A stretch of DNA of 64,000 nt, from contig JBGTEY010000003.1 in NCBI GenBank assembly GCA_041747555.1, forward strand, positions 19,127 to 83,126. Direction: 5' to 3'. Origin of the DNA: Patescibacteria group bacterium. GTDB lineage: Bacteria > Patescibacteriota > Microgenomatia > UBA1400 > PJMF01. Of the stretch, positions 1-64,000 are shown in pieces. How positions within the stretch are numbered: position 1 is the first letter of the stretch; each line of letters begins with the position of its first letter. Made by a program: the position numbers and the translations under genes. The notes under the pieces were generated by a model, which was given only the letters and a program-made list of their open reading frames with translations, had not been told where the DNA came from and did no database searches.

Positions 1-263
1 GCGCGCTCGTAAATGAACCAGCGGTCATTTTTGCAGATGAACCAACAGGAAATCTTGATACCAAAAGCGGTAATGAAATTGAAGAACTTCTTAAAGAGCT
101 CCACGCCGATGGTACAACTATCATCATGGTTACGCACGAATCTGATGTGGCAGCGATTACCAAGAGATTGATTTTATTTAGGGATGGAAAAATTGTCGAT
201 GATCGGCCAATTTCGCCAGCATTGAAGAAAAAAATGAGCCAAAATTCCTATGAACCTGTTTAA
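1..263 (+). CDS. ABC transporter ATP-binding protein, C-terminal fragment (MacB/LolD-like), 5' end outside window
   Basis: Frame-3 translation ...ALVNEPAVIFADEPTGNLDTKSGNEIEELLKELHADGTTIIMVTHE... carries the ABC Walker-B/D-loop and H-loop region. The TAA stop at 261-263 overlaps the downstream permease ATG at 250. Confidence 0.8.
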   Translation, partial: ALVNEPAVIFADEPTGNLDTKSGNEIEELLKELHADGTTIIMVTHESDVAAITKRLILFRDGKIVDDRPISPALKKKMSQNSYEPV

Positions 264-1464
264 TACCTTTACTATCGCACTCAAGGCTATTAGCGTCAAC
301 AAATTGAGGTCATTTTTAACAACCCTCGGAGTAATTATTGGTGTTGGATCTGTGGTGCTTTTAACCGCAATTGGAAATGGTCTCTCTGCATACGTCACTG
401 AACAATTTGACGCACTTGGAGCAAACACCGTGTTGGTATTTCCTGGTGATCCGTTTGGCGAGGGCGGTGGATTTAATCGTGAAGAACAAATTAGTGCCAT
501 TACCTCTAGCAAATTATCGCTCCGCGAAGTCAGGGATATCAAAGCAATTCGCGAGTATGTGACTCGGGCAGTGCCATTTGTGCAAAAAGTCGACACCATG
601 AGTTTTCAAACAACTGAGCAACGAGTGACACTCATTGGCACAACCTATGACTACCCTCTTTCTCAAGGAAATGCCAAGCTTGCTAAAGGATCTTTTTTCA
701 CCAGCACCGACGATGAGTCTGGCAAACGAGTCATAGCAATTGGCCACGCGGTCGCAGAGGAACTATTTGGTGAAATAGATCCCGTGGGCAAAAGAGTCCG
801 GATTGGTACTCAAAATTTTACCGTCGTGGGAGTCATGGAAGAAGTTGGCGGCTCATTTGGCGGCCCTTCTTTTGATACCTATGCATTTATCCCCCTAGAA
901 ACTGCTTTCAAAATGTACGATATAGACTCACTCTTTGAAATTATTGTCAAAGTAAAAGATGCCAATCAAATTCCAGATGCGATTATTGCAATTGAAGACG
1001 TTCTAGGTGAGCGACTTGAAGAAGATGAATTTTCTGTGTTTGATCAATCTGACATTCTCAATACGATTAATGAAATTTTAGGAGTGCTCACCCTTGGCCT
1101 GGGTGGTATTGCCAGTATTTCTCTAGTCGTCGGCGGTATTGGCATTATGAATATCATGCTCGTCTCAGTAACCGAGCGCACCAGAGAAATCGGCCTCCGC
1201 AAAGCCCTCGGCGCTACACCCAACAGTATTTTGGCTCAGTTCCTGATTGAAGCCGCGATTTTGTCGCTCCTTGGAGGGATTATTGGAATTATCATTGCCT
1301 TCCTGGGAACCCTCGCCATTCAACCCTACTTCCCTGCCAAAGTCACAATGGACGCGGTGGTTCTCGCATTTGGCGTTTCAACTCTAGTTGGGCTTATTTT
1401 TGGCGCTGCGCCTGCACGTCGTGCGGCTCAATTATCCCCGATTGAAGCGCTCCGCTACGAGTAA
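250..1464 (+). CDS. ABC transporter permease, MacB/FtsX family (N-terminal TM, large periplasmic domain, C-terminal FtsX 4-TM bundle)
   Basis: 404 aa with one N-terminal TM and a ~230 aa extracytoplasmic domain. The C-terminal FtsX-like region LGGIASISLVVGGIGIMNIMLVSVTERTREIGLRKALGA is the conserved MacB motif. It overlaps the upstream ATPase gene. Confidence 0.85.
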   Translation: MNLFNTFTIALKAISVNKLRSFLTTLGVIIGVGSVVLLTAIGNGLSAYVTEQFDALGANTVLVFPGDPFGEGGGFNREEQISAITSSKLSLREVRDIKAIREYVTRAVPFVQKVDTMSFQTTEQRVTLIGTTYDYPLSQGNAKLAKGSFFTSTDDESGKRVIAIGHAVAEELFGEIDPVGKRVRIGTQNFTVVGVMEEVGGSFGGPSFDTYAFIPLETAFKMYDIDSLFEIIVKVKDANQIPDAIIAIEDVLGERLEEDEFSVFDQSDILNTINEILGVLTLGLGGIASISLVVGGIGIMNIMLVSVTERTREIGLRKALGATPNSILAQFLIEAAILSLLGGIIGIIIAFLGTLAIQPYFPAKVTMDAVVLAFGVSTLVGLIFGAAPARRAAQLSPIEALRYE

Positions 1465-1497
1465 CAATCGCCCCAATTCACGTGCTACACTAGATGC

Positions 1498-1839
1498 ATG
1501 TCGCCACTCAAAGTTATCACACTCGTCGCCGTTGTCACTGTTATTGGTGGTCTTGGTGCAACAATTTATGCAACCGATAAAGTCGTCCAACTTGCAGAAC
1601 CAATTCTAGAAAAAACCGGAGTCGTGGATCGTGAAAAAATTGAGACATTTGCAGAAGAAGCACAGAGTGAAATCCAAACCATCAGCTCGCGCGGACAGGA
1701 CGTAGCCAGCCATACTCAACAAGTTTTAGGCGCTTCAGTCGAAGTAAATGAAAATGATACATCAATCCAAAATCGAGCATTTGAGTATGGTCGGTATCTC
1801 TACTGTCAGCAGGTGGTTGAGGAGTATGAGGGGCGGTAG
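1498..1839 (+). CDS. hypothetical small membrane-anchored protein
   Basis: 113 aa with an N-terminal hydrophobic helix (VITLVAVVTVIGGLGATIYA). No recognisable motif. Confidence 0.4.
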   Translation: MSPLKVITLVAVVTVIGGLGATIYATDKVVQLAEPILEKTGVVDREKIETFAEEAQSEIQTISSRGQDVASHTQQVLGASVEVNENDTSIQNRAFEYGRYLYCQQVVEEYEGR

Positions 1840-3038
1840 TGTTTGGATTGTATATGTCGATCGAAACAAATTTGCAACCCACGAGTGAATCCGAAGCAAG
1901 AAAATTTACCAATATTCATTTTGAACCTGCCATACATCACGACACTGATCTACTTCAAAAAAATGCTATGGAGCAGCAAGTTGTGAGCAACTGGTATGAA
2001 GCAAGTGCTTGGCTTAATAAAGATGCGCTTCTTAGCCGAATGCAAGAATACCAACCAAAGTATTTGTTTGTAGATGGATTAACACCGAGGGGAATAATGG
2101 ATCAAGATAATGTAACTTTTGATCAAAAACTTATAAATCTATGGTATCGATTGCCTGGTCCACCTGAGTCATTCAGAAGTGACAGTCACGTATTTGTAAT
2201 TGCAGGAGATTTTTCCAGCAAATTGAATGACCAACAACTTAACACTCCTCATGACAAAGAGTTTCTAAATAGGCTCGCAACTGAAAGCACACGAGATAAT
2301 GCGCAGAGGCGGTTTAGCTCACTGGTCGAGTTCGGCATCGCAACTGGTGTAGGCTCAGCAATAGCGACTGCAATTCATAAAGCACTAGAAAATGCTTCAT
2401 ATCAAGAAGAAACTATTCCTAATTTCGTGGTTACAAGGAGAGCGTTTATCGGAGGTCTAATTGCAGCGACAGTAGCAATTTCGGGGATAGGTCGACTAGC
2501 TGGTGGCGCCATACACACTGAAGCAAATGCAGCCAATTCTAATGCCGTTTGGAAAAGAAATTTATGGCTACGATTTCATCAACAAGTAGAAGCTATTATT
2601 TTTACTAGAGTGGAGGTAAATGCTCGCACAGCAACATCTTTTCTCAAATTAAAAGATGCTATGATAAGAAAAAATGAGCCAGAAGACACTCCCGCATGTA
2701 GTGTAATGGGTACCGCGCACAGTGACGAATCACTGGAATCTTTAGAAAGTGAAGAGCATAGTAAAAAATTGATCTTCAGATATCTAAAGGATGCTAAAAA
2801 AATTCTTGATACTTTAAAAAAAGAGTTTCCACAGTTTGATGATCTCTCCGCAATGAGAACCTTATGTTCAATAATTGCGGATACAGAAGTGTATGGTGTA
2901 AATAATCCCACGATTGAAGATAGACGACTTGGATGGCAAATATTACTCGAATATATTGAAGTAACCGATCGGTTTCTCAGTCCATCTGTAGTAGCGATTA
3001 CTGAGGAATTTATTGAGGAAATGTACCATATTAATTAA
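1839..3038 (+). CDS. hypothetical protein
   Basis: 399-aa ORF with no signal peptide and no recognisable motif. Its start overlaps the stop of the preceding ORF. Confidence 0.4.
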   Translation: MFGLYMSIETNLQPTSESEARKFTNIHFEPAIHHDTDLLQKNAMEQQVVSNWYEASAWLNKDALLSRMQEYQPKYLFVDGLTPRGIMDQDNVTFDQKLINLWYRLPGPPESFRSDSHVFVIAGDFSSKLNDQQLNTPHDKEFLNRLATESTRDNAQRRFSSLVEFGIATGVGSAIATAIHKALENASYQEETIPNFVVTRRAFIGGLIAATVAISGIGRLAGGAIHTEANAANSNAVWKRNLWLRFHQQVEAIIFTRVEVNARTATSFLKLKDAMIRKNEPEDTPACSVMGTAHSDESLESLESEEHSKKLIFRYLKDAKKILDTLKKEFPQFDDLSAMRTLCSIIADTEVYGVNNPTIEDRRLGWQILLEYIEVTDRFLSPSVVAITEEFIEEMYHIN

Positions 3039-3096
3039 GTACTTTTTAGAAAGCACGACATACCGGTATTAATATGCACAAGAACTTACATGGTTT

Positions 3097-3990
3097 ATGA
3101 CAAACACATATGATTCCCAGCTTCAATCCAATGATTTAACTGAGGCCGACAGCAAGCAGACATCGGAACCAGCTAGAGCGACTTCTCATGAATCCCCTGC
3201 TGAAAAAATCTTCTTACTCCCCGACGAAGCAGAAAAAATCATATTTACCGAAGATACGGCCGTTGAAAAACCCCCACTCTTAGAAAACGTTCCCCACTTT
3301 CAATTAGAAAGTGTCATTGCTGCCCTACCGCTTCTCAACAAACACGCAGAATTCTCTGATGAAAACTATTTCTCATTCTTGGCAAATGGCAACTGGGCTA
3401 TGATCATCAAGACTAAATTTCAAGGAAAAGATGTTGTCATGAAGCTTTTCTACGGTAGTGGACTCAATCCCGAAGATGCAACAAAACTAACAGAAGGAAT
3501 TGGCATGACAGATGAGACTGTCGCCAATACCCAAAACCTCACAGCCAGAAATCGATCTACACAATGGCATCAAGATGCTCTTAAAAGCATCGGAGGATTT
3601 TGGCGTAAATTTCAGCATTCACTAGACTCAGCTGAAGACGCCAGAATCGCGCAAGAAAAAATTGCCGAATCGATCCAAATGGAAGCAGGTGCCCTCAAGC
3701 GAGCAAATGCTCTCAAAAACAACTGGGTCCCTCCGGTGAGAGCTATGTTGACATACCAAGGGAGACCGTGCGGGTATATCATGCCCCAAATCAAAGGTAC
3801 ATTTGCCAGTGTTGCTCAGATTGAGGAGAAATTTCCACATGCAGCACAGGCTAAAGCTGAACTAGAACAAGCAGGAATCTTAATCGATTATTCCGATAAT
3901 CACAATGCAGCAATTTTGGAACAGCACAATACTCCTGTTTTTTTTGATATGTCTCTTAGAGATCCATCTGAATTACAGATGAAAAATTAG
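3097..3990 (+). CDS. hypothetical protein
   Basis: 297-aa ORF with no signal peptide. It is convergent with the VirD4-like gene. Confidence 0.4.
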   Translation: MTNTYDSQLQSNDLTEADSKQTSEPARATSHESPAEKIFLLPDEAEKIIFTEDTAVEKPPLLENVPHFQLESVIAALPLLNKHAEFSDENYFSFLANGNWAMIIKTKFQGKDVVMKLFYGSGLNPEDATKLTEGIGMTDETVANTQNLTARNRSTQWHQDALKSIGGFWRKFQHSLDSAEDARIAQEKIAESIQMEAGALKRANALKNNWVPPVRAMLTYQGRPCGYIMPQIKGTFASVAQIEEKFPHAAQAKAELEQAGILIDYSDNHNAAILEQHNTPVFFDMSLRDPSELQMKN

Positions 3991-6327
3991 CTACAAATTA
4001 CTTCGCGATTGTATCTCCGCCTCAACAACCTCTCTATCCTTACCATACTTAAGTCGCGACAGCTGCTTAATCATCTCGGCTTGCTTAGGATTCATCCGCG
4101 CCTCAACTGCGTCCATGTCTTTTTGAAGTGACATACTAAATGGTGGCACCGGCTCATTTTTGACAATCGTCTTGATATACACATGATATTTTTCAATATT
4201 AGTCAAATCTTGATCACTAAACACCGGCGCGAACTCATGCTGCAAAAATCCCGCGTCAGGCACACCAACTCTAAAACAAATCACGGTACCGACGTTACCA
4301 AACACTGCATTTTTAATTTCTTCATCAATCTGGCCAATAAACTGATTAGCCACGATCAAACTGAGACGATATTTACGAGCCTCTGACAAAATCACCGCAA
4401 AATCTTCGGTTGCATAGTTCTGGAACTCGTCGACGTAGAGATAAAAATCTTTACGCTCATGCATACCGATATCTTGTCGACTCATGGCAGCAGTCAAGAC
4501 TTTAGGCACCAAGATCAGCCCCAGAAATTTTGCATCTTCTTCTCCCAGAATACCTTTAGAGAGGTTGCAAAGCACAACTTTTTGCTCATCCATGGCTTTT
4601 CTGAAATTAAAGGCACTGTACGGCTGACCAATAATGTTTCTCATGGTTTTATTGGTCACAAATCGACCAAATTTAGACACGATATAGTCAAGAACTTCTG
4701 ATTTGTGAAAGTCGGACGTCTGAGCAATTTGATCCGTCCAGTATCGTCTAACCACAGGATCTTTAACGAGCGGTAATAGCTCATCAATAAACTTGGTATC
4801 GGTCATAGCACGGACCAACTCAATAAACGTAGACCCTTTTCGATACATAATCGTCAACATAGCATTGCGAATCGCATGTTCAAACCGCGGACCGATAATA
4901 CCGGTACGGTGCGGGTCGTAGAGCTTATACATCAGGGAAATCACCGATCCGACCACAAAATGACGCTGCTCTTCTGTGTCAGCTTCCATCATGTTCATTC
5001 CCATCGGGCGCAAGAGGTCAGATGGATTAAAGTAAATTACGTCCTCTGCGCGCTCGGGCGGCATAAGTTGCAAAATATCTTCGACAAACTCTCCATGTGG
5101 GTCAACAGCACAGACTCCCTTGCCAGCTTCGATATCCTGCAAGAGCATTTCTTTGAGAAACTCTGATTTACCAGTACCGGTTTTTCCAATAATGTACATA
5201 TGGCGTCGGCGATCGTCTTCACCCAGATAGACTTCGCGAACTTCTCCTCTGTATACTGATTTACCCAAGTACAGGCCGTCTGTGGCAATACTTCTGGGTG
5301 CTGGCGCGTGCTTGGCATTGAGCCATTGGATGTGGTGCGTCTCGATAGTTTTATTGGGTAAGTGAAAAATTGTCGCCATTTCCTCTGTATTCAAAATCAT
5401 GGTATTTCTATTGAACAGCGGCATGTAACGATAAATAAAATCAATCATAAAAAGGTGTTTGAGGAATGTAGTCCCTTTTTGAAATGAGTTATATGCAGAA
5501 GTAAACTGGCCAAAACCACCGATAATATTATTGAGGTGCGAATCTGCAGTTTGATCATCAGTTGCTGATACCACGACTCTAATAGATACCCTAAATCCAG
5601 ACTTTTCTACCTTGTTAGTGATGTACTCCATTTCTTTTGGATCATGCTTGTATGTGGCCTTTTCTGGATCTGCTTCGCGCTGCTTCTCATTTTGCATGTA
5701 TTTTCTACCACGCTCTTGCCATTTTTTGCTTTCTGGTCTGATCAGAATTTGAATGATTCCGCCTTCTCCATAACTCATTTTGGCCATTGCTGAGGTGATA
5801 AGAGATAGTCCATCGGTCGGTAGATCTTTGAATGGTTTGATTGGCAAATGATTTGAGCTATCAAGCGTGAGTGCAGCAAGTGCAACCCTACCTTTTTCAT
5901 TGAAAATATTTATTTCTTCGACCTCTCTAATGTCTGCTTGTGGGTATGCGCCATGAATTTGTTTCTCTACAAAATCACGCACAGACTTAGAGCAACTCAC
6001 ATAAAATGCGATACTTTCTTTAAGAGCTACGATCTCAAATGAAATAACATCCTCTGTCTTCAAAAATGATCCAATACCTTGATTCTTCAATGCATATAAC
6101 CCCGCAAACATTTGCTCTGCGGCGTCAATTTTGGTCTCATTATCCTTTGGAACCTTAATCAACAGCGTTACAAAATTGAGTGCATACTCTTCGCGTTTTC
6201 TATGTTTGAACCATTGAAAGATCATGTACGCAAACACCCCCAAAATTCCCCAAACCAACACCACGGCAAACAAAGTTAGGACAACCGCGATTAGTTGAGA
6301 AAGTAGTAGTTGTGGATCAAGTTCCAT
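3991..6327 (-). CDS. Type IV secretion coupling protein, VirD4/TraG/TcpA-like ATPase
   Basis: 778 aa with two N-terminal TM helices. Walker A is IIGKTGTGKSEF, followed by AVDPHGEF (DPxGE, typical of T4 coupling proteins). Walker B is YLYVDEFQNY, and ARKYRLSLIVANQ resembles the TraG/VirD4 C-motif. Confidence 0.7.
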   Translation of the reverse strand: MELDPQLLLSQLIAVVLTLFAVVLVWGILGVFAYMIFQWFKHRKREEYALNFVTLLIKVPKDNETKIDAAEQMFAGLYALKNQGIGSFLKTEDVISFEIVALKESIAFYVSCSKSVRDFVEKQIHGAYPQADIREVEEINIFNEKGRVALAALTLDSSNHLPIKPFKDLPTDGLSLITSAMAKMSYGEGGIIQILIRPESKKWQERGRKYMQNEKQREADPEKATYKHDPKEMEYITNKVEKSGFRVSIRVVVSATDDQTADSHLNNIIGGFGQFTSAYNSFQKGTTFLKHLFMIDFIYRYMPLFNRNTMILNTEEMATIFHLPNKTIETHHIQWLNAKHAPAPRSIATDGLYLGKSVYRGEVREVYLGEDDRRRHMYIIGKTGTGKSEFLKEMLLQDIEAGKGVCAVDPHGEFVEDILQLMPPERAEDVIYFNPSDLLRPMGMNMMEADTEEQRHFVVGSVISLMYKLYDPHRTGIIGPRFEHAIRNAMLTIMYRKGSTFIELVRAMTDTKFIDELLPLVKDPVVRRYWTDQIAQTSDFHKSEVLDYIVSKFGRFVTNKTMRNIIGQPYSAFNFRKAMDEQKVVLCNLSKGILGEEDAKFLGLILVPKVLTAAMSRQDIGMHERKDFYLYVDEFQNYATEDFAVILSEARKYRLSLIVANQFIGQIDEEIKNAVFGNVGTVICFRVGVPDAGFLQHEFAPVFSDQDLTNIEKYHVYIKTIVKNEPVPPFSMSLQKDMDAVEARMNPKQAEMIKQLSRLKYGKDREVVEAEIQSRSNL

Positions 6328-6371
6328 AGTTGTGTTATACGCGCTTTGAGGGTGGTCAGACTAGGGCTAAC

Positions 6372-7226
6372 TTATGACTCAGAAGGCGCTTCTCTGTAAA
6401 TTACTTTTCCTGCAAACATTTTAATCACCTTGTGGCTCCATTCGACAAGCCAGCGAATACTATACTTGGGATTCTTTTTTTCTCCTTCTTTCTCAATTTC
6501 TTCAGTGATTGGAAGGACAAAGACTGGTTTTTTTGGTAAATGCTTGGTCGATTGCGGCTGCGAACCATCTGCAATTACAATTTCTTGCGGTGTTTGATTG
6601 GCGTGATCCTCTGCATGTTGCAAAAAGCTCTCGACCTCTACAGGGATTTCTGGATTTTTTTCTTGCTCAACATACTGAACACCCGCTCCTGAATCTGGCG
6701 ATACAATGTCTGGACTTGATGTTGACTCAACTTTTTCTTTCGCGAAGCCGAATGCGTTCGGAGGATTGAGTGTATCTGAAACTGGCTGTTGTGGTTGAGG
6801 ATCGGGTTGTTGCACCTCATCTTGAGGTAATTGCGCTGGCTGTTGCGCTGGTTGTGGTGCAGATTGTGGCTGTGGCTGTAGTGGCTGTGGTTGTGGTTGC
6901 ACCAGATCTGCGGCAGGTGTGGCGGATGGTTGAGGTGACACGTCAGCTATGGGTGTCGCACTCAACTCAGACACGATTGCATCGATAATTTCAAGTCGAG
7001 TACTTGAATCAATTTCTGGTTCAACTTGCGGCGTAGATAGTGGTTGAGCCTGTGGTTCTAATGGTACTGTAGGCTGCTGAACTAAATCAACTGGTGGCGA
7101 TTGATTTTGATCATCTGACTGAGCTGTTGACTGCATACTCGAGGAAACTGCACTCATAGTTCCACCAGTTGCGAACGCATTTCGGACCAGCTTGGAAAAC
7201 GGATTAGTTGATTGGGCAGCTGACAT
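6372..7226 (-). CDS. Pro/Gln-rich low-complexity protein (hypothetical)
   Basis: 284 aa with long PQ/QP repeats (QPQPQPLQPQPQSAPQPAQQPAQ). The underlying DNA has ggctgtgg/ggttgtgg degenerate repeats. The structured C-terminal ~70 aa is lysine-rich. Confidence 0.45.
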   Translation of the reverse strand: MSAAQSTNPFSKLVRNAFATGGTMSAVSSSMQSTAQSDDQNQSPPVDLVQQPTVPLEPQAQPLSTPQVEPEIDSSTRLEIIDAIVSELSATPIADVSPQPSATPAADLVQPQPQPLQPQPQSAPQPAQQPAQLPQDEVQQPDPQPQQPVSDTLNPPNAFGFAKEKVESTSSPDIVSPDSGAGVQYVEQEKNPEIPVEVESFLQHAEDHANQTPQEIVIADGSQPQSTKHLPKKPVFVLPITEEIEKEGEKKNPKYSIRWLVEWSHKVIKMFAGKVIYREAPSES

Positions 7227-7231
7227 AGGTT

Positions 7232-7786
7232 CTATTGTACTGCAAGTAGGCGCACCTCGTCACCAACGGTAATTTGGTATTGATCTGCCGCACCGGCGGC
7301 AACTTCTAAGACGGTGTCTGCGGGACTAGGTGAAGTGTAGTTCGGTAACTCTGAAAGTGGTGTGGATGGGTCTGGGTGAGGCACATTTTTAGTAATTCCG
7401 ACAACAGTTGTCCCATCAATCCAGATTATATCAATATCAAACTTCATCTCCCTCATCCAAAATGACTGGATCGCTCGCTGTGGCATCATAAAAAGCAGTC
7501 CGTCACTTCCGATACTGTCGCGACCGCTCAATCCTTGGGTTAATCTTGCTTCGGTATGAATAACTTCTACATCAAGCTGACTCTGTCCAACTTGAATCTG
7601 GGTACGATCTCCATCACTCATGACTCGCAAGGCTTGCTCTGTCTGGGTTCGCTGTGCATTATTTGCTCCAGGAATTACCACGGGCTCAGGAACCGAATTA
7701 TTTTGAACAAACATATACCCTCCATATGCCACACCTACTAGCAATGCGATTCCGAGAAAAAGTATAACTTGGGATTTCATGCGCAC
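7232..7786 (-). CDS. DUF192 (COG1430)-like secreted protein
   Basis: N-terminal signal/TM. The motif MPQRAIQSFWMREMKFDIDIIWIDG matches the conserved DUF192 core. Confidence 0.55.
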   Translation of the reverse strand: MRMKSQVILFLGIALLVGVAYGGYMFVQNNSVPEPVVIPGANNAQRTQTEQALRVMSDGDRTQIQVGQSQLDVEVIHTEARLTQGLSGRDSIGSDGLLFMMPQRAIQSFWMREMKFDIDIIWIDGTTVVGITKNVPHPDPSTPLSELPNYTSPSPADTVLEVAAGAADQYQITVGDEVRLLAVQ

Positions 7787-8550
7787 CTTTTTTTTCTGTA
7801 TAAAAGTACTGCCCCTAGAACTGCAATGAAAAGCAATAACATTATTTGATTTAGACCCAAGTTAACATCTGCGTACAGCTCCTTGTCTGCTCTCAAAAAA
7901 TCGAGAAAAAAGCGGATAGTTGCATAATAAAATGCATATCCAACCGCAAACACTCCATTACCTCTGCGCACTCTTCCAGAGCGCTGCAAAAAGAGAATTA
8001 CCAACGCAAATACCCCCAATAATGCAATTTCATACAGAAAAAGTGGGTGAAAGTAAGAAAAAAACTGAAACCGCTCTAAACGATTTTCTGGGGCTATGTA
8101 TAGTTTCCAGGGAAGATCTGTTGGCAAGCCGTACAATTCTTGGTTAAACGCGTTACCCAACCGCCCCACCATTTGGCCTACAGGTGCGCCAAAAGCAATC
8201 AAGTCCGCAAAGTGAACTAGTGAAATGTGTTGTTTTGTTTTTTGCCATCGGTGCATTCCGTATAAAACCATCGCACCTCCTGCAAACGCTCCAAGAATAC
8301 TCAGTCCACCATTCCAAATCGCAAATGCGTTCAGTGGCTGGTCTAGATATAAGTGCCAATCTGTCCACACGTGCCAAATTCTCGCACCAATAATCGCTCC
8401 CAAAAACATGCCTGTCGTCATTTTCACAATTTCAGATTCGCTAAGACCGTCTTCTTTACCCTCGCGCTCAATAATAAGATACGCAACGAGCGACCCCAAT
8501 CCGATCAAAAAACCATATACATGAAGAGTAAGACCAAAAATTGTTATCAT
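7777..8550 (-). CDS. lgt: Prolipoprotein diacylglyceryl transferase
   Basis: Lgt signatures are present: ITIFGLTLHVYG, YGLPTDLPW and HPLFLYE. The ORF track extends to 8610, but the Lgt-like N-terminus begins at Met21 (coordinate 8550). That start shares one nucleotide with the upstream stop (TAATG), giving translational coupling. Confidence 0.85.
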   Translation of the reverse strand: MITIFGLTLHVYGFLIGLGSLVAYLIIEREGKEDGLSESEIVKMTTGMFLGAIIGARIWHVWTDWHLYLDQPLNAFAIWNGGLSILGAFAGGAMVLYGMHRWQKTKQHISLVHFADLIAFGAPVGQMVGRLGNAFNQELYGLPTDLPWKLYIAPENRLERFQFFSYFHPLFLYEIALLGVFALVILFLQRSGRVRRGNGVFAVGYAFYYATIRFFLDFLRADKELYADVNLGLNQIMLLLFIAVLGAVLLYRKKRCA

Positions 8551-9182
8551 TACCAGACTACCAGCACCCCAAACAAGACTGTCCAGGTTACAACGCCAAC
8601 CATAAACCAAAGCATTTCATTGGCTTGTGGCGCCTTCTTTAATTGATATAAAAAACGATCACGAATTAGTTGCGGTGAGTGATAGAACGAAACTAATTCT
8701 GATGAATAGGATACTAGTATTCCTAAATACAATCCTATACCGAGCACGCTCCCTGTTGAGGTAAGTAAAAAGATACCCAGCGGTACCAGGCTCAGAACAA
8801 ATAGTAGTGAACGCGTTATAAGATGTGATGGATGTACATGCTCAGGTTCTGCGGTAGTTGAATGCTCGGCTGAAGGCACCTGTGCCTGGAACGCTTCTGA
8901 TGCATCTGCGTTGACATTCTCAGGCATGATTTGTGTAGACTCACCTCCACTGTTTGCAGATCCCAAACCCGGAACTCGATTAATCTTGGAATAATGCTTA
9001 TACAACTCTGTTGCATCCAGTAAAAAAAGTGCGAGCCCAAGATACATGCCCGCCAATAGTAAAACTGCTTCAAAAATACGCGCATTATTAGCATCAAGCC
9101 GAAGCAGATAGTAGAGCGCTGCAACAAAGATTGGTACGAGCAATGAGACAATAAACCCTGGATTTTTCTGTGAAGCTTCCAT
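8550..9182 (-). CDS. hypothetical polytopic membrane protein, translationally coupled to lgt
   Basis: 210 aa with 4-5 predicted TM helices. The stop overlaps the lgt start. Confidence 0.4.
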   Translation of the reverse strand: MEASQKNPGFIVSLLVPIFVAALYYLLRLDANNARIFEAVLLLAGMYLGLALFLLDATELYKHYSKINRVPGLGSANSGGESTQIMPENVNADASEAFQAQVPSAEHSTTAEPEHVHPSHLITRSLLFVLSLVPLGIFLLTSTGSVLGIGLYLGILVSYSSELVSFYHSPQLIRDRFLYQLKKAPQANEMLWFMVGVVTWTVLFGVLVVW

Positions 9183-9196
9183 AATACTCCATTTCT

Positions 9197-10444
9197 CTAC
9201 TGATTATACTCCGCATAGACCATATTTTGCTTGAGTTGCACAATTTTTTTCGCACTCATATCGACGTGATCGCGAAACTCAGGAGAGGCTTGATACTGAC
9301 TTTCTAATGCCACAATAATCAGGTCTAGTTCCTCTGGGGTAACGCCTTCTCCAAAAAGTAAAACCTCTATTCCAGCCTCTGCAGCAGCAACCGCTACCTC
9401 TGTAAGTGGCGCCTCCTCCTCTGTGTCTTCTGCATCTTCCACTACTCTTGCAGAACTCATTTCAAGTGCATCAGAAATTACAAGTACTGCCGGGTATTCA
9501 CTCCTCAATTCACCAACACAATCTACACTTAGTGAGCACGGTACGTCAGCGTATTGGTTTACCACCCCAGCGTGTGAAATCATCACACCAATGTTTGGAT
9601 ACTGACCCAAAAGGTACTTATAAAGGTACACACTGTCGTCACTGACGGTGATTTGATCAAAATCGGTATGAAGATCTCGAGTAGTGTCACCAATTCCAGG
9701 AAAATGCTTGAGTACCGGCATCACCCCTTGTTTCGAGAATGCTTCAACAAAATCAATACCAGCCGTCAAAACTGCCAGTGGATCACCTGAGCAAATCCTG
9801 TCACCTAGCACGGGGTGATCTTCTGCGATGTCTACAACGGGCGCGAGCACCACATCGATGCCTACCCGAGAAATTTGTCGAGCTGATGTCTGCAAAATAC
9901 GTAATCGATCTGACCGATCTTGCGCACAAAGTGATTCCCATGAAGGAAGCGCCTCAAAACCCTCACCCCTTAACCGCTGCACCGAACCACCTTCATGGTC
10001 AACCATTATAATTGGCGTGGTTAGCGGCTGTTCCTCACTAGAAACTGAAGTAATAAATGACTGAGCTCGTTCACCAGAAAGTCCATCGCCAAAAATCGTG
10101 ACAAACCCATACGATTCTCGTGTAATTACTTCAGCTATTTCTGAATCTTCGGCAGAAGCATCGTCACCCAGCACTCGGTCGAAAATACCACTTGGTGTTG
10201 CAATTTCAACTGCATCGAGTGTTACAGGGGCAGCTATCATTTGCGCCACACGCTGTCGAGGAGTTAATTGATCAAAATAAAGCTCGTGAGCAGGAATCTC
10301 TACAATTGTTGGTGATGGGGTGGGTGGTGGTGGCGCAGGTTCAAATACTTCACCAAATGGCTGCACAAAGTAATTATAGCCAGCCACAACAGCCAAAATC
10401 ATCAATATAAAAATCAGGATTGAAGTTGACCAGCGCTGATTCAT
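9197..10444 (-). CDS. Glycoside hydrolase family 3 N-terminal domain protein (NagZ-like beta-N-acetylhexosaminidase), membrane-anchored
   Basis: KHFPGIGDTTRDLHTD matches the GH3 KHFPGHG motif, and LVISDALEMSSA matches the catalytic Asp region. It has an N-terminal TM and a PPPPTPSPT linker. The start overlaps the upstream ORF (ATGA). Confidence 0.75.
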   Translation of the reverse strand: MNQRWSTSILIFILMILAVVAGYNYFVQPFGEVFEPAPPPPTPSPTIVEIPAHELYFDQLTPRQRVAQMIAAPVTLDAVEIATPSGIFDRVLGDDASAEDSEIAEVITRESYGFVTIFGDGLSGERAQSFITSVSSEEQPLTTPIIMVDHEGGSVQRLRGEGFEALPSWESLCAQDRSDRLRILQTSARQISRVGIDVVLAPVVDIAEDHPVLGDRICSGDPLAVLTAGIDFVEAFSKQGVMPVLKHFPGIGDTTRDLHTDFDQITVSDDSVYLYKYLLGQYPNIGVMISHAGVVNQYADVPCSLSVDCVGELRSEYPAVLVISDALEMSSARVVEDAEDTEEEAPLTEVAVAAAEAGIEVLLFGEGVTPEELDLIIVALESQYQASPEFRDHVDMSAKKIVQLKQNMVYAEYNQ

Positions 10445-10809
10445 GATAGATCCTTATTTTTTTTGGCACTGGGTGATGTGGTTTTTTTTCGTTTTTCCTC
10501 GCGGAGCATTTTTACTTTCCACATAAATAATTTTGCTTTGCTCTTGGCAGATGCTGCATCTGCTACAAACGATCGGGCTTGCTCTAGGATGCCACGATCG
10601 GTTGTTTTTGCCATTTTAATGTATAAACTCTTGTGTGCTTCATCATTAAGCTCCATTGCCAATCGATAGCCATAATCCTGAAACTCTTGAGTAATATAGC
10701 CACCCTTGTCTTCAATTTGATAGTGATCAAACAGAGACGAAATTGGTTGAAATGCTCCTTTTTTGGTAGACATGTGTGTCTGTATCATATCATTGCTGAC
10801 AGGAGTCAC
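10441..10809 (-). CDS. hypothetical small protein
   Basis: 122 aa with a lysine-rich C-terminus. It overlaps both neighbours by 4 nt, giving an operon with the membrane protein and GH3 gene. Confidence 0.35.
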   Translation of the reverse strand: MTPVSNDMIQTHMSTKKGAFQPISSLFDHYQIEDKGGYITQEFQDYGYRLAMELNDEAHKSLYIKMAKTTDRGILEQARSFVADAASAKSKAKLFMWKVKMLREEKRKKTTSPSAKKNKDLS

Positions 10810-12032
10810 GACAGTCGATCTCGCATCAATAAACTCAACAACACACCCACTGCCGCAAAGACAAAGATACTGTTCCAGCTTGCATTAAAACTGACAAATA
10901 CGATAAATATCGACCAAAACAACAGCGCGCCAATGCCAAGCACAATTTCACGATATGCAAAATACGCTAAGTCTTTTTGACCTTTCGCTCGTTTTAGCCA
11001 AATACTGTCAAAGTTGAGCCAATGAAAATTGGATAATAACTTATCAACACTATCGAGCAGTCCTATCGCAAGCGGCTGAATAATTTGCAAGCGCACCAAC
11101 CAAATTAAACTCAACAAAGTACCAGAGGTGAAAAATGGCCTGTTACTACTTGATCGCCGTGAGTCAATGTACCAACCAACCGCAAAATTAAGCAGCATTG
11201 CTAAGATTAGAGATACGCTATATAAGTACCCGACCTTATCGATGCTTCCCAGCAAGTGGAGCACATAGAGCGGCCAGACAAACAACGCCGCGTCATTAAA
11301 ATACTTACCAATAAATGACACACCCAATCGGCGATACTCAGGCTCACGCACCCAGCTCAAAAATTCATCCCAAGTAGCTCGATGCTTAATTGCTCTATCT
11401 TGAATTTGCAACGTCAGCGCCAAACCCACCACCGGGCCAATAATCGCCACCAAGTAAATTACCTCTAAATTGTATAAAACCGCCACGAGTCCACTTATCG
11501 CCGGCACAATCGCCGCCGTCAACTGCAACAAGAACTGTATTAACCCCAAGTCTTTTCCCATATTCTTTTGATTGGTATTTTCGGAGAGCAGTGTGTGAAA
11601 ACTATTCCAGAAGAAAGGCATTTGGATGCCTTCCAAAACAGCTACCACCCATACCAACATAGGATTCCATTCAGATTTATAAAAAAGTATCAAAACAATA
11701 ATTCGCAATAAAAATGCTACAGCCAATCCTCTTGAGAGACCTATTTGCGCAATTATGTTTGAAATAGGAATTGAAGTAAGCATTACTATCACCCGACCGA
11801 TCAATAAAAACAGCGCAATCGTCAACAATCCCGCCTGAAAAGCAGAAATCGGCAAGAATGCCAGCAAATCAGTGGTGCTACCAATTCTAAACAGGAAGAT
11901 CGGTAAAAAGAAAAATGCCAGCTTATTAACAATATCCCGCACCACTCGCACGGCATAAATATACTCAGCATTCCGACCAAGATCAGCCTTAAATGCAAAG
12001 AAGTGTAAGTGTGGCAGGTGATGCTGCGGCAT
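10806..12032 (-). CDS. polytopic membrane protein (transporter/flippase-like, about 12 TM)
   Basis: 408 aa, hydrophobic throughout. No diagnostic motif is recognised. Confidence 0.4.
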   Translation of the reverse strand: MPQHHLPHLHFFAFKADLGRNAEYIYAVRVVRDIVNKLAFFFLPIFLFRIGSTTDLLAFLPISAFQAGLLTIALFLLIGRVIVMLTSIPISNIIAQIGLSRGLAVAFLLRIIVLILFYKSEWNPMLVWVVAVLEGIQMPFFWNSFHTLLSENTNQKNMGKDLGLIQFLLQLTAAIVPAISGLVAVLYNLEVIYLVAIIGPVVGLALTLQIQDRAIKHRATWDEFLSWVREPEYRRLGVSFIGKYFNDAALFVWPLYVLHLLGSIDKVGYLYSVSLILAMLLNFAVGWYIDSRRSSSNRPFFTSGTLLSLIWLVRLQIIQPLAIGLLDSVDKLLSNFHWLNFDSIWLKRAKGQKDLAYFAYREIVLGIGALLFWSIFIVFVSFNASWNSIFVFAAVGVLLSLLMRDRLS

Positions 12033-12046
12033 ACATTTGAGTATAC

Positions 12047-12580
12047 CTACATTCGGGACAGCACATCAGTGACAATTGAATCTTTTATCAAAGTGTCCAC
12101 TAGTGTTTTTTCATCTGATAAAAATGGCTGCAAAACATACGACTCGGGCGGTATCTGCCGATTTCCCTGACGTCCATCCACACCAATTCTGACATGCCAA
12201 AAATCATCACTCCCCAGATGTTGATAGAGCGACAAGAGACCATTATGCCCTTTTGGACCTTTTTGCTGAATTTTGTAGCTACCCACTTCAATATCTAGAT
12301 CATCAAAGAACACATATGTATTCTCTGGCCTAAACTCAATTGAGTAGAAATTAAGCGATGACGTCACGGCTTCTCCCGATTTATTCATGAATGTTTGCGG
12401 CTTGATATACAGCTCGTTCGGGCTTTTGGCCACCTCAGCCTGGCATCGCTTCATATCTTTCCAAATTGCCCCACGAGCCTCTGCGACAGCATCGACTGCC
12501 CAAAAACCAGCGTTGTGTCGCGTTTTTTCGTATGTATTTCCTGGATTTCCTAAGCCAATGAGCGCGTGCATGCTGTTCAT
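12047..12580 (-). CDS. pth: Peptidyl-tRNA hydrolase
   Basis: ALIGLGNPGNTYEKTRHNAGF is the canonical Pth N-terminal motif. The ORF-track start at 12688 is probably over-extended; a start at MNSMH (12580) fits Pth length. Confidence 0.85.
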   Translation of the reverse strand: MNSMHALIGLGNPGNTYEKTRHNAGFWAVDAVAEARGAIWKDMKRCQAEVAKSPNELYIKPQTFMNKSGEAVTSSLNFYSIEFRPENTYVFFDDLDIEVGSYKIQQKGPKGHNGLLSLYQHLGSDDFWHVRIGVDGRQGNRQIPPESYVLQPFLSDEKTLVDTLIKDSIVTDVLSRM

Positions 12581-12634
12581 TATAACAATGAATTCACCCA
12601 TGCGCGGCACAATGCAGCGCCGCAGTACTATATA

Positions 12635-13744
12635 ATGACCAAAAACATGAATAAAAAGATTCTCATACTCAGCTCGATCCAGGGACACGCTAGTCTGGCA
12701 GAAGCAATGCGTGAAACGTTAGAAAGCAATGACTTTGAACCGGTAGTGCACTCATATCCTGACCCAATTTTGCCAGCATATCGAGTTTTTTACCAACATG
12801 CTCCCCAATTAATTAAAATTGCATACCTTGGCGTCAACCGCACCTCTCTGGAGTTATTTGTCAGACAGTATCTGCAGACTAACTATGACAAACGCTTGCT
12901 CGATCAAATTGAAATTCACGAACCATCGTGCATTGTCTGCACAAATTGGGGTTTTAACCCTTCGCTAGATAAATATTCAGAAAAAAATGCTGTTCCTGCG
13001 GTAAATATACTTAATGACCCCAGAACTTTTTTTAATTTTAATGTCATGAATCACGGGACAATTAATTGCGTATTTGATGAAACCGTTGCCACGGCAGTCA
13101 AAAAACAATTTCCAAATGCAAAGGTCAAAGTCACAGGCTGGCCTGTGCAGAAAGCGTTTGAAGAGCGCTACGAAATGGAAGACGTTCGAAAAGAACTAGG
13201 ATTTGAACTTGATAAACCAGTCTTTTTGTTCGTCACTGGATCTGAAGGGACTAAAAAGGTCTCGCCGATTGTCGAAGAACTTATTGATCACGAACTACCG
13301 ATTCAAATTGCGGTCATTTGCGGAAGAAACAAGCAACTAACCCAAGAACTTGAAGTAATGAAGGATGACTTGAAGACAGCATCCCCAACTACATTAACGG
13401 TGCTCGGCTTCACCAAAGAGATTTATAAATATATGCAGGCAAGTGACCTAATCATTGGTAAAGCTGGACCTAATACACTCTTTGAATCCGTGGCAACCCT
13501 AACGCCATTTATGGCAACAACGCATATTTCTGGTCAAGAAGACGGAAATCTTGATATTATTACAGAATATAATGTTGGCTATGTGGCCGAAGATAACACG
13601 CTTGCGGTAGAAAAATTAATTGAACTTGGAAAAAATCCCAAAAAACTTACGTCGTTTCAACCCGCGCTCAAAAAACTGGCTGCGCATAACGCGCGCTCCA
13701 AACAGGCAATTCTCGATATCATTACTGCCAAAATTAAAAGCTAG
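12635..13744 (+). CDS. MGDG-synthase/UgtP-like glycosyltransferase (GT28; glycolipid synthase)
   Basis: KKILILSSIQGHASLA matches the MGDG_synth N-terminal KxLILTAxxGxGH. VKVTGWPVQKAF and AVICGRNKQL align with the B. subtilis UgtP VKITGIPIRPQF and VVCGKN regions. The start is taken at the internal ATG at 12635. Confidence 0.7.
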   Translation: MTKNMNKKILILSSIQGHASLAEAMRETLESNDFEPVVHSYPDPILPAYRVFYQHAPQLIKIAYLGVNRTSLELFVRQYLQTNYDKRLLDQIEIHEPSCIVCTNWGFNPSLDKYSEKNAVPAVNILNDPRTFFNFNVMNHGTINCVFDETVATAVKKQFPNAKVKVTGWPVQKAFEERYEMEDVRKELGFELDKPVFLFVTGSEGTKKVSPIVEELIDHELPIQIAVICGRNKQLTQELEVMKDDLKTASPTTLTVLGFTKEIYKYMQASDLIIGKAGPNTLFESVATLTPFMATTHISGQEDGNLDIITEYNVGYVAEDNTLAVEKLIELGKNPKKLTSFQPALKKLAAHNARSKQAILDIITAKIKS

Positions 13745-13774
13745 TTCTCGAGAAATTTCAGCTATCCACAGCCA

Positions 13775-15562
13775 TTACGACTGTTCCAGTTGTGCTAACT
13801 GCGAAATTTCTTCTAAAGTCGTCGCGTCCGTCCATTTTTTATCTTCGCGAACTTTTCTAAGCCGAGGAAATCGCAACGCGACACCTGCACTATGATTTGG
13901 CGAACGCGTAATTTCATCAGCAGCAATTTCTACCACAATTTCGGGTGCAATCCAGACGTCGGGAGTGAGACTTTTGTCAACAAAATAAGCTGGTGGTTTT
14001 TCTGAAACCGCTATGTCATCACACAGTTTTTTGATCGAGGTGAGTTGATCCTCTGAGATGCCGGTGCCTATTTTGGCGACGGTGCGAATTTCTTGGGCGG
14101 TGTTGAGCGCGCCGACCAAAAATGCCCCAATTCCAAATGAGGCGCGCTTCCCGCGACCTCGGTAGTAGCCCATGATGACTAAATCAAGAGTATCAGCTAG
14201 TTTTCCCGACGTTCCCTCAGCTTCTTTGATCTTGACCCACCGCCAGCCTTTTCGGCCGCTTCGGTATTTGGAATCAATTTTTTTGATGACTGCGCCCTCA
14301 AGTTCATCCGCCAAATACTCATCATGCAATGCTCTGAGAATGGCTGGATCGCTCGTTTTTGTTATTGGAGTGAATTGGAGCGTGTCGGTGTCTTCAAACT
14401 GCACTCTTAAAATATCTTTTCGTTCAAAAAGTGGCGTGTTTAAGAGTGATTTTCCGTCGATACTCATGATATCAAAGGCAAAAAACCGAATCGGCACATC
14501 CTCCGACGCACTTTTAATATCATGCTTTCTTTTGCGAGTGATCGTGTCCTGAAACAGCAATAACTTATCAGTTTGCGGGTCATATCCAATTGCCTCGGCA
14601 TCCAGAATACACCGCTCACACCGCAAGAGGTTTCCAACTTCTACCAACTCAGGGAACATATGCGAAACATCTTCTAAACTCCGACTAAATGCGCGAACTC
14701 CCTCTGGTGTTTTATGAATTTGCACACGCAATCCGTCGTATTTTGGCTCTGCGAGTACCTCACCCATTTTTTCAATAATTTCTGCCGCAGAATTAAGTCG
14801 CTGACATAATGCGGGCACAATTGGCACTCCAGCTTGTACGGTAAAACCAGAAAGAATTTTTCTTGCTGCAGCCTCATCCTTCAATTCTTCTATAGAATGC
14901 TTGAGGAAAAATGCAGCCAACGCGCCTATGTCCGCTTGCTGTTGATACGCCTGCTCAAGAACATCTCTGTGCGATTTATCACCAGAAACTGCCCAGGACA
15001 ACGCGTCTAACAACGTCATCACCGAAAAACCAAGTCGTAATTTTCCAATAATAATCCGAGCCACAAATCTACAAGAAACCGGATCAAGATCCACAAACAG
15101 CGCAGTCAATTTCTGCAGTTTTTGTTCCTGTGACCCAGCTCCCGATTCCCGAGCGATAGTTTCTAGTCGAGAGAAAACTTCAAGAACTGAGAGATTTTTT
15201 ACTGTCTCAGCACTTCGCTCTCGCACCGCTTCTGCAACCAAGCCAACGTCACCGAGTCTTTTATAGAGCGCAGTCACCTCGTCAACACCCAAGCTCGCAT
15301 CAGACTCACCGAATAAATTGGTCGCCTCACCCGTTTGCAATAATCGAGCCAGCGCCCGAATCACCATTTTTGCAGAAAGTTGAAATTCAAGCGATTCAAA
15401 TGCGGGTACTAATTTACCTTGCAACAAATAACTCGCAGGCTGTCGCTCGTCGTCATCAAGCTCGAGATACAGCTTCGCCAATAACTCCGTGAGCACCAGC
15501 CGTGACTGCTCAACTTCTAAAGCACTCAATTTTTCTGAAAATTTTGAAAAATACATACTCAC
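13775..15562 (-). CDS. lig: ATP-dependent DNA ligase
   Basis: AEPKYDGLRVQIH is the KxDG adenylation motif. The 595-aa length and overall layout match archaeal/eukaryal-type Lig proteins. Confidence 0.85.
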   Translation of the reverse strand: MSMYFSKFSEKLSALEVEQSRLVLTELLAKLYLELDDDERQPASYLLQGKLVPAFESLEFQLSAKMVIRALARLLQTGEATNLFGESDASLGVDEVTALYKRLGDVGLVAEAVRERSAETVKNLSVLEVFSRLETIARESGAGSQEQKLQKLTALFVDLDPVSCRFVARIIIGKLRLGFSVMTLLDALSWAVSGDKSHRDVLEQAYQQQADIGALAAFFLKHSIEELKDEAAARKILSGFTVQAGVPIVPALCQRLNSAAEIIEKMGEVLAEPKYDGLRVQIHKTPEGVRAFSRSLEDVSHMFPELVEVGNLLRCERCILDAEAIGYDPQTDKLLLFQDTITRKRKHDIKSASEDVPIRFFAFDIMSIDGKSLLNTPLFERKDILRVQFEDTDTLQFTPITKTSDPAILRALHDEYLADELEGAVIKKIDSKYRSGRKGWRWVKIKEAEGTSGKLADTLDLVIMGYYRGRGKRASFGIGAFLVGALNTAQEIRTVAKIGTGISEDQLTSIKKLCDDIAVSEKPPAYFVDKSLTPDVWIAPEIVVEIAADEITRSPNHSAGVALRFPRLRKVREDKKWTDATTLEEISQLAQLEQS

Positions 15563-15583
15563 CAGTATAGAACACCTCGACCA

Positions 15584-16675
15584 CTACTCAACCAGCTGAT
15601 ACCGCACACCTTTGGTCACACCCAATTTTTTTATGACACCTTTTTCTATTAAATCCTTAACATCGCGCAGAATTGTATCGACGGAAATGTTTGGCAATGC
15701 TGATTGCATGTCATCAGAGGTAACATTTTCTTGATTTTGAAACATCTCCAAAATAATTATCTGACGCTCTGAGAGTGCAACTTGTTGACCCAATTGTTTC
15801 TTTAACTTGAGGTCTTTTGACAATTTTGTAACTTGATCTTTGACTTTATCAACCTCAATTGCCACACCGTAGCAAAAATACTCAAGCCAATACGTCATGT
15901 CGTGCGTCTCATTTTGCTGAACCGATAATAACGCTTGATAGTACGCTTCAACATCGCCGTCAAAATACTGTTCAATAGAAAAAAACTTTTTAAAATCATA
16001 ATCCTTGAGATACAAAAGTAATGTCGCCATTGCACGGGCAGTTCTGCCGTTTCCCTCGATAAAAGGATGGACGTACACCAATTGATAATGGGTAATCGCC
16101 GCCACGAATATAGGATGTAACCGCTCTGCATCTTCAGATGTGACCCATGCAAAAAAATCTTCAACCAAGTAAGGAATTTCTATCGACACCGGTGGGCGAA
16201 ACACCACCGCGCCACTGGTGGCACTTTTTACAATCACTTGTTTATCCCGATACGCGCCTGAATATTGCTTCTCTACCAATCGATTAACCGTTAATTTATG
16301 GAGTGTCCGCAAAGTATCCATGGTAAAAACAGAGCCCAGTGCGCTTGGCTTTTGCGAATCGATCCAGGACAACACATTTCTGTAGTTGATCACTTCTTGA
16401 ATATCGCGTTCGCGCGCCATGATGCCGGTTTTTCTGACCACCTCATCGGTATCAGAGATTTCATCGAGTCTCACCACCTGCTCTGCCTGTGTTTGACTGA
16501 GATCATTTCCTTCAATTTTAGTACCAAAGTGAACTGATTTGGTGAATGCTTCGTCTCTAAATTTGGCTTCCCACGCGGGAACAAGCGGTGCATTATCAAT
16601 CAACGCCTTCGCCGACTCAATTCGACTGATATATGTCAAGAGATTATTTGAGATAGAAAAGACAGGTTTAAACAT
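15584..16675 (-). CDS. Fic family protein (Fido domain AMPylator-type) with C-terminal winged-helix
   Basis: HPFIEGNGRTARAM matches the Fic motif HPFx(D/E)GNGRxxR. Confidence 0.85.
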   Translation of the reverse strand: MFKPVFSISNNLLTYISRIESAKALIDNAPLVPAWEAKFRDEAFTKSVHFGTKIEGNDLSQTQAEQVVRLDEISDTDEVVRKTGIMARERDIQEVINYRNVLSWIDSQKPSALGSVFTMDTLRTLHKLTVNRLVEKQYSGAYRDKQVIVKSATSGAVVFRPPVSIEIPYLVEDFFAWVTSEDAERLHPIFVAAITHYQLVYVHPFIEGNGRTARAMATLLLYLKDYDFKKFFSIEQYFDGDVEAYYQALLSVQQNETHDMTYWLEYFCYGVAIEVDKVKDQVTKLSKDLKLKKQLGQQVALSERQIIILEMFQNQENVTSDDMQSALPNISVDTILRDVKDLIEKGVIKKLGVTKGVRYQLVE

Positions 16676-16770
16676 GGTGTGATGCTGACAGTATAGTTAT
16701 TTTTGCAGAATTTGCAATGAAAAAATAAGCGCAAGAACACCGAACTTAAAAAAATTTCGTAGGTTCTTTT

Positions 16771-17778
16771 CTAGTTGGAGTTAGCTCTAGACGAGATCAA
16801 GTCCCACAAAACTTGTGGAATTGCCTCAACCAAATCACTGGCATTGAAAAATGGCCCCGTGCGCTCTGCCAATACCTCACCTGCACGCTTGTTGACGAGC
16901 GTCGCAGCGACACTTGCCACCCATTGATCATTGGTGCACGCGAGTGCTGCCAATAAACCTGCCAGAACATCGCCCGTACCGCCTTTGGTGAGTCCAGGAT
17001 TTCCCCCAGTGATGATTTGCGAATGATGCTTGTTGAAAATCAAATCCTCTTCACCCTTTAAAACAATTAGGCACCCTGTATTTACGAGCTTACTTACATG
17101 CAAATGATTGAAGCTTGAAAGCTGTTCTAACTCAAGTTTAGTCGCGCTTTGGGTAGCACTATCCCCCTCGTCAAATTGGCTCAAGGTCTCTTGTCGTTCC
17201 AGCAACCGCTCCAACTCCCCAGTGTGCGGTGTCAAAATACACCGCTCGGTCAAAAGGCGCGGATCACACATTTGGAGCGCGCCCGCATCAATCACCCATT
17301 TTTTTTCGGGAAATTGTGCAAGGAGGTAATTAACAATTATCTGGGTGTTTGTCATCCAGTCGTCTTTAGAAAGTTTTTCCTCAAGCCACGAAGCAGGATC
17401 TGCATGCAAAATTTCATCTTCTGGAGACACCCGCGTCATTCCTGGACCAATCAAAATGCAATCGGCTTCATCAATATAATTAAATATTTCTGTACGCGGA
17501 ATCACAATTCCGTTCCAAAAAGACTTTTTTACTTCTTGAATCAATTCGTTATTCTCTGGAACAGAAGAATAAAAAACCATATCAACAAATTTAGAAGCGA
17601 TATCGAGACTCCATTTGCTGGCGCCATGAAATAATTCAGAACCACCGATTATCAGCAATTTGCCATTTTGACCTTTGTGGGAGTCTGATTTGGGGAGTAC
17701 CACAGAATCCTTGATAAACTTTTCAAGCTCTGACAGATTTTTGACTGGTTGAAAGGAATCTGATTGCGACATGGTCAT
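16771..17778 (-). CDS. nnrD: ADP-dependent NAD(P)H-hydrate dehydratase (YjeF C-terminal domain family)
   Basis: GKLLIIGGSELFHGAS and GNPGLTKGGTGDVLAGLLAAL are YjeF_C/carbohydrate-kinase signatures. Confidence 0.75.
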   Translation of the reverse strand: MTMSQSDSFQPVKNLSELEKFIKDSVVLPKSDSHKGQNGKLLIIGGSELFHGASKWSLDIASKFVDMVFYSSVPENNELIQEVKKSFWNGIVIPRTEIFNYIDEADCILIGPGMTRVSPEDEILHADPASWLEEKLSKDDWMTNTQIIVNYLLAQFPEKKWVIDAGALQMCDPRLLTERCILTPHTGELERLLERQETLSQFDEGDSATQSATKLELEQLSSFNHLHVSKLVNTGCLIVLKGEEDLIFNKHHSQIITGGNPGLTKGGTGDVLAGLLAALACTNDQWVASVAATLVNKRAGEVLAERTGPFFNASDLVEAIPQVLWDLISSRANSN

Positions 17779-18827
17779 AGCAGTATAATCGTGGCATCCT
17801 GAGCTGTCACGCTGGATTGTACTTCGTCGACGATAGATTTGGTGGCGGTGGTGAGGATGGTTTGATACGTGTCGGTGAGCGAAAGCACCATTTCTCGCTT
17901 TTCTCGATCAAGTTCTGACAGAATATCATCCAGCAGTAATATCGGTGTTTGATCTGATTGATCTGTCAAAAAAGCTAACTCGCACATTTTGAGCCACAAG
18001 ACCGCAAGACGCTGCTGCCCCCGAGACCCATAGGTGCCTATGTCTCTAAATTCTCCACCAATGACTAGTTCAACTGACACATCATCTTTTTGCGGACCTA
18101 TCAAACTTCTGCCTGCTGCAATTTCTTTTGAATAATATTTCTCCTGTCGTTCTTCTGAAATTATTGACGGCAAATAGTGCCCCCGAAAGGAAACGGGAAA
18201 TTCAACTTGGGTAAAATACTCAACCAATCGCTGGCGATATTTTTGAATGAGGGTTCCGTGCTTGAGGAGGGTTTGGTTCCAGTAGTGAAGTGTAGTTTTT
18301 GACATCTCTCCTTCTCGCACTTGTTGGAGGAGTTTGTTGCGTCGCCGAAGTGCTTTATCATATGTAGACAGTGATCGATCGTAATCAGGAAATAGTAACA
18401 TTAGCGGGGCATCCAAGAATGCACGACGTCTGGGTGGCGAACCCTCAATCAGCCGCATATCTTCTGGCCGAAATACAACCGATTGAAACGCCCCTGTCAC
18501 CGATCGCTTTTGCTTCCTCACTCCATTAAGGCTAAAAATCCGGGGCGCAGCACGCTTGCCCTGCACCAATCCCGTGGTGAGCAAGACTTCTATAGTGTCA
18601 TCTTCTGTTTTGCCCGTTACTCGCGCTAGCTCTGAACCAAACTTGATCATTTCATCGGTCTTGGTGGCGCGAAAACTTCCGCCAGTCGAGAGTAAATGGA
18701 TCGCTTCTATAATAGTAGTCTTGCCGATCGCATTAGGGCCAACCAAAACCGTGATACTTTTCTCAAAATCTATCTTCTTATTTGAATAAGCTCTAAAATC
18801 CTGGAGTGCAATCGTACGAAGGGTCAT
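17775..18827 (-). CDS. recF: DNA replication and repair protein RecF
   Basis: The N-terminus LRTIALQDFRAYSNKKIDFEKSITVLVGPNAIGKTTIIEAI and the C-terminal SMC-like signature LLLDDILSELD match RecF. Confidence 0.9.
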   Translation of the reverse strand: MTLRTIALQDFRAYSNKKIDFEKSITVLVGPNAIGKTTIIEAIHLLSTGGSFRATKTDEMIKFGSELARVTGKTEDDTIEVLLTTGLVQGKRAAPRIFSLNGVRKQKRSVTGAFQSVVFRPEDMRLIEGSPPRRRAFLDAPLMLLFPDYDRSLSTYDKALRRRNKLLQQVREGEMSKTTLHYWNQTLLKHGTLIQKYRQRLVEYFTQVEFPVSFRGHYLPSIISEERQEKYYSKEIAAGRSLIGPQKDDVSVELVIGGEFRDIGTYGSRGQQRLAVLWLKMCELAFLTDQSDQTPILLLDDILSELDREKREMVLSLTDTYQTILTTATKSIVDEVQSSVTAQDATIILL

Positions 18828-18857
18828 GGGTGTATTGTACCTGACGCGTGGCGAGCT

Positions 18858-20642
18858 TTATTTTTTCTCAATATTGAAAAATGCCCCGCCACATGGATTT
18901 CCAGACCACTGTGGAATTCTCATGTTTCCAGGCGCGCGCAAGTTGAAAGCTTTGCAAAACTCACTTCCACTCATACTGACTCCATTGATATTGACTGACG
19001 AAGTACTGCCATTTCCTTGCGTGACAGAAACGCTGTTGGCAGCCGATATTCCACCATACTTGCCCGCCACATCTCTGAGTTCTCCAAGACTATATGGATT
19101 GCCACCCCAACAGTCGGTGGTAACTGGGCTAATTCGCGCGGCTTCACCAGAATTGCCTTTGGTGATTATCAGGTGTGCGTTTACGATATCGGCCATTTCC
19201 TCTGGACTGAGCCAAGGGTTAGAGCGACCACACGTTGAACCACTACTACTATATCCTTCACGCCACCAGGATTTATACAACCAAGGTGAGCCGCCTATTT
19301 TCTCATACGCTTTGTCTAGAAAGTTTGATCCACCCGAACCATCGGTGGTATCCCATCCGCCAGTTTTAGTCCAACCACCGTGTGTTGAAGCATATTGTGT
19401 TGAAACTGGGTTTCCACCACCATCAACGAGGACCATACCCTTAGTTTCCCTAACTGCTTCTTCCCAGGCTCCGCCTTTTGGTGAGTTTTTAAATACCTGG
19501 CATTTTTCTGTGGTGCAGATTGAATTCTGACCATTACTTGTGTGTTTGATTGCAAATGTTCGAGCAGCAATCGCTTGTGCCTTGAGGACTTCTTTGGGCC
19601 AGCTGGCGGGAACTTCGTAGATTCTCATCAGATACCAATCCTCAAATGAGCCAGCGCCATGACCCTGGACGGTAATTTCTCCCATAACTGGATAATCTGT
19701 TTTAATTGATGTGCCTGGATAGTATGCATTTAGTATTTGCTCATAATTCTGCCCGCTCTTGGCTCTCCCCAATGCCCCATATTGGCTCATACCATTTCGA
19801 TGACTATATGCACCAAATGAAAAGATCGCAAAATGCCCACTCGGTGCACTTTCACGAAAACCAACGATAGAAGCCAATCGATCGTCTGCCAATTCGCTAT
19901 CACCACTCACAGTAAATCCTCCCGATCTAGAGTTAATAATTTCAGTTTGTCTTGCCGAAAGCTCTGCTATTTGACCACCAAGAACTTGCTGATAGTCCTT
20001 AGCCTTACCTATTTCACTTTTGAAAAAATCTGCCTGCTCATCAAGCTGCTTCTCGAGTCCTGCGAGTGTTATTTGATCTTGTTCGAGCTTGGTTTTGTCT
20101 TGTTCCAGAAGTGCGATGTCTGCGCCGATGGTTTGGATGAGCTTGTTGTCTTGGGCTTTAACAGAGCTTCGATATGCCAAATCCTTGGTGAGATCAGCTG
20201 CATCTTGATTAGAGAAAATCAATAGAAAGTCAGAGTTAGTGCGTAATTTTTTATACTGTTCAAAAATTCTTCTCGAAAGAATTTCGTACTGCGTTGCCAG
20301 ATCTTTTTCTCGAGAATCAATTTGCTTTGCGACTTCTTCGCTCTCCGCTTTTGCCCGAACCACCCCTGCGCGTGCGTTATTTATTCTATTTTCTAGATCA
20401 GAAACTTGCGACTCCAATGGCTTGGTGGCGTCTTCTGAGAGTTTTTTGAGGTGTTCCAACTCATCAATTTGTTGTTGCAGCTCAATCACTTCGTCGGCAC
20501 TTACTTGTTTTATTGGGGAATAAAGACCCATATATGAGCCTAAATTAAATACAGGCCACATATTTGAAATCGGCCCAAGCACCAATAAAAATCCCAATCC
20601 CAGAGCTAGCTTGGCAGGCAACCAACGTTTCATAGTATTCAC
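18858..20642 (-). CDS. SpoIID/LytB-domain protein with N-terminal signal and long coiled coil
   Basis: The C-terminal half contains AQAIAARTF and YASTHGGWT, matching the SpoIID YxSTxGG motif. The N-terminal ~250 aa is heptad-rich. Confidence 0.6.
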   Translation of the reverse strand: MNTMKRWLPAKLALGLGFLLVLGPISNMWPVFNLGSYMGLYSPIKQVSADEVIELQQQIDELEHLKKLSEDATKPLESQVSDLENRINNARAGVVRAKAESEEVAKQIDSREKDLATQYEILSRRIFEQYKKLRTNSDFLLIFSNQDAADLTKDLAYRSSVKAQDNKLIQTIGADIALLEQDKTKLEQDQITLAGLEKQLDEQADFFKSEIGKAKDYQQVLGGQIAELSARQTEIINSRSGGFTVSGDSELADDRLASIVGFRESAPSGHFAIFSFGAYSHRNGMSQYGALGRAKSGQNYEQILNAYYPGTSIKTDYPVMGEITVQGHGAGSFEDWYLMRIYEVPASWPKEVLKAQAIAARTFAIKHTSNGQNSICTTEKCQVFKNSPKGGAWEEAVRETKGMVLVDGGGNPVSTQYASTHGGWTKTGGWDTTDGSGGSNFLDKAYEKIGGSPWLYKSWWREGYSSSGSTCGRSNPWLSPEEMADIVNAHLIITKGNSGEAARISPVTTDCWGGNPYSLGELRDVAGKYGGISAANSVSVTQGNGSTSSVNINGVSMSGSEFCKAFNLRAPGNMRIPQWSGNPCGGAFFNIEKK

Positions 20643-20711
20643 ATTGTATACTATTGTACAGACAACTCATCACTGGCCTATTTTTACAGACTAGGCTACA
20701 ATAACCATGTT

Positions 20712-21899
20712 ATGAGTGCGCGCCTAAACCTGCAGAAATTACTGCTTGTAGTCACCTTAGTCTTTTCATTTTTCTTGAGTGCTTTGGTGCCAACAAAAGT
20801 TGCGGCTCAAAATGCATGCAATCCCTCAATACTTGACCACAATATCGAGGCTACTTACTTTGACGATGATCCAGACAATTCGATGAATATTACGGTCAAT
20901 AATCTGATTAACGGATCACTTTATTCGATACGAGTTATCGACTCGACTGGACTTGCTCTATCTGATGTCCAAATAAATTCAGGTGGAAATGGTCAGATCA
21001 CCACTATTATAAGTGCATCACTCGATCCTGATGTTTTTGATTATGATGTTGGTCTGGTTGGATCAGTTCCTGGATTCAGGCGGGTTACACTTTTTGGCGA
21101 TGGAATAGGCGTATGTGAAATCGCTACATTTTATATTATTGAAGAAAGTCTCATTTTAGATGACTACGAAGTATATCAAAACATTGGCGGTCAACAATGT
21201 TCTGAGAAAAATGGAGGCTGTTTAAACACCACACAACCAATTGTTTTTGAGACAAGAATAATATCTGCTTCTACTGGGGATGGTGTACCCGACTTGAATA
21301 TTTTGCATAACAGGAGTGGGGCGGGCAATCAATTACCAGCAACATACCTTGGAAATGGTGTATATAGGAGTAGTCATCCCCCCATGGACGATGGAACATA
21401 CACCATGTACGTAGAGGAGAACGGAACATTAAGTAACCCAGACATAGGTGATTTTTCGTTTACCGTCTCAATTGACTGCGATTCTTGTGTCCCACCTGGA
21501 GACATTACTGACGATTCAGTCAATCCAGTCGAAGATATTTACAACTTTTGCAATCAAATCAACGACGCTTCTCAACGCGCTGACTGCCTTGACTGTGCTG
21601 GAGGTCGGGGTGATTACAACGGTGTCTGGACTGCAGTCGGCTGTATTTCAAGAGAGCCAACCAGCATTGCGAGGACCTTCATTAGAATTGGTCTCGCTAT
21701 GTCAGGCGGTGTTGCTTTGCTCATGATTCTTGGTGCTGGCTTTATCCTTGCTACATCAGAAGGAGACCCCAAGCGCACTTCTGAAGCCAAAGAAATGGTG
21801 ACTGCAGCGGTGGTCGGATTACTATTTGTGATATTCTCAGTTGTAATTCTACAATTTATTGGATTTACCATCCTACAAATACCTGGGTTCGGAGGATGA
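20712..21899 (+). CDS. Secreted Cys-rich protein with C-terminal VirB2/TrbC-like two-helix pilin module
   Basis: Signal peptide ending VAAQN, then a ~280 aa Cys-rich domain. The C-terminus IGLAMSGGVALLMILGAGFILATSEGDPKRTSEAKEMVTAAVVGLLFVIFSVVIL has the same TM1-charged loop-TM2 layout as the small pilin-like paralogs downstream. Confidence 0.5.
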   Translation: MSARLNLQKLLLVVTLVFSFFLSALVPTKVAAQNACNPSILDHNIEATYFDDDPDNSMNITVNNLINGSLYSIRVIDSTGLALSDVQINSGGNGQITTIISASLDPDVFDYDVGLVGSVPGFRRVTLFGDGIGVCEIATFYIIEESLILDDYEVYQNIGGQQCSEKNGGCLNTTQPIVFETRIISASTGDGVPDLNILHNRSGAGNQLPATYLGNGVYRSSHPPMDDGTYTMYVEENGTLSNPDIGDFSFTVSIDCDSCVPPGDITDDSVNPVEDIYNFCNQINDASQRADCLDCAGGRGDYNGVWTAVGCISREPTSIARTFIRIGLAMSGGVALLMILGAGFILATSEGDPKRTSEAKEMVTAAVVGLLFVIFSVVILQFIGFTILQIPGFGG

Positions 21900-21903
21900 T
21901 GAA

Positions 21904-22566
21904 ATGAATACCGGAGTACTTAAAGCAATACTTGCGCGACTCAGTCTTCACCTTCTTGCTGTCGTGGTGTTATTTGGTATTTCTCTGATCGGGAATCCTG
22001 CAAAAGTGTCCGCTCAAAACATATTGCAATGTGGCACAGCTTTTTATTCAGATGAAGACCCCCCACCAATATGCCAATGTAGTTCTGGGGAAAGTCCATA
22101 CTTTGGTGATCTCGTCTGTTGCGGCTGGGTTTTCTCAAATCCAGATACCGGACAGCTTGCATGTGTTAGCACAAACTCAAATCCTTTTGACCCAGATATA
22201 GAGGGTGGCGACATTATTATCACCGAAGGTGTCTCAAATGCTACATTTGACATTCTCAATCCACTCCAAATTGGTGGTGGGGAAAACATAAATGTCGAAG
22301 CAGCCTCAGACTTTGCGACAGATCTCTCCACCCCTGGCGGTATAGTCACTAGACTACTTGAATTTGCCTTTCCCTTGGCGGGGTTATTGCTGTTCCTCAT
22401 GCTTGTCTGGGGTGGATTCGAAATCTTGGCTGGATCTGCCACCAAAAAATCAGTTGATGCAGGAAAACAAAGAATTACCGCAGCAATTCTGGGATTTTTA
22501 CTCCTGTTTGCAACCTACTGGATAGGACAACTACTCGAGGTGGTTTTTGGGGTAGTGATTCTTTAA
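21904..22566 (+). CDS. Secreted protein with C-terminal VirB2/TrbC-like pilin module
   Basis: The start is taken at ATG 21904, preceded by GGAGGA; the ORF track's TTG at 21859 is unlikely. Signal peptide ...AKVSAQN. The C-terminus LAGLLLFLMLVWGGFEILAGSATKKSVDAGKQRITAAILGFLLLFATYWIGQ is the pilin-like module. Confidence 0.5.
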   Translation: MNTGVLKAILARLSLHLLAVVVLFGISLIGNPAKVSAQNILQCGTAFYSDEDPPPICQCSSGESPYFGDLVCCGWVFSNPDTGQLACVSTNSNPFDPDIEGGDIIITEGVSNATFDILNPLQIGGGENINVEAASDFATDLSTPGGIVTRLLEFAFPLAGLLLFLMLVWGGFEILAGSATKKSVDAGKQRITAAILGFLLLFATYWIGQLLEVVFGVVIL

Positions 22567-22627
22567 AGAATTTAAAAAAAACGCGAATGACCGCGCGCGC
22601 TCTTTAGGTGCATTCGAGCACTTCAAC

Positions 22628-23350
22628 TCAGCCAGAACCAAATCGTCTCTCTCTGCGCTGATACTCCTCAATTGCCTTATCTAACTCCTCTGGAGTGAAG
22701 TCGGGAAAAGTTACCTTGGGAAAGTAGCATTCAGCGTACTGCCCTGACCACAACAGAAATCCAGACAATCGCTGCTCACCACTGGTGCGAATGATTAAAT
22801 CTGGATAGGGATACTCACTCGTCTCAAGATACGCTTCGAAGTATTTCTCGGTGATTTGCGACACATCAAAGTCATTGCCCTCAGATGCAACGTGCTGTAC
22901 TAAGTCTTTCACACCGCGTACAATCTCATTTCTCCCGCCATAGTTCATGGCAATAACTACAGTCATGCCGGTGTTATTTTTAGTTTTCTCAACTCCTTCT
23001 CTAATTCGATCCTGTATATCTGGTGCTAACTGCTCAATCTCCCCAATATGTTTGACCACCATGTTTTTTTCGTGAAATTTTTCAATCTGCTTATCGAACA
23101 TGGAGCGAAATAGATTCATGAGCCCCTCAACTTCTTTTTTCTCCCGATCCCAATTTTCTGTACTAAAAATCCAAAATGTCACGCACTCTACTCCAAGCTC
23201 AGCTGCACGATCAACCAACGGCTCAATTGTTTTATTCACCGCATGTTCGTGACCCCGAAACACTTCCCAGCCATGACTCCGCGCCCACCGGCGATTTCCA
23301 TCGCAAATTATGGCTATGTGCTTAGGAATTGTGGAGATATCTGGTTGCAT
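22628..23350 (-). CDS. uppS: Undecaprenyl diphosphate synthase (cis-prenyltransferase)
   Basis: HIAIICDGNRRWAR and the overall 240-aa layout are diagnostic. Confidence 0.9.
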   Translation of the reverse strand: MQPDISTIPKHIAIICDGNRRWARSHGWEVFRGHEHAVNKTIEPLVDRAAELGVECVTFWIFSTENWDREKKEVEGLMNLFRSMFDKQIEKFHEKNMVVKHIGEIEQLAPDIQDRIREGVEKTKNNTGMTVVIAMNYGGRNEIVRGVKDLVQHVASEGNDFDVSQITEKYFEAYLETSEYPYPDLIIRTSGEQRLSGFLLWSGQYAECYFPKVTFPDFTPEELDKAIEEYQRRERRFGSG

Positions 23351-23399
23351 AGGACTACCTTTGGATGAAGAACGGTCAATTTTTGAGCAGTAATTAGTA

Positions 23400-24227
23400 T
23401 TAATCTGTGATTTCTTTCACTATTTTTGTACCAACATGTCGAGTATTTTTGAGCGCTGCAGTGATTTCACCGTATTTCGTAGCATTAATAATTTGCGCAG
23501 GAACCCCGCGTTCCGCCATCACAAGTGATTGCATCACCTTATGATTCATACCACCAGTAACATCGAGTCCAGCGGACTCACCAAGAGCTTGCGTGTGTTG
23601 TTTCACTGTATCCGGTGTTAAGAAATCAATTGTCTTACCTGTAGCATCCAACACTCCCTCAGTAATGCCACAATGTAGTATTGTATCAAATTGCCACCCC
23701 TTTTGTCCCATCTCATCCGAGACATACTCTAGAACTCGCTCTGTAGAGAAAATCGTACACCCATCATTTTGATCAAAAATTACATCGCCGTGTACGACAG
23801 GAATGCATCCAACCTGGAGTGCATGCTCAATGCCTTCAATCCATACCCGCTCTAATTCATGGTCTTTGGCAATAAATATTGATTGAGGACTAACTGAAAC
23901 TACTGGTACACCAGCTGCAATCAGTGCCGACATAACCATGTAATTCAAGTTGCGCATCGCGTGAGAAACTTGAATAACACCTTCTTGACTTGAATCGTTC
24001 ACCCAACCCTTGTGTGTTTGATATTTTTTAGCCAGGACATGCCCAAATGACCCTGCGCCGTGTCCTAGAATCACCGGCCCACAGTCAGGCAACACTTCTG
24101 CAAGTTCTTTACAGATTTGACGCAACATTTGTTCATCAAGTGCAAATTCCTGTGTTTTGTCAGTGATAAGAGATCCGCCTAATTTGATGAGTGTGACAGG
24201 CCTTTGCTGGTAAGTTAGTTTGTGCAT
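23400..24227 (-). CDS. ipk: Isopentenyl phosphate kinase (amino-acid-kinase family)
   Basis: LIKLGGSLITDK, LGHGAGSFGH, PVVHGDVIFD and DVTGGM align with the archaeal IPK motifs ILKLGGS, HGGGAFGH, VIHGDIV and DVTGGM. Confidence 0.8.
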   Translation of the reverse strand: MHKLTYQQRPVTLIKLGGSLITDKTQEFALDEQMLRQICKELAEVLPDCGPVILGHGAGSFGHVLAKKYQTHKGWVNDSSQEGVIQVSHAMRNLNYMVMSALIAAGVPVVSVSPQSIFIAKDHELERVWIEGIEHALQVGCIPVVHGDVIFDQNDGCTIFSTERVLEYVSDEMGQKGWQFDTILHCGITEGVLDATGKTIDFLTPDTVKQHTQALGESAGLDVTGGMNHKVMQSLVMAERGVPAQIINATKYGEITAALKNTRHVGTKIVKEITD

Positions 24228-24253
24228 AGTGTTTCCATTCGCAACCTATTATA

Positions 24254-24694
24254 ATGGTAATCACCAATATGTTCACTAGAGGAAAATCTCAATCTGCACA
24301 AGTAGTACCTCATTTTTTTATGGTGGTTTTGGTATTTTTTGCCTTATTTTTTGGTCTGTCACATCCAGCGCAAGCACAATGCGATCCCGGCAATGGAAGT
24401 ATTAACCTTGGAGAATGTTTGCGATTGAGTAATGATCAAGGTGTAGGTGAAGTTTACGAAAGCCCTGCATTTTTGGTAAATTTAATCGTAAGAAATTTGT
24501 TTGTTGCTGGGGCAGTCATTCTATTCCTCATGGTATTTTATGCAGGGTTTCTCTTTGTATTTAAAGGCAAAAAAGGTGTTGAGGATGCAAAAGCCGTTGC
24601 CACCAATGCTATTATTGGGTTTGTGGTCATGTTTTCTGCATACTGGATCGTACAAATCATCGCGGTCGTCACGGGCACTAATATACAACTCTAA
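24254..24694 (+). CDS. VirB2/TrbC-like pilin paralog 1
   Basis: Signal peptide ...SHPAQA|QC, a short Cys-containing head, then TM1 (LFVAGAVILFLMVFYAGFLFVF), loop KGKKGVEDAK, and TM2. The real start may be ATG 24269. Confidence 0.55.
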   Translation: MVITNMFTRGKSQSAQVVPHFFMVVLVFFALFFGLSHPAQAQCDPGNGSINLGECLRLSNDQGVGEVYESPAFLVNLIVRNLFVAGAVILFLMVFYAGFLFVFKGKKGVEDAKAVATNAIIGFVVMFSAYWIVQIIAVVTGTNIQL

Positions 24695-24697
24695 AAC

Positions 24698-25159
24698 ATG
24701 AACATACCTACACCAGTACATACTTGGCACAAATTTGCTTCTAAAACACCATTTTTGATGGCCGCATTGCTCGTAGTTGTTGTTTTTTTCTCCGCATATT
24801 CGCCTGTTTTAGCACAGATTGATGATATTGGCACGATTGATGTACCACCTGGTGTTGAACAATACAACACAAGCTCTGGTGCCGATATTGGCCTCGTGTT
24901 TTTCATCTCAAGAATGATTAGACTTGCGACTCTTGTTGCTGGATTGTGGGTCACCGCAAATACCATGATGGCGGGATATGTCTATCTTTCATCACAGGGA
25001 AAAGCCGATGCACACGGGAGAGTTCGAGACATTCTAACCATGAGCACCATCGGTCTGGTTCTAATTGTGACTGCCTACACCGTTGCGGGACTTTTAAGCT
25101 TGTTGATTTTTGGCGATCCCCTTTTTATTCTGAATCCTACTATTGAAGGGCCAGCATGA
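24698..25159 (+). CDS. VirB2/TrbC-like pilin paralog 2
   Basis: Same architecture: signal ...SPVLAQ, TM1, loop SSQGKADAHGR, TM2. The C-terminal motif is FGDPLFILNPTIEG. Confidence 0.55.
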   Translation: MNIPTPVHTWHKFASKTPFLMAALLVVVVFFSAYSPVLAQIDDIGTIDVPPGVEQYNTSSGADIGLVFFISRMIRLATLVAGLWVTANTMMAGYVYLSSQGKADAHGRVRDILTMSTIGLVLIVTAYTVAGLLSLLIFGDPLFILNPTIEGPA

Positions 25160-25725
25160 TTTCAAACATCATAAACCGAATCAAGTCATTCGCAATTCAC
25201 ACCGCAGTGATACTTGTGGTGTTTTGTGTCCCATTTTTTATCAACGCTCCCGTAGCTCAAGCACAATGCACAGGACCCGAACACGCTGGAAATTGTGTTG
25301 ATAATCGCACATGCATCAACTATCAAGGAGCATGGGTGGCGTTCGGTGCTGAGTGCGGATCTTCTTCTATTGGTGGTGTTCGAGCCCCCCAAGGTGTACA
25401 TCAATATAATCTTCTTGCTGGCACATACGGCTCAACTACTGCCAGTGGCCTGGTTGTGTTTGCCTCTAGAGCTATGCAGCTTGCGAGCATAGTTGCCGGG
25501 ATTTTCATGATGATCAACTTGGTTCGTGCGGGCTTTATTTATATCACCAAATTTGACCAAACATCAGCGCATCAGGAAGTACGAGATCTCCTCACTTACA
25601 GTGTGGTCGGTCTAGTAATCATGGTTTCTGCGTATGCTGGAGGTGGATTGATTGGTCTGGTATTCTTTGGAGACGCCACATTTGTTCTCAGTCCAACACT
25701 TGAGGGAGCAGTTCCACCACCGTAA
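25156..25725 (+). CDS. VirB2/TrbC-like pilin paralog 3
   Basis: Signal ...APVAQA|QC and a Cys-rich head. The C-terminal FGDATFVLSPTLEG motif is shared with paralog 2. The start overlaps the upstream stop (ATGA). Confidence 0.55.
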   Translation: MISNIINRIKSFAIHTAVILVVFCVPFFINAPVAQAQCTGPEHAGNCVDNRTCINYQGAWVAFGAECGSSSIGGVRAPQGVHQYNLLAGTYGSTTASGLVVFASRAMQLASIVAGIFMMINLVRAGFIYITKFDQTSAHQEVRDLLTYSVVGLVIMVSAYAGGGLIGLVFFGDATFVLSPTLEGAVPPP

Positions 25726-25777
25726 TAGTTAGATCGCCATCTGGTTTAACAACAGGTAGCTGGTATATAATGCAAAT

Positions 25778-26152
25778 ATGAAACTTTTCGTACCACAGCT
25801 AATTGCACAATTTGGAGGAGGTTTTGAACCTCCTGTTGATAATACATTCACCCAAGGTGCTGATTCGACACCAGAGGCAAACTTAGAAGTTATCGTGTCT
25901 AATATGCTTGGTGTGGTGACAGTTTTTGCAGGATTATTTTTCTTAATTTACTTTCTTATCGCTGCGTTTAAATGGATTTCTGCTGGTGGCGACACAGGCA
26001 AAGTTCAGGCTGCGCGCGATCAAATCATGAATGGAATTCTTGGATTAGTCATGGTGGTTGGCACGTACACAATTGTCGCCATAATTGGCGTCATCGTTGG
26101 ATTTAATATCTTGAATCCAGCAGCAATTATTAGAGATACATTGGTACCGTAA
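25778..26152 (+). CDS. VirB2/TrbC-like pilin paralog 4
   Basis: 124 aa with the loop SAGGDTGKVQAARDQ between two hydrophobic helices. The ATG lies 6 nt downstream of tggtatataat, suggesting a leaderless start. Confidence 0.5.
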   Translation: MKLFVPQLIAQFGGGFEPPVDNTFTQGADSTPEANLEVIVSNMLGVVTVFAGLFFLIYFLIAAFKWISAGGDTGKVQAARDQIMNGILGLVMVVGTYTIVAIIGVIVGFNILNPAAIIRDTLVP

Positions 26153-26611
26153 ATGAAAATAGCTGCAAATATCAATCAAATTCTCCGTACAAATCTAGGA
26201 ATCATATTTGTAGGACTGGTTATTCTACTGATGACAACATCCCCTGTGTCTGCGCAGATCACCAATCCAGTTATCGGTGAATTAGGTCAGGGCATCGGTG
26301 ATACGAGCGGCGACGAAAAATCAGCAGAGCTATTTGCCAACTTTTTTGTGAGCATTTGGCAAGCAGTGATTATGTTTGGTGGATTAACGGTGTTAGTGTT
26401 CTATATTTGGGGCGCATTTGAGTGGATTACTGCAGGAAGCGATACGAGCAAAGCAGAAAAAGCTCGATATAGAATCACCAATGCAACAATTGGCCTCATA
26501 CTGCTTATTAGCACATTTGTCATTGTTGGTTTTGTCAGCACCGCGCTCTTCGGAGAAGAGTTCCAAATTCTTAACTTAAGCCTACCAACCACACAAATTG
26601 GCGCACCATAA
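26153..26611 (+). CDS. VirB2/TrbC-like pilin paralog 5
   Basis: Signal ...SPVSAQ and loop TAGSDTSKAEKARYR. It is adjacent to the upstream stop. Confidence 0.55.
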   Translation: MKIAANINQILRTNLGIIFVGLVILLMTTSPVSAQITNPVIGELGQGIGDTSGDEKSAELFANFFVSIWQAVIMFGGLTVLVFYIWGAFEWITAGSDTSKAEKARYRITNATIGLILLISTFVIVGFVSTALFGEEFQILNLSLPTTQIGAP

Positions 26612-26623
26612 ATAAGGAAAACC

Positions 26624-27031
26624 ATGCTACTCTCCACTCTTATCGCTCAAGCAGAAATTAACCTCGGGCAAACAGCGATTGATCAAGGACTGCCTGGCAC
26701 CGCAGATGTTGATACCGCAGATTATGCCGGCGCCTTTGGAGTAATTCTTGGCAATATCATGAGTTTTGTGATGGTAATTGCCGCTCTTGCGGTACTTTTA
26801 TACCTCATCTGGGGTGCTGTTGAATGGATTACTGCTGGAGGAGATTCCGGAAAAGTAGAAAAAGCACGAACCAAAATGATGAATGCGATTATCGGTATTA
26901 TTGTTTTGTCTGCCGTAACAGCGATCTTTATGCTGATTCAAGAATTTTTAGGTCTGGAATTGCTTGATTTCGGAGGTGGTGGTCGATTTGATGATGTTGA
27001 CCTTGGGGGTGGTGGAGATGGCAGAAATTAA
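26624..27031 (+). CDS. VirB2/TrbC-like pilin paralog 6 (Gly/Asp-rich C-terminal tail)
   Basis: Loop TAGGDSGKVEKARTK, with C-terminal GGGGRFDDVDLGGGGDGRN. Confidence 0.5.
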   Translation: MLLSTLIAQAEINLGQTAIDQGLPGTADVDTADYAGAFGVILGNIMSFVMVIAALAVLLYLIWGAVEWITAGGDSGKVEKARTKMMNAIIGIIVLSAVTAIFMLIQEFLGLELLDFGGGGRFDDVDLGGGGDGRN

Positions 27032-27090
27032 TCATCACCTCTGCATCAACACCGCGATCGCTGCATTCAGCGAAATCAAAACCCTCAACT

Positions 27091-27124
27091 AAAGTAAAGC
27101 ACTTGACGTACGAAAATAAATCCA
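27091..27124 (+). promoter_or_regulatory. Sigma70-like promoter (TTGACG-18 nt-TATAAT) with downstream AAGGAG SD for paralog 7
   Basis: The sequence cttgacgtacgaaaataaatccatgtataatg is followed by ttaaggagtcaaATG at 27153. Confidence 0.5.
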
Positions 27125-27152
27125 TGTATAATGAATTAGTTGAAGTAAGTAC

Positions 27153-27605
27153 TTGAGATTAAGGAGTCAAATGACAAGACCAACATTCGATCGAGTAAAA
27201 CAGTATGCTGGATATGTTGCTACCTCAGCAACTGCCCTCGCACTATCTGCAAGAGGTGTTCTCGCCCAAGATGGAATTGATATCGGCACAGTTGAAACTG
27301 GAACTGGTTTTGCAACTGACCTTGGCTCAGTGATTACCGCTGTTCTTAGTTTTGTAATGATCATCGCTGCTCTGCTCGTCTTTCTCTACCTCATCTGGGG
27401 TGGAATTGAGTGGATCACATCTGGTGGTGACAAAGGAAAAACAGAAAGTGCTCGAAACAAAATTACGAGTGCTGTCGTGGGTATGATTATCCTCGCTGCT
27501 TCCTATGCAATACTGCTGCTCATCCTCAGATTCATCGGATTTGAAGACCTCGCAGATGTATTCGGTCAAGCATCAACTATTAATGAAGCTGGAGGCGCTG
27601 AATAA
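27153..27605 (+). CDS. VirB2/TrbC-like pilin paralog 7
   Basis: Signal ...GVLAQ and loop TSGGDKGKTESARNK. A canonical SD is present. Confidence 0.55.
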   Translation: MRLRSQMTRPTFDRVKQYAGYVATSATALALSARGVLAQDGIDIGTVETGTGFATDLGSVITAVLSFVMIIAALLVFLYLIWGGIEWITSGGDKGKTESARNKITSAVVGMIILAASYAILLLILRFIGFEDLADVFGQASTINEAGGAE

Positions 27606-27644
27606 CTTCCTGTATCACAACATTGCTTGTGAAAATAATAAAAA

Positions 27645-27667
27645 CCCCTCTCCGGAGGGGTTTTTTA
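27645..27667 (+). terminator. Rho-independent terminator closing the pilin array
   Basis: The stem cccctc-tccg-gagggg is followed by tttttt. Confidence 0.7.
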
Positions 27668-27739
27668 GTGCTGCAGGATTAGTCTGATCACACCCCACTC
27701 CACTCGCCTGATATTTAATAATCAGGTATACTACAGTTC

Positions 27740-28177
27740 ATGAAACCAACTCAAGAAAAGAAATCGCCTTTAAAACCGAAGGTCTCTGCGCTGGTTACAA
27801 ACGGCACCGCGTTCATCCTTAGTTTCTTTATTTTTGCCCAGCAAGCATTTGCTCAAAGCGCTTGGTCTGGCGTTTGTGTTGGTGGAGATGACAATGATGT
27901 TGCCACAATTCAAGGTCTAGAGTGCCTCATTGCCAATGTGTTTCAAGTAATTTTAACCGTTATTGGCTTGGCTGGTTTTGTAATGATGATTGTCGGTGCG
28001 TTCCGCTGGCTAGTTTCAGGTGGAAATACTAAGGGCGTCGAGTCTGCGCGCAATACCATTACCTTCGCTGTAGTAGGGTTGGTTGTGGCACTGAGCGCAT
28101 TTATCGTTCTCAACTTGATCGCATCATTCACTGGCGTCAACGTTATCACCTCGTTTGTGATTCCTGAGTCAACGTAA
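27740..28177 (+). CDS. VirB2/TrbC-like pilin paralog 8
   Basis: Signal ...AFAQS and loop VSGGNTKGVESARNT. The ATG is 7 nt downstream of tatact, giving a leaderless-type layout. Confidence 0.55.
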   Translation: MKPTQEKKSPLKPKVSALVTNGTAFILSFFIFAQQAFAQSAWSGVCVGGDDNDVATIQGLECLIANVFQVILTVIGLAGFVMMIVGAFRWLVSGGNTKGVESARNTITFAVVGLVVALSAFIVLNLIASFTGVNVITSFVIPEST

Positions 28178-28234
28178 GTTTTATCACCAACTCACTTGGT
28201 TTTCCTCACCTCAATACCCTGATATACTATCCTT

Positions 28235-31200
28235 GTGTTGAAAAACCTCTTCTCGCTAGCGGTATTTTTTGTGATGGTCGTCTTTGGACTATTCTCGGCA
28301 AATGCTGCACAAGCACAAACTGTGGGCTCACACCTAGGTGTAGGAGACATTGGTGGCCAAATTAGTAACATACAGGTGCTCAGGGCAAATGGTGCGGGTC
28401 AAGGTTTTCCGGTAACTGCTCTACTCAATGTCAACACCGCTGGCAATAACGAGCAAAGCATGCGAGATTTGCAGTTTGAGATTACTGAAGCGGGCTTTTA
28501 TCCCATTATTCGTATTACCCATGTGTGTGATCCTGCGCTGACTGAACCCTTTGTTAGAGCGGCTATTGATAATATTAACGCTACCTTTACTCAAGAACAC
28601 ACTATTGTTTATGGAAATGAAGTCAATAATGCTGCGGCAGAATGCCCTGACCCAGAGCAATATGTTCGGGAATACAACTGGATTAATGATATGGCCAATG
28701 TGGTGCCGGCAGCACTTGACTTTTACAACGGAGATTTCCCTACAAGCACATTCTTTACTGCTGGAAATGGAAGTGCAGGCACAATCTATAGCGGTAACGG
28801 ACCATTTGCTGCAAATGCCTATGGCTGTGTTGGTACGCTTGACCCAACTTGCGAACCTGCTACCACCGACACTCACGAACAAGGATATGCTCGCTATTCA
28901 AGTGCAGACTATTACATCCTCACCGAATTCTCACTCTCGCCCGAGGGTCGTGTGCCCGGAGCTCCAGACACCAACCTCGAAAAAGTTATTGAATTCATTC
29001 AAGGTCGCGCTGGAGACACTGGCGCCCGTTACATCACTCCCCTCGTCAGAAACGTCTGCAACAATGAAGGAGAATGGCTTTTGTACGTCAACGGCAGGCT
29101 ATTCACCATGAATAGTACCGAGGTTACCGATAATTGTGAGGGAAATCCTGGCGGGTATGGGGATGGATACCCATTTTATGATGTGAGTGATTCAGATTTT
29201 TACATTACTCCAATCAAATCACTGGGGCTGAACATCGATCCAGCGGCCAAATCTGCAGCAATTCGATCAGAACTTGCTCAATCTGGATACGAAGCATACT
29301 GCGCAATGGATGGAATAACGGTTCGCCCTGAATATAACTCAATGGACCTGATCAATCGCTTTTTGGAATTGCAAACAGAAGGGCGTGCCGATCCACTCCT
29401 TGGCGCAACCGCCAACTCTGTAGCGGTTCTAGACTTTACTACTGCTAAAACACCTGTTTGGCGAGATGTCGGTGTTGGCACTCGCAGATTTATGATGACA
29501 TCCCTTGAGGAATATTTTTCGTTCAAAGACGTGTATGACGTACCAGGCTCAACAAACGCAACTCGAGAAGTGGCTTCAGGAGCTATAAACTCACTCCTCA
29601 CCACACACCAACGCTGTGTTCAGTCTGCAAAAACAATCGTCGCAACCCAATTAATGTGTGAAAAACTTGAAGATCTTGGATCGTCGTGCGCATTGCGATC
29701 GAGAGAGGTCCCTGGGACCAACTATACGATGCAAACAATTATTGATGAGATGAATAAAGTAGCAGAAGCAACGGGCAATCACCCTAGAGCTGGAGAGGAA
29801 GTAGCATTTTGCGATGATGTTATTTACGACTTTGAGGAAATTTCTGAGATCACGCAAGAATTCAGGAAAGGTATCTTGAACGTCAATCTGCACATGGATC
29901 GAGCGTATAGATTAGCCTTTTTGGTTGCGCGGATTACAACACTTAGCCCTGGAGATGGCACGTTTGCGAATATGTTTAACTTCTTTACCGGAACCACCCG
30001 ATCTGGAATACCTCGAGATGAGGTGCTCATTATTGCTTTTAAAGTGCCAGATTTTGCTACAAACAGGGGTGGTGGTGAATCGAGTGGCAGCTACTACTGG
30101 GAAGACGCAGCATACTTAACCAGAAACGCACTCATAACTAAAGATAGAATCGCAGAAATAAATGACGAACTTAGAGCTGCGAAACGAAATGAGATCGAAG
30201 CAAACGCCAATAGTGCTGGAAATCGCTCGCAAGGTACGGGTGACAAGATTTTCTGCATCGATGGCGCATTTCCTGATGGAAACGGCTCACAAGCATGCAA
30301 AACACCCGTCGGCAAAGCTGTCGTCGACATTATTAACGGCAATGGCACCGCATGCTCAGAAGATATTGAGCCAGCAAATCAAATCTCTGATGCCGCCGGA
30401 CTCAATCCTATCCCCCCAGAGCAAAACACGGGCAAAATTTTCACCGCAGAGAATGGCGGAGATGTACTGATGAATCTATTTTTCGGAGATGGCACCCACC
30501 TCAGAAATGACGTCTACGATCCTCAAGCAGCCCGCACCACCCCCCAAGGTGCGACCTTTGGACAATTTCAAACAGTCTGGGATATCACACCAGATAGCTG
30601 GCCACCCACAGTTGGAAGTACTTCTGTTGAATTTTACTTAACATACCCGGCTGGATTTGAACAAGAATACATTGAACAAGTGTTAGCCGGCACCTTTTTT
30701 ACCCAACAAGAACTGGCTAACATCAGGGGGGAGAATCTAGAGATACCCGCTGATCCCGAACTTAAGGATCGATTCTCGATGATTGGTGGGCTGTTTGGAT
30801 TAAACACGGGCTCAATAAGTCATACATTTACCGATCCAGATGACTGCGAACTCGTAGAGCCAGAACCCATCATTGATCCAGAAACAGGTGAAGAAGTTAT
30901 CTATCCATACATTGATCCTGAAACCAAAAAACTCATCACAGGCCCTCCTCCACCCACTGAGGTTTGTAAAGAAAAAACCTTTTCGATCTCAATCGATACC
31001 GACCCTGTCGACTCGGTGCAGATTCTCGGCGCACGAATTGGCTTCTGGTCACGAACTGCACAACTCAAAATCAGCAGCTACTTCAGTCAGTCGCACGCAT
31101 ACCTTCTCTCTTGTAGCACCACAGAAGAATTCTTATTGGGAAATTGTGCCGGTGGTGCTCCCCCAGTTATTGCGGATCCAGTCCCAGATATTCCTCCGGT

Positions 31201-31759
31201 TGCTCGGTGTGAGGAGGGTAGTCCAAGAATTACCAGCGGCGAAAACGCACAGCATGTTTTCTCACTTGCCGATCCAAACTGTACCATCTATGAGGAGAGC
31301 GTTCACAACATTCCGGGCTGGAAAAATGAAAATGAATCCTATAGACCATGTGACGAACTGTACTCATATGTAGCCTGCACCTACCCCAACACGCTTATTG
31401 AAAATCAGGTGAATGCAGCAGGGGAATTTGTAGACGAAGGCGTAATGACCGCATGCGAATATGTCGTCCAAAGAGCGCAAGCTGCCGGCATCAGTCCCCG
31501 ATTCGCACTTGCAATGTGGGGTGAGGAGTCCGGATTTAGTAATTATGGCGGACCTGATTTGGGAGCAATATTTGTGGATTATCCCAACCTTGGTACACAA
31601 ATGACGGCATTTATTGGGGCGGTGAATGAGAACGATAATTACTTGGATTTTCTGGTTCAATACTCTGAAGGAACTTCGAATGTTGGCACGAACCGATTCT
31701 GCTCAAATCCCTGGTTCGTTGGTCGACTAAAAGAGTACCACGAATTTTTAGGACCTTGA
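28235..31759 (+). CDS. Large secreted protein (1174 aa), hypothetical; possible lysozyme-like C-terminal region
   Basis: Signal peptide MLKNLFSLAVFFVMVVFGLFSANAAQAQ with a GTG start. It is Cys-rich and contains short IDPET repeats. The C-terminal region ...RAQAAGISPRFALAMWGEESGFSNYGG loosely resembles glycoside-hydrolase/lysozyme ExxS motifs; this is a weak match. Confidence 0.5.
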   Translation: MLKNLFSLAVFFVMVVFGLFSANAAQAQTVGSHLGVGDIGGQISNIQVLRANGAGQGFPVTALLNVNTAGNNEQSMRDLQFEITEAGFYPIIRITHVCDPALTEPFVRAAIDNINATFTQEHTIVYGNEVNNAAAECPDPEQYVREYNWINDMANVVPAALDFYNGDFPTSTFFTAGNGSAGTIYSGNGPFAANAYGCVGTLDPTCEPATTDTHEQGYARYSSADYYILTEFSLSPEGRVPGAPDTNLEKVIEFIQGRAGDTGARYITPLVRNVCNNEGEWLLYVNGRLFTMNSTEVTDNCEGNPGGYGDGYPFYDVSDSDFYITPIKSLGLNIDPAAKSAAIRSELAQSGYEAYCAMDGITVRPEYNSMDLINRFLELQTEGRADPLLGATANSVAVLDFTTAKTPVWRDVGVGTRRFMMTSLEEYFSFKDVYDVPGSTNATREVASGAINSLLTTHQRCVQSAKTIVATQLMCEKLEDLGSSCALRSREVPGTNYTMQTIIDEMNKVAEATGNHPRAGEEVAFCDDVIYDFEEISEITQEFRKGILNVNLHMDRAYRLAFLVARITTLSPGDGTFANMFNFFTGTTRSGIPRDEVLIIAFKVPDFATNRGGGESSGSYYWEDAAYLTRNALITKDRIAEINDELRAAKRNEIEANANSAGNRSQGTGDKIFCIDGAFPDGNGSQACKTPVGKAVVDIINGNGTACSEDIEPANQISDAAGLNPIPPEQNTGKIFTAENGGDVLMNLFFGDGTHLRNDVYDPQAARTTPQGATFGQFQTVWDITPDSWPPTVGSTSVEFYLTYPAGFEQEYIEQVLAGTFFTQQELANIRGENLEIPADPELKDRFSMIGGLFGLNTGSISHTFTDPDDCELVEPEPIIDPETGEEVIYPYIDPETKKLITGPPPPTEVCKEKTFSISIDTDPVDSVQILGARIGFWSRTAQLKISSYFSQSHAYLLSCSTTEEFLLGNCAGGAPPVIADPVPDIPPVARCEEGSPRITSGENAQHVFSLADPNCTIYEESVHNIPGWKNENESYRPCDELYSYVACTYPNTLIENQVNAAGEFVDEGVMTACEYVVQRAQAAGISPRFALAMWGEESGFSNYGGPDLGAIFVDYPNLGTQMTAFIGAVNENDNYLDFLVQYSEGTSNVGTNRFCSNPWFVGRLKEYHEFLGP

Positions 31760-31803
31760 TCCCAAAGGTCATATTTCACACTATTTAGAAAAACAGATAT
31801 GTA

Positions 31804-32745
31804 TCATCCGCCAGACGAAGTTCTTGTTGGCTGATAGTTGAGCGAACCAGGCTTAGGATTATTTGAACGGGAATTGTTTTTGGATGGCTGAGATTTTTGT
31901 TGTGATGGTTTGTGGGAAGAATACTTCTTTTCCCCCGGTGTAATCGTGATGCTGGCATTTGATCCCGAATCAGATCGTTTTGTATCACTAGCTCGCACTG
32001 CTTTACTCTTCTGCGCGCGCTCAGCCCCACTCCGCATCAATCGAGCGATGGTTTCAAACGTGTCTGCTGTCATACCAGGTGACTGAAAATTATCGGTGAC
32101 ATGCTCGATACCTCGCAATAAACCTGTCGCCGTTTCTGCAGAAACCGGCAATTGGGTTTCCTGCAGTAAGCGAGCCAATAGCTCACTACTTGATGAATAT
32201 CCAGAAGTATTAATATTTAATACGGCAAATGACGCATCAAACGCTGCAATAGATATCACACTTGCATCGCGATAATGATCCTCATATCCAAAATAAAGCT
32301 GCTTTAAGTCTTCGAGGTCACGAACTCCAATGAGAATAATAACTTCAGCGGCTATACCGGTGTAAGAAAAATCGACTTTGCTTGAGTCAAGTGGTGGGTG
32401 TCCTTGCTTGGGCTTAATTGTGAGATAAAATTTTCCTGAATCATCCCCTATATGGTAGCTAACTTTATCAACTGACTCCTCTGAATACTCAAAACTAATA
32501 GTTAAATTCTGATTACCGATCTCTGTGACCATGGTGGCAAGCCCGCTAAAAGCTGCTTGAGATGCAGGCTTTTCTGGTGAAGCGAGGGTTACTATTTTTC
32601 CCTGCTCTACAAGTGATTGTGCTAGTGCGCTCGCAACCCCAAGTTGGTCAAACGTTGGATCTGTCCCAAATGCCACCACAATTCTTTCTGCATCATTGAT
32701 GATGCTTTGAAATTGGGTGGAGTGCTGTGACTGAATCATAATCAA
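31804..32745 (-). CDS. DHH/NrnA-like phosphoesterase homolog with degenerate catalytic motifs and basic Ser-rich tail
   Basis: AERIVVAFGTDPTFDQLGVASALAQSL aligns with the NrnA region ...ILHRHVRPDPDAYGSQCGL. TATGLLRGIEHVTDNF aligns with YAGIVGDTGRF. The DHH triad appears as DHY, and the first His/Asp residues are replaced. Confidence 0.4.
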   Translation of the reverse strand: MIMIQSQHSTQFQSIINDAERIVVAFGTDPTFDQLGVASALAQSLVEQGKIVTLASPEKPASQAAFSGLATMVTEIGNQNLTISFEYSEESVDKVSYHIGDDSGKFYLTIKPKQGHPPLDSSKVDFSYTGIAAEVIILIGVRDLEDLKQLYFGYEDHYRDASVISIAAFDASFAVLNINTSGYSSSSELLARLLQETQLPVSAETATGLLRGIEHVTDNFQSPGMTADTFETIARLMRSGAERAQKSKAVRASDTKRSDSGSNASITITPGEKKYSSHKPSQQKSQPSKNNSRSNNPKPGSLNYQPTRTSSGG

Positions 32746-32922
32746 ACAAAAATACTAGGAGTGTGTCATTTTTATACCAGTCCACATTTGTAAATACAAG
32801 TAGTACTGCAAATATGATCATAAAAATGCCACTATTGTGCGCCTCACTCACGCTTAAAACAGCCGTCAACTCAATGAAATCCACCGTAGGCGGATCTCTC
32901 CTGTCTGCTATAATAAAACGCA

Positions 32923-34611
32923 ATGTTGAAAAAAGCTGCCACTTGGCTATTGATCGCAGTCTGCGTTTCTAGTGCATTTTTTGCGCTATCTCCAAGTATC
33001 GCTTTTGCTCAGGATGAAGAATATGCACCCTACAGCGCAGGTCAGGCAATGCTTGATAAAGAGCAGTACGATGCAGCTATCCGAAATTGCGACACCCCCT
33101 CACTTGAGTGCTTAGTGCACCAAATTTATAAATTTTCGATGATTGAATCAGTTAATTCAATTGCATACCGAGAAGGTCTGTCCGGCCCTGATGCTGGAGC
33201 TGGCATTAATGGTGGTACACAGGTCGCAAGATCTGGAGGTTTTGTTGGTGATGTTTTTGGGCTAATTGGCACATTTTATGAACAACCTCCTGCACGCACT
33301 AATGTTTGGGTGGCTGACACACTTGAAAGCATGAATATCGCGCAGCCCGCACAGGCTCAAGGCCTTGGGTTTGCAGCGCTCGACCCTATTCTCGATCTCT
33401 GGAAATTATTTAGAAATGTAGCATATGTGTTTTTTGTAGTTATTTTTGTGATTATTGGTTTCATGATCATGTTTCGCACCAAAATAGGTGGTCAAACTGC
33501 CGTAACCGCCCAACAAGCCATCCCCAGCATCATTATTAGCTTGATACTCGTTACATTTTCCTATGCCATCGCTGGATTTATGATTGATTTGATGTACGTG
33601 ATAATGTTCCTGATGGTTGGACTCTTCGGCACAACGATGACCACACAACAACCAGATATCATTAGTTGGAACATACTAGAATTAATGGGACACCTTTTCA
33701 AACATCCTGAGATAAGTAGCTTTAGTGGTAATGTTGACACAATTACTACCATGATTGAGGGAATGGCTGACAATGAAGCAATTGCTGGTGTTGGTGGCTT
33801 AATTGGTGGCATCACCCTTACGTTTGTGCTGGCTATAGCAATCCTTATCGGCACGTTTAAGCTCTTCTTTGAGTTACTCAAGTCATACGCAAGTATTGTG
33901 CTTGATGTGATTATTGCCCCAATTTACTTGATGGTCGGTGCAATTCCCGGCAGACAAGGGGTGTTTAAAGATTGGATTCGCGACTTAGCTGGAAACCTTG
34001 CGGCTTTTCCTGCCGTGCTACTTATGACGATCTTATTTTATGAATTTAGCGAAAACCAAGCGTTTCAAAGTGTTGACGACTACGGTGGTTTCATGCCTCC
34101 ATTTCTATTAGGTAGAGGCCAACCTGGCGCAATATCTTCACTACTAGGCTTGGCAATTATTTTGGCACTACCAGAGATCGTGAAGGAAGTTAAGACTGCA
34201 GTTGGAGCTAAAGAAGGTATTGGTACGAAGATTGCCGGATGGGCAGCATCGACAGCGAAGCAAGGTGTACCGTTGGGTGGACGAGCAGCGAGCATTCCTA
34301 TTGGCGGTGCGCTCGGTGCTGCGGGCAAGATGGTTGGCAATTTACCTGAAGCTAGAAGAAACAAAAGTCTGGAACACTTATTTGACGGAACTCTTGGCGC
34401 AGCAAGAAGAGGCGCTGGCAGAGGTGTTGAGGCAACAAGTTGGGCATCGAGGTCTATGGGAGCAAATCAACCAGATGTTCTCAACCTCATTACAAACCCA
34501 ATTGATAAAGTGCTAGGAAGTGATTCTATGAGAAGACAAGAAGCGTTCCAGCAGGCATATGAAGACGTCTTCCAAAGAGGCAGGAGTGTCTCTTCTCGCG
34601 ACCCCAAGTAG
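32923..34611 (+). CDS. Polytopic membrane protein with signal peptide; candidate VirB6/TrbL-like T4SS channel subunit
   Basis: Signal ...SIAFAQ, a ~150 aa extracytoplasmic head, then 6 or more TM helices and a Gly/Ala-rich cytoplasmic tail. The call rests on topology, size and T4SS context only. Confidence 0.35.
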   Translation: MLKKAATWLLIAVCVSSAFFALSPSIAFAQDEEYAPYSAGQAMLDKEQYDAAIRNCDTPSLECLVHQIYKFSMIESVNSIAYREGLSGPDAGAGINGGTQVARSGGFVGDVFGLIGTFYEQPPARTNVWVADTLESMNIAQPAQAQGLGFAALDPILDLWKLFRNVAYVFFVVIFVIIGFMIMFRTKIGGQTAVTAQQAIPSIIISLILVTFSYAIAGFMIDLMYVIMFLMVGLFGTTMTTQQPDIISWNILELMGHLFKHPEISSFSGNVDTITTMIEGMADNEAIAGVGGLIGGITLTFVLAIAILIGTFKLFFELLKSYASIVLDVIIAPIYLMVGAIPGRQGVFKDWIRDLAGNLAAFPAVLLMTILFYEFSENQAFQSVDDYGGFMPPFLLGRGQPGAISSLLGLAIILALPEIVKEVKTAVGAKEGIGTKIAGWAASTAKQGVPLGGRAASIPIGGALGAAGKMVGNLPEARRNKSLEHLFDGTLGAARRGAGRGVEATSWASRSMGANQPDVLNLITNPIDKVLGSDSMRRQEAFQQAYEDVFQRGRSVSSRDPK

Positions 34612-34708
34612 CGCTTTGGTCTCACGGAAAATTCCACATATTTCTTGACCACAAATAGAAGCATGAAAAGTTGAATAGTTTGGGATTTTTCCAACAGACT
34701 TGTAGTGA

Positions 34709-37700
34709 CTAATGATCTGCAGCCTGCTGCTGCTCTTTGATGGAGGGCTCTCTGAGGTAGCGCTTGAGTTTTCTATTGAATCGAGCCTCAAACCACCACG
34801 GCGATCGAATTTTGAAATTGATAGCTGGGATCGTAAATTCAGGAATAGCTGGTAGCTTGACCTTTTTGGGCTTTTCGAATCCAATAGTTCTAAAGGCTTT
34901 GCCCCTCAACTTGGAGAACAGCCTTGTATCGTTGACATCTTCACCCTTCAGTCTGAGACTTGTACCGTCTACAATTTTTTGCACCACGTAATCCCTTAAT
35001 ACATCTGGGAAGGTCTCTGCTTTGTTAAAGAGCTCTACTGAAACATCTCTAAATGACTTTGCCTTTACGAGTCTAGTTGGTTTTTTCGACTTCTCGTCAT
35101 ACTGATCGTAAATATCTTTTACATACCTCAATATCATCTCCTGACACGCTCCGATGAAGACATCGTAATAACGTGTTCCAACTAGGATGGGGTAAATTCC
35201 CTTGAGAGGTGAAAAGGCTGAGATAATTTGTCCGATTCCACTCGAGAGATCGTCCTCGTGTGTCAAGGTTGGTGGCTTGTTTGCGAGATTCACAAACTCT
35301 AACCATGAATTCATCGTTTTTATATACTCTGTGTATGTAATACCGCCATAATCACCCCCATCTCTGTCCAGAATGAGGTCCCAAATATAAGGGAAGAATG
35401 CCAGATCATCACCAACTTCAATTCCCCTCATCTTAGAAAGTGTTATTCTTCTATCAACCAACTCTCTGGCCTCAATAAATTCTTCCACATTGTCATCACC
35501 TTTGACCTTGGTTTTCCATTCAGTTCCTGTATTCCCCCTATATTTGAACCTACTCACATCTGGTGAGCGCTCCCCAGTGCTCTCAGATAGTACTTTCGTA
35601 CCATAGCGATCATTTGTGGGGAGTCGCAAGACCTGCCAAAGTATTTTTAGTTCTTTGGGAACGAATGCGAATGAGCGAATTTTATACATGATGTAGGACA
35701 TTGGCGACGCCTGCTTAATTGCAGAAATATCCCATGTTGGTTTATTTGTCTCAATGTATGCTGCCAAGTGAGGTGCATAGGCCTTTGCCCGCAGTTCCCC
35801 GATGAGCGCCATGAGTTGTATCCCAGTAATTGAAGATGGTTTTAAATCTGGGAAGAGAGCCTGAAGGACGTCACCTATGTTCAATTTTCCTTGCTTAAGT
35901 TCGAAATCTCTAGGATTTCCAAACCTACCATAATCATGCTCTAAGGGAATTGGTCTCCCGTTAACCAACTTTGTCGAACTCGACTCAACTACGAGAAGTT
36001 TTCCAATCACTGCTCCAGCATCGTTGCGAACCACTGGCGTACCTCCCCTCCCCTTATCAATCTTATGTATGGCAGGGTCGAGTGAAACTCGAGCACCTCC
36101 CATGAGAACGAAATTTTCTTTCTTTATCTCCTTTAGGCATCCAATATAGTCACCATTTTTATTTTTCAGTGGATTGCCATTATCGTCAACGTATGTGATT
36201 GTGCCGGCTAGAAATAGTTCTTCGATTTTCTCTGCTGCTCTATAATTTTCGGGGTCACTGAGAAATTCACGCATATCTGCCAAGCCAACCTCACCGCTAA
36301 TTTTTGCTCTCGATTCATCAAGGCTATCCCAGGCAAGTTGATTAAAGACATCTGAATTAGCAGCCCCAATAAATGCATCCCACAACAGCAATTTAATTGC
36401 CCATTCTTTTTTAGCTCCTATTTCTTCAGCAATTTCTCTAATTCTTTCTGCTTTCTTTAAAATTACTCCTTCGGAACCAGAACCTTTAGATGGTTTTTCT
36501 GATGAAACAATTTGACCGTATAGGACCTCCAGCTCATTTTCAAGCCTTTCCCTCTCTGGTAATCGCTGAGCAATATCAATTGCCTCAGTGAGGTGCTCTA
36601 CCGCCTTGGCGTGTCTACCAGATAAGTTATTTTCTCCAACGAGGTAGTTAATTATTTCTATAATTATTGGATTGTGGTCGTAATTTGCTCTGTTAAGTAA
36701 ATCTCTTGTCTGAGCGGCTTGGTATGCAGCATCAAGCGCTATTTTTATTGCTTCAAGAGAGGCCTTGGTGTGTGCGTCTGCTCGACTAGAGTGTGGCGCG
36801 ATATTCGCCAAATCGATATCTAGCGTAGTGTCAACAGCATCTGATAGCGGCTTCACCAACTGTCTGTACTGAGCCACTTCTTCACGTTCTGTGCCTAGCT
36901 TAATAGCCTCGGCATTTCGTGCTTCTCTTTCGTTGGCTCGCTGCAGCAATTTCTCTAAATGTTGCTTTCTGAGTGCATCTGTCGTCCTACGCACCAATGA
37001 CTCAAGCCTTGACAACTGGTTCCTCAACTCTTGTTGTTGTTGAGCAAGGTCTTGTTGAGAGGCTGGTACGCCCGTGTTTAATATATCAAGCAAATTCTTT
37101 AGGAGACCTGCCTCATATTTTTGTTTCCAATCTTCAAATTCTTTGTTTTTTAATCTCTTCACCCGAGTCTCAACATCTGCCAAAACTTGCTCGGCTGGCT
37201 TGACATATTCCCGATCTAAGAAGTCGGCAACTTGCCTTTTATTTCCACGAGATGAGCCTGGAATTTCGGAGTCAGCAATAGCATCTTTCAACCCACTCAG
37301 AAAAGTTCGTAGCTTACTCACATCTCTATCTTTTTCTGGATTCCAGTCGGGTTCATTCGCCAATCTAGTGGCAATTGAGGTCATGAGTGGTCCAACTTTT
37401 TTGGCGTCATCGGGATGCTTATCTGCAGGCCAGTTGGCTACGTCAATTTCTCTTGGTTGCTGAGGTTGATCAGGTGGTTGTGCCAGAGGTTCGCCGGTGA
37501 GCGCTCTGACTTCGCGTATCAAATCGTCAATTTCATCACTCCTTGGGCCAATGCTCATGTACTCCCGCGAGAGCTTGTCAATTTCTTTTTCCAAAAGAGT
37601 TCGGCCATACACTCCTGCGTCCCTTTTCAAACCAAGTAGTCTATCCTTGAATGGTTGAAATAAGTCAGCAGCTTCAGCTTTCTTTTGTGGATCTTTCGCC

Positions 37701-37933
37701 TGATTCTGACGCAGAGCTGCAAGTTCTTTTGCCGTTTCTATCAAGTCAATTAAGTTATTTAATTGGTAAATATCACCCTCCGCCTCATTGGTGCGGTTAT
37801 CAAGAACGTCCGCTTTTTCATCCAACACCTCATGGTCTGACTTGGCATCATTAATGAGATCGTTTATTTCCTTCACCAAATCTTTAAGTGGTTTGGAGTA
37901 GTCTTCGCTTCGCGATGTGGTTTCTTTTACCAT
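34709..37933 (-). CDS. Large hypothetical protein (1074 aa), N-terminal coiled coil, no signal peptide
   Basis: A long uninterrupted ORF. The N-terminal 300 aa is heptad/charged-rich. No catalytic motif is recognised. Confidence 0.4.
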   Translation of the reverse strand: MVKETTSRSEDYSKPLKDLVKEINDLINDAKSDHEVLDEKADVLDNRTNEAEGDIYQLNNLIDLIETAKELAALRQNQAKDPQKKAEAADLFQPFKDRLLGLKRDAGVYGRTLLEKEIDKLSREYMSIGPRSDEIDDLIREVRALTGEPLAQPPDQPQQPREIDVANWPADKHPDDAKKVGPLMTSIATRLANEPDWNPEKDRDVSKLRTFLSGLKDAIADSEIPGSSRGNKRQVADFLDREYVKPAEQVLADVETRVKRLKNKEFEDWKQKYEAGLLKNLLDILNTGVPASQQDLAQQQQELRNQLSRLESLVRRTTDALRKQHLEKLLQRANEREARNAEAIKLGTEREEVAQYRQLVKPLSDAVDTTLDIDLANIAPHSSRADAHTKASLEAIKIALDAAYQAAQTRDLLNRANYDHNPIIIEIINYLVGENNLSGRHAKAVEHLTEAIDIAQRLPERERLENELEVLYGQIVSSEKPSKGSGSEGVILKKAERIREIAEEIGAKKEWAIKLLLWDAFIGAANSDVFNQLAWDSLDESRAKISGEVGLADMREFLSDPENYRAAEKIEELFLAGTITYVDDNGNPLKNKNGDYIGCLKEIKKENFVLMGGARVSLDPAIHKIDKGRGGTPVVRNDAGAVIGKLLVVESSSTKLVNGRPIPLEHDYGRFGNPRDFELKQGKLNIGDVLQALFPDLKPSSITGIQLMALIGELRAKAYAPHLAAYIETNKPTWDISAIKQASPMSYIMYKIRSFAFVPKELKILWQVLRLPTNDRYGTKVLSESTGERSPDVSRFKYRGNTGTEWKTKVKGDDNVEEFIEARELVDRRITLSKMRGIEVGDDLAFFPYIWDLILDRDGGDYGGITYTEYIKTMNSWLEFVNLANKPPTLTHEDDLSSGIGQIISAFSPLKGIYPILVGTRYYDVFIGACQEMILRYVKDIYDQYDEKSKKPTRLVKAKSFRDVSVELFNKAETFPDVLRDYVVQKIVDGTSLRLKGEDVNDTRLFSKLRGKAFRTIGFEKPKKVKLPAIPEFTIPAINFKIRSPWWFEARFNRKLKRYLREPSIKEQQQAADH

Positions 37934-38228
37934 ACCCTGTAATTATACCACCAACCCACCCACACAATCCACCCACACTCGAGGTTTTATCGCGGTGGCA
38001 TCATGAACTACTAAAATCGCTTTCCACTTGCCAAGCGTCTAAAAAATATGATACAAAATGATCCGTAGTTATTTGTGGAATCTGGTGGAACTCCAGAACT
38101 GTGCCGCAACGGTTAAAGTCCGATCTTCAGATAACGCTTGGGAGTTTTTCTCTCGAGTAAACCGACGAGCATCGGGCACGCACCAGAGTTTTTTTCAAAA
38201 AAAACTATTAAATTTGCGCACCCATGCT

Positions 38229-38250
38229 CCTCTTAAACGAGGAGTTTTTT
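38229..38250 (+). terminator. Terminator-like hairpin (ctcctc-ttaaac-gaggag + T6) abutting the annotated start of the downstream gene
   Basis: Read directly from the sequence at 38229-38250. Confidence 0.45.
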
Positions 38251-40147
38251 GTTAGCCACACCAGAGAGATCCCCATCATTTAGGCACGCCAAAGTTCGAT
38301 TCGGTGAACGCGTGAACAGAAATCTTGATCAAATTTCTGCGCTGCTTTCCAGAAGAAAACATGAGCTTTGGGACTCAAGCGCATATTTTAATCATCTTTT
38401 GATCTCTAAAAATGCAAGGCAAAGCACGCAGCGTCTCAAGCTCGATCTCACCACTTTTTTCCATGAATACGTTGGCATGTTCTGGAAAAAAATCTATCCC
38501 TACTCCAAGTACGGTATTTTTGACGGGTATGACGTGCCAATGAGTCAGTTGGGATGGAATTTTGAAAGATTGCTCAAAAATGAAGGTAAATGCACAATTC
38601 GTGCCAGCCTCGAAACACTCGGAATGCAAACTTTCGAAGACTGGGCTGATGATGCAACAGTGCCAATTGGTGCAGCGCTGCTCTACATCAGTCCTCGGGG
38701 ATCAAGAACTAAAGAAAACTATCCAGGATTTGAAAAAGAAAATTATGTTTTTATCAATATTTTTCAAAAAATTGGTTTAAATCAGCACCAACTTATTCAG
38801 TACACGAGCTTTGACGGCGAGGATGCGCTTGAAAAATTACAGCTTGACGTGCTCAAGTCATGCACTGGATCGTCAATCACCACCCACTCCAATCAAGTAA
38901 ATACCGATGACTTATCACAATCACACAGCATTATCGCAAGGAAAATTAAACTCCCTACTTGTTTTTCAATCAAAGACATTGAAGAAAAAGTCTACGAACA
39001 TGAATCAAGTTGGCCGACTAAACGCAAGGATTTACCCCAAGTAGACGAAGTTCAGTTTGGGTTCGAGCTCGAGCGACTACTTAAATTCTGTGAATCTGCA
39101 TTCTTGACCCTAGCGCATCAAAATCACGAATCTTCTGAGGAGCTAAAACCATCACATCTGCAAAAATTTGCCGAATTCCACCAAGAAATTGATGGCGCAT
39201 CTTTACCACCAGAGAAACAATTTGACATACTCATCGCCTGCGCCCGGAAAGAATTTTTAAAATGGGTGCAAGATCATTCAGAAAACTACCACACCAAGTC
39301 GATCACACTGCAGCCACTTGCTCTGGAAAAGATCGTTGAGTTGTGGGGGCACGAATGTCTTAAGGAAACCAGGCAACTCAAGGGCAAGCAAAAATCACAC
39401 CTTAGAGAACTGCATGAGTCGATTGCTCTTGACCCAACTCTTCCGCTCATGAAGCTCTCAAGTCTTGCGCACTGCATTGCCTTCACTCCCCACTCAGTTG
39501 CACTGAATTTAGTAAAGTTTCCACAGGTAAGTTGGGGAGTCGGGATGTCTGCCCAGCTACTAAACCTTTCTTCTTTAGAAAAATCGGACGCGCTCGCGGA
39601 GCTCAAGCAACACTATGTGCAAAAAAACCTTTTTGGTCAGCGGTGGTATATTTTGCGAACTGAAAGTCATGAGTACACCGAACTCACCTGCATACTTAAA
39701 AATGGAGACGTGATTGGTCCGTGTGGCATTCCACTCAACGAAGATCGTGAATTTTGCCTATCAGCCGAAGCTTATGACCAGCTACTGTCAACGCTCAGCG
39801 TCAACAGTCCACACACAAAGCTTACTACGTTACAATCACATTTTAACAACTCAGATCTCACACAAGATGAAAAAAATCATGCAGATCAATTTATGACATT
39901 TCTCGAGACGCTTGTTCGACACACCGCAAGTTTACTCGAATTTATAAACAACGATTTTTACTCACCGCTTGCAAACCAGATACTTGCGCTCATAGAAGAA
40001 CTTCCCGATCCGCTTATGATTGTTAAAAGCCCTCATTTTTTTGTTAAAAAAATAGCAGTATTTCTCCAAGATATCGATGAAACCCTCCTCCCGCTCTTTT
40101 TCTCTCAAGAACTCCGCACCTCACCAACAGTGAAAAAAACGGTATAA
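38249..40147 (+). CDS. hypothetical protein (632 aa)
   Basis: A long ORF with no signal peptide. The TTG start at 38249 lies inside the T-run of a hairpin, so the true start may be downstream (first Met at codon 76). Confidence 0.4.
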   Translation: MLATPERSPSFRHAKVRFGERVNRNLDQISALLSRRKHELWDSSAYFNHLLISKNARQSTQRLKLDLTTFFHEYVGMFWKKIYPYSKYGIFDGYDVPMSQLGWNFERLLKNEGKCTIRASLETLGMQTFEDWADDATVPIGAALLYISPRGSRTKENYPGFEKENYVFINIFQKIGLNQHQLIQYTSFDGEDALEKLQLDVLKSCTGSSITTHSNQVNTDDLSQSHSIIARKIKLPTCFSIKDIEEKVYEHESSWPTKRKDLPQVDEVQFGFELERLLKFCESAFLTLAHQNHESSEELKPSHLQKFAEFHQEIDGASLPPEKQFDILIACARKEFLKWVQDHSENYHTKSITLQPLALEKIVELWGHECLKETRQLKGKQKSHLRELHESIALDPTLPLMKLSSLAHCIAFTPHSVALNLVKFPQVSWGVGMSAQLLNLSSLEKSDALAELKQHYVQKNLFGQRWYILRTESHEYTELTCILKNGDVIGPCGIPLNEDREFCLSAEAYDQLLSTLSVNSPHTKLTTLQSHFNNSDLTQDEKNHADQFMTFLETLVRHTASLLEFINNDFYSPLANQILALIEELPDPLMIVKSPHFFVKKIAVFLQDIDETLLPLFFSQELRTSPTVKKTV

Positions 40148-40155
40148 TCGAGAGT

Positions 40156-41823
40156 ATGGTCGACGACTCAACGACAGTTACTGTAGTGCCTGAAAATACT
40201 CAACCTGAACATCAGGGGGAGATGCTCGAACCTGGGTACACCAAAATCGATTCAATTCCACAATTTAGCCAAGCGCTTACTCGAGATGAGGTGTATGAAA
40301 TATTGGCACGCATTGGCAATATTTACACCAGCAAAGGGTTGATTGGCCAACAAACAATATATTTAAAAACCGAGAACAGCCCGGGCTGGGAAGAGTTCAT
40401 TAGTGAGGATGTATCTACCACTTCCCGCAGCGATAGGAAGGGGTCGCAGCCACTCAGATACAGCACGCTCTTCAGTCTTTTTGGCGCACTTGGTTTTTGG
40501 CTCAAGAATCATGGCTATCCTAAGTTAACTGAGTTTAGCAACCCCACAACCTGGATGCGTCAAATGATGCTTGAGGGGGAGGTGGATAGAGAAACCAACT
40601 CAATTTCTGAACTTTCGCTCTCAAACAGTGAGCAGTTACATGAGACCGCCCTCCGCCTGTATCAAGCAGCGCTGAGAATAGAAAATAACGACCCAAGCAC
40701 ACCAAAAACCACAAGCGCACAGCTCTTTCCCAAAACCGATCTCGTTTTAGCGTTCGCAAACTACATAGATCTACCAGAAAAAGAGGATGAAGAGACAGAT
40801 CCTGAAAGCGGTGGTGAAGCTGGTGATGACGTCGCAGTCACCGATGACACGCTCCAGGCGCAAGTTTCTCAACCCCAAGTTGCCCCACAAGAAACGCAAA
40901 CACCAGAAGAAACAGCGACACAAACCCCAAGCTCCGAGCGAGCACGAAAAATTAGATACGAATCAGCCTGGCTATATAACCGAGCGTTAGCCGATCTATT
41001 TTATAGCAATGGTATTCAACTTGATCAAATTCCCGCAGATTTAAGAGCTCAACTTCTCGCAGAAGTCACCATGCTTGCCAGCCAACAAAGCGACGAGGCC
41101 CTCGCGCTCATCTTTGCCAGTCCAAGCAAGCGCCAAGCACTACTCAATCAGCTGTACGGCAGACTACAAGCATCACCCTATTTTTCCAAGCTAAGTGCTT
41201 TTTACACCCAAAGACTCAATGAAACCACTGACCCACAACAAAAGAAAGAGCTCGAAGTAAAGGTAGAGCAAAACCTGGGACCAATATCTGGCGGGGCTGT
41301 CGTAATTACTTCCATACAACCCCAAAATCAAGAAGACATTCTTGAAATGTCGATTCAAGAGATATTGCACTCTGATAACCCAGTTGTCATAAGAAACATC
41401 AGGCGCACTATTGACTCATTTGTTCATGCATACGGCGTTAATTCCGTAATTCCAGATGATGAAGAAAGAGCTCGTCGCCAAGCACAAAACCCAGCTGATG
41501 CTCTCTGGTTTATTCATACGCTTTCAAAAGGCAAAATTGCACTAATTTTTCAGATTGAACAAAATCTCAGTGCCAGAGATGTTTCTCGACTTAAGGAGCT
41601 ACTCTCTGACTATGCAGTTGTTACCGCCACCGAACGTATTCTCGACGGTCGATCAATTGGAATTGCGTATGGCGCCTTTCCGATTACAGCAGTAGAGCAA
41701 CAAGCGCTTATTGGTGGTGGTGAAAAAGCTGAGCAAGTTTTTTCACAGCATGTACGAGTAATCAATGACGTTCGACAATTAGTTGCTGAAACAGATGGTG
41801 GCGTCGTTGCAGCTGCACTTTAG
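40156..41823 (+). CDS. hypothetical acidic protein (555 aa)
   Basis: A long ORF with no signal peptide and an acidic, Thr/Gln-rich central linker. Confidence 0.4.
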   Translation: MVDDSTTVTVVPENTQPEHQGEMLEPGYTKIDSIPQFSQALTRDEVYEILARIGNIYTSKGLIGQQTIYLKTENSPGWEEFISEDVSTTSRSDRKGSQPLRYSTLFSLFGALGFWLKNHGYPKLTEFSNPTTWMRQMMLEGEVDRETNSISELSLSNSEQLHETALRLYQAALRIENNDPSTPKTTSAQLFPKTDLVLAFANYIDLPEKEDEETDPESGGEAGDDVAVTDDTLQAQVSQPQVAPQETQTPEETATQTPSSERARKIRYESAWLYNRALADLFYSNGIQLDQIPADLRAQLLAEVTMLASQQSDEALALIFASPSKRQALLNQLYGRLQASPYFSKLSAFYTQRLNETTDPQQKKELEVKVEQNLGPISGGAVVITSIQPQNQEDILEMSIQEILHSDNPVVIRNIRRTIDSFVHAYGVNSVIPDDEERARRQAQNPADALWFIHTLSKGKIALIFQIEQNLSARDVSRLKELLSDYAVVTATERILDGRSIGIAYGAFPITAVEQQALIGGGEKAEQVFSQHVRVINDVRQLVAETDGGVVAAAL

Positions 41824-41910
41824 CGGAATAACTCAGAGGGGTTTAGAGAAGTCGAATATAAAATATTTCTCCCTCTCTGGAATAGTCTCTCTCCAGCAGA
41901 GCAAAGATTT

Positions 41911-44900
41911 GTGTATCAAAAATTTAATATACCTTTCAAAAAATTCGAGAATAAACTCGACTCTCTACCGCTTATTGAACAATTTTTCTCATTTAGATTA
42001 AAAGACTTGGATAGATTTAGAGCACTGAGTGAGCTTGAGCAAGAGGCGGTCATTTCTGGCAAGATTAGCCAGCTGCAATCATCTACAAGTGCGATAACCG
42101 CACTTGAAAAAAAACTCGAAGAAACTCACCGATTGTCGCTCGCTCCACCCACCGGCATTGGCCTTGCCTTAGAAAAATTATCTGCTCTTGAGAGAGATAT
42201 TTTAAGACTCGGCCAGACGTTACCTGCAGGCTCCCCAGAACTTAGTCGACTTCAGCAATCGGTGGCAATTGCTCGAGTCCAACTAGAAAAACAACGCACT
42301 GCAACTGCTCGTTTTATTGATGTTGACTTTCAGTCTCAAGCTGGTCTTGCGGCTCTGAAATCAAGACTCGATCCCTTAGCGCAAGATCAGTCTCGAGTTG
42401 GTGCAGAGATAGACACAATAAAATCTCAAGTAGGAGGGCTTGAACAGTCGGTTTCTCGATTTGAAAGCACAACCAGCCCAACATTTATTGCTCAAACAGA
42501 AGCAGCTACCACACTTCATCAACTTCGCAATAAACTTTTGCGCCAAATAGAGCGGTCTCCATCAAGTGTTCAATTGCGAGATATTGAATCAGCTATTCAA
42601 CACATAGAGCAGCTTATAACCACTGAACAACAAGCAGTTAGACAAGCTGAAGTTGGTGGAATAGATTCTAGCTCAACTTCGCAACCTACCCAAAGCATGG
42701 GCAAGAAACTACTAGATCAAGCCCCTTCGGTCAAAGCTCTCGAAGAACTCAGGGGGCAACTCAAATCAATCTTACGGAGGCGTGGTCGTGATCAAACAGT
42801 GGTAAGGGAAATACAAGAGCAAATTACCGCTGTTCATGAGCGGTTAATCAATTTAAACAGAGCTCGGCAGGCAGCATTTGGTCAAGGAAATACCGCTTCA
42901 CTTTCTGCTCTCGCTGCTATTCGAACCGATCTAGATGCATTGGGCGACCGACAACCGCGAACTTTATCCGCTATCCAAGCTATTAAGGGTCAGGTAGGAA
43001 CGATTGAGCGAAAAGTAATCGAAGATCAAAATAATTCCAGCTCCCCACTTGAGGCACAAACAGATGCAATTTTATCACTCGGGCAACTCAGAACCCAACT
43101 CGAACATCAAATAAAACTATCACCTTCGAACTCTAAACTGCGCAGGATAGAAAATGCAATTCAAAAAATAGAACAGCAAATAATTCGTGAGCAACGCGCT
43201 ATTAAGAGAATTGAGGCTGGAAACAATGATCCCAATTCAATTAATACCGTTGTCTCAAGCGCAGGAGTTAGTTTTTTTGAACAATCACCCTCAATTATCG
43301 CTCTTGAGGAGCTAAAAAACCAACTACGACTGCTCTCTGGCATGCAGGATCAATATCGCATGGAGGTCATCGATATTCAACAAAAGATTTCTGCAGTTCA
43401 TAAACGATTAGAAGACACGCGGAGATCACTTGCAATTCCTTTCGAATTGTCTGGGCTCAGCGAGAAGGACATAGAAGTCGCTACACTTCTTGAACTAGTT
43501 AGAGCTCATGAAAAAAATCGACTATCTATTGAAGTGGCTGCAGGGATAAGAGAAAAGCTCCTTCAGGGTAGAAGCGCGCAGGAGATCGCACTATTGCTTG
43601 CATATCTGGAGCAAGGGAGTCGCGTGAGTTTGGGATATCAGGATAGCGCGGGCGATGGTGCATATGACGTTGGGAGTTTAGATGATTACAGCTTGAGTGC
43701 AATTGCTGGAGCTGACGAAATGCTCTCTGAGGGTGGTGGTGCATCGACTGGAATTGCTCAAAGATTTAACAATTGGCGTCATGGGAGTAACCGATCAAAA
43801 TTACAAAGAGGTTTTAATTACGCGACCAACAAATTAATGTCTCGAGGTGCGCAAGCGCTGTCTCCATGGGCAGCGGGTGCGCTCGCCATATCAAACAGAT
43901 TAATTGGTGAAGAAAATACCAATCGAGTTATCGGTGGCACACTCGCACTCATGATTGGTACCACCGTTGCCGCACTCAGCTCTTGGGGAGGCCGAATTGG
44001 CGCTCTCCTTGGTGGAACCCTTGGTGGTGTGGTGGGCTCGTATGTACCGGTCTTGGGCACAGCTGTTGGCGCAGTAGGCGGTGGTATCGCGGGTGGCTTG
44101 GCTGGGCATGTCTATATTCAGCCAGTTCTGGATAAAATTTTTGGCACCGGAACAGCGGAGTCAAGCGCGGGCTTTTCTGGTGCAAACTTAGGGAACCTCA
44201 ATCTTGGATCGCCTTCTGTGGCAGGTCAACTTCCGGGCGGAGTTGGTGCCAGCACTGGTTTGGGTGTCTCGAGCTCAGCAACACCTGGGGTAACTTTGGG
44301 TTCTAGTGGAGCCACTACTGCTGCTATGGCACCAACGCTGGGCACGGTTGCAGGCACCGGAGGTGCTGGTGTCGCGAGTGCCGGACTTACAGGAGCGGGC
44401 AATGCTGGATTAGGCACAGGAGTGGGCGCCACCCAGGCTAGTATTTGGGAAACATTAGTTAAATCACTGGGTGAGTTCTCTGTTGGAACTGTAGCACCCA
44501 TAGGCGCGATGGTGTTTGGCATAACATCGTTCACATTCACAATGTGGATTATTTTTGCTGCATTTTTAGCACCACTTCCCCTTGAGCCAGGCGCTGGATC
44601 TCAAACTCCGGGGTTTATCGAGGGATTTCAAGGATGTTGGCCGACAACGGGCACAATTAGCGGATATTTAACGTATTCATCTGATGGATCACAGCATGCA
44701 ACTATGCCAGGTGGATATGGTGGATTTGCTGGGCCAGGCACTGCTATCGATATTTCTACCGGTAGCAATCAGCCACCAATTTACTCCCCGTATTCTGGTA
44801 CAGCTGATTTTTATCCCAATGGTCATGGAATAAGCACTCTATACGGTACTCATGTGGTTCTCACCACCCCTGATTTTGTAATTATTTTTGCTCACATGAG

Positions 44901-45918
44901 AGATTTTGGTTCCGCAGCTACGATGAATGGACCAACAATGGATGTACCAATCATAGCTGGCCAACAAATAGGATTTGTAAATAGTACGGGCAACTCCACC
45001 GGAAACCACCTCCACTATGAAGTAATAGGAGACCCACCCATTACTATCCTAAGTCTTTTGCCTCTGAGCAACAGTTTTAAACAAGCTATCACTGTGAGTG
45101 AAGAAACAATTTTTGGTCTCCCCGTCAGCTCCACCGACTGCGCAATTAAAAATCTTGGTGATGCAACAGGGTTTATGGCCATCGGACCAAAAGAGATAAA
45201 TAATTTATTAATGTCTAGCACTGCAGAAATCAATCAAGGACCAATTAGAACCTGCACTTGGCAACAAAATCGAAATCTAGAAGCTGCAATTAATGCAAAC
45301 TTCTTTAATGCCAGTTTACTCCCCGTTGGTATTGCAGGAAACAATCCTGCCAAGTACTGGGAGAATGCAGATAATAGAGACATCACTTTTATTGAACAAA
45401 TGCAATCATTAGTGGTAACCTCTTCAACCGACTCAATCATTATGACCAGACCAGATCCCGACTTAGCGTATTCTCCCGCGAATGACTTTCCAATTGATCT
45501 ACCCGAATATAGCTCCGGCATCACCGGTCTCTATGTTGAGGGTGATAGCAGCACAAGTGATGTAAGGAATAGAACGCTAATAGGAACTGGAGTTGCTTCT
45601 GCTGATTGCTCAACTGAGTACGCAGGTGATGAGGTGATCTTCCTCCTAGTAATGAATAGCGCGACATTTGATGAAATTGAGCAAGAGGCTAGACGATGCG
45701 GAGCTACCGAAGTTATTCATCTCGATGGTGGTGGTTCAAGTGCATTTTGCACGAATGATCCTAACTACAATTTCGCGACAACAACTCCTGTTCCGGTAAA
45801 TGTTGGACTGTACCGCGCTGAGTTATTTTCAATTATTGAGGAAGATGGCGAGACCATCATTCAACCAGAACCAGGTGGAGGCGCGAACGACCCCGAACCA
45901 CCAATCGCACCAATCTAA
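41911..45918 (+). CDS. Multidomain cell-wall hydrolase candidate: coiled-coil tandem repeat, Gly-zipper segment, M23 peptidase, phosphodiester-glycosidase-like C-terminus
   Basis: Two ~186-aa repeats lie at aa 145-330 and 331-515 (ALEELRGQLK/ALEELKNQLR; ITAVHERL/ISAVHKRL). A Gly-zipper segment follows: GGTLGGVVGSYVPVLGTAVGAVGGGIAGGLAG. The M23 domain carries GTAIDISTG...PYSGTADF and GNSTGNHLHYEV (HxH). The C-terminus has EVIHLDGGGSSAF, the NAGPA-type DGGGSS motif. Confidence 0.65.
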   Translation: MYQKFNIPFKKFENKLDSLPLIEQFFSFRLKDLDRFRALSELEQEAVISGKISQLQSSTSAITALEKKLEETHRLSLAPPTGIGLALEKLSALERDILRLGQTLPAGSPELSRLQQSVAIARVQLEKQRTATARFIDVDFQSQAGLAALKSRLDPLAQDQSRVGAEIDTIKSQVGGLEQSVSRFESTTSPTFIAQTEAATTLHQLRNKLLRQIERSPSSVQLRDIESAIQHIEQLITTEQQAVRQAEVGGIDSSSTSQPTQSMGKKLLDQAPSVKALEELRGQLKSILRRRGRDQTVVREIQEQITAVHERLINLNRARQAAFGQGNTASLSALAAIRTDLDALGDRQPRTLSAIQAIKGQVGTIERKVIEDQNNSSSPLEAQTDAILSLGQLRTQLEHQIKLSPSNSKLRRIENAIQKIEQQIIREQRAIKRIEAGNNDPNSINTVVSSAGVSFFEQSPSIIALEELKNQLRLLSGMQDQYRMEVIDIQQKISAVHKRLEDTRRSLAIPFELSGLSEKDIEVATLLELVRAHEKNRLSIEVAAGIREKLLQGRSAQEIALLLAYLEQGSRVSLGYQDSAGDGAYDVGSLDDYSLSAIAGADEMLSEGGGASTGIAQRFNNWRHGSNRSKLQRGFNYATNKLMSRGAQALSPWAAGALAISNRLIGEENTNRVIGGTLALMIGTTVAALSSWGGRIGALLGGTLGGVVGSYVPVLGTAVGAVGGGIAGGLAGHVYIQPVLDKIFGTGTAESSAGFSGANLGNLNLGSPSVAGQLPGGVGASTGLGVSSSATPGVTLGSSGATTAAMAPTLGTVAGTGGAGVASAGLTGAGNAGLGTGVGATQASIWETLVKSLGEFSVGTVAPIGAMVFGITSFTFTMWIIFAAFLAPLPLEPGAGSQTPGFIEGFQGCWPTTGTISGYLTYSSDGSQHATMPGGYGGFAGPGTAIDISTGSNQPPIYSPYSGTADFYPNGHGISTLYGTHVVLTTPDFVIIFAHMRDFGSAATMNGPTMDVPIIAGQQIGFVNSTGNSTGNHLHYEVIGDPPITILSLLPLSNSFKQAITVSEETIFGLPVSSTDCAIKNLGDATGFMAIGPKEINNLLMSSTAEINQGPIRTCTWQQNRNLEAAINANFFNASLLPVGIAGNNPAKYWENADNRDITFIEQMQSLVVTSSTDSIIMTRPDPDLAYSPANDFPIDLPEYSSGITGLYVEGDSSTSDVRNRTLIGTGVASADCSTEYAGDEVIFLLVMNSATFDEIEQEARRCGATEVIHLDGGGSSAFCTNDPNYNFATTTPVPVNVGLYRAELFSIIEEDGETIIQPEPGGGANDPEPPIAPI

Positions 45919-45935
45919 GGTGTACTATACTAACA

Positions 45936-46919
45936 ATGACCATGGAAAAGATTCGTACCATCATCAGATGGTTTAAAGCACTACCAATCCAATTCAAACT
46001 CTTCGTATTTGTTGTGGTACTCTTGGCGATCTCAGGTATTTTGCGCCTGATTACCCCAGAAGTAACGCCAGAATCTATATTACTCCCAATTACGTCGGGG
46101 GTGGTGGGGCCAAAATCACTAGAGTCTGTGACTATATCTGGCGACCTCCCTCAACTTTCAGAGGAAGTTCCACTCTATCAGGGTGCAAACGCCACCGTTT
46201 CACCTGTTGAATTTGCTACATTTCTTGCTTCACAATTTGGTTTACCCAAATCGAGAGAACTTCCCAACCGATGGGTGGATTCTGAGAGCGGCATTTCTAT
46301 AGACTACAGGGATTACAGTAAACAAATTTTATATCTCCAGTACTTTGAAGAAACAGATGAAAATGCAACGCCCAACCGTGAGCAAGCCATCTCAGTTGCA
46401 GAAACCTTCATCAAAGACACGCTTGGGATTGAAAATGTTTCCCCTCAAATTGCTAATGTGCAGTTTCATGGTGAAGAATCTGTTGTTACTCAAGCAAACG
46501 CCACCCATGTTGTCGTGCCATTTGTTTTTGCCATAGATGGAATTCAAACGTACTACGAGGGAGCAAGGGACACATACGCACTGGTCTACATAGATGCAGA
46601 ATCTAGAGTAGTCAAGGCAGAATTTTTCACCCCACCGCCAAATCCGACGCAGTATGCAGTTGCAGATCCTCTCAATAAAAATACCCTCGAGCGATCAATT
46701 AAATCTGGAAATGGAGAAATAATCGGTTCAACAAGTGTACAGCGTTTCACCATTACTGACTTACAAAATCTCGATATACAACTTATTGAACTGGAGTACC
46801 GATACTCGGTTCGAGATAATCGATTTTACCCGTACTTTCGCATGATTGGAGACGGCGAAACAGCCGACGGCACGATCGCGCGGGTGACTCTCATTCACCC
46901 AGCAGTGGAACTCCAGTAG
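45936..46919 (+). CDS. Bitopic membrane protein (N-terminal TM + about 270 aa external domain); possible VirB8/TcpC-like scaffold
   Basis: TM helix LFVFVVVLLAISGILRL. The assignment rests on topology and synteny (between the hydrolase and the PrgI-like gene) only. Confidence 0.3.
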   Translation: MTMEKIRTIIRWFKALPIQFKLFVFVVVLLAISGILRLITPEVTPESILLPITSGVVGPKSLESVTISGDLPQLSEEVPLYQGANATVSPVEFATFLASQFGLPKSRELPNRWVDSESGISIDYRDYSKQILYLQYFEETDENATPNREQAISVAETFIKDTLGIENVSPQIANVQFHGEESVVTQANATHVVVPFVFAIDGIQTYYEGARDTYALVYIDAESRVVKAEFFTPPPNPTQYAVADPLNKNTLERSIKSGNGEIIGSTSVQRFTITDLQNLDIQLIELEYRYSVRDNRFYPYFRMIGDGETADGTIARVTLIHPAVELQ

Positions 46920-46940
46920 AATCTTGGGTATCATAGACCT

Positions 46941-48158
46941 ATGCGCGAGCACCCAATTCCCACAGATATCACCAACTATCGTTTTCATATAATCGGAACG
47001 ATGACGCTCAAGCAGTTTGGTGAGGTTGCGCTCGGAGTAATTGTCGCGTTTTTGCTGTACATGACCAATTTGCCTGTGGTAGTTAAATGGCCATTGATCA
47101 TTTTTTCAGTCGGACTTGGGGGGGCTGCTGCCTTCATCCCTATTGCCGAGCGTCCGCTCGATCACTGGATCGTGACATTCTATAAAGCACTTTACAAACC
47201 CACTCAATTTTTCTGGAAACGAACAGAGCGAATTCCAGAACCTTTCCTATTTAAACCACGTGATAATGAAAAACCTCAAGAAGAAGAGCTTGATTTAACA
47301 CCCTACAAGCGTCAGAGAATTAAAGAATATCTTCACTCTGTTCCCTCTGAAACACCCTATAGTCCTTCGTTTACAGAAGATGAAACTGCCAGAATGCAAA
47401 GTATTCTTGACTCATTTTCAACAACGCCCGTAACTTCCACATCGTCAACGCCAATTCGTGAAAACGCCGTCAAACCAACGCTTTCGGTAAGGGTGCGGGA
47501 CATTCGAGCACCAGAATCTAACGATCTTACTACACCAATTCTTTCCCAAGCAGCACCGACTACTGCCATTCTTCCTCAAGCAACTGAAGAATCTCCCATA
47601 AGCCCAGCAGCACTTTTTGAAACATCAGAATTACTACCCGATCAAGAACAAAGCGCGAGCAAACGCTTGATTGACCAAACACCTCAAGTATCCACACCGT
47701 CAGAACTCAACCAAACCCATCAAGATCACACTATTATTCATTCAACACAAGATACTAAAACTAATACACCAACTGTCGAAATAGCCGCTGATGAGATAAT
47801 TCAAGTTGCGGCACCCTCGCGCACCTCAAGTCAATCAAGGCATATTCCTGAAAGTACCACCAACGACGACGATCTCTCCTTATTTCCAGATCTTCCAACA
47901 GAACCAAACAAAATTGTTGGTATAGTGGTCACTCAAAACAATGAACTTATCCCCGAAGCAATTATTGAAGTAAAAAATGACCGTGGAGAAGTGCAGCGGG
48001 CTGTAAAAACTAATGCCTTGGGTCAATTTTTCATCACAACTCCTCTCATGGATGGTGATTACACGATAACAATTGAAAAAGAAGACTTTGTATTTGAGCC
48101 GTATCAAATTCAACTCAGTGGCCAAGTCGTTCGCCCGATCAAAATACAGAGCTTGTAA
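46941..48158 (+). CDS. PrgI/VirB3-like membrane protein fused to Pro/Thr/Ser-rich linker and C-terminal beta-sandwich (carboxypeptidase-regulatory-like) domain
   Basis: The N-terminus PIPTDITNYRFHIIGTMTLKQFGEVALGVIVAFLLYM matches the PrgI-family pattern (VPKDIRxYxEKxxGGLTLRQF + TM). The C-terminus IVGIVVTQNNELIPEAIIEVKNDRGEVQRAVKTNALGQFFITTPLMDGDYTITIEK resembles a CarbopepD_reg fold. Confidence 0.5.
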   Translation: MREHPIPTDITNYRFHIIGTMTLKQFGEVALGVIVAFLLYMTNLPVVVKWPLIIFSVGLGGAAAFIPIAERPLDHWIVTFYKALYKPTQFFWKRTERIPEPFLFKPRDNEKPQEEELDLTPYKRQRIKEYLHSVPSETPYSPSFTEDETARMQSILDSFSTTPVTSTSSTPIRENAVKPTLSVRVRDIRAPESNDLTTPILSQAAPTTAILPQATEESPISPAALFETSELLPDQEQSASKRLIDQTPQVSTPSELNQTHQDHTIIHSTQDTKTNTPTVEIAADEIIQVAAPSRTSSQSRHIPESTTNDDDLSLFPDLPTEPNKIVGIVVTQNNELIPEAIIEVKNDRGEVQRAVKTNALGQFFITTPLMDGDYTITIEKEDFVFEPYQIQLSGQVVRPIKIQSL

Positions 48159-48193
48159 ACAAACCTCTGTCTGAAGTACAGTACACATAGGAT

Positions 48194-49474
48194 ATGCCAG
48201 ACACCACAATTCAATCTACCACTCAGCAATTTCTTGATATTTACGACATAACCAATAATTTGTTGATTATGAAAAATGGCACAACATCGGTCGTAATTAC
48301 CGTTGATGCTATGAATTTTGGTCTCCTTGCTGAAGAAGAACAGGATGGAATCATGTATGCCTATGCTGGTTTACTAAATTCTCTCAACTACCCTATTCAA
48401 ATTGTCATTAAGTCACAAACCAAGGACGTAACAGGATACTTACACCTCCTTCAAGAACAAGAAGAAAAAACCACAAACAGAACAATTCAAAAAAGAATTC
48501 GTGAATATCGTGAATTTGTTGCCAATCTTATTCATGATCGAAATGTGCTTGATAAGAAATTTTATGTTGTTATTCCTGCAACTTCTCTCGAGCTAGGGTT
48601 GCTTTCTGCACAATCTGTACTACCTGGGTCAAGTGAGTTTGACATAACTAAATATGAAAAAACGATGATTATTGAGAAAGCGCTCAATATCTTAGAGCCT
48701 AAGCGAGATCATCTCATTTCACAATTCTCTCGAATTGGATTATTCTCAAAGCAACTTACCACACAAGAACTAATTCAGTTATTCTATGTAAGTTACAACC
48801 CTGAAGCAATTGAGGGACAACAACTTGCAGACACTAAAAATTACACAACACCGCTCGTGACGACCGGTGCAAAAAGGGCATTTATGAACGACCAACCCTC
48901 CGTCCAACCACAAACTACTCCTAACACTCCTCAAGAGAGTACGCCTCTAGATACTACATCTCAGAGTCCCGCGCAGAATCAGGTGTCAAATACTCAGCAA
49001 CCAGAAACCACCGCACCAATGTCTACTACGCAACCAGCGACTCCAGAGCAACTCACTCAGGATCCAAGTGCGTTTACTCAGCCTACTTCACCAGTAGTAA
49101 ATACAGTGGAATCTCCTCAACCACAACCTACATCACCACCAGAACCAATTGCGATTGAGACACCACCACCGATTACTTCACCAACACCAGTCGCTCCACC
49201 CGCACCACCAACTTCTTCAACGATGCCAACTACGACACCACCCTCCGCGGATTCATTATCGCAATCTATGATGTCAACACCGCCAACTCCATCAGCAGAA
49301 CCAGTTGCCACAACACAAGAACCAACCATTGCTCAAGAAGAAATTAATAAAACTCTTGGACAACTCAACTCCATGGATGCGGCAAACAATATGACACCCC
49401 CAGCTCAAGGTGGGGACTCTGTGGACAATGCCGGTGCTCAACCAGGCGACAAGGACGCACTACCAGAAATATAA
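48194..49474 (+). CDS. Hypothetical protein: about 220-aa globular N-domain (possible VirB4 N-terminal-domain-like) + about 200-aa Pro/Thr-rich tail
   Basis: FLDIYDITNNLLIMKNGTTSVVITVDAMNFGLLAEEEQDGIMYAYAGLLNSL resembles the TrbE/TraC N-terminal 'kdGsl...g.d.e..seee' region. It shares a reading frame with the downstream VirB4, separated only by TAA-acg. Confidence 0.4.
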   Translation: MPDTTIQSTTQQFLDIYDITNNLLIMKNGTTSVVITVDAMNFGLLAEEEQDGIMYAYAGLLNSLNYPIQIVIKSQTKDVTGYLHLLQEQEEKTTNRTIQKRIREYREFVANLIHDRNVLDKKFYVVIPATSLELGLLSAQSVLPGSSEFDITKYEKTMIIEKALNILEPKRDHLISQFSRIGLFSKQLTTQELIQLFYVSYNPEAIEGQQLADTKNYTTPLVTTGAKRAFMNDQPSVQPQTTPNTPQESTPLDTTSQSPAQNQVSNTQQPETTAPMSTTQPATPEQLTQDPSAFTQPTSPVVNTVESPQPQPTSPPEPIAIETPPPITSPTPVAPPAPPTSSTMPTTTPPSADSLSQSMMSTPPTPSAEPVATTQEPTIAQEEINKTLGQLNSMDAANNMTPPAQGGDSVDNAGAQPGDKDALPEI

Positions 49475-49477
49475 ACG

Positions 49478-51607
49478 ATGAAAAACTTCCTGCAATCACT
49501 ACCGTTTCCGTTTGGTAAAAAGAAAAAACCAGACGAGCCAGTTACAGACCAAGCTGCACTTGCGCAAAAGCAACAAGAGGAACAGCTTGAGAAACTGAAA
49601 GCGTTTTCGCGTGGTCTTGTAACTATTCAGGATATTATTGCGCCTGAAGCGATTGAGGTTGATTTTACGTTTCAAAAAATTAATTCAACATACTCACGCA
49701 CTCTGTTTGTAGCTGGGTATCCTCGAAGTGTGCCAGCAAACTGGTTGTCACCATTGATTAATTTTCCACATAAGTTAAACATTTCACTTTTTGTGTACCC
49801 AATGGACTCGGGAGAGATTCTTGATAATCTCAAGAGAAAAATTACTGAAATGGAGGCAGAAATACAATCTGATCTTCGTGCAGGGAAAATCAGCAACATT
49901 AATACCGAGGTACAACTCGAAGATGCGCGATTTATTCGAGAAGAACTCGCAAAGGGCTCTGAGCGATTCTTCCAATTTGGGCTCTACACAACCATTCAAG
50001 CAGATAGTCTTGAAATGCTCGATAAAATTACCAAAAATATTCAGTCAACGCTCGGCTCACTCCTCATTGTTTCCAAGAAAGCTACGCTACAAATGGATGA
50101 TGGGTTTAAAACCACCCTCCCCATGGGCACAGACAAACTTCTCGTGACCAGAAACATGGATACCACCTCATTAGCAACGACGTTTCCATTCACTTCATCA
50201 GAGTTAACCATGGAAACCGGTATCATGTATGGCATTAATGAACATAATGATTCTCTTGTAATTTTCGACAGATTTAAGATGGAAAATGCCAACATGGTCA
50301 TTTTTGCCAAGTCCGGTGCTGGAAAATCGTATACAGTGAAGCTCGAAATTCTCCGTCAACTCATGTTTGGTGTTGAAGTGTTAATTATGGACCCTGAACA
50401 CGAATACGAAGAACTATGCAGCGCTGTTGGCGGTTCATATATCAACTTCACTTTTAGTTCTGATACCAAAATTAATCCATTTGATCTCTCAAACCTCTAC
50501 GAAGAAGGTGAAAATGAACTTGGACAGAAAATCATCTCACTCCACGGTCTATTGAAGGTTATGCTGGGTGAAATGACCCCTCAACAAGACGCCATGCTTG
50601 ACCGAGCGCTCGTTGCTGCATACAAAGCTAAAGGCATCACCCCCGATCCTGCAACCCAAACGAACGAACCACCACTCATGGAAGATGTCTACAAATCACT
50701 CATAGGTATGGAGGATAGTGACGCTAACGACATCGCTGCTCGGCTAGAAAAATACATCACTGGTTCATTTAGAGGTATTTTTGACCAAAAATCTAACATA
50801 AACATTACAAGTCAACTAACGGTCTTCTCTGTCAAAGAAATGGAAGAAGAGATGCGCCCGATTGCAATGTATATTATTTTAGATTTCATCTGGACTCGAG
50901 TGAAGAAAGATCTTAAAAAACGCCTCTTAATCGTTGATGAAGCCTGGTACTTCATGAAACATAAAGATAGCGCTTCATTCCTACACTCCATGGTTAAGCG
51001 CGCAAGGAAATACTACCTCGGAATTACAACAATCACTCAGGATGTGGAAGACTTCTTGCATAATGACTACGGAAAAGCGATCGTAACTAACGCGTCCATT
51101 ATGTTTTTGATGAAGCAATCAACCGCATCCATCCCCATCTTAGCCGAAACGTTCTACCTATCTCAAGGTGAGCGACAACTTTTGGTGACTGCAGATATTG
51201 GAGAAGGTATTTTCTTCGCAGGTCAAAATCACGTCGCCCTCAGAGTAGTTTCTAGCGATGACGAACATGCAATTATTACCACCAATCCAGAAGAGCTTGT
51301 ACATAGAAAACGGATGAGAGCTGCTCAGGCACTCGCAAAAGTACAAGCTGCTACTCAAGAATCTTCAGACCAGAGCCAATCTCCCCAAACTTCACAAGCT
51401 ACCCGAGGCGTACTCGCTGGTAGTGCCCCCAACACACAGGCTGCCCCCGCGTCTCCAGGTGCAAAGCCTATACAAACTGGATTCACCTCACAAAATGACA
51501 GCAATAAAACAGCCACTCCACCAGCTAGCGGTAGCGCAGAAGCTCAAGCACAATACAAAGATCCAACCCAAATGTATAGCATTGATGATTATCAGCCTCC
51601 TCAATAA
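49478..51607 (+). CDS. Type IV secretion VirB4-like ATPase (PrgJ/TcpF type) with Ser/Gln-rich C-terminal extension
   Basis: The N-domain IQDIIAPEAIEVDFTFQKINSTYSRTLFVAGYPRSV is typical of monoderm VirB4. Walker A is MVIFAKSGAGKSYT, followed by IMDPEHEYEE. Walker B is LLIVDEAWYF. Confidence 0.8.
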   Translation: MKNFLQSLPFPFGKKKKPDEPVTDQAALAQKQQEEQLEKLKAFSRGLVTIQDIIAPEAIEVDFTFQKINSTYSRTLFVAGYPRSVPANWLSPLINFPHKLNISLFVYPMDSGEILDNLKRKITEMEAEIQSDLRAGKISNINTEVQLEDARFIREELAKGSERFFQFGLYTTIQADSLEMLDKITKNIQSTLGSLLIVSKKATLQMDDGFKTTLPMGTDKLLVTRNMDTTSLATTFPFTSSELTMETGIMYGINEHNDSLVIFDRFKMENANMVIFAKSGAGKSYTVKLEILRQLMFGVEVLIMDPEHEYEELCSAVGGSYINFTFSSDTKINPFDLSNLYEEGENELGQKIISLHGLLKVMLGEMTPQQDAMLDRALVAAYKAKGITPDPATQTNEPPLMEDVYKSLIGMEDSDANDIAARLEKYITGSFRGIFDQKSNINITSQLTVFSVKEMEEEMRPIAMYIILDFIWTRVKKDLKKRLLIVDEAWYFMKHKDSASFLHSMVKRARKYYLGITTITQDVEDFLHNDYGKAIVTNASIMFLMKQSTASIPILAETFYLSQGERQLLVTADIGEGIFFAGQNHVALRVVSSDDEHAIITTNPEELVHRKRMRAAQALAKVQAATQESSDQSQSPQTSQATRGVLAGSAPNTQAAPASPGAKPIQTGFTSQNDSNKTATPPASGSAEAQAQYKDPTQMYSIDDYQPPQ

Positions 51608-51798
51608 TTTACAGTGAATTTGAGCGTAGAGGCGATTCATCAACTACTCGACCAACAAGCTGATATACCAATTCTTTTACCCACTTGTCAACTGTGGAAA
51701 ACTTTGTGTATAACATGAATACTTTCCTGTCCGCCCCGTCAGTAGTTGTGAGTTCGCGTCAAAACTCATGAGAGTAGTATCTTTTATTAAAAGTACAT

Positions 51799-53337
51799 AT
51801 GCAGGTTTTGAGTGATCAAGAGGTGAAAAAGGCATGGCAGCAGGCGTGTGCTATTTTACAACTACAACTTTCTCCCGCTGTTTTTAATACTTGGATTATT
51901 GCAAATCCTCTCACCCAACTAGCATATGTCGATGCAGAAAATGCTCGCGCAACTATCACGAGCCCAACAGCCTTCCACTCAACAAACCTCAAAAAAAATC
52001 TCCATTTACAAATAAAACAAGCGGTTGACCGAGTCGCACAACGTAGCACACAAATTGAATACAGAGTCGGATCTCCAAAAAGCACCACCAGCACCACACC
52101 AAGTCAATCTTCACGCTCGTTTACATCTGTTCAAGATACGTTAACACCTCAGGGTTTTACTCCAAATCACGATTCTTTCACTCCCCCAATTGATTTCAAA
52201 CCTTCCAATCATGCTCCCCAATCACCAAGGGCAGAAGATTTATTCTCTCCAGAAACCATGCAATCAGCTGCTACCGATCGCATCGAAGCAAAAGCTCGTG
52301 GAATTGGATTAAGAACTGACTACACTTTCGAAACCTTTGCGGTCTCTACCACTAATGAAATGGCCCACGCCGCTGCAACAGCCGTCTCAAATAGGCCAGG
52401 CCTCTCATACAATCCTCTCTTCCTCTATGGGGGCGTAGGAGTAGGTAAAACCCACCTCATGCAAGCAATTGGTAACAACATCCTTGCGGGAAATCCCAAC
52501 ACGAAATTACTCTACTGTACGGGCGAAGAATTTACGAATGAAATTGTAAATGCTATTCGCACCAAACAAGCAAATATTTTTAAAAACAAATACAGAGGTG
52601 TTCAAGTCCTCCTCCTTGATGATGTACAGTTTCTAGCAGGAAAAAATGCCGTTCAAGAGGAATTTTTTCATACATTTAATGCACTTACTAAGCAACAAAG
52701 TCAGATTGTCCTTACTTCAGATCGTCCACCCCATGAAATTATGCTCCTAGAAGATAGACTGAGATCAAGATTTGAAGCAGGTCTTATGATTGACATCCAA
52801 CAACCGTCTTTTGAGTTGCGAACCGCAATTTTACTAGTGAAAGCAAGCGCAGCTCAGGTGCCAATTCCTATTGAATTAGCGAAAACTATAGCTTCAAAAG
52901 TAGAAAGTGCTCGAAAAATAGAAGGAATAATTACTAGTATCCGCTCAGAAGTTGAATTAAAAAATAGAGAAATCGACGCACAGCTCGTTGATGACATCCT
53001 CAAGGTGGAGATAGAAAACAGACGGCCGACAATTTCCGCCTCCCCCGCCGATGTCATCAAAACAGTCGCCAACCACTATAAGCTCAAACAAACATCAATT
53101 AAAGGAAAAAAAAGAGTCAAAGAACTTGTTATAGCACGACATATCGCTATGTTTTTACTAAAAGAAGAGTTATCTCTCTCACTCGTTGAAATTGGTAAAT
53201 GGTTTTCTGGAAGAGATCATACCTCAGTCCTCCACGCGGTAAATAAAATCAAAAAAAGTGTTTCGAGTGACGACAGAATTAGACAAGATGTCTCTGCGCT
53301 AAGAACAACATTAGCTGCTTCTTCCCCGAGTGTATAG
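51799..53337 (+). CDS. dnaA: Chromosomal replication initiator protein DnaA
   Basis: It has a DnaA N-domain, a low-complexity linker, the AAA+ motif GGVGVGKTHLMQAIGN, LLLDDVQFL, and a C-terminal HTH ...IARHIAMFLLKEE. A tgtggaaaa box lies upstream at 51693-51701. Confidence 0.92.
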   Translation: MQVLSDQEVKKAWQQACAILQLQLSPAVFNTWIIANPLTQLAYVDAENARATITSPTAFHSTNLKKNLHLQIKQAVDRVAQRSTQIEYRVGSPKSTTSTTPSQSSRSFTSVQDTLTPQGFTPNHDSFTPPIDFKPSNHAPQSPRAEDLFSPETMQSAATDRIEAKARGIGLRTDYTFETFAVSTTNEMAHAAATAVSNRPGLSYNPLFLYGGVGVGKTHLMQAIGNNILAGNPNTKLLYCTGEEFTNEIVNAIRTKQANIFKNKYRGVQVLLLDDVQFLAGKNAVQEEFFHTFNALTKQQSQIVLTSDRPPHEIMLLEDRLRSRFEAGLMIDIQQPSFELRTAILLVKASAAQVPIPIELAKTIASKVESARKIEGIITSIRSEVELKNREIDAQLVDDILKVEIENRRPTISASPADVIKTVANHYKLKQTSIKGKKRVKELVIARHIAMFLLKEELSLSLVEIGKWFSGRDHTSVLHAVNKIKKSVSSDDRIRQDVSALRTTLAASSPSV

Positions 53338-53666
53338 AATTAATGAAAAAAGTTTACTACAAAAAACCAAAAAAACCCGTTTTTATTCACAATTGTGGAA
53401 AAGTCCGTGGATTACCATGTGAATTGATTGGTGATATCTGGGGATTACTTCAGCTCATTGTGAAGAACAGCAAAATGTTTCCACCATGTATGCACAGATC
53501 TACACAACAGTTCTTCACAATGATCCTTGACCAATTTTCACACTTATTCAACAGTAAAAACACTCTAAAAATCTCAAGTAATAGTCCGTTTTATTCACAT
53601 AGTTAGTGTGACCTACTATTAAAACTACTATATTTCTATATTATGTAATTAGTTAATAGAAGCCGT
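53338..53666. promoter_or_regulatory. Candidate oriC (dnaA-dnaN spacer) with DnaA-box cluster and AT-rich unwinding element
   Basis: TTATTCACA occurs at 53383-53391 and 53591-53599. tgtggaaaa (reverse complement TTTTCCACA) is at 53394-53402. TTCTTCACA is at 53511-53519, and its reverse complement at 53459-53467. The AT-rich stretch 53611-53660 is a candidate unwinding element. The 87-aa ORF in the track here is probably spurious. Confidence 0.6.
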
Positions 53667-54776
53667 ATGAAAATCTCACTTTTACAAGAAAACTTCAATC
53701 AAGCACTTACCTACCTTCAAAAGGCAATTCCTTCAAAGCCTCAGTTACCAATTTTATCTTCTGTATTAATTACCGTTCAAGATCTTGAATGCACGATTGC
53801 AGCAACTGATTTATATTTTGGGGTTAAAACAACACTTCAAGCCGACAGCACTGAGTCTGGAACAATTGTTGTCCCAGGGAAAGAATTGAGAGAAATCATT
53901 TCTTCTCTCCCCGCAGGACCTGTATCGCTTATATACAAAGACGGTACCGTTACGGTCAAAAATGAAACCACCACCGCCACACTTCAATGTCATTCGAGTG
54001 ATGACTATCCTCCTTTTCCTCAGATTGAAGTTGATTCGGAGGAGGTTTCTGCAGAAACTTTAGAGAAAATTGATACATTCGTGAGTTTTAGTGCATCAAC
54101 TGATCAGGCGAGGCCAGTTCTAACATCAATTCTTTTGCAAGCCAATGAAAAACGGGTAACTGCCGTAAGTACTGATGGATTCAGATTGTCAAAATTAGAT
54201 CTGGAGAACACTTCATTGAGTCAAGCGGATACTGTTTTAATTCCCGCACAATCTTTAAGTGAGGTATATCGAATCATTAAGCAAGTTGGTGCAAAAACAA
54301 TCAAATGGGCAGTTTCGAGCGAGCTCAAACAGGTTCTCTTTACTATTGACGACACTGAGGTGTACGTAAGAATGATTGAAGGAGAATTTCCTCCGTATGA
54401 AAAAATAATTCCCACTACATTTGAGACTGAGGTTGTATTTAATACTCAAGAATTGGTTGACAATCTTAAAAGATCACTGATTTTTGCTCGAGATGCATCA
54501 AATATTGTTAGATTTACATTTAAAGATCAAAAAGTTATTCTCTCTGCAACATCCCCTTCTATCGGGAAATTTGAGGGCGAACTCCCCGTAGCTACAATTA
54601 TAGGAAAAGAAAATGAAATTGCATTCAATGCGCGGTATGTACTTGATTATCTATCGGTAGTTCTAAGTGATGAAGTTACGTTAAAAATGTTAGAAAGTCT
54701 TAAGCCCGCCCTTTTTTCTTCATCAGAAGTTCCTGGTCACCAATATGTGGTGATGCCGTTTAAGATTCACGGTTAA
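53667..54776 (+). CDS. dnaN: DNA polymerase III beta sliding clamp
   Basis: 369 aa. It follows dnaA, has the three-domain clamp length, and begins MKISLLQENFNQAL. Confidence 0.9.
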   Translation: MKISLLQENFNQALTYLQKAIPSKPQLPILSSVLITVQDLECTIAATDLYFGVKTTLQADSTESGTIVVPGKELREIISSLPAGPVSLIYKDGTVTVKNETTTATLQCHSSDDYPPFPQIEVDSEEVSAETLEKIDTFVSFSASTDQARPVLTSILLQANEKRVTAVSTDGFRLSKLDLENTSLSQADTVLIPAQSLSEVYRIIKQVGAKTIKWAVSSELKQVLFTIDDTEVYVRMIEGEFPPYEKIIPTTFETEVVFNTQELVDNLKRSLIFARDASNIVRFTFKDQKVILSATSPSIGKFEGELPVATIIGKENEIAFNARYVLDYLSVVLSDEVTLKMLESLKPALFSSSEVPGHQYVVMPFKIHG

Positions 54777-54824
54777 AATTCAGACACTTTCTCCTCTGTG
54801 GGTTCGTGATATAATGCCTACCTT

Positions 54825-54980
54825 ATGCCACAAAGAACATGGAAACCAAAAAAGAGAAAACGTGCTCGAACGCATGGTTTTTTGAACAGAAATAACTCTG
54901 TAACCGGAAAAAAATTGCTTAAGCGAAGACGATCAAAAGGGAGAAAAAGCCTTGCGGTCAGTCCAAAGCACAAGCGATAA
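54825..54980 (+). CDS. rpmH: 50S ribosomal protein L34
   Basis: The manual translation MPQRTWKPKKRKRARTHGFLNRNNSVTGKKLLKRRRSKGRKSLAV... matches the L34 consensus. At 51 aa it falls below the ORF-track cutoff. tgatataat (TGnTATAAT) at 54807-54815 lies 9 nt upstream of the ATG. Confidence 0.85.
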   Translation: MPQRTWKPKKRKRARTHGFLNRNNSVTGKKLLKRRRSKGRKSLAVSPKHKR

Positions 54981-54982
54981 TT

Positions 54983-55318
54983 ATGTTTCCAAAACAGGTT
55001 AAGTTGTCACTAAAGAATCAAACAGATCTTTTTTTAACAGCAAAAAAGAAGCATACTTCGATTTTTACAATACTGCATCAATTGAGTGAAAATCCTGGGG
55101 TAGCAGTTATTGTTAGTAAAAAAATTTCTACAAAAGCAGTCGACAGGAATCTCGTCAAGAGACGTGTTTTTGCCGCAATTACTTCAAGGGCTGATGAAAT
55201 ACTCGAAAAAAAGTACGCATTAGTGATACGCTGTAAGCCAGCGATAGCAACAACTCCTTATTTAGAAATTAAGCAGCAACTAAATACGAAACTTAATGAA
55301 ATATTCTCTCCTCATTAA
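54983..55318 (+). CDS. rnpA: RNase P protein component
   Basis: It follows rpmH. The basic motif VAVIVSKKISTKAVDRNLVKRRVFAAI matches RnpA. Confidence 0.75.
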   Translation: MFPKQVKLSLKNQTDLFLTAKKKHTSIFTILHQLSENPGVAVIVSKKISTKAVDRNLVKRRVFAAITSRADEILEKKYALVIRCKPAIATTPYLEIKQQLNTKLNEIFSPH

Positions 55319-55493
55319 CACATATCAAGTAATTCGAAGCATTCGATATCAGATTCTTCACTCTGTATTTGGTGTTGTGAGTCATTGTAAGCACACCCCA
55401 ACTTGTGGAACGGTATTTATTTATACAACTCAAAAACAGGGGGTTTTGCAGGGTATGAAGGCTGGCATGATTCAACTCGTGCGGTGTATGTAG
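55296..55493 (+). CDS. yidD: Membrane protein insertion efficiency factor YidD
   Basis: LINTYQVIRSIRY...CKHTPTCGTVFIY...GMIQLVRC matches the YidD pattern LIxxYQ...CRFxPTCSxY...RCHP. It overlaps the rnpA end, as is common. Confidence 0.6.
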   Translation: MKYSLLINTYQVIRSIRYQILHSVFGVVSHCKHTPTCGTVFIYTTQKQGVLQGMKAGMIQLVRCM

Positions 55494-55506
55494 TTTTAGG
55501 AAAAAT

Positions 55507-56265
55507 ATGGAAGCAATTACAGGCGCAATTTTATTGGTTTTGGGATATTTGTATTCTGTTACCGGTAGTTTAGGATTTGCTATATTGGTGTTTACTGCGA
55601 TAGTTCGCACTATTTTACTTCCCCTTACTATTCCCGCACTTAAAGTTAGTTCGAAAATGAAGGAGATTCAACCTGAATTAAAGGGTTTGAAAAAAAAGTT
55701 TAAAGACGATAAAGAGGGTTTGCAAAAAGCTCAACTCGAGCTCTATAAAAAATATAATGTCAATCCGCTTGGTGGTTGCTTACCACAACTCATTCAGCTT
55801 GGTGTGGTAATCGTTTTATATCAAGCTTTAATAGCGTTTCTTCATGACCCACTCGTTGATGGAATATTAGTTGATACTAGCTTTTATTGGCTTGATTTAG
55901 CAAAGCCAGATCCTCGTTATATTCTTCCATTTTTAGCGGCGGGATCACAATTGATTCTTTCTCTAATGATCGCACCAGGTGCCGAAACAAGTGATATTGT
56001 TCCAAATAAATCAAAATCCAAGAAAATTCAAAAGGCGAATGAAAAAGAAGAGGATGTCGCAGAAATGGCATCATCCATGCAGCAGCAAATGCTTTATATC
56101 ATGCCAGTTATGACCGGTATCATTGCGGTGCAGTTTCCTTCTGGTTTAGCCCTCTACTGGGTGGCAACAACGATTTTTAGCATTGGTCAGCAGTATTATC
56201 TTTCTGGCCCAGGCGGCCTTGTAACATATTATCAGCGCGCAGTAGCATTTATACAAAAAAAATAA
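55507..56265 (+). CDS. yidC: Membrane protein insertase YidC (short monoderm type)
   Basis: 252 aa. The conserved region is FAILVFTAIVRTILLPLTIPALKVSSKMKEIQPEL. Confidence 0.85.
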   Translation: MEAITGAILLVLGYLYSVTGSLGFAILVFTAIVRTILLPLTIPALKVSSKMKEIQPELKGLKKKFKDDKEGLQKAQLELYKKYNVNPLGGCLPQLIQLGVVIVLYQALIAFLHDPLVDGILVDTSFYWLDLAKPDPRYILPFLAAGSQLILSLMIAPGAETSDIVPNKSKSKKIQKANEKEEDVAEMASSMQQQMLYIMPVMTGIIAVQFPSGLALYWVATTIFSIGQQYYLSGPGGLVTYYQRAVAFIQKK

Positions 56266-56274
56266 GGAGTAAGT

Positions 56275-56739
56275 ATGACAGTTGATACGTTTATTTCACA
56301 ACTTTGTGAGCATTGTGGGTTATCGGTAGATGATGTCTCGATCGAGATCAATGAGACTGATGATAAAATCATTGCCCAAATCCAGTTACCAGAAGAAGAA
56401 TCTGGTTTATTCATCGGGTATCACGGGGAAACACTAGATGCGTTACAGCGAATTGTACGATTGGTATTCTTTAGAACCCATCCAGATAAAAAAATTATCG
56501 TCAATATTAACGAATATCGAGAAGATCGAGAGGAAAAGCTGCGCGAAATGGTGAAAAGTATTGGTGAGCGAGTTTTGGAATCTGGTCAATCATACACATT
56601 TAATTCATTTTTACCCGCAAATGAGAGATATATTATTCACTCAACACTCTCTGAAGATGAATCCTTAGAGGGTTTGGAAAGTATCTCAGAGGGAGATAGA
56701 AAAGATCGTCGACTAACAATTCGAGTAAAATCGGAATAA
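56275..56739 (+). CDS. jag: Jag/KhpB-like RNA-binding protein (Jag_N-KH-R3H)
   Basis: It sits immediately downstream of yidC. An R3H-like region ...ERYIIHSTLSE... is present. Confidence 0.7.
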   Translation: MTVDTFISQLCEHCGLSVDDVSIEINETDDKIIAQIQLPEEESGLFIGYHGETLDALQRIVRLVFFRTHPDKKIIVNINEYREDREEKLREMVKSIGERVLESGQSYTFNSFLPANERYIIHSTLSEDESLEGLESISEGDRKDRRLTIRVKSE

Positions 56740-56741
56740 AT

Positions 56742-57155
56742 ATGGGAATTCGTATTTTTACTGATGGTGGTTCTCGGGGAAATCCTGGACCTGCGGCAAT
56801 AGGTGGAGTTATTTTCCTTGATCAATCAATTGTGCATGAATTCTCAGAATATATCGGTGTTGGGACAAATAATGAAGCGGAATATCAGGCTATAAAATCC
56901 GCACTTCAGTGGCTTAACTCCAATAATCAGGAGGACGCGGATAAAATTGAGTGCTATTTAGACTCAAAATTAGTTGTAGAACAACTTTCTCGAAACTGGA
57001 AAATCAAAGAACCTCGAATGAAGGTATTAGCTGATGATTGTTGGAAGATTGTTGATTTGATTTCACTTCCTGTAACATTCCATCATATTCCTAGGGAACA
57101 AAATTCTGAGGCAGATGCCTTGGTCAACCAAGCATTGGATGTCGCTCTGAAGTAG
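56742..57155 (+). CDS. rnhA: Ribonuclease HI
   Basis: IRIFTDGGSRGNPGPAAIGGVIF, with the catalytic DxE...D layout. Confidence 0.85.
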   Translation: MGIRIFTDGGSRGNPGPAAIGGVIFLDQSIVHEFSEYIGVGTNNEAEYQAIKSALQWLNSNNQEDADKIECYLDSKLVVEQLSRNWKIKEPRMKVLADDCWKIVDLISLPVTFHHIPREQNSEADALVNQALDVALK

Positions 57156-57207
57156 TCTCGAACTCTGTCCCCTTCCACAGACGTGATTTTTTCCCTAAAA
57201 TAACAGT

Positions 57208-60200
57208 GTGACGAAACAACTCATTACCGAACTAACTCAGGACGAACCACTCGTGGTCGTGATCGGTGAAAATAGTGGTTTGAGAGACCAACTCCTTGTA
57301 GACATTCAGGGGGCACATGTTCAATCACAGACACTATTGCCTGAATTCATCCCCAAAAACCATTCAATGCTCTTGAGTGCATATAAAATCGTTTGGATAC
57401 TCAGCCCAACAACATCGGTGAGCGAAATTGAGCAAATTGGATCCTTACTAAAACTTGCACAAGAGCGACTAGTTGTAGTAATGCCGATTCTTCATCCTTT
57501 TGTGGTGGAAAATTCAGTTGGTTTTGAAGAATTTCATAAAGAGACGCAGCTTCAAGAGCAACAGATTCGAGCGTGCAATAAAGTTTTATCAGATTCGTTT
57601 TTTATTTTTGGACTTGAATTACTGGGGAGTAGAGTTGGTCGATCCGTCATACCTCACTTAGTTGGGGTACTATCGACACGCCAGCTGGTGTTCAACCCAA
57701 AATTACAAATAGGGGTGCTTTCTGAAGAAATATTTTCAAGGCAAATTGTCACCCACATGTTTCGGCCTGGCGCAAAACAGAGTATTTTAGTTGGCGCATT
57801 TGAGGCTAATACAACTACATCTCTTGATGAAATTGCGAATCATTATCAGTCTTATCATCAAAAACCAGTTAGGATCGAAGTATTAGCAACAACGCAAGAA
57901 AAAATTATCCCTTTCACGGTAAAAAAAATATCTGTTGCTACTAGCTCAGAGGCACTTTCTAGTTTTACCCGATCACTCCCCTCCCCTCAGGACGAAAAAA
58001 ATACACCCGTTGTGCTTGCAAAATCAGATGAAAAGACAGAGGGTGTCTCATCATCAACGCCCTCAGTACCTAATGTGACTATCGCGACTCCAGTCATTAC
58101 TTCACCCAATTCCCCCACACTTCCTCAAGTAAAATCAGATAGTCTAAAAGTTCCATCACAAGAATCACATAGTCTTGAAGAAATTTTAAATACAAAAAGA
58201 CCTACATCAAGACCATTTCAGGCAAAAAGTAACAAAATAGAATTGTCTCAAGAGGATAAAACAATCCAGCGCTCCCCAGCACAAACCTCCAATTCAACCA
58301 TCTCAAAAGAAGATTTAACGCGTGAAGTGCAGCAAATTTTTGGTGCTCAACGCGTGGAGAAGAAAACATCAAGAATACAATCGGTGGCTAAAAAGGAAGG
58401 TAAACAAGTTAAAAAATCCAAACGCCGAACAGTTTTGTTTTATGGCGGAGTGTTCGTGTTTGGTGTGGGGTTGGGTATATTGGCACTTATCGGCTTATTT
58501 TTCGGATCGCAGTGGCACTTGAAAAACACGCTTATTTCAGTGATTGAAGCTCAGGGGCAGCAGCGTGAAGCTACTTCAGATGAGTGGGTTAGTGTTGAGC
58601 GCGCAACCAAAATCGTTGCGTTTCAGACAGAAAGTTATGGAGTACTTTTTGATAGTGAGCTTCTTAGTAATTCAACAACGCTTCTTACGTTCTCAAATAA
58701 TTTGTTTGCGACTCGCGATTTACACACGAGAGTTGAATCTAACGCAAAACAGGCATTTCTGGGTGTGTTTGGTGGAACCACAAGCAATACTGGGTTGCTT
58801 GCCGAAAACATAGCCACTGAGGCTCGCAAAACCTATGAAAACATCTCCCAAATCCAAGCCACATTGGAACAAATTGAGTTAACGAGTTCTACAGAAACAC
58901 AACTTGCAGCGATTGAAGAATTTGAGAAACAAATTGTTTCACTAAGAAAGTCGCTTGCAGTTCAGCAGCAGTTTTTACCAATAGTGGGTTGGCTATCAGG
59001 GGAACAAGGGAAAAAAACGTACGCAGTACTCCTCCAAAATAACCAAGAACTCCGCCCTACCGGAGGATTTATTCAAGCAGTTGCCTTACTTACGTTTCAG
59101 GACGGCACACTGATAAATTCTCAAGTATTTAGTGCAAATGACATTGATTCTCGAGTAGCTGGCCTACTCACTCCACCTAACGATCTCACTACTCACCTCG
59201 GTGAAAAGCGGTGGTTTTTTCGCGATAGTAATTGGGATCCTGATTTTCCAACAACTGCAGCGACCGTGGCATGGTTTATTGACGAGGCGCTGAATGTAGA
59301 AATAGATGGGGTTGTCGGACTAAATAACAATTCTCTTGCGAGCTTAATTCGTGCGATAGGCCCTATTGATATTCCTGAATACAACGAGGTGCTAACGCAC
59401 CAAAACTTAGGTGAACTCATGGAATTCCATTCTGAGGTGGTATTGGTTAACCAAGATCGAGTTGAAGATTATTCAACAATTGTTTTAAAACGAGTCATAC
59501 AGCAATTAACCTCACTTCCAGAAAATAAAGCTTTACCAACTATGAATGCTCTCTTCTCTGCCCTAGAACAACACGAATTGCTCTTTACGCTCGTTAGTGA
59601 TGAATATGATTCGACGCTAGAAACACTCGGGTGGAATGGTTCTCTTAAACATCCAGAGTGTCCTCCACAATTAGGAAATGAAAATTGTTTGGTCGACATG
59701 ATCGCTCAAATTGATACCAATATTGGGGTAAATAAAGCCAATTATTATGTTGAGAGAACAATTGTTCATGATGTATTTATTACCAAAGACGTTGCACAAC
59801 ATTCTCGAGAAATAGTAATTGAGAATACTGCAGACTCTAGCGCGTGGCCTAAGGGCCCATATCAGGCTTATATCCGCTTCTATGCGTCCAGCAATGCACA
59901 ACTAGATTCATTGACAATAAATGGCATTTCTGTGGCCGACGAGGTTATAACTCAGCGAGATGAACATGGGTTCAGACTCATAGGAACCACAATTGAGGTT
60001 CCGATTCAGTCTGAGATTATCCTCTCCCTCAAGTATCATGTGCCGATTACGCTTGAGGATGCGTCATCATTTGCTTATGCACTCTTTGAGCAAAAACAAC
60101 CTGGTTGGCAAAAATCAGCGGTGGTGACTCGGATTTCACATGATCCAAGTATTACACCGGTCTTAATCGCTCCTCAGGCATCAGTCTCTGGAGATCAAAT

Positions 60201-60258
60201 TATATTTGATACATCGGATAATACGCATATTTTTGTTGGTGCACAATTCGCTCAATAG
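57208..60258 (+). CDS. Large hypothetical protein (1016 aa) with one central TM helix and a large external domain
   Basis: TM helix VLFYGGVFVFGVGLGILALIGLFFG at about aa 410. No catalytic motif is recognised. Confidence 0.4.
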   Translation: MTKQLITELTQDEPLVVVIGENSGLRDQLLVDIQGAHVQSQTLLPEFIPKNHSMLLSAYKIVWILSPTTSVSEIEQIGSLLKLAQERLVVVMPILHPFVVENSVGFEEFHKETQLQEQQIRACNKVLSDSFFIFGLELLGSRVGRSVIPHLVGVLSTRQLVFNPKLQIGVLSEEIFSRQIVTHMFRPGAKQSILVGAFEANTTTSLDEIANHYQSYHQKPVRIEVLATTQEKIIPFTVKKISVATSSEALSSFTRSLPSPQDEKNTPVVLAKSDEKTEGVSSSTPSVPNVTIATPVITSPNSPTLPQVKSDSLKVPSQESHSLEEILNTKRPTSRPFQAKSNKIELSQEDKTIQRSPAQTSNSTISKEDLTREVQQIFGAQRVEKKTSRIQSVAKKEGKQVKKSKRRTVLFYGGVFVFGVGLGILALIGLFFGSQWHLKNTLISVIEAQGQQREATSDEWVSVERATKIVAFQTESYGVLFDSELLSNSTTLLTFSNNLFATRDLHTRVESNAKQAFLGVFGGTTSNTGLLAENIATEARKTYENISQIQATLEQIELTSSTETQLAAIEEFEKQIVSLRKSLAVQQQFLPIVGWLSGEQGKKTYAVLLQNNQELRPTGGFIQAVALLTFQDGTLINSQVFSANDIDSRVAGLLTPPNDLTTHLGEKRWFFRDSNWDPDFPTTAATVAWFIDEALNVEIDGVVGLNNNSLASLIRAIGPIDIPEYNEVLTHQNLGELMEFHSEVVLVNQDRVEDYSTIVLKRVIQQLTSLPENKALPTMNALFSALEQHELLFTLVSDEYDSTLETLGWNGSLKHPECPPQLGNENCLVDMIAQIDTNIGVNKANYYVERTIVHDVFITKDVAQHSREIVIENTADSSAWPKGPYQAYIRFYASSNAQLDSLTINGISVADEVITQRDEHGFRLIGTTIEVPIQSEIILSLKYHVPITLEDASSFAYALFEQKQPGWQKSAVVTRISHDPSITPVLIAPQASVSGDQIIFDTSDNTHIFVGAQFAQ

Positions 60259-60436
60259 TACTCTTAAAATAAGTGTACTTCCCTCCCCCTTCTCAATTGA
60301 AACGTTAATGGTATAATTTCCGTTCTACACACATGGGGTAAACCCTCCAGTGTAGTCCGTAAAATAATGATGAGCAATAAGTAAGAGTCACTTATTGATA
60401 ACTCACAAAACTGTGTTATAAACCGAATCTTACATC

Positions 60437-61144
60437 ATGAAAAGCACCGATAAATCAAGCCACTTCCACGTAGTTGAGAAAAACAACCCTAACAATAACG
60501 CACTCCGTGCTCAAGGGTTAATTCCAGGAAATATTTTTGGCCTAAAAAAACCCTCTATATCCGTCCAATTTGATTTGAAGGCATTTAATAAAATGTATGA
60601 GAGTGCTGGAGACAGTAGTCTTGTATATGTTGCCGTCGAGGGAACGAAAGACTCCTATCCGGTGCTGATTGACGAAGTTCAGTATCATCCAGTTACAGAA
60701 GCTCCTTTACATGTCACATTTCGTCGAGTGAACTTGGCAGAGAAGATTACTGCAGAAGTCTCAATCGAGTTTGAGGGAGAAATCGACATCCCACAAGCCA
60801 CCCTCGTCATTGTGCGAGACTCAATTGAAGTAGAGGCACTTCCAGCTGACCTTCCAGAATCATTTAAGATTGATGTATCAACATTAACTGAAGTAGGGCA
60901 GAGCATTGTTGTTTCAGCACTAAGCTTTGATAAGAGTAAGGTTACACTGATGCTTGGTGAAGACCAGGATCCAGAAGAAACTCCACTTGTTATCGTTCAG
61001 GAAGTTAAAGAAGAGGTTGTTGAAGAATCTGATGATGAGCTCTCGACAGAAGATGGTGAAGGCGCTACAGGACAGACTGATAGTGAGACACCAGCTGAAG
61101 AAGGTCAAGAGTCCTCTGAAGAATCATCAAAATCTGACGATTAA
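60437..61144 (+). CDS. rplY: Ribosomal protein L25/general stress protein Ctc with acidic C-terminal tail
   Basis: The N-terminal about 190 aa follows the L25/TL5 beta-barrel pattern (...LIPGNIFG..., ...PVLIDEVQYHPV...). An extended -10 (tggtataat) lies at 60309-60317. Confidence 0.7.
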   Translation: MKSTDKSSHFHVVEKNNPNNNALRAQGLIPGNIFGLKKPSISVQFDLKAFNKMYESAGDSSLVYVAVEGTKDSYPVLIDEVQYHPVTEAPLHVTFRRVNLAEKITAEVSIEFEGEIDIPQATLVIVRDSIEVEALPADLPESFKIDVSTLTEVGQSIVVSALSFDKSKVTLMLGEDQDPEETPLVIVQEVKEEVVEESDDELSTEDGEGATGQTDSETPAEEGQESSEESSKSDD

Positions 61145-61178
61145 ATTCTTTCAAAAAAATTTTTATAATCAAGAAAAA

Positions 61179-61703
61179 CTACTCTGAAAAGATCGGGTGG
61201 TTTGGGTCGAGCTCTCGAGCAGCATTCCAGTAAGGTGTCGCACTGCTTTTTTCTCCAAGTGCGTCGTAGAGGAGTGCAATATTTATGAGAACGTCTCTAT
61301 TATGAGGTTGATATTCTTCGATGAGCAGTAATGACTCTAATTCTTGCTGTGCCTGAGCTTTAGTTAGGCTTGTTTTCTCAAGATCGATTGTATATTCAAT
61401 ATTATTAGTTATCTCTTCTTCTAGAGAAACTTGAGGTTGAGTATAGATCTGCGCTAGCCAAGAGAGTGCTACTACCGCAATTACGAGTAAAATGGCGAGT
61501 GTTACTCGATACTTCCACATTTTTTGAATTCCATAATCAAATGCAAAAACACTACTGTACCAGGCGAGACTAATCGCAAGTCGAGTAGAAAAGAGTAGTG
61601 ACTGTAGGGCGTGCATGGCGCCATTATCCTCAGTAATCGAGGGTGTGTAAAGGCGGGTTATAAAAAAATGTGTGTTTAAGCGAAATCGGTAGTTTTTGGC
61701 CAA
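61179..61703 (-). CDS. hypothetical membrane protein with TPR-like C-terminal region
   Basis: Two TM helices. The start is likely the internal Met at about 61616, because the track ORF overlaps the valS 3' end. Confidence 0.35.
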   Translation of the reverse strand: MAKNYRFRLNTHFFITRLYTPSITEDNGAMHALQSLLFSTRLAISLAWYSSVFAFDYGIQKMWKYRVTLAILLVIAVVALSWLAQIYTQPQVSLEEEITNNIEYTIDLEKTSLTKAQAQQELESLLLIEEYQPHNRDVLINIALLYDALGEKSSATPYWNAARELDPNHPIFSE

Positions 61704-63976
61704 TCACTTGTGATTAAAAGTGGTTCAGTGACGATGTCATTTTTATAGAATTCTTGCCAAATTGCCTCGGTGACAAATGGCATATAAGGGTGGAATAACT
61801 TGAGGAAAGTTACCATTCCTTGTTCTAGATTTTCTTGAGATAAGCCGTCGTTTTTGGCGTCTTCTATACAAACATCGCAGAACCAGTGCCAAAACTGAGA
61901 ATAGAGCATATCTGCAGAGTAACCGATGTTCAATTTATCGAGTTGAAGGGTGATATTCTCAACATTCTCCCTAAGTTGTTTTTTGAAATGTTTTTCTTGG
62001 CCTTTTTGATAGGTGATTTTGCCGGAGGCAATAGGTTCTGTCTTGAGGCGCTCCTTATTCATGAGTGTAAATCTCGCCGCATTCCACAATTTATTGGTTA
62101 AATGCTTCATTCCTTTAAAATCGCGATTCCCAACTGATTTATCTTGTCCAGCAGTAGATCGGATGACGAGGGCCATTCGTAATGCATCAGTACCAAATTC
62201 CTTAGTTACTTCGAGTGGATCAATTGAGTTTCCTTTTGACTTGCTCATTTTTTGACCTTTTTCGTCTCGGACTAGGCCGTGTAAGTAGACGTGCGCGAAG
62301 GGTGTTTCGCCAGCTTTATAGAGCCCAAGAAGCATCATTCTCATTACCCAAAATGGGAGAATGTCGTACCCAGTTTCCATGACTGAGGTGGGGTAGAATC
62401 GCTTGAAATCGCCTTTTTTGTTCGTCTTTAGGGTCACAAACGGCCATTGAGCGGAGGAGAACCAAGTATCAAATGTGTCTGTTTCTGGAATCCAGTTTTT
62501 GGTTGTTTTTGACGCTGATTTTGCTGGCTTTTCACGTGAAAGAATATATGGCACGTCTGGTTCTGCGGTGATTTGTTGCAAACCGTCGATGATTTCTTCG
62601 AGCTTGTGTTCTTTGAGAAGTTCAGAAAGTATGCCATTTATATACTGCTTCTTTTTTGACAAAAATCCGGCAGTAATTTTATCTTCATTTCCATCAATTT
62701 CATACCAAACGGGAATTGTAATACCCCATACAATTTGTCTTGAAATATTCCAGTCTCTCAAGTTGTTGAGCCAGTGATTGAGAACGGTGGTGTATCCCGC
62801 GCCCAGAATAACGGTCTTCTGATCTTCTACGACTTTGAGTGCTTGTTCTACTAAATTATTTTTTGTATGACGAACTGATAAGAAAAACTGAGGTAAGGGA
62901 AGTGGTTCAATTATGCGTCCACAGCGGTAGCAGGTGTCTACTGGAGTGTTGTACTTGGTTTCGATTTTTTCTATTAGATTTTTTTCTTCTAAATCTTTAA
63001 CGACTTGTTCCCGAGCTTGAAGAACGGTAAAACCTGCGTATTTGCCCCCTATATCCATTATTTTACCTTGTCGATTGATGCCTTGGATGATAGGAAGATC
63101 ATGTTTTTTGGCCACTATAAAGTCATTAAAATCATGTGCTGGGGTGAGTTTCACAATACCGGTACCAAATTCAGGTTCCACGAATTCATCGGCAATTATC
63201 TCCATTTCTGCACCCGTGAGAGGATTGAGGGCTTTTTTGCCGATCAGCTTTTTGGTTTTTTTGTCTTTGGGGTGAACAGCAATGTGAGTGTCTAGAAAAA
63301 TTGGCTCGGGTCTCGTGGTGGCAATTGTTATGAACGTTTTGGGATCACTGGCGAGTGGGTATTTTACATAGTACAGCTTAACGTTCTGATCAACTTTATC
63401 TACTTCAAGCTCTGAATAGCTGGTGCCGCATTTTGTACAGTAGTTGACGAGTTGGACATCGCGATAGATGAGTCCATCGTTGTGCAGCTCTGTAAAAGTC
63501 TCTAAAACTTCATCAACAATTTCTGGATCAAGGGTGAATTTGAAGCGACTCCAGTCGGCACTAGCTCCGAGTTTCTTAATTTGATCAACGGCTATGCCGG
63601 AATTTTCTTGAACATACTCCCAAATCAATTTATATAAACTATTACTGTCATAGTCAAAGCGACTCTTTTTATCTTTTCTTAATTTCTTTTCAAAGACAAA
63701 TTGAGTTTCAATACCTGCATGATCGGTGCCGGGAATCCAAACAGTGTCATCACCAAGCATGCGATGATACCGAATTAAAATATCCTCTAGACTGACAAAC
63801 GTTGCGTGACCGACGTGGAGTGGGTCATTGGCATTAGGTGGAGGCATGATGATGCTGAATGATTTTGAGCGGACAGTTCGTAATTTCTTGACAGTGTCAG
63901 GGTTAAACGCGTCGTGTTTTTCCCAGAGTTTGTAGATTTTTTCTTCGTGATTGGTGTGGTTGTAGTTGGATTCCAT
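61676..63976 (-). CDS. valS: Valyl-tRNA synthetase (short form lacking C-terminal coiled coil)
   Basis: HIGH motif PPPNANDPLHVGHA, KMSKS motif KMSKSKGN, and an editing domain are present. Confidence 0.9.
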   Translation of the reverse strand: MESNYNHTNHEEKIYKLWEKHDAFNPDTVKKLRTVRSKSFSIIMPPPNANDPLHVGHATFVSLEDILIRYHRMLGDDTVWIPGTDHAGIETQFVFEKKLRKDKKSRFDYDSNSLYKLIWEYVQENSGIAVDQIKKLGASADWSRFKFTLDPEIVDEVLETFTELHNDGLIYRDVQLVNYCTKCGTSYSELEVDKVDQNVKLYYVKYPLASDPKTFITIATTRPEPIFLDTHIAVHPKDKKTKKLIGKKALNPLTGAEMEIIADEFVEPEFGTGIVKLTPAHDFNDFIVAKKHDLPIIQGINRQGKIMDIGGKYAGFTVLQAREQVVKDLEEKNLIEKIETKYNTPVDTCYRCGRIIEPLPLPQFFLSVRHTKNNLVEQALKVVEDQKTVILGAGYTTVLNHWLNNLRDWNISRQIVWGITIPVWYEIDGNEDKITAGFLSKKKQYINGILSELLKEHKLEEIIDGLQQITAEPDVPYILSREKPAKSASKTTKNWIPETDTFDTWFSSAQWPFVTLKTNKKGDFKRFYPTSVMETGYDILPFWVMRMMLLGLYKAGETPFAHVYLHGLVRDEKGQKMSKSKGNSIDPLEVTKEFGTDALRMALVIRSTAGQDKSVGNRDFKGMKHLTNKLWNAARFTLMNKERLKTEPIASGKITYQKGQEKHFKKQLRENVENITLQLDKLNIGYSADMLYSQFWHWFCDVCIEDAKNDGLSQENLEQGMVTFLKLFHPYMPFVTEAIWQEFYKNDIVTEPLLITSDWPKTTDFA

Positions 63977-64000
63977 GGTTGGGTGATTATAGCACTTACC

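Follow-up and report, generated by a model that had tools for sequence, protein, structure and literature searches.

VirB1, PrgK and TraG locally open the cell wall for the T4SS in other systems. A T4SS-like system with arrays of VirB2-like pilins is present in Patescibacteria; epibiotic growth depends on it in the single Patescibacterium tested, and its role in these bacteria has been termed completely unknown (PMC10633639, PMC11665869, PMC12857230). In this study we analyzed a stretch of 64 kb of patescibacterial DNA (the window; all coordinates refer to it) that carries such a locus. Eight tandem genes for VirB2-like pilins (24254..28177, plus strand) all match PF18895 (T4SS_pilin) with E-values of 1e-8 to 4e-3, four of them above the Pfam cutoff, and all match a local pilin HMM with E-values of 1e-30 to 1e-43. 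Further downstream on the same strand, beside dnaA, lie a gene for PrgI (VirB3-like), a gene for a 426-aa protein without family assignment and the gene for the VirB4 ATPase (46941..51607 together, VirB4 at 49478..51607), and a VirD4-like gene is also present within the window. Near VirB4, a protein of 1335 aa that combines a Peptidase_M23 and a NAGPA domain (41911..45918, plus strand) is a membrane-anchored wall hydrolase of a type also encoded downstream in three other loci (L001, L002 and L005). It is a candidate VirB1 analogue and could fill the VirB1 role in this locus. Here we describe the 1174-aa protein encoded directly after the pilin array, which differs from the known wall-opening proteins of T4SSs in its architecture and in the exchange of its terminal modules.

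Results

The 1174-aa gene directly follows the pilin array

The gene (28235..31759, plus strand) has a GTG start and a TGA stop, and its product is identical to a protein in a public collection (P0001). An earlier note on this DNA had called it a secreted, Cys-rich protein with a classic signal peptide, encoded immediately downstream of the pilin array, and our analysis bears out the reading frame and each of these descriptions. Residues 1-27 (28235..28315, plus strand) are the sole hydrophobic segment of the protein and are followed by A-N-A and A-Q-A motifs, and the alignment of homologues shows a mature N-terminus that is conserved from Q28 onward (Q-x-V-G-[ST]-H-L-G). By inspection, these features together fit a Sec signal peptide, probably cleaved between A27 and Q28. 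Given this predicted Sec signal, the protein does not qualify as a classical T4SS substrate recruited by VirD4. It contains 24 cysteines (2.0%), an even number; 10 of these are invariant and 9 further ones at least 90% conserved across the 44 homologues found in a first search (E ≤ 1e-57), so that the richness in cysteine is moderate but real.

The spacer between the eighth pilin gene and the 1174-aa gene is 57 nt long. The promoter-like element of its own that the earlier note had assigned to the gene was not borne out: scanning the spacer for the sigma-70 consensus gave no site, and by eye we found only a TATACT hexamer 6 nt upstream of the GTG, which lacks a -35 element at a distance of 16-18 nt. 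Upstream of the last pilin gene there is a strong hairpin that resembles a bidirectional terminator (27640-27665), hence this pilin gene and the 1174-aa gene may form one transcription unit.

The same note had proposed co-occurrence with the pilin array as a check, and the association is very strong. In all 42 loci with a complete ORF, 1-10 pilin ORFs of the same orientation immediately precede the gene and none follow it, with gaps of mostly 5-130 nt, and this arrangement is kept at scaffold identities down to about 21%. Three downstream genes also occur in the same order in 7 of 7 annotated loci. The first of these neighbors is convergent (31804..32745, minus strand) and encodes a cytoplasmic protein of 313 aa without a signal peptide or a Pfam match; a minus-strand gene for 310-365 aa occupies this position in all seven loci, and its size and position are constant whatever the module type of the adjacent family member. 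No exported immunity-like protein was found to be encoded adjacent to the 1174-aa gene. The 562-aa neighbor (32923..34611, plus strand; syntenic in 7 of 7 loci) has a signal peptide and many hydrophobic helices but no Pfam match, and is a candidate VirB6-like channel protein.

Searches with the whole protein against Pfam (E ≤ 0.1), NCBIfam, PHROGs and PDB sequences returned nothing, and PDB profile searches with five regions (the N-terminal domain, two middle regions, the type A tail and a broad alignment of the C-terminal domain) gave chance-level matches only. The full-length AF2 model has a mean pLDDT of 83.9 and matched only GH5-type barrels among viral structures, with no match for the central part. 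The protein consists of three parts: an N-terminal barrel, a central scaffold of about 650 aa, and a C-terminal Cys-rich piece followed by a helical domain of about 105 aa. The GH-A-like barrel, the novel scaffold and the cassette swapping of both ends described below were absent from the earlier note.

The N-terminal domain is modeled as a GH-A-like barrel

In the AF2 model, strands and helices alternate in eight units over residues 28-325 (28316..29209, plus strand), for the most part at a pLDDT above 90, and the modeled domain has a (beta/alpha)8 TIM-barrel fold with the residue geometry of clan GH-A. A strand at residues 123-126 is followed by N128-E129 (28616..28621, plus strand), the predicted acid/base motif after strand 4, and the predicted nucleophile E231 (28925..28927, plus strand) is located in strand 7 (residues 227-234) within the motif L-T-E-F-S-L-S-P. 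These roles were assigned from the place of the residues in the secondary structure and not by superposition; N128, E129 and E231 are each at least 90% conserved in the 44 homologues. The best Foldseek matches in the PDB and among viral structures were barrels of families GH53, GH5, GH30, GH79 and GH128, with marginal E-values (1e-3 to 5e-2), a probability of about 1.0 and TM-scores up to 0.53, and non-glycosidase TIM barrels were also among the matches.

In homologues with the same scaffold, a PF00150 GH5 domain takes the slot of the N-terminal domain (26 and 40 bits; cutoff 23.5). Residues 1-340 of our protein had no match in Pfam at E ≤ 10, and the domain thus belongs to no curated GH family such as PF00150; PDB sequence and profile searches gave no match either. 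Comparison by hhalign with the GH5-type N modules of the family itself gave a probability of 1%, and among the N-module types the NE and E motifs lined up without significance (probability 1-8%). A PF00150 match in P0044 was set aside as evidence on the core N-terminal domain, because the alignment covers an extra GH5 domain inserted upstream of the core. The domain probably represents a new GH-A-type family and may act as a retaining glycosidase in which E129 would serve as acid/base and E231 as nucleophile.

A conserved scaffold carries exchangeable ends

The central scaffold (residues 326-975; 29210..31159, plus strand) is of mixed alpha/beta structure, contains ten invariant cysteines and defines the family: its approximately 650 aa are kept in every member, even where the N- or C-terminal module is a different one. 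It has no relatives in Pfam, NCBIfam, PHROGs or the PDB, and we found no mention of the family in the literature searched. The scaffold ends shortly after the sequence C971-x-G-G, where a Pro-rich linker (residues 976-988; 31160..31198, plus strand) is modeled with low confidence and forms the module junction; pLDDT is below 50 at residues 978-1002 in the AF2 model, and the tails of the homologues diverge from this junction onward.

The 78 members of the family fall into at least 6 N-terminal and at least 8 C-terminal classes, which occur in 15 combinations. Both P0053 and P0054, whose scaffolds share 85% identity, and P0004 and P0021, whose scaffolds share 77%, differ in carrying unrelated N- or C-terminal modules. 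A second, word-indexed search with the scaffold profile added four new proteins only, which have no annotated domains. We consider this cassette-like swapping of both ends the most informative feature of the family. As it takes place between near-identical scaffolds, the substrate probably varies, and this suggests the envelope of a host or target cell rather than the producer's own wall.

The C-terminal domain belongs to a new wall-hydrolase-associated family

Beyond the linker, the tail of our protein (type A) begins with a Cys-rich sub-domain (residues 989-1070; 31199..31444, plus strand) in which C992, C1016, C1039 and C1048 are invariant. This part, which spans about the first 85 profile positions, is confined to close family members. 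It is followed by the helical domain of about 105 aa (residues 1071-1174; 31445..31756, plus strand), which we call the W-x-E-E-S-G domain and predict to be a lysozyme-like peptidoglycan glycosidase. The segment GISPRFALAMWGEESGFSNYGG (residues 1085-1106; 31487..31552) contains the motif W1095-G-E1097-E1098-S1099 (31517..31531, plus strand), predicted from its conservation to be catalytic: W1095 and E1098 are invariant and E1097 is at least 90% conserved, both in a set of 41 and in another of 61 diverse sequences. The AF2 model of the domain has five helices (pTM 0.78). In the full-length model, E1098-S1099 are located at the end of helix 1088-1100, and lysozyme-like enzymes likewise have their catalytic Glu at a helix end, typically in a Glu-Ser motif.

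The earlier note had seen a weak resemblance to peptidoglycan hydrolases in this region, a view that gains from context and gene fusions but not from direct similarity. In 17 of the 44 first-search homologues, PF18896 (SLT_3) occupies the same slot after the C-x-G-G junction. Outside the family, 11 of 61 proteins combine the W-x-E-E-S-G domain with Peptidase_M23; its fusion partners are NAGPA and M23 in P0079, and GDSL, VanY and M23 in P0103. Comparison of the predicted structure by Foldseek, which the note had suggested, gave no individually significant match (best E-value 2.2, TM-score at most 0.37); 11 of the 17 weak matches listed were peptidoglycan glycosidases of GH23 or GH73 (g-type lysozyme, autolysins, a phage lysin and a lytic transglycosylase). 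Domain databases likewise lent no support. The domain is not in Pfam and has no PDB sequence match, the C-terminal tail did not match SLT, SLT_2, SLT_3 or Glucosaminidase in Pfam at E ≤ 10, and motifs downstream of the catalytic Glu in GH23 are not evident. Among 41 diverse relatives, there were two weak matches to PF01832 (E = 0.026) and one to SLT_2 (E = 0.04). A tblastn search of phage and plasmid collections with the C-terminal domain gave no match.

Comparing the tail types of the family by hhalign, we found that type D tails are homologous to the type A tail or W-x-E-E-S-G profile (probability 98%), while these profiles showed no relation to type C or type E tails and had a probability of 0.2% with SLT_3 tails. 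Type C tails matched HisF and designed TIM barrels in a PDB profile search (about 40 residues, E about 4e-4), which we judged to be spurious because a short segment was matched repeatedly in engineered duplicates; a likeness of these tails to RlpA/DPBB, an idea gained by eye, is not claimed. The W-x-E-E-S-G domain is a new wall-hydrolase-associated domain missing from Pfam, present in about 221 representative proteins with many architectures. Based on the SLT_3 slot, the fusions and the invariant Glu-Ser, its most reasonable reading is that of a predicted wall-lytic, lysozyme-like module.

Discussion

The scaffold-defined family is a constant element of the T4SS-like locus in the Microgenomates group and suggests a concrete activity at the pilus, the cutting of envelope glycans. 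Our leading reading, held tentatively and at somewhat short of even chances, is that the protein is a Sec-exported, three-part glycan hydrolase of this pilus locus which probably cuts a variable envelope, that of the host. The gene is probably co-transcribed with pilin genes and the protein would act extracellularly, where the pilus works. The disulfide-stabilized scaffold may dock it to a conserved partner, for example the pilus or the machine itself, with the N-terminal barrel acting on a second polysaccharide layer and the C-terminal domain cleaving peptidoglycan with E1098 as catalytic acid. A more specific version, possible but doubtful, has the protein as a depolymerase docked to the pilus that functions as a host-range 'drill', its exchangeable end enzymes digesting surface polysaccharide and peptidoglycan of the host so that the pilus or channel reaches the host membrane. 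If this holds, cassette swapping would follow host switching. The combination of a constant scaffold with swappable ends yields predictions on whether the substrate is the own or the host envelope, and on how module type relates to host.

The position of the gene next to the pilin genes within a T4SS-like locus, which recalls the adjacency of virB1 and virB2, and the SLT_3 domain in family members would also suit an exported VirB1-like protein that locally breaks down the peptidoglycan and secondary wall polymer of the producer itself for passage of the pilus or channel. We regard this as rather unlikely, because recent swapping of both ends on scaffolds that are 77-85% identical is ill-suited to a slowly changing own wall, and the locus already encodes the membrane-anchored M23/NAGPA hydrolase near VirB4. 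Moreover, VirB1 analogues of monoderms are membrane-anchored, whereas the signal peptide of our protein looks cleavable and is its only hydrophobic segment, and VirB1 proteins are not known to carry an additional glycosidase of the GH-A or GH5 kind.

The combination of a constant scaffold and variable ends resembles receptor-binding proteins, and the protein could be a structural contact protein or adhesin of the pilus, a functional analogue of VirB5 or PrgB whose ends bind carbohydrate with little or no catalysis. A large, exported, disulfide-rich protein whose gene keeps strictly to its place behind the pilin array would fit such a role, and PrgB-type adhesins were not found in the T4SS loci of Patescibacteria (PMC12102498). 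The conservation of the predicted catalytic residues in both terminal domains (N128, E129 and E231; W1095 and E1098) argues for active enzymes instead, the swapped-in modules include the recognized catalytic families GH5 and SLT_3, and similarity to VirB5 or PrgB is absent, all of which makes an adhesin improbable. Patescibacteria encode numerous glycoside hydrolases thought to supply fermentation (PMC11665869) and the N-terminal domain is GH-A-like, but a general extracellular polysaccharide degrader for nutrient scavenging, placed in this neighborhood by chance, is very improbable given the close post-pilin position in 42 of 42 loci despite divergent scaffolds, the conserved order of the downstream genes, and C-terminal partners that are wall-hydrolase modules and not typical catabolic ones.

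Comparison with known systems

Like VirB1, PrgK of pCF10, TraG of pIP501, CwlT and TcpG, the 1174-aa protein is encoded in a T4SS-type locus beside pilin or channel genes. It shares with these a multi-domain build, the occurrence within the family of a lysozyme-like or SLT-type module (homologues have SLT_3) and the expected job of cutting peptidoglycan for a trans-envelope machine. Unlike VirB1, TrsG and CD419, it has no match to SLT, CHAP or NlpC in Pfam or NCBIfam, and in place of the N-terminal membrane anchor of PrgK and TraG it has a predicted signal peptide of the cleavable type. The GH-A-type barrel, the novel scaffold and the exchange of ends between close relatives also set the family apart from VirB1 analogues, and the PrgK type is resembled more by the separate M23/NAGPA hydrolase of the same locus. 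The VirB5 tip protein, which is exported and associated with the VirB2 pilus, is helical and has about 220 aa, compared with 1174 aa and several domains here.

The terminal domains each resemble known glycosidases without joining their families. With clan GH-A (GH5, GH53, GH30, GH79 and GH128), the N-terminal domain shares the predicted barrel and two Glu about 100 residues apart, one in an Asn-Glu that follows strand 4 and the other in strand 7; its best fold matches are to these families, and true GH5 domains replace it in sister proteins; it differs in having no membership in a Pfam GH profile and fold E-values that reach only the marginal range given above. The W-x-E-E-S-G domain is small and helical with an invariant Glu-Ser-Gly after a helix, as in lysozyme-like glycosidases (the GH23 enzymes SLT and goose lysozyme; LytB, AtlE and FlgJ of GH73; SLT_3), it shares the slot of SLT_3 in paralogous proteins and, elsewhere, fusions to M23 and VanY, but it forms a family of its own, and no match to these enzymes in sequence, profile or fold reached significance.

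Polymorphic toxins and the tailspike or depolymerase proteins of phages have no homology to the family and differ in that both ends vary here and not the C-terminus alone, and that export apparently occurs via Sec; the family also differs from polymorphic toxins in that no adjacent exported immunity gene varies with the module. What they have in common is a constant trunk with enzymatic modules that are exchanged between close relatives, and cassette exchange of catalytic modules is the pattern expected of enzymes that match a variable target surface.

Predicted structure of the cysteine-rich protein

The open reading frame of 1174 aa described in the earlier note is present at 28235..31759 (plus strand), with a GTG start and a TGA stop. 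An identical copy in the public protein collection (P0001) is unnamed, and a relative with 83% identity is labelled 'hypothetical protein [Microgenomates group bacterium]'. Residues 1-27 are the sole hydrophobic stretch of the protein; ANA and AQA motifs come next, then, from Q28, the conserved mature sequence. Judged by inspection, this fits a Sec signal peptide, as proposed before. The protein is also Cys-rich, as stated there, with 24 cysteines, of which 10 are invariant in a set of 44 homologues and 9 more are conserved in at least 90% of them.

Sequence searches of curated families and solved structures gave no match to any part of the protein. We built an AlphaFold2 model with the 44 homologues (mean pLDDT 83.9; 564 residues at 90 or higher), in which the N-terminal domain (residues 28-325) is a barrel of alternating beta strands and alpha helices. 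Two of its sites are almost invariant: N128-E129, after strand 4, and E231, within strand 7. An Asn-Glu after strand 4 and a Glu in strand 7 are the arrangement of clan GH-A. The closest folds in the PDB and a viral library were GH53, GH5, GH30, GH79, and GH128 barrels; these matches were marginal (E 1e-3 to 5e-2), and other TIM barrels were also among them. The central region (residues 326-975), the scaffold that defines the family, is mixed alpha/beta with ten invariant cysteines and has no detectable relatives in family and structure sequence searches. The invariant C971-x-G-G is followed by a low-confidence linker, a Cys-rich piece (residues 989-1070), and a five-helix domain (residues 1071-1174), whose second helix ends in W1095-G-E1097-E1098-S1099. 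The C-terminal motif named in the earlier note, GISPRFALAMWGEESGFSNYGG, was located at residues 1085-1106 (31487..31552).

The C-terminal W-x-E-E-S-G domain

Among 1.84 billion representative proteins, a search with a profile of the tail retrieved 221 at E<=1e-3. The Cys-rich piece is limited to the close family; the helical domain of about 105 aa is found in many architectures, in proteins from 113 to 2451 aa long. The consensus of this domain reads W-x-E-E-S-G-A-S ... G-C ... Y-S-x-G ... N-P-N-F-P ... Y, with the W and the second Glu invariant. The domain is not in Pfam, had no match among PDB sequences, and was absent from the phage and plasmid collections searched. Weak matches among 41 relatives were to GH73 Glucosaminidase (2/41) and SLT_2 (1/41). 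The fold search with a separate model of the domain (pTM 0.78) had no significant match (best E 2.2, TM <=0.37); 11 of the 17 listed, non-significant matches were goose-type lysozyme, GH73 autolysins, phage lysin, or lytic transglycosylase.

The domain context is stronger evidence for its role than these fold matches. At the same position, 17 of the 44 homologues from the first search carry SLT_3 (PF18896), a lysozyme-like domain. Peptidase_M23 co-occurs in 11 of 61 other proteins with the W-x-E-E-S-G domain, and the domain follows NAGPA and M23 in P0079 and a GDSL esterase, VanY, and M23 in P0103. The wall-lytic C terminus suggested in the earlier note had no significant match in sequence or fold, and a peptidoglycan-glycan-cleaving role, predicted from domain context rather than homology, is likely.

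Shared scaffold, exchangeable ends

In local HMM searches, many relatives matched in the central region but not in the N domain. We typed the modules of 78 non-identical family members and found at least six N-terminal classes, namely the type of the window protein (54 members), a genuine GH5 domain scoring above the Pfam cutoff, an 'HNEPNCAE / YITESGP' type whose motifs also look GH-A-like, a beta-rich type without assignment, and two singletons. The C-terminal classes number at least eight: type A, the Cys-rich piece plus W-x-E-E-S-G domain of the window protein (35 members), SLT_3 (24), type C without assignment (9), type E (4), type D (3), and three singletons. The type D tail is homologous to the W-x-E-E-S-G domain (hhalign probability 98%); none of the other C-terminal types is related to it. 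N and C classes occur in 15 combinations, the module junctions lying at Y-Y-x-x-P-I and C-x-G-G. The family members P0053 and P0054 have scaffolds that are 85% identical and N-terminal ends of the window type in one and GH5 in the other, and of the 77% identical scaffolds of P0004 and P0021, one ends in a type A tail and the other in SLT_3. Unrelated end modules on scaffolds with 77-85% identity indicate that the ends have been swapped recently as cassettes. Another member, P0044 (L004 10001-14488), has an extra GH5 domain (PF00150, residues 158-330) inserted ahead of the core N domain and so contains three predicted catalytic modules, the inserted GH5, the GH-A-like core N domain, and a C-terminal SLT_3.

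Position beside the pilin array

In the window, the gene follows eight small pilin genes (24254..28177), all matching PF18895 T4SS_pilin, with a spacer of 57 nt after the last of them. A sigma-70 consensus scan of this spacer found no site, and we could not reproduce the own promoter claimed for the gene. A strong bidirectional terminator-like hairpin at 27640-27665 (11-bp stem, 5 GC pairs, T-runs on both strands) splits the array between the seventh and eighth pilin genes. As the hairpin precedes the eighth pilin gene, this gene and the 1174-aa gene may form one transcription unit.

The contigs of seven homologues with differing module types all had the family gene directly after an array of PF18895 genes and the same three genes downstream. 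These are a minus-strand gene (~315 aa), a gene for a polytopic membrane protein on the plus strand (~560-650 aa), and a second minus-strand gene (~1030-1500 aa). An M23/NAGPA gene lies further downstream in L001, L002, and L005, the loci retrieved far enough. A scan of one genome per species yielded 39 family loci, all from Patescibacteria MAGs. A pilin HMM made from the array of the window and run over all loci detected 1-10 upstream pilin ORFs on the same strand in each of the 42 loci with a complete family ORF, mostly 5-130 nt from the family gene, and none downstream of it, which bears out co-conservation with the T4SS pilin array.

Many of the MAG records (L009, L011-L014, L017, L019-L021, and others) are titled 'uncultured Pseudomonadales bacterium' and one 'Methylococcaceae'; on MAGs with a Patescibacteria-specific locus, these titles probably reflect wrong taxonomic labels in the source records. 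A divergent ECF-type sigma-70 gene (Sigma70_r2 + r4_2), often with a NUDIX gene alongside, immediately precedes the pilin array in L001, L003, L005, L006, L007, and L008; the family gene lies ~4-5 kb further downstream. This block is missing from the window, where the array begins right after an AA_kinase gene (23400..24227).

The T4SS-like gene set

The window comes from the dnaA-dnaN region of a Patescibacteria (CPR, Microgenomates-group) chromosome and holds a T4SS-like gene set of the monoderm type, including VirB4 (49478..51607) and PrgI (VirB3-like; 46941..48158). A 1335-aa protein (41911..45918) has a long N-terminal region with internally repeated coiled-coil-like sequence, then Gly/Ala-rich hydrophobic segments, and after these Peptidase_M23 and NAGPA. 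It probably serves the T4SS as its membrane-anchored wall hydrolase, analogous to PrgK/TraG. The VirD4-like ATPase (coupling protein; 3991..6327, minus strand) is encoded ~43 kb away from virB4, in agreement with published work in which most Patescibacteria T4CP genes sit away from virB4.

The convergent neighbour of the 1174-aa gene (31804-32745, minus strand) encodes 313 aa with a Ser/Lys/Pro-rich disordered tail and keeps its size and position in all loci examined; its family search gave a single, chance-level match to a nucleotidyltransferase model (E 0.0035, 15.6 bits vs a cutoff of 1440). The gene at 32923-34611, syntenic in all related loci, encodes a protein of 562 aa that has a signal peptide, numerous hydrophobic helices, and no Pfam match. 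This protein is a candidate divergent VirB6; the literature calls VirB6 'scarce' in Microgenomatia. Large, apparently cytoplasmic proteins without family assignment are encoded at 34709-37933 (1074 aa, minus strand) and 38249-41823 (632 and 555 aa), and a gene matching the 1074-aa one in size and position is conserved across related loci.

Two further proteins of 395 and 235 aa (20712..22566) have a PF18895-like pilin domain at the C-terminus and adjoin a divergent SpoIID-domain gene (18858..20642, minus strand), a trio kept in the related genomes L005, L006, and L008. Some genomes, such as L004, have the gene of the predicted hydrolase after the larger pilin-domain pair in place of a long array. 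Adjoining genes for an ATP-dependent DNA ligase (595 aa) and a Fic-domain and HTH protein (363 aa) lie at 13775-16675 (minus strand), upstream of the T4SS region, and are unrelated to the 1174-aa gene.

Predicted function and comparison with known systems

Our data support the prediction that the 1174-aa protein is an exported bifunctional (or multifunctional) envelope-glycan hydrolase and a fixed part of the pilus/T4SS locus. Such an enzyme might open the producer's own wall, as VirB1 does. We consider this less probable and favour the envelope of a partner cell as the target, because the predicted catalytic ends move between near-identical scaffolds, one protein combines two different predicted glycan specificities, it looks soluble once the signal peptide is cleaved, and the locus already has a separate, probably membrane-anchored M23/NAGPA hydrolase. 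We rate the family as T4SS-associated wall hydrolases with polymorphic enzymatic tips, their activity being predicted. Neither the literature searched nor Pfam contained this protein family, its scaffold, its exchange of cassettes, or the W-x-E-E-S-G domain.

The type of locus is already published. Southlakia epibionticum, from the tractable Saccharibacteria, has essential peptidase and lysozyme homologues next to virB4, which may be functional analogues of the 1174-aa protein. A T4SS-like system is essential in this species, its role being described as unknown (PMC10633639, PMC11665869, PMC12857230). Patescibacteria T4SS loci have an MPF-FATA-like VirB4, lie near dnaA, and contain pilin arrays of 2-11 genes, which are especially abundant in Microgenomatia, and canonical VirB1 is scarce in them (PMC12102498); the gene set of the window matches this description.

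Follow-up and report, generated by a model that had tools for sequence, protein, structure and literature searches.

Does the long ORF that lies upstream of the VirB4 gene in this Patescibacteria T4SS locus encode a wall hydrolase of the secretion apparatus, and is it a complete protein in this genome? A preliminary description had answered with a 1335-aa hydrolase in which a coiled-coil stalk carries an M23 peptidase and a NAGPA-like domain. We analyzed the whole stretch of DNA available (64,000 nucleotides, hereafter the window) together with related loci. Our best explanation, to which we give a probability of roughly 60%, is a VirB1-analogous, wall-opening giant membrane protein of the Patescibacteria T4SS, whose gene is interrupted here as follows:

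40156..45918, + strand: giant T4SS-locus gene, full frame, with 1,919 sense codons, one internal TAG and an ATG start
41821..41823, + strand: in-frame TAG splitting the giant gene; 4 of the 5 homologues in the alignment have Glu here
41866..41916, + strand: motif FLPLWNSLSPAEQRFVY of the N-terminal domain, clearly conserved, situated in the apparent intergenic gap and overlapping GTG 41911

The ORF at 41911..45918 (+ strand, GTG start, 1335 aa) exists as it had been called, but it does not stand as a protein unit, being the distal 70% of a gene of ~1,919 codons. A further ORF, 40156-41823, is in frame with it, and the TAG at 41821-41823 is their sole separator. Homologues encoded by a single ORF (1342-1768 aa) include both parts and align across the TAG as well as across the 29 'intergenic' codons before GTG 41911, which encode a FLPLWNSLSxxEQxxVY motif common to the best-matching homologues. 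The motif was read from the alignments with homologues P0003, P0015, P0016, P0014 and P0008. In the N-terminal domain alignments, its Trp and Leu are invariant (A2) or nearly so (A3). At the position of the giant gene, six genomes carry one uninterrupted ORF of 1359-1611 aa. Moreover, a TATAAT box lies at -13 upstream of ATG 40156, whereas both a -10 box and an SD are missing at GTG 41911. Taken together, the shared frame with its single TAG, the homologues spanning the stop, the conserved gap motif, the single ORF in six genomes and the -10 box found only at 40156 indicate that, judged from sequence, 40156-45918 is one gene and not two, the 1335-aa ORF being a mis-delimited unit. As four of five homologues have Glu at the TAG, we infer a GAG to TAG change at this codon.

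Downstream of the giant gene, the association with a T4SS that had been proposed is borne out by the following genes:

45936..46919, + strand: conserved protein of 327 aa, one TM at the N-terminus, no Pfam match; always encoded between the giant and the PrgI-like genes
46941..48158, + strand: PrgI-like (VirB3-type) protein ending in a CarboxypepD_reg domain, also found in loci L010, L011 and L013
48194..49474, + strand: TrsD-like protein, similar to VirB4 in its N-terminal part; separate ORF (PF26593, TraC-like)
49478..51607, + strand: VirB4 ATPase of the CD1110 family (NF045971, 382.4 bits, cut-off 325; Pfam P-loop_TraG)

Co-occurrence of homologues with VirB4 was examined in ten related loci, in all of which the giant gene directly precedes a ~330-aa ORF, the PrgI-like gene, the TrsD-like gene (a separate ORF in every locus that reaches it) and VirB4; seven of the ten also reach dnaA. 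In six genomes the synteny is identical through PrgI-like, TrsD-like, VirB4, DnaA and DnaN, and four further loci share the position of the giant gene (L010, L011, L013 and, in part, L012). By its synteny, the giant gene is thus a fixed component of a chromosomal, dnaA-adjacent T4SS locus of ultra-small Patescibacteria, here a Microgenomatia-like bacterium. Relatives at the same position swap their C-terminal module, which may be M23 only, M23 plus NAGPA or M23 plus GDSL; other long proteins from the same search, taken without their genomic context, carry SLT_3 plus NAGPA or NAGPA alone. Such module swapping is compatible with a housekeeping role and equally with an outward-facing one adapted to a host. 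The combination of M23 and NAGPA, which had been called unusual, is uncommon but does recur: about 15-19 clusters (50% identity level) have it, and so does the more distant P0027.

The full-length product can be divided as follows (aa numbers are those of the 1335-aa ORF unless otherwise stated):

40939..42105, + strand: conserved N-terminal all-alpha domain, fused-frame residues ~262-650, spanning the TAG
42352..42915, + strand: repeat copy 1, a 188-aa heptad-rich unit, aa 148-335
42916..43443, + strand: repeat copy 2, aligned part, aa 336-511
43921..44118, + strand: first hydrophobic cluster by hydropathy, aa 671-736, with repeated GxxxG (Gly-zipper)
44119..44466, + strand: uncharged, low-complexity loop rich in Gly/Ala/Ser/Thr by composition, aa 737-852
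44467..44598, + strand: last long hydrophobic segment, aa 853-896, followed by a conserved AFLxPxP motif
44635..45027, + strand: variant M23 (LytM-type) domain, aa 909-1039
45274..45807, + strand: NAGPA-like phosphodiester glycosidase domain, aa 1122-1299, with N1128/N1130/N1133

The N-terminal domain was matched by phmmer in 13 family members (alignments A2/A3) and, in an AF2 model of the P0003 orthologue (pLDDT 77), comprises 21 helices. It has no match in Pfam or NCBIfam and none in the PDB, either by sequence or by fold (best E 0.57), and is an orphan without known relatives. The tandem repeat that had been described as ~186 aa long has a period of 188 aa: in the self-comparison, aa 148-323 and 336-511 share 40% identity over 176 ungapped residues (E 3e-33), and the corresponding DNA (nt 42352-42879 and 42916-43443) is 51.5% identical. 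Its coiled-coil-like character was also recovered, with 42% of 28-residue windows above the 95th percentile of shuffles in heptad richness. P0003 holds a single matching copy, to which copy 2 (37% identity, E 1.7e-28) is closer than copy 1 (32%). The heptad-rich region is fast-evolving and variable, and the 188-aa duplication is specific to this lineage.

The role of this region as a stalk that carries the enzymes is probably not correct. Topology, as read from hydropathy, charge and conserved cysteines only, places the repeats probably in the cytoplasm, because they precede the TM cluster in the chain and the protein has no signal peptide. An Arg/Lys-rich stretch precedes the first hydrophobic cluster. 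The Gly-zipper and membrane segments had been correctly recognized (19 GxxxG within the 330 aa preceding the M23 domain), even though no Pfam Gly-zipper model matches. Here, 17 residues separate the end of the last hydrophobic segment from Cys909, and in 16 of 16 relatives the distance from this segment to the invariant Cys at which the M23 domain starts is 11-22 residues.

Both C-terminal domains passed the profile cut-offs, M23 with 34.1 bits (Peptidase_M23, aa 944-1039, cut-off 28.7) and NAGPA with 27.1 bits (aa 1122-1299), barely above its cut-off of 25. A family profile retrieved M23 structures from the PDB at E 5.6e-14 (the Csd1/Csd2 heterodimer entries 5j1l/5j1m, deposited as TagE), and an AF2 model (pLDDT 79.6) matched M23 structures and vertebrate NAGPA structures with a Foldseek probability of 1.0. 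Within the M23 domain, CWPT-G (909-914), Asp947, His995, His1033-x-His1035 and Glu1037 are invariant; among 14 sequences of 33-78% identity, D947, H995, H1033, H1035, D1272, G1274 and S1276 are all invariant. The M23 core that had been noticed is therefore present by profile and by fold, and most of its expected catalytic residues stand in the alignment, but its 'GxD' is a departure rather than a signature. Gly943 occupies what we take to be the position of the canonical HxxxD His, as mapped from the LytM sequence, and the alignment of the family profile to the Csd2 chain is consistent with this placement. The HxxxD His is missing throughout the subfamily defined by CWPTxG, which instead has a His 7-20 residues before the Asp; here, the family-conserved His929 lies 18 residues upstream of Asp947, in a loop modelled with low confidence. 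Since the canonical His is replaced by Gly943 and the conserved His929 lies in such a loop, metal binding and catalysis by this domain are to be considered unproven. Compared with LytM, lysostaphin, EnpA, Csd1/Csd2/Csd3 and ShyA, the domain has the same fold, the HxH and the catalytic His and Asp, and differs in the exchange of the HxxxD His for Gly and in its own CWPTxG motif.

In the second domain, the LDGGGSS motif was confirmed at aa 1271-1277, with DGGGS at 1272-1276 (nt 45724-45738); human NAGPA requires DGGGS for catalysis (PMC13474241). The C-terminal module also carries six invariant cysteines. NAGPA/DUF2233 proteins such as the human uncovering enzyme and the vertebrate structures 6pki, 6pky and 6u11 share the fold and the DGGGS with its Asp, although the identity to the structures is about 9-14% with no PDB match at the sequence level, the context is a bacterial cell wall and the copy in the window has Thr1292 in place of the family-conserved Arg/Lys. 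The literature searched gives no substrate for any bacterial NAGPA-family protein.

In the wall-opening reading, the N-terminal two thirds would remain cytoplasmic, next to VirB4/TrsD/PrgI at the base, with the C-terminal enzymes outside and tethered to the cell's own membrane. The M23 domain would cut peptide cross-links of peptidoglycan in a VirB1-like manner, and the NAGPA-like domain would cleave sugar-1-phosphodiester links, for which the GlcNAc-1-P links anchoring secondary wall polymers to MurNAc would be the obvious bacterial analogue. A wall-active role for NAGPA-like folds is supported by BFVD phage proteins that match this part of the model, some of them annotated as endolysin, CHAP-domain protein, peptidase or N-acetylmuramidase, and by relatives of the family that combine this domain with SLT_3 or M23 with GDSL. 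A local gap might thus be opened in the wall for the T4SS channel and the VirB2-like pilus. As the protein has no SLT, CHAP or NlpC/P60 domain, it is reasonable to regard it as a non-homologous VirB1 analogue.

Whether such a protein is made in this genome is a separate matter. A recent pseudogene, or a TAG that is an artefact of sequencing or strain consensus, is a serious possibility to which we give a little less than even odds; either way, the 1335-aa hydrolase would not be made as such. Besides the stop opposite a conserved Glu and the missing start signal before 41911, it is favored by the use of TAG as an ordinary stop here (it ends 14 of 39 long ORFs, dnaA included), by the lack of a suppressor tRNA in the 64-kb window and by a further odd substitution, Thr1292, where 13 of 13 relatives have Arg or Lys. 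Without a base-call error or readthrough, translation would end after residue 555 and leave out both enzymes, so the giant protein is possibly inactivated in this genome. On the other hand, the remaining 1,364 codons are open, every other gene of the T4SS locus is intact, and a second assembly of SRR28170463 has the same base, though both assemblies probably derive from the same reads. Only three near-invariant C-terminal positions deviate, so any inactivation would be very recent.

Two other readings concern what the enzymes do, and we consider both unlikely. The M23-like domain could be a non-catalytic scaffold, peptidoglycan binder or hydrolase activator, leaving the NAGPA-like domain as the only enzyme, if any; EnvC, NlpD, SpoIIQ and Csd2 are examples of such degenerate LytM-type modules. 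The absence of the HxxxD zinc-ligand His across the CWPT subfamily and the low Pfam score speak for it. However, degenerate LytM domains usually lose residues such as Asp947, His995, His1033, His1035 and Glu1037, all of which are kept in the 14 sequences compared, and the subfamily-wide His (PHA[TV]) with the invariant Cys909 could supply the third ligand. Alternatively, the two domains might be released or presented at the contact site as a weapon that digests the wall of the epibiont's host bacterium, the NAGPA-like domain stripping GlcNAc-1-P-anchored polymers so that M23 reaches the peptide bridges. The T4SS is essential for the epibiotic growth of Saccharibacteria (PMC10633639; PMC12857230), the swapping of C-terminal modules among same-position relatives is a diversification typical of host-adapted functions, and phage proteins with lysin annotations also show NAGPA-like folds. 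Against it, enzymes that begin so soon after the final hydrophobic stretch, as they do in each of the 16 relatives, could not reach past the cell's own wall unless proteolysis released them, and neither a cleavage site nor a secretion signal nor an immunity-like partner gene was found.

The wall-opening reading can be compared with PrgK (pCF10), TraG (pIP501), CwlT (ICEBs1) and TcpG (pCW3). By its VirB3-like and VirB4 genes, the locus is likewise of the monoderm type; like these hydrolases, the giant protein has a membrane anchor, two different wall-active domains in tandem and a presumed role in local wall opening for the channel. It differs in having a variant M23 and a NAGPA-like domain instead of SLT/lysozyme, CHAP or NlpC/P60, in placing them C-terminally, after ~1,480 residues that include the orphan all-alpha domain and the heptad-rich region, and in belonging to a chromosomal system rather than a conjugative element. 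The analogy drawn earlier with conjugation hydrolases hence holds for the presumed function and not for the kind of system: a plasmid or ICE conjugation system was rejected in favor of the chromosomal, dnaA-adjacent type, which, according to PMC12102498, usually lacks a relaxase. The descriptions by Quinonero-Coronel et al. 2025 (PMC12102498, where TrsD is described) and Wang et al. 2023 (PMC10633639) concern the same locus type, sharing a CD1110-type VirB4, TrsD-like and PrgI-like proteins, a VirB2-like pilin array, dnaA/dnaN proximity and a distant T4CP-like gene. The text examined mentions no giant protein that ends in M23 and has a constant place ahead of PrgI, and the one described here supplies a candidate wall component for the Patescibacteria T4SS. 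Lastly, phage virion-associated lysins (tape-measure, internal and ejection proteins ending in M23) are also very long and largely helical, with an M23 module to pass the cell wall, and lysin-annotated phage proteins share the NAGPA-like fold; but the giant gene has no phage context, and across the related genomes examined its synteny marks it as part of the chromosomal T4SS.

The best-supported reading of our data is that the gene at 40156-45918 (+) encodes a VirB1-analogous, membrane-tethered wall-opening component of the T4SS of the window. The preliminary description had taken the 1335-aa ORF at 41911-45918 (+), which is present with its GTG start, as a complete unit; this was wrong, as a 555-aa ORF (40156-41823) lies upstream in the same frame and homologues span the intervening stop. 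The sole stop between both ORFs is a TAG at 41821-41823, after which 29 codons are open up to the GTG. The family of long proteins to which the product belongs was found by an exhaustive search of 1.84 billion representatives, while word-indexed searches, whether with the whole ORF or with its C-terminal 455 aa, recovered nothing beyond the query itself or five fragments. Alignments of the fused frame to the homologues continue uninterrupted through the stop: P0003 (1768 aa) covers fused residues 23-1894, and P0014, P0015, P0016, P0010, P0007, P0005 and P0008 are aligned from about fused residue 264 to 600-720. The residue opposite the TAG is Glu in P0003, P0014, P0015 and P0016, and Thr in P0010. 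Furthermore, the 29 "intergenic" codons encode FLPLWNSLSPAEQRFVY, which is clearly conserved and common to the best-matching homologues, and the GTG called as a start at 41911 is a Val within it.

Reassignment of TAG was rejected, as this codon terminates 14 of the 39 long ORFs of this genome, dnaA included; no tRNA, suppressor tRNAs included, and no Rfam family was found in the window. The start signals also favor a single gene. A -10-like hexamer (TAYMHT), beginning about 12-14 nt 5' of the start codon, is found near -13 at 18 of 42 starts versus a background of 3.7% in random 20-mers (examples at 40143-40148, 45926-45931, 32909-32914 and 28223-28228). These hexamers close to starts, together with the rarity of Shine-Dalgarno-like sequences in the window, suggest that leaderless transcription is widespread in this genome. 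The ATG at 40156 has a TATAAT at -13, whereas neither a -10-like box nor a Shine-Dalgarno sequence precedes the GTG at 41911, so that an independent start there was judged unlikely. A second assembly, from SRR28170463, has 17,177 identical bases, the TAG included, and probably shares its source reads with the window. The shared frame, the homologues spanning the stop, the use of TAG as an ordinary stop and the start signals at 40156 only lead us to conclude that the gene is 40156-45918, with 1,919 sense codons broken by one nonsense codon. For annotation this means merging the two called ORFs into a single interrupted gene, with a conserved family motif in the gap between them.

The association with a T4SS put forward in the preliminary description was strongly confirmed by co-occurrence with VirB4, which is encoded four genes downstream of the giant gene. 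The main components of the locus are as follows:

3991-6327 (-): T4CP-like ATPase, 778 aa, with TrwB_AAD_bind and DUF87 matches, about 43 kb from virB4
24254-28177 (also 20712-21899): eight small pilin ORFs, each with two C-terminal hydrophobic segments, and with a signal-like N-terminus in most
28235-31759: large ORF without Pfam match, 1174 aa
32923-34611: polytopic 562-aa protein with about seven hydrophobic segments, without Pfam match, syntenic in 5 of 6 related genomes
34709-37933 (-): large ORF without Pfam match, 1074 aa
38249-40147: large ORF without Pfam match, 632 aa
46941-48158: PrgI-like (VirB3-type) protein with a C-terminal CarboxypepD_reg beta-sandwich, the same fusion being found in the related loci L010 and L011
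48194-49474: TrsD-like/TraC-like protein
49478-51607: VirB4

Upstream of the giant gene lie the large unknown proteins, the polytopic 562-aa ORF and the eight-ORF array. This is the array of VirB2-like pilins that typifies T4SS loci in Patescibacteria; 27740-28177 is matched by Pfam T4SS_pilin, as is, at a score below the cut-off, the C-terminus of the 20712-21899 product. On its 3' side follow, in order, a 327-aa single-TM protein, the PrgI-like protein with CarboxypepD_reg, the TrsD-like protein and a CD1110-type VirB4 (NF045971, 382 bits versus a cut-off of 325), and further downstream dnaA, dnaN, rnpA, yidD and yidC. The locus also has TraC-like/TrsD, PrgI and T4SS_pilin profile matches, and a Pfam scan of 29 window ORFs revealed no relaxase. 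It is a dnaA-adjacent chromosomal Patescibacteria T4SS, MPF-FATA-like, of a locus type described in a published survey (PMC12102498). A VirB4 split by a frameshift was rejected because the TrsD-like and VirB4 ORFs are separate in every related locus that reaches both. Reports describe VirB6 homologues as scarce in this class; the product of 32923-34611 is a candidate analogue of VirB6, and as the better candidate it led us to set aside the possibility that the giant protein is an "extended VirB6".

The position of the giant gene is shared by ten related loci (L002-L007 and L010-L013). Six of these, from GTDB genomes (L002-L007), agree with the window in gene order and have a single ORF of 1359-1611 aa in its place. 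P0002 on L013, the closest relative, is flanked by the same genes; L013 also has a CarboxypepD_reg domain at the position of the PrgI-like gene. The ORFs 28235-31759 and 34709-37933 (-) are partly conserved in related loci. The records of L002, L003, L005, L006 and L007 are titled "Pseudomonadales bacterium", one of them being isolate HK-STAS-PATE-15; these titles look mislabelled, as gene content and synteny are clearly those of Patescibacteria. As for the window itself, the best named relatives of its ValRS are from Woesebacteria and Pacebacteria, so that it is Microgenomatia-like, an approximate class assignment.

The N-terminal part of the giant protein contains a conserved domain (fused residues ~262-650) that phmmer detects in 13 family proteins and that has no match in Pfam or NCBIfam and no sequence match in the PDB. 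For the P0003 orthologue AF2 gives an all-alpha model of this domain (21 helices, pLDDT 77), and a fold search of this model against the PDB gave no match (best E 0.57). From here on residues are numbered in the 1335-aa ORF. The coiled-coil character noted previously holds for aa 1-620, which are heptad-rich (42% of 28-residue windows above the 95th percentile of shuffled sequence), and NCBIfam gives a weak SMC coiled-coil match in this ORF. The tandem repeat within it was also borne out, as aa 148-323 align without gaps to aa 336-511 with 40% identity (70/176, E 3e-33). The two copies of the 188-aa unit, with 51.5% DNA identity between them, are:

42352-42879 (+): repeat unit, copy 1
42916-43443 (+): repeat unit, copy 2

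A weaker third echo of the end of the unit lies at aa 62-80. P0003 holds a single matching copy, to which copy 2 is the closer, and the unit is not detectable in other family members; the duplication is thus lineage-specific and the heptad-rich region fast-evolving.

The heptad-rich region is followed by an Arg/Lys-rich stretch and a Gly-zipper/TM cluster. After a loop that is uncharged and rich in G/A/S/T comes the last long hydrophobic segment, which terminates with a conserved AFLxPxP. The predicted Gly-zipper membrane-like segment was recovered at aa 671-736, hydrophobic with repeated GxxxG, with a further hydrophobic segment at aa 853-896. Only 17 residues separate the last hydrophobic segment from the enzymes (11-22 in 16/16 relatives). 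As the giant protein has no signal peptide and six C-terminal cysteines (909, 1077, 1115, 1233, 1263 and 1280) are invariant in our 14-sequence alignment of the C-terminal module, we infer an N-in, C-out topology with a cytoplasmic coiled-coil part. The earlier proposal that the hydrolases sit on a coiled-coil stalk is therefore probably wrong, and the enzymes would rather be kept near the cell's own membrane.

Both predicted hydrolase domains were recovered by Pfam. Peptidase_M23 (PF01551) matches aa 944-1039 with 34.1 bits versus a cut-off of 28.7. The profile of the 14-sequence alignment (33-78% identity to the window copy) has 5j1l_A, of the H. pylori Csd1/Csd2 heterodimer, as its best PDB match (E 5.6e-14), followed by Csd3, NMB0315, ShyA, DipM, zoocin A, LytM and lysostaphin, and the AF2 model of the module (pLDDT 79.6) matches EnpA, Csd1/2, LytM, lysostaphin and ShyA with a Foldseek probability of 1.0. 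Invariant in this part are CWPTxG (909-914), Asp947, His995, His1033-Leu-His1035 and Glu1037; the HxH motif and the additional catalytic His995 (FAHM) are found in 14/14 sequences. Of the catalytic residues, Asp947, His995 and HxH are thus intact, but the His of HxxxD is replaced by Gly943 (GPGTAID) four residues before the invariant Asp947. Gly943 was assigned to the position of this His by comparison with the LytM sequence, and the profile alignment to the Csd2 chain agrees. Nearly all of the wider CWP-type subfamily lack the HxxxD His at the canonical spacing and have instead, 7-20 residues before the Asp, a conserved His that is often part of PHA[TV]. In the window copy this is His929, 18 residues before Asp947, in a loop poorly modelled by AF2; His929 or Cys909 is a candidate replacement metal ligand, and the domain is a putative peptidase.

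The second domain matches the NAGPA family (PF09992, DUF2233) at aa 1122-1299, marginally in the window copy (27.1 bits versus a cut-off of 25) and with 41.6 bits in the relative P0027. The alignment profile has no PDB sequence match for this domain, whereas the AF2 model matches vertebrate NAGPA catalytic domains (zebrafish 6pki/6pkg, guinea pig 6pky/6pku and Xenopus 6u11) with a Foldseek probability of 1.0, E 1e-5 to 2e-4 and about 250-265 aligned columns. The DGGGS motif was present as described (D1272-G-G-G-S1276), its D, third G and S being invariant in the 14 sequences together with N1128/N1130/N1133, P1138, G1140, G1143 and Y1149. In human NAGPA the motif is invariant, and its D286 is catalytic and essential (PMC13474241). 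Thr1292 (45784-45786, +) is Arg or Lys in 13/13 aligned relatives, 18-20 residues past the DGGGS Asp (20 in the window copy), and its site may be a phosphate-binding position, possibly equivalent to R316 of human NAGPA. Among the BFVD matches are phage proteins that bear the name phosphodiester glycosidase, e.g. from Staphylococcus and Bacillus phages, and others, matched by the NAGPA-like part of the model, with annotation as endolysin, CHAP-domain protein, peptidase or N-acetylmuramidase.

More distant relatives fill the same slot ahead of the PrgI-like and TrsD-like genes, in L011 also with a full VirB4. P0027 (L011/L012) carries M23+NAGPA and P0046 (L009/L010) M23+GDSL acylhydrolase, and both retain the locus position. 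The search also recovered long proteins whose C-terminal enzymes are M23 alone, NAGPA alone or SLT_3+NAGPA; P0060, P0036 and P0056 are such long relatives with differing cassettes, SLT_3+NAGPA or NAGPA alone among them. Judging from these differing C-terminal enzymes, the cassette is exchangeable.

Like the VirB1-type hydrolases PrgK/TraG, CwlT and TcpG, the giant protein is encoded inside a T4SS locus with VirB4. SLT/lysozyme-like, CHAP and NlpC-P60 domains gave no Pfam or NCBIfam match at E<=0.01, which makes the protein an analogue and not a homologue. In the mechanism that we propose, the large cytoplasmic part would presumably dock on the ATPase base, the M23 domain would cut peptidoglycan peptide cross-links and a sugar-1-phosphodiester would be the target of the NAGPA-like domain. 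GlcNAc-1-P links attach secondary wall polymers to MurNAc, and such a link may be the natural bacterial counterpart of the NAGPA substrate. The NAGPA-family domain is here placed in a defined cell-wall context, and its position beside a peptidoglycan peptidase suggests the wall-polymer linkage unit as a candidate substrate.

Cassette swapping would also be expected of a host-directed enzyme, although the short tether argues against this. Likewise, the missing HxxxD His would suit an M23-like domain acting as a non-catalytic LytM-like scaffold, but the other catalytic residues are invariant. The TAG might also mean that the giant protein is non-functional in this genome; the remainder of the frame is clean, and only three near-invariant positions, Thr1292 among them, deviate in the C-terminal alignment. 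The nonsense codon has one of three explanations: a very recent origin, an artefact of strain or base calling, or tolerance through read-through.

We know of no wall-crossing component identified so far in the Patescibacteria T4SS. In the single species tested, epibiotic growth requires this system (PMC10633639). The 2025 survey (PMC12102498) found linkage of VirB1 homologues to virB4 to be rare and noted that other enzymes may fill their role; the giant protein is not described in the part of its text examined. As a VirB1 analogue it is a concrete wall-crossing candidate, being conserved, at a fixed locus position and with wall enzymes at its end. Whereas the Patescibacteria T4SS and T4SS wall hydrolases as a kind are known, this variant within that T4SS is new. 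It is tempting to speculate, even if we hold it to be improbable, that the giant protein is the element, missing so far, with which the Patescibacteria T4SS breaches the wall, that its exchangeable cassette (M23, M23+NAGPA or M23+GDSL) is matched to host wall chemistry, and that its NAGPA-like domain cuts the GlcNAc-1-phosphate anchor of teichoic acids or other secondary polymers, giving M23 access to host peptidoglycan where epibiont and host are in contact. If so, this domain would be the first enzyme known to cleave that anchor, and cassette type would predict host range.

Other genes recognized in the window are:

9197-10444 (-): GH3 (NagZ-like) glycosidase
13775-15562 (-): ATP-dependent DNA ligase
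15584-16675 (-): Fic-domain protein
18858-20642 (-): SpoIID-domain protein, 594 aa
57208-60258: DUF4012 protein, 1016 aa
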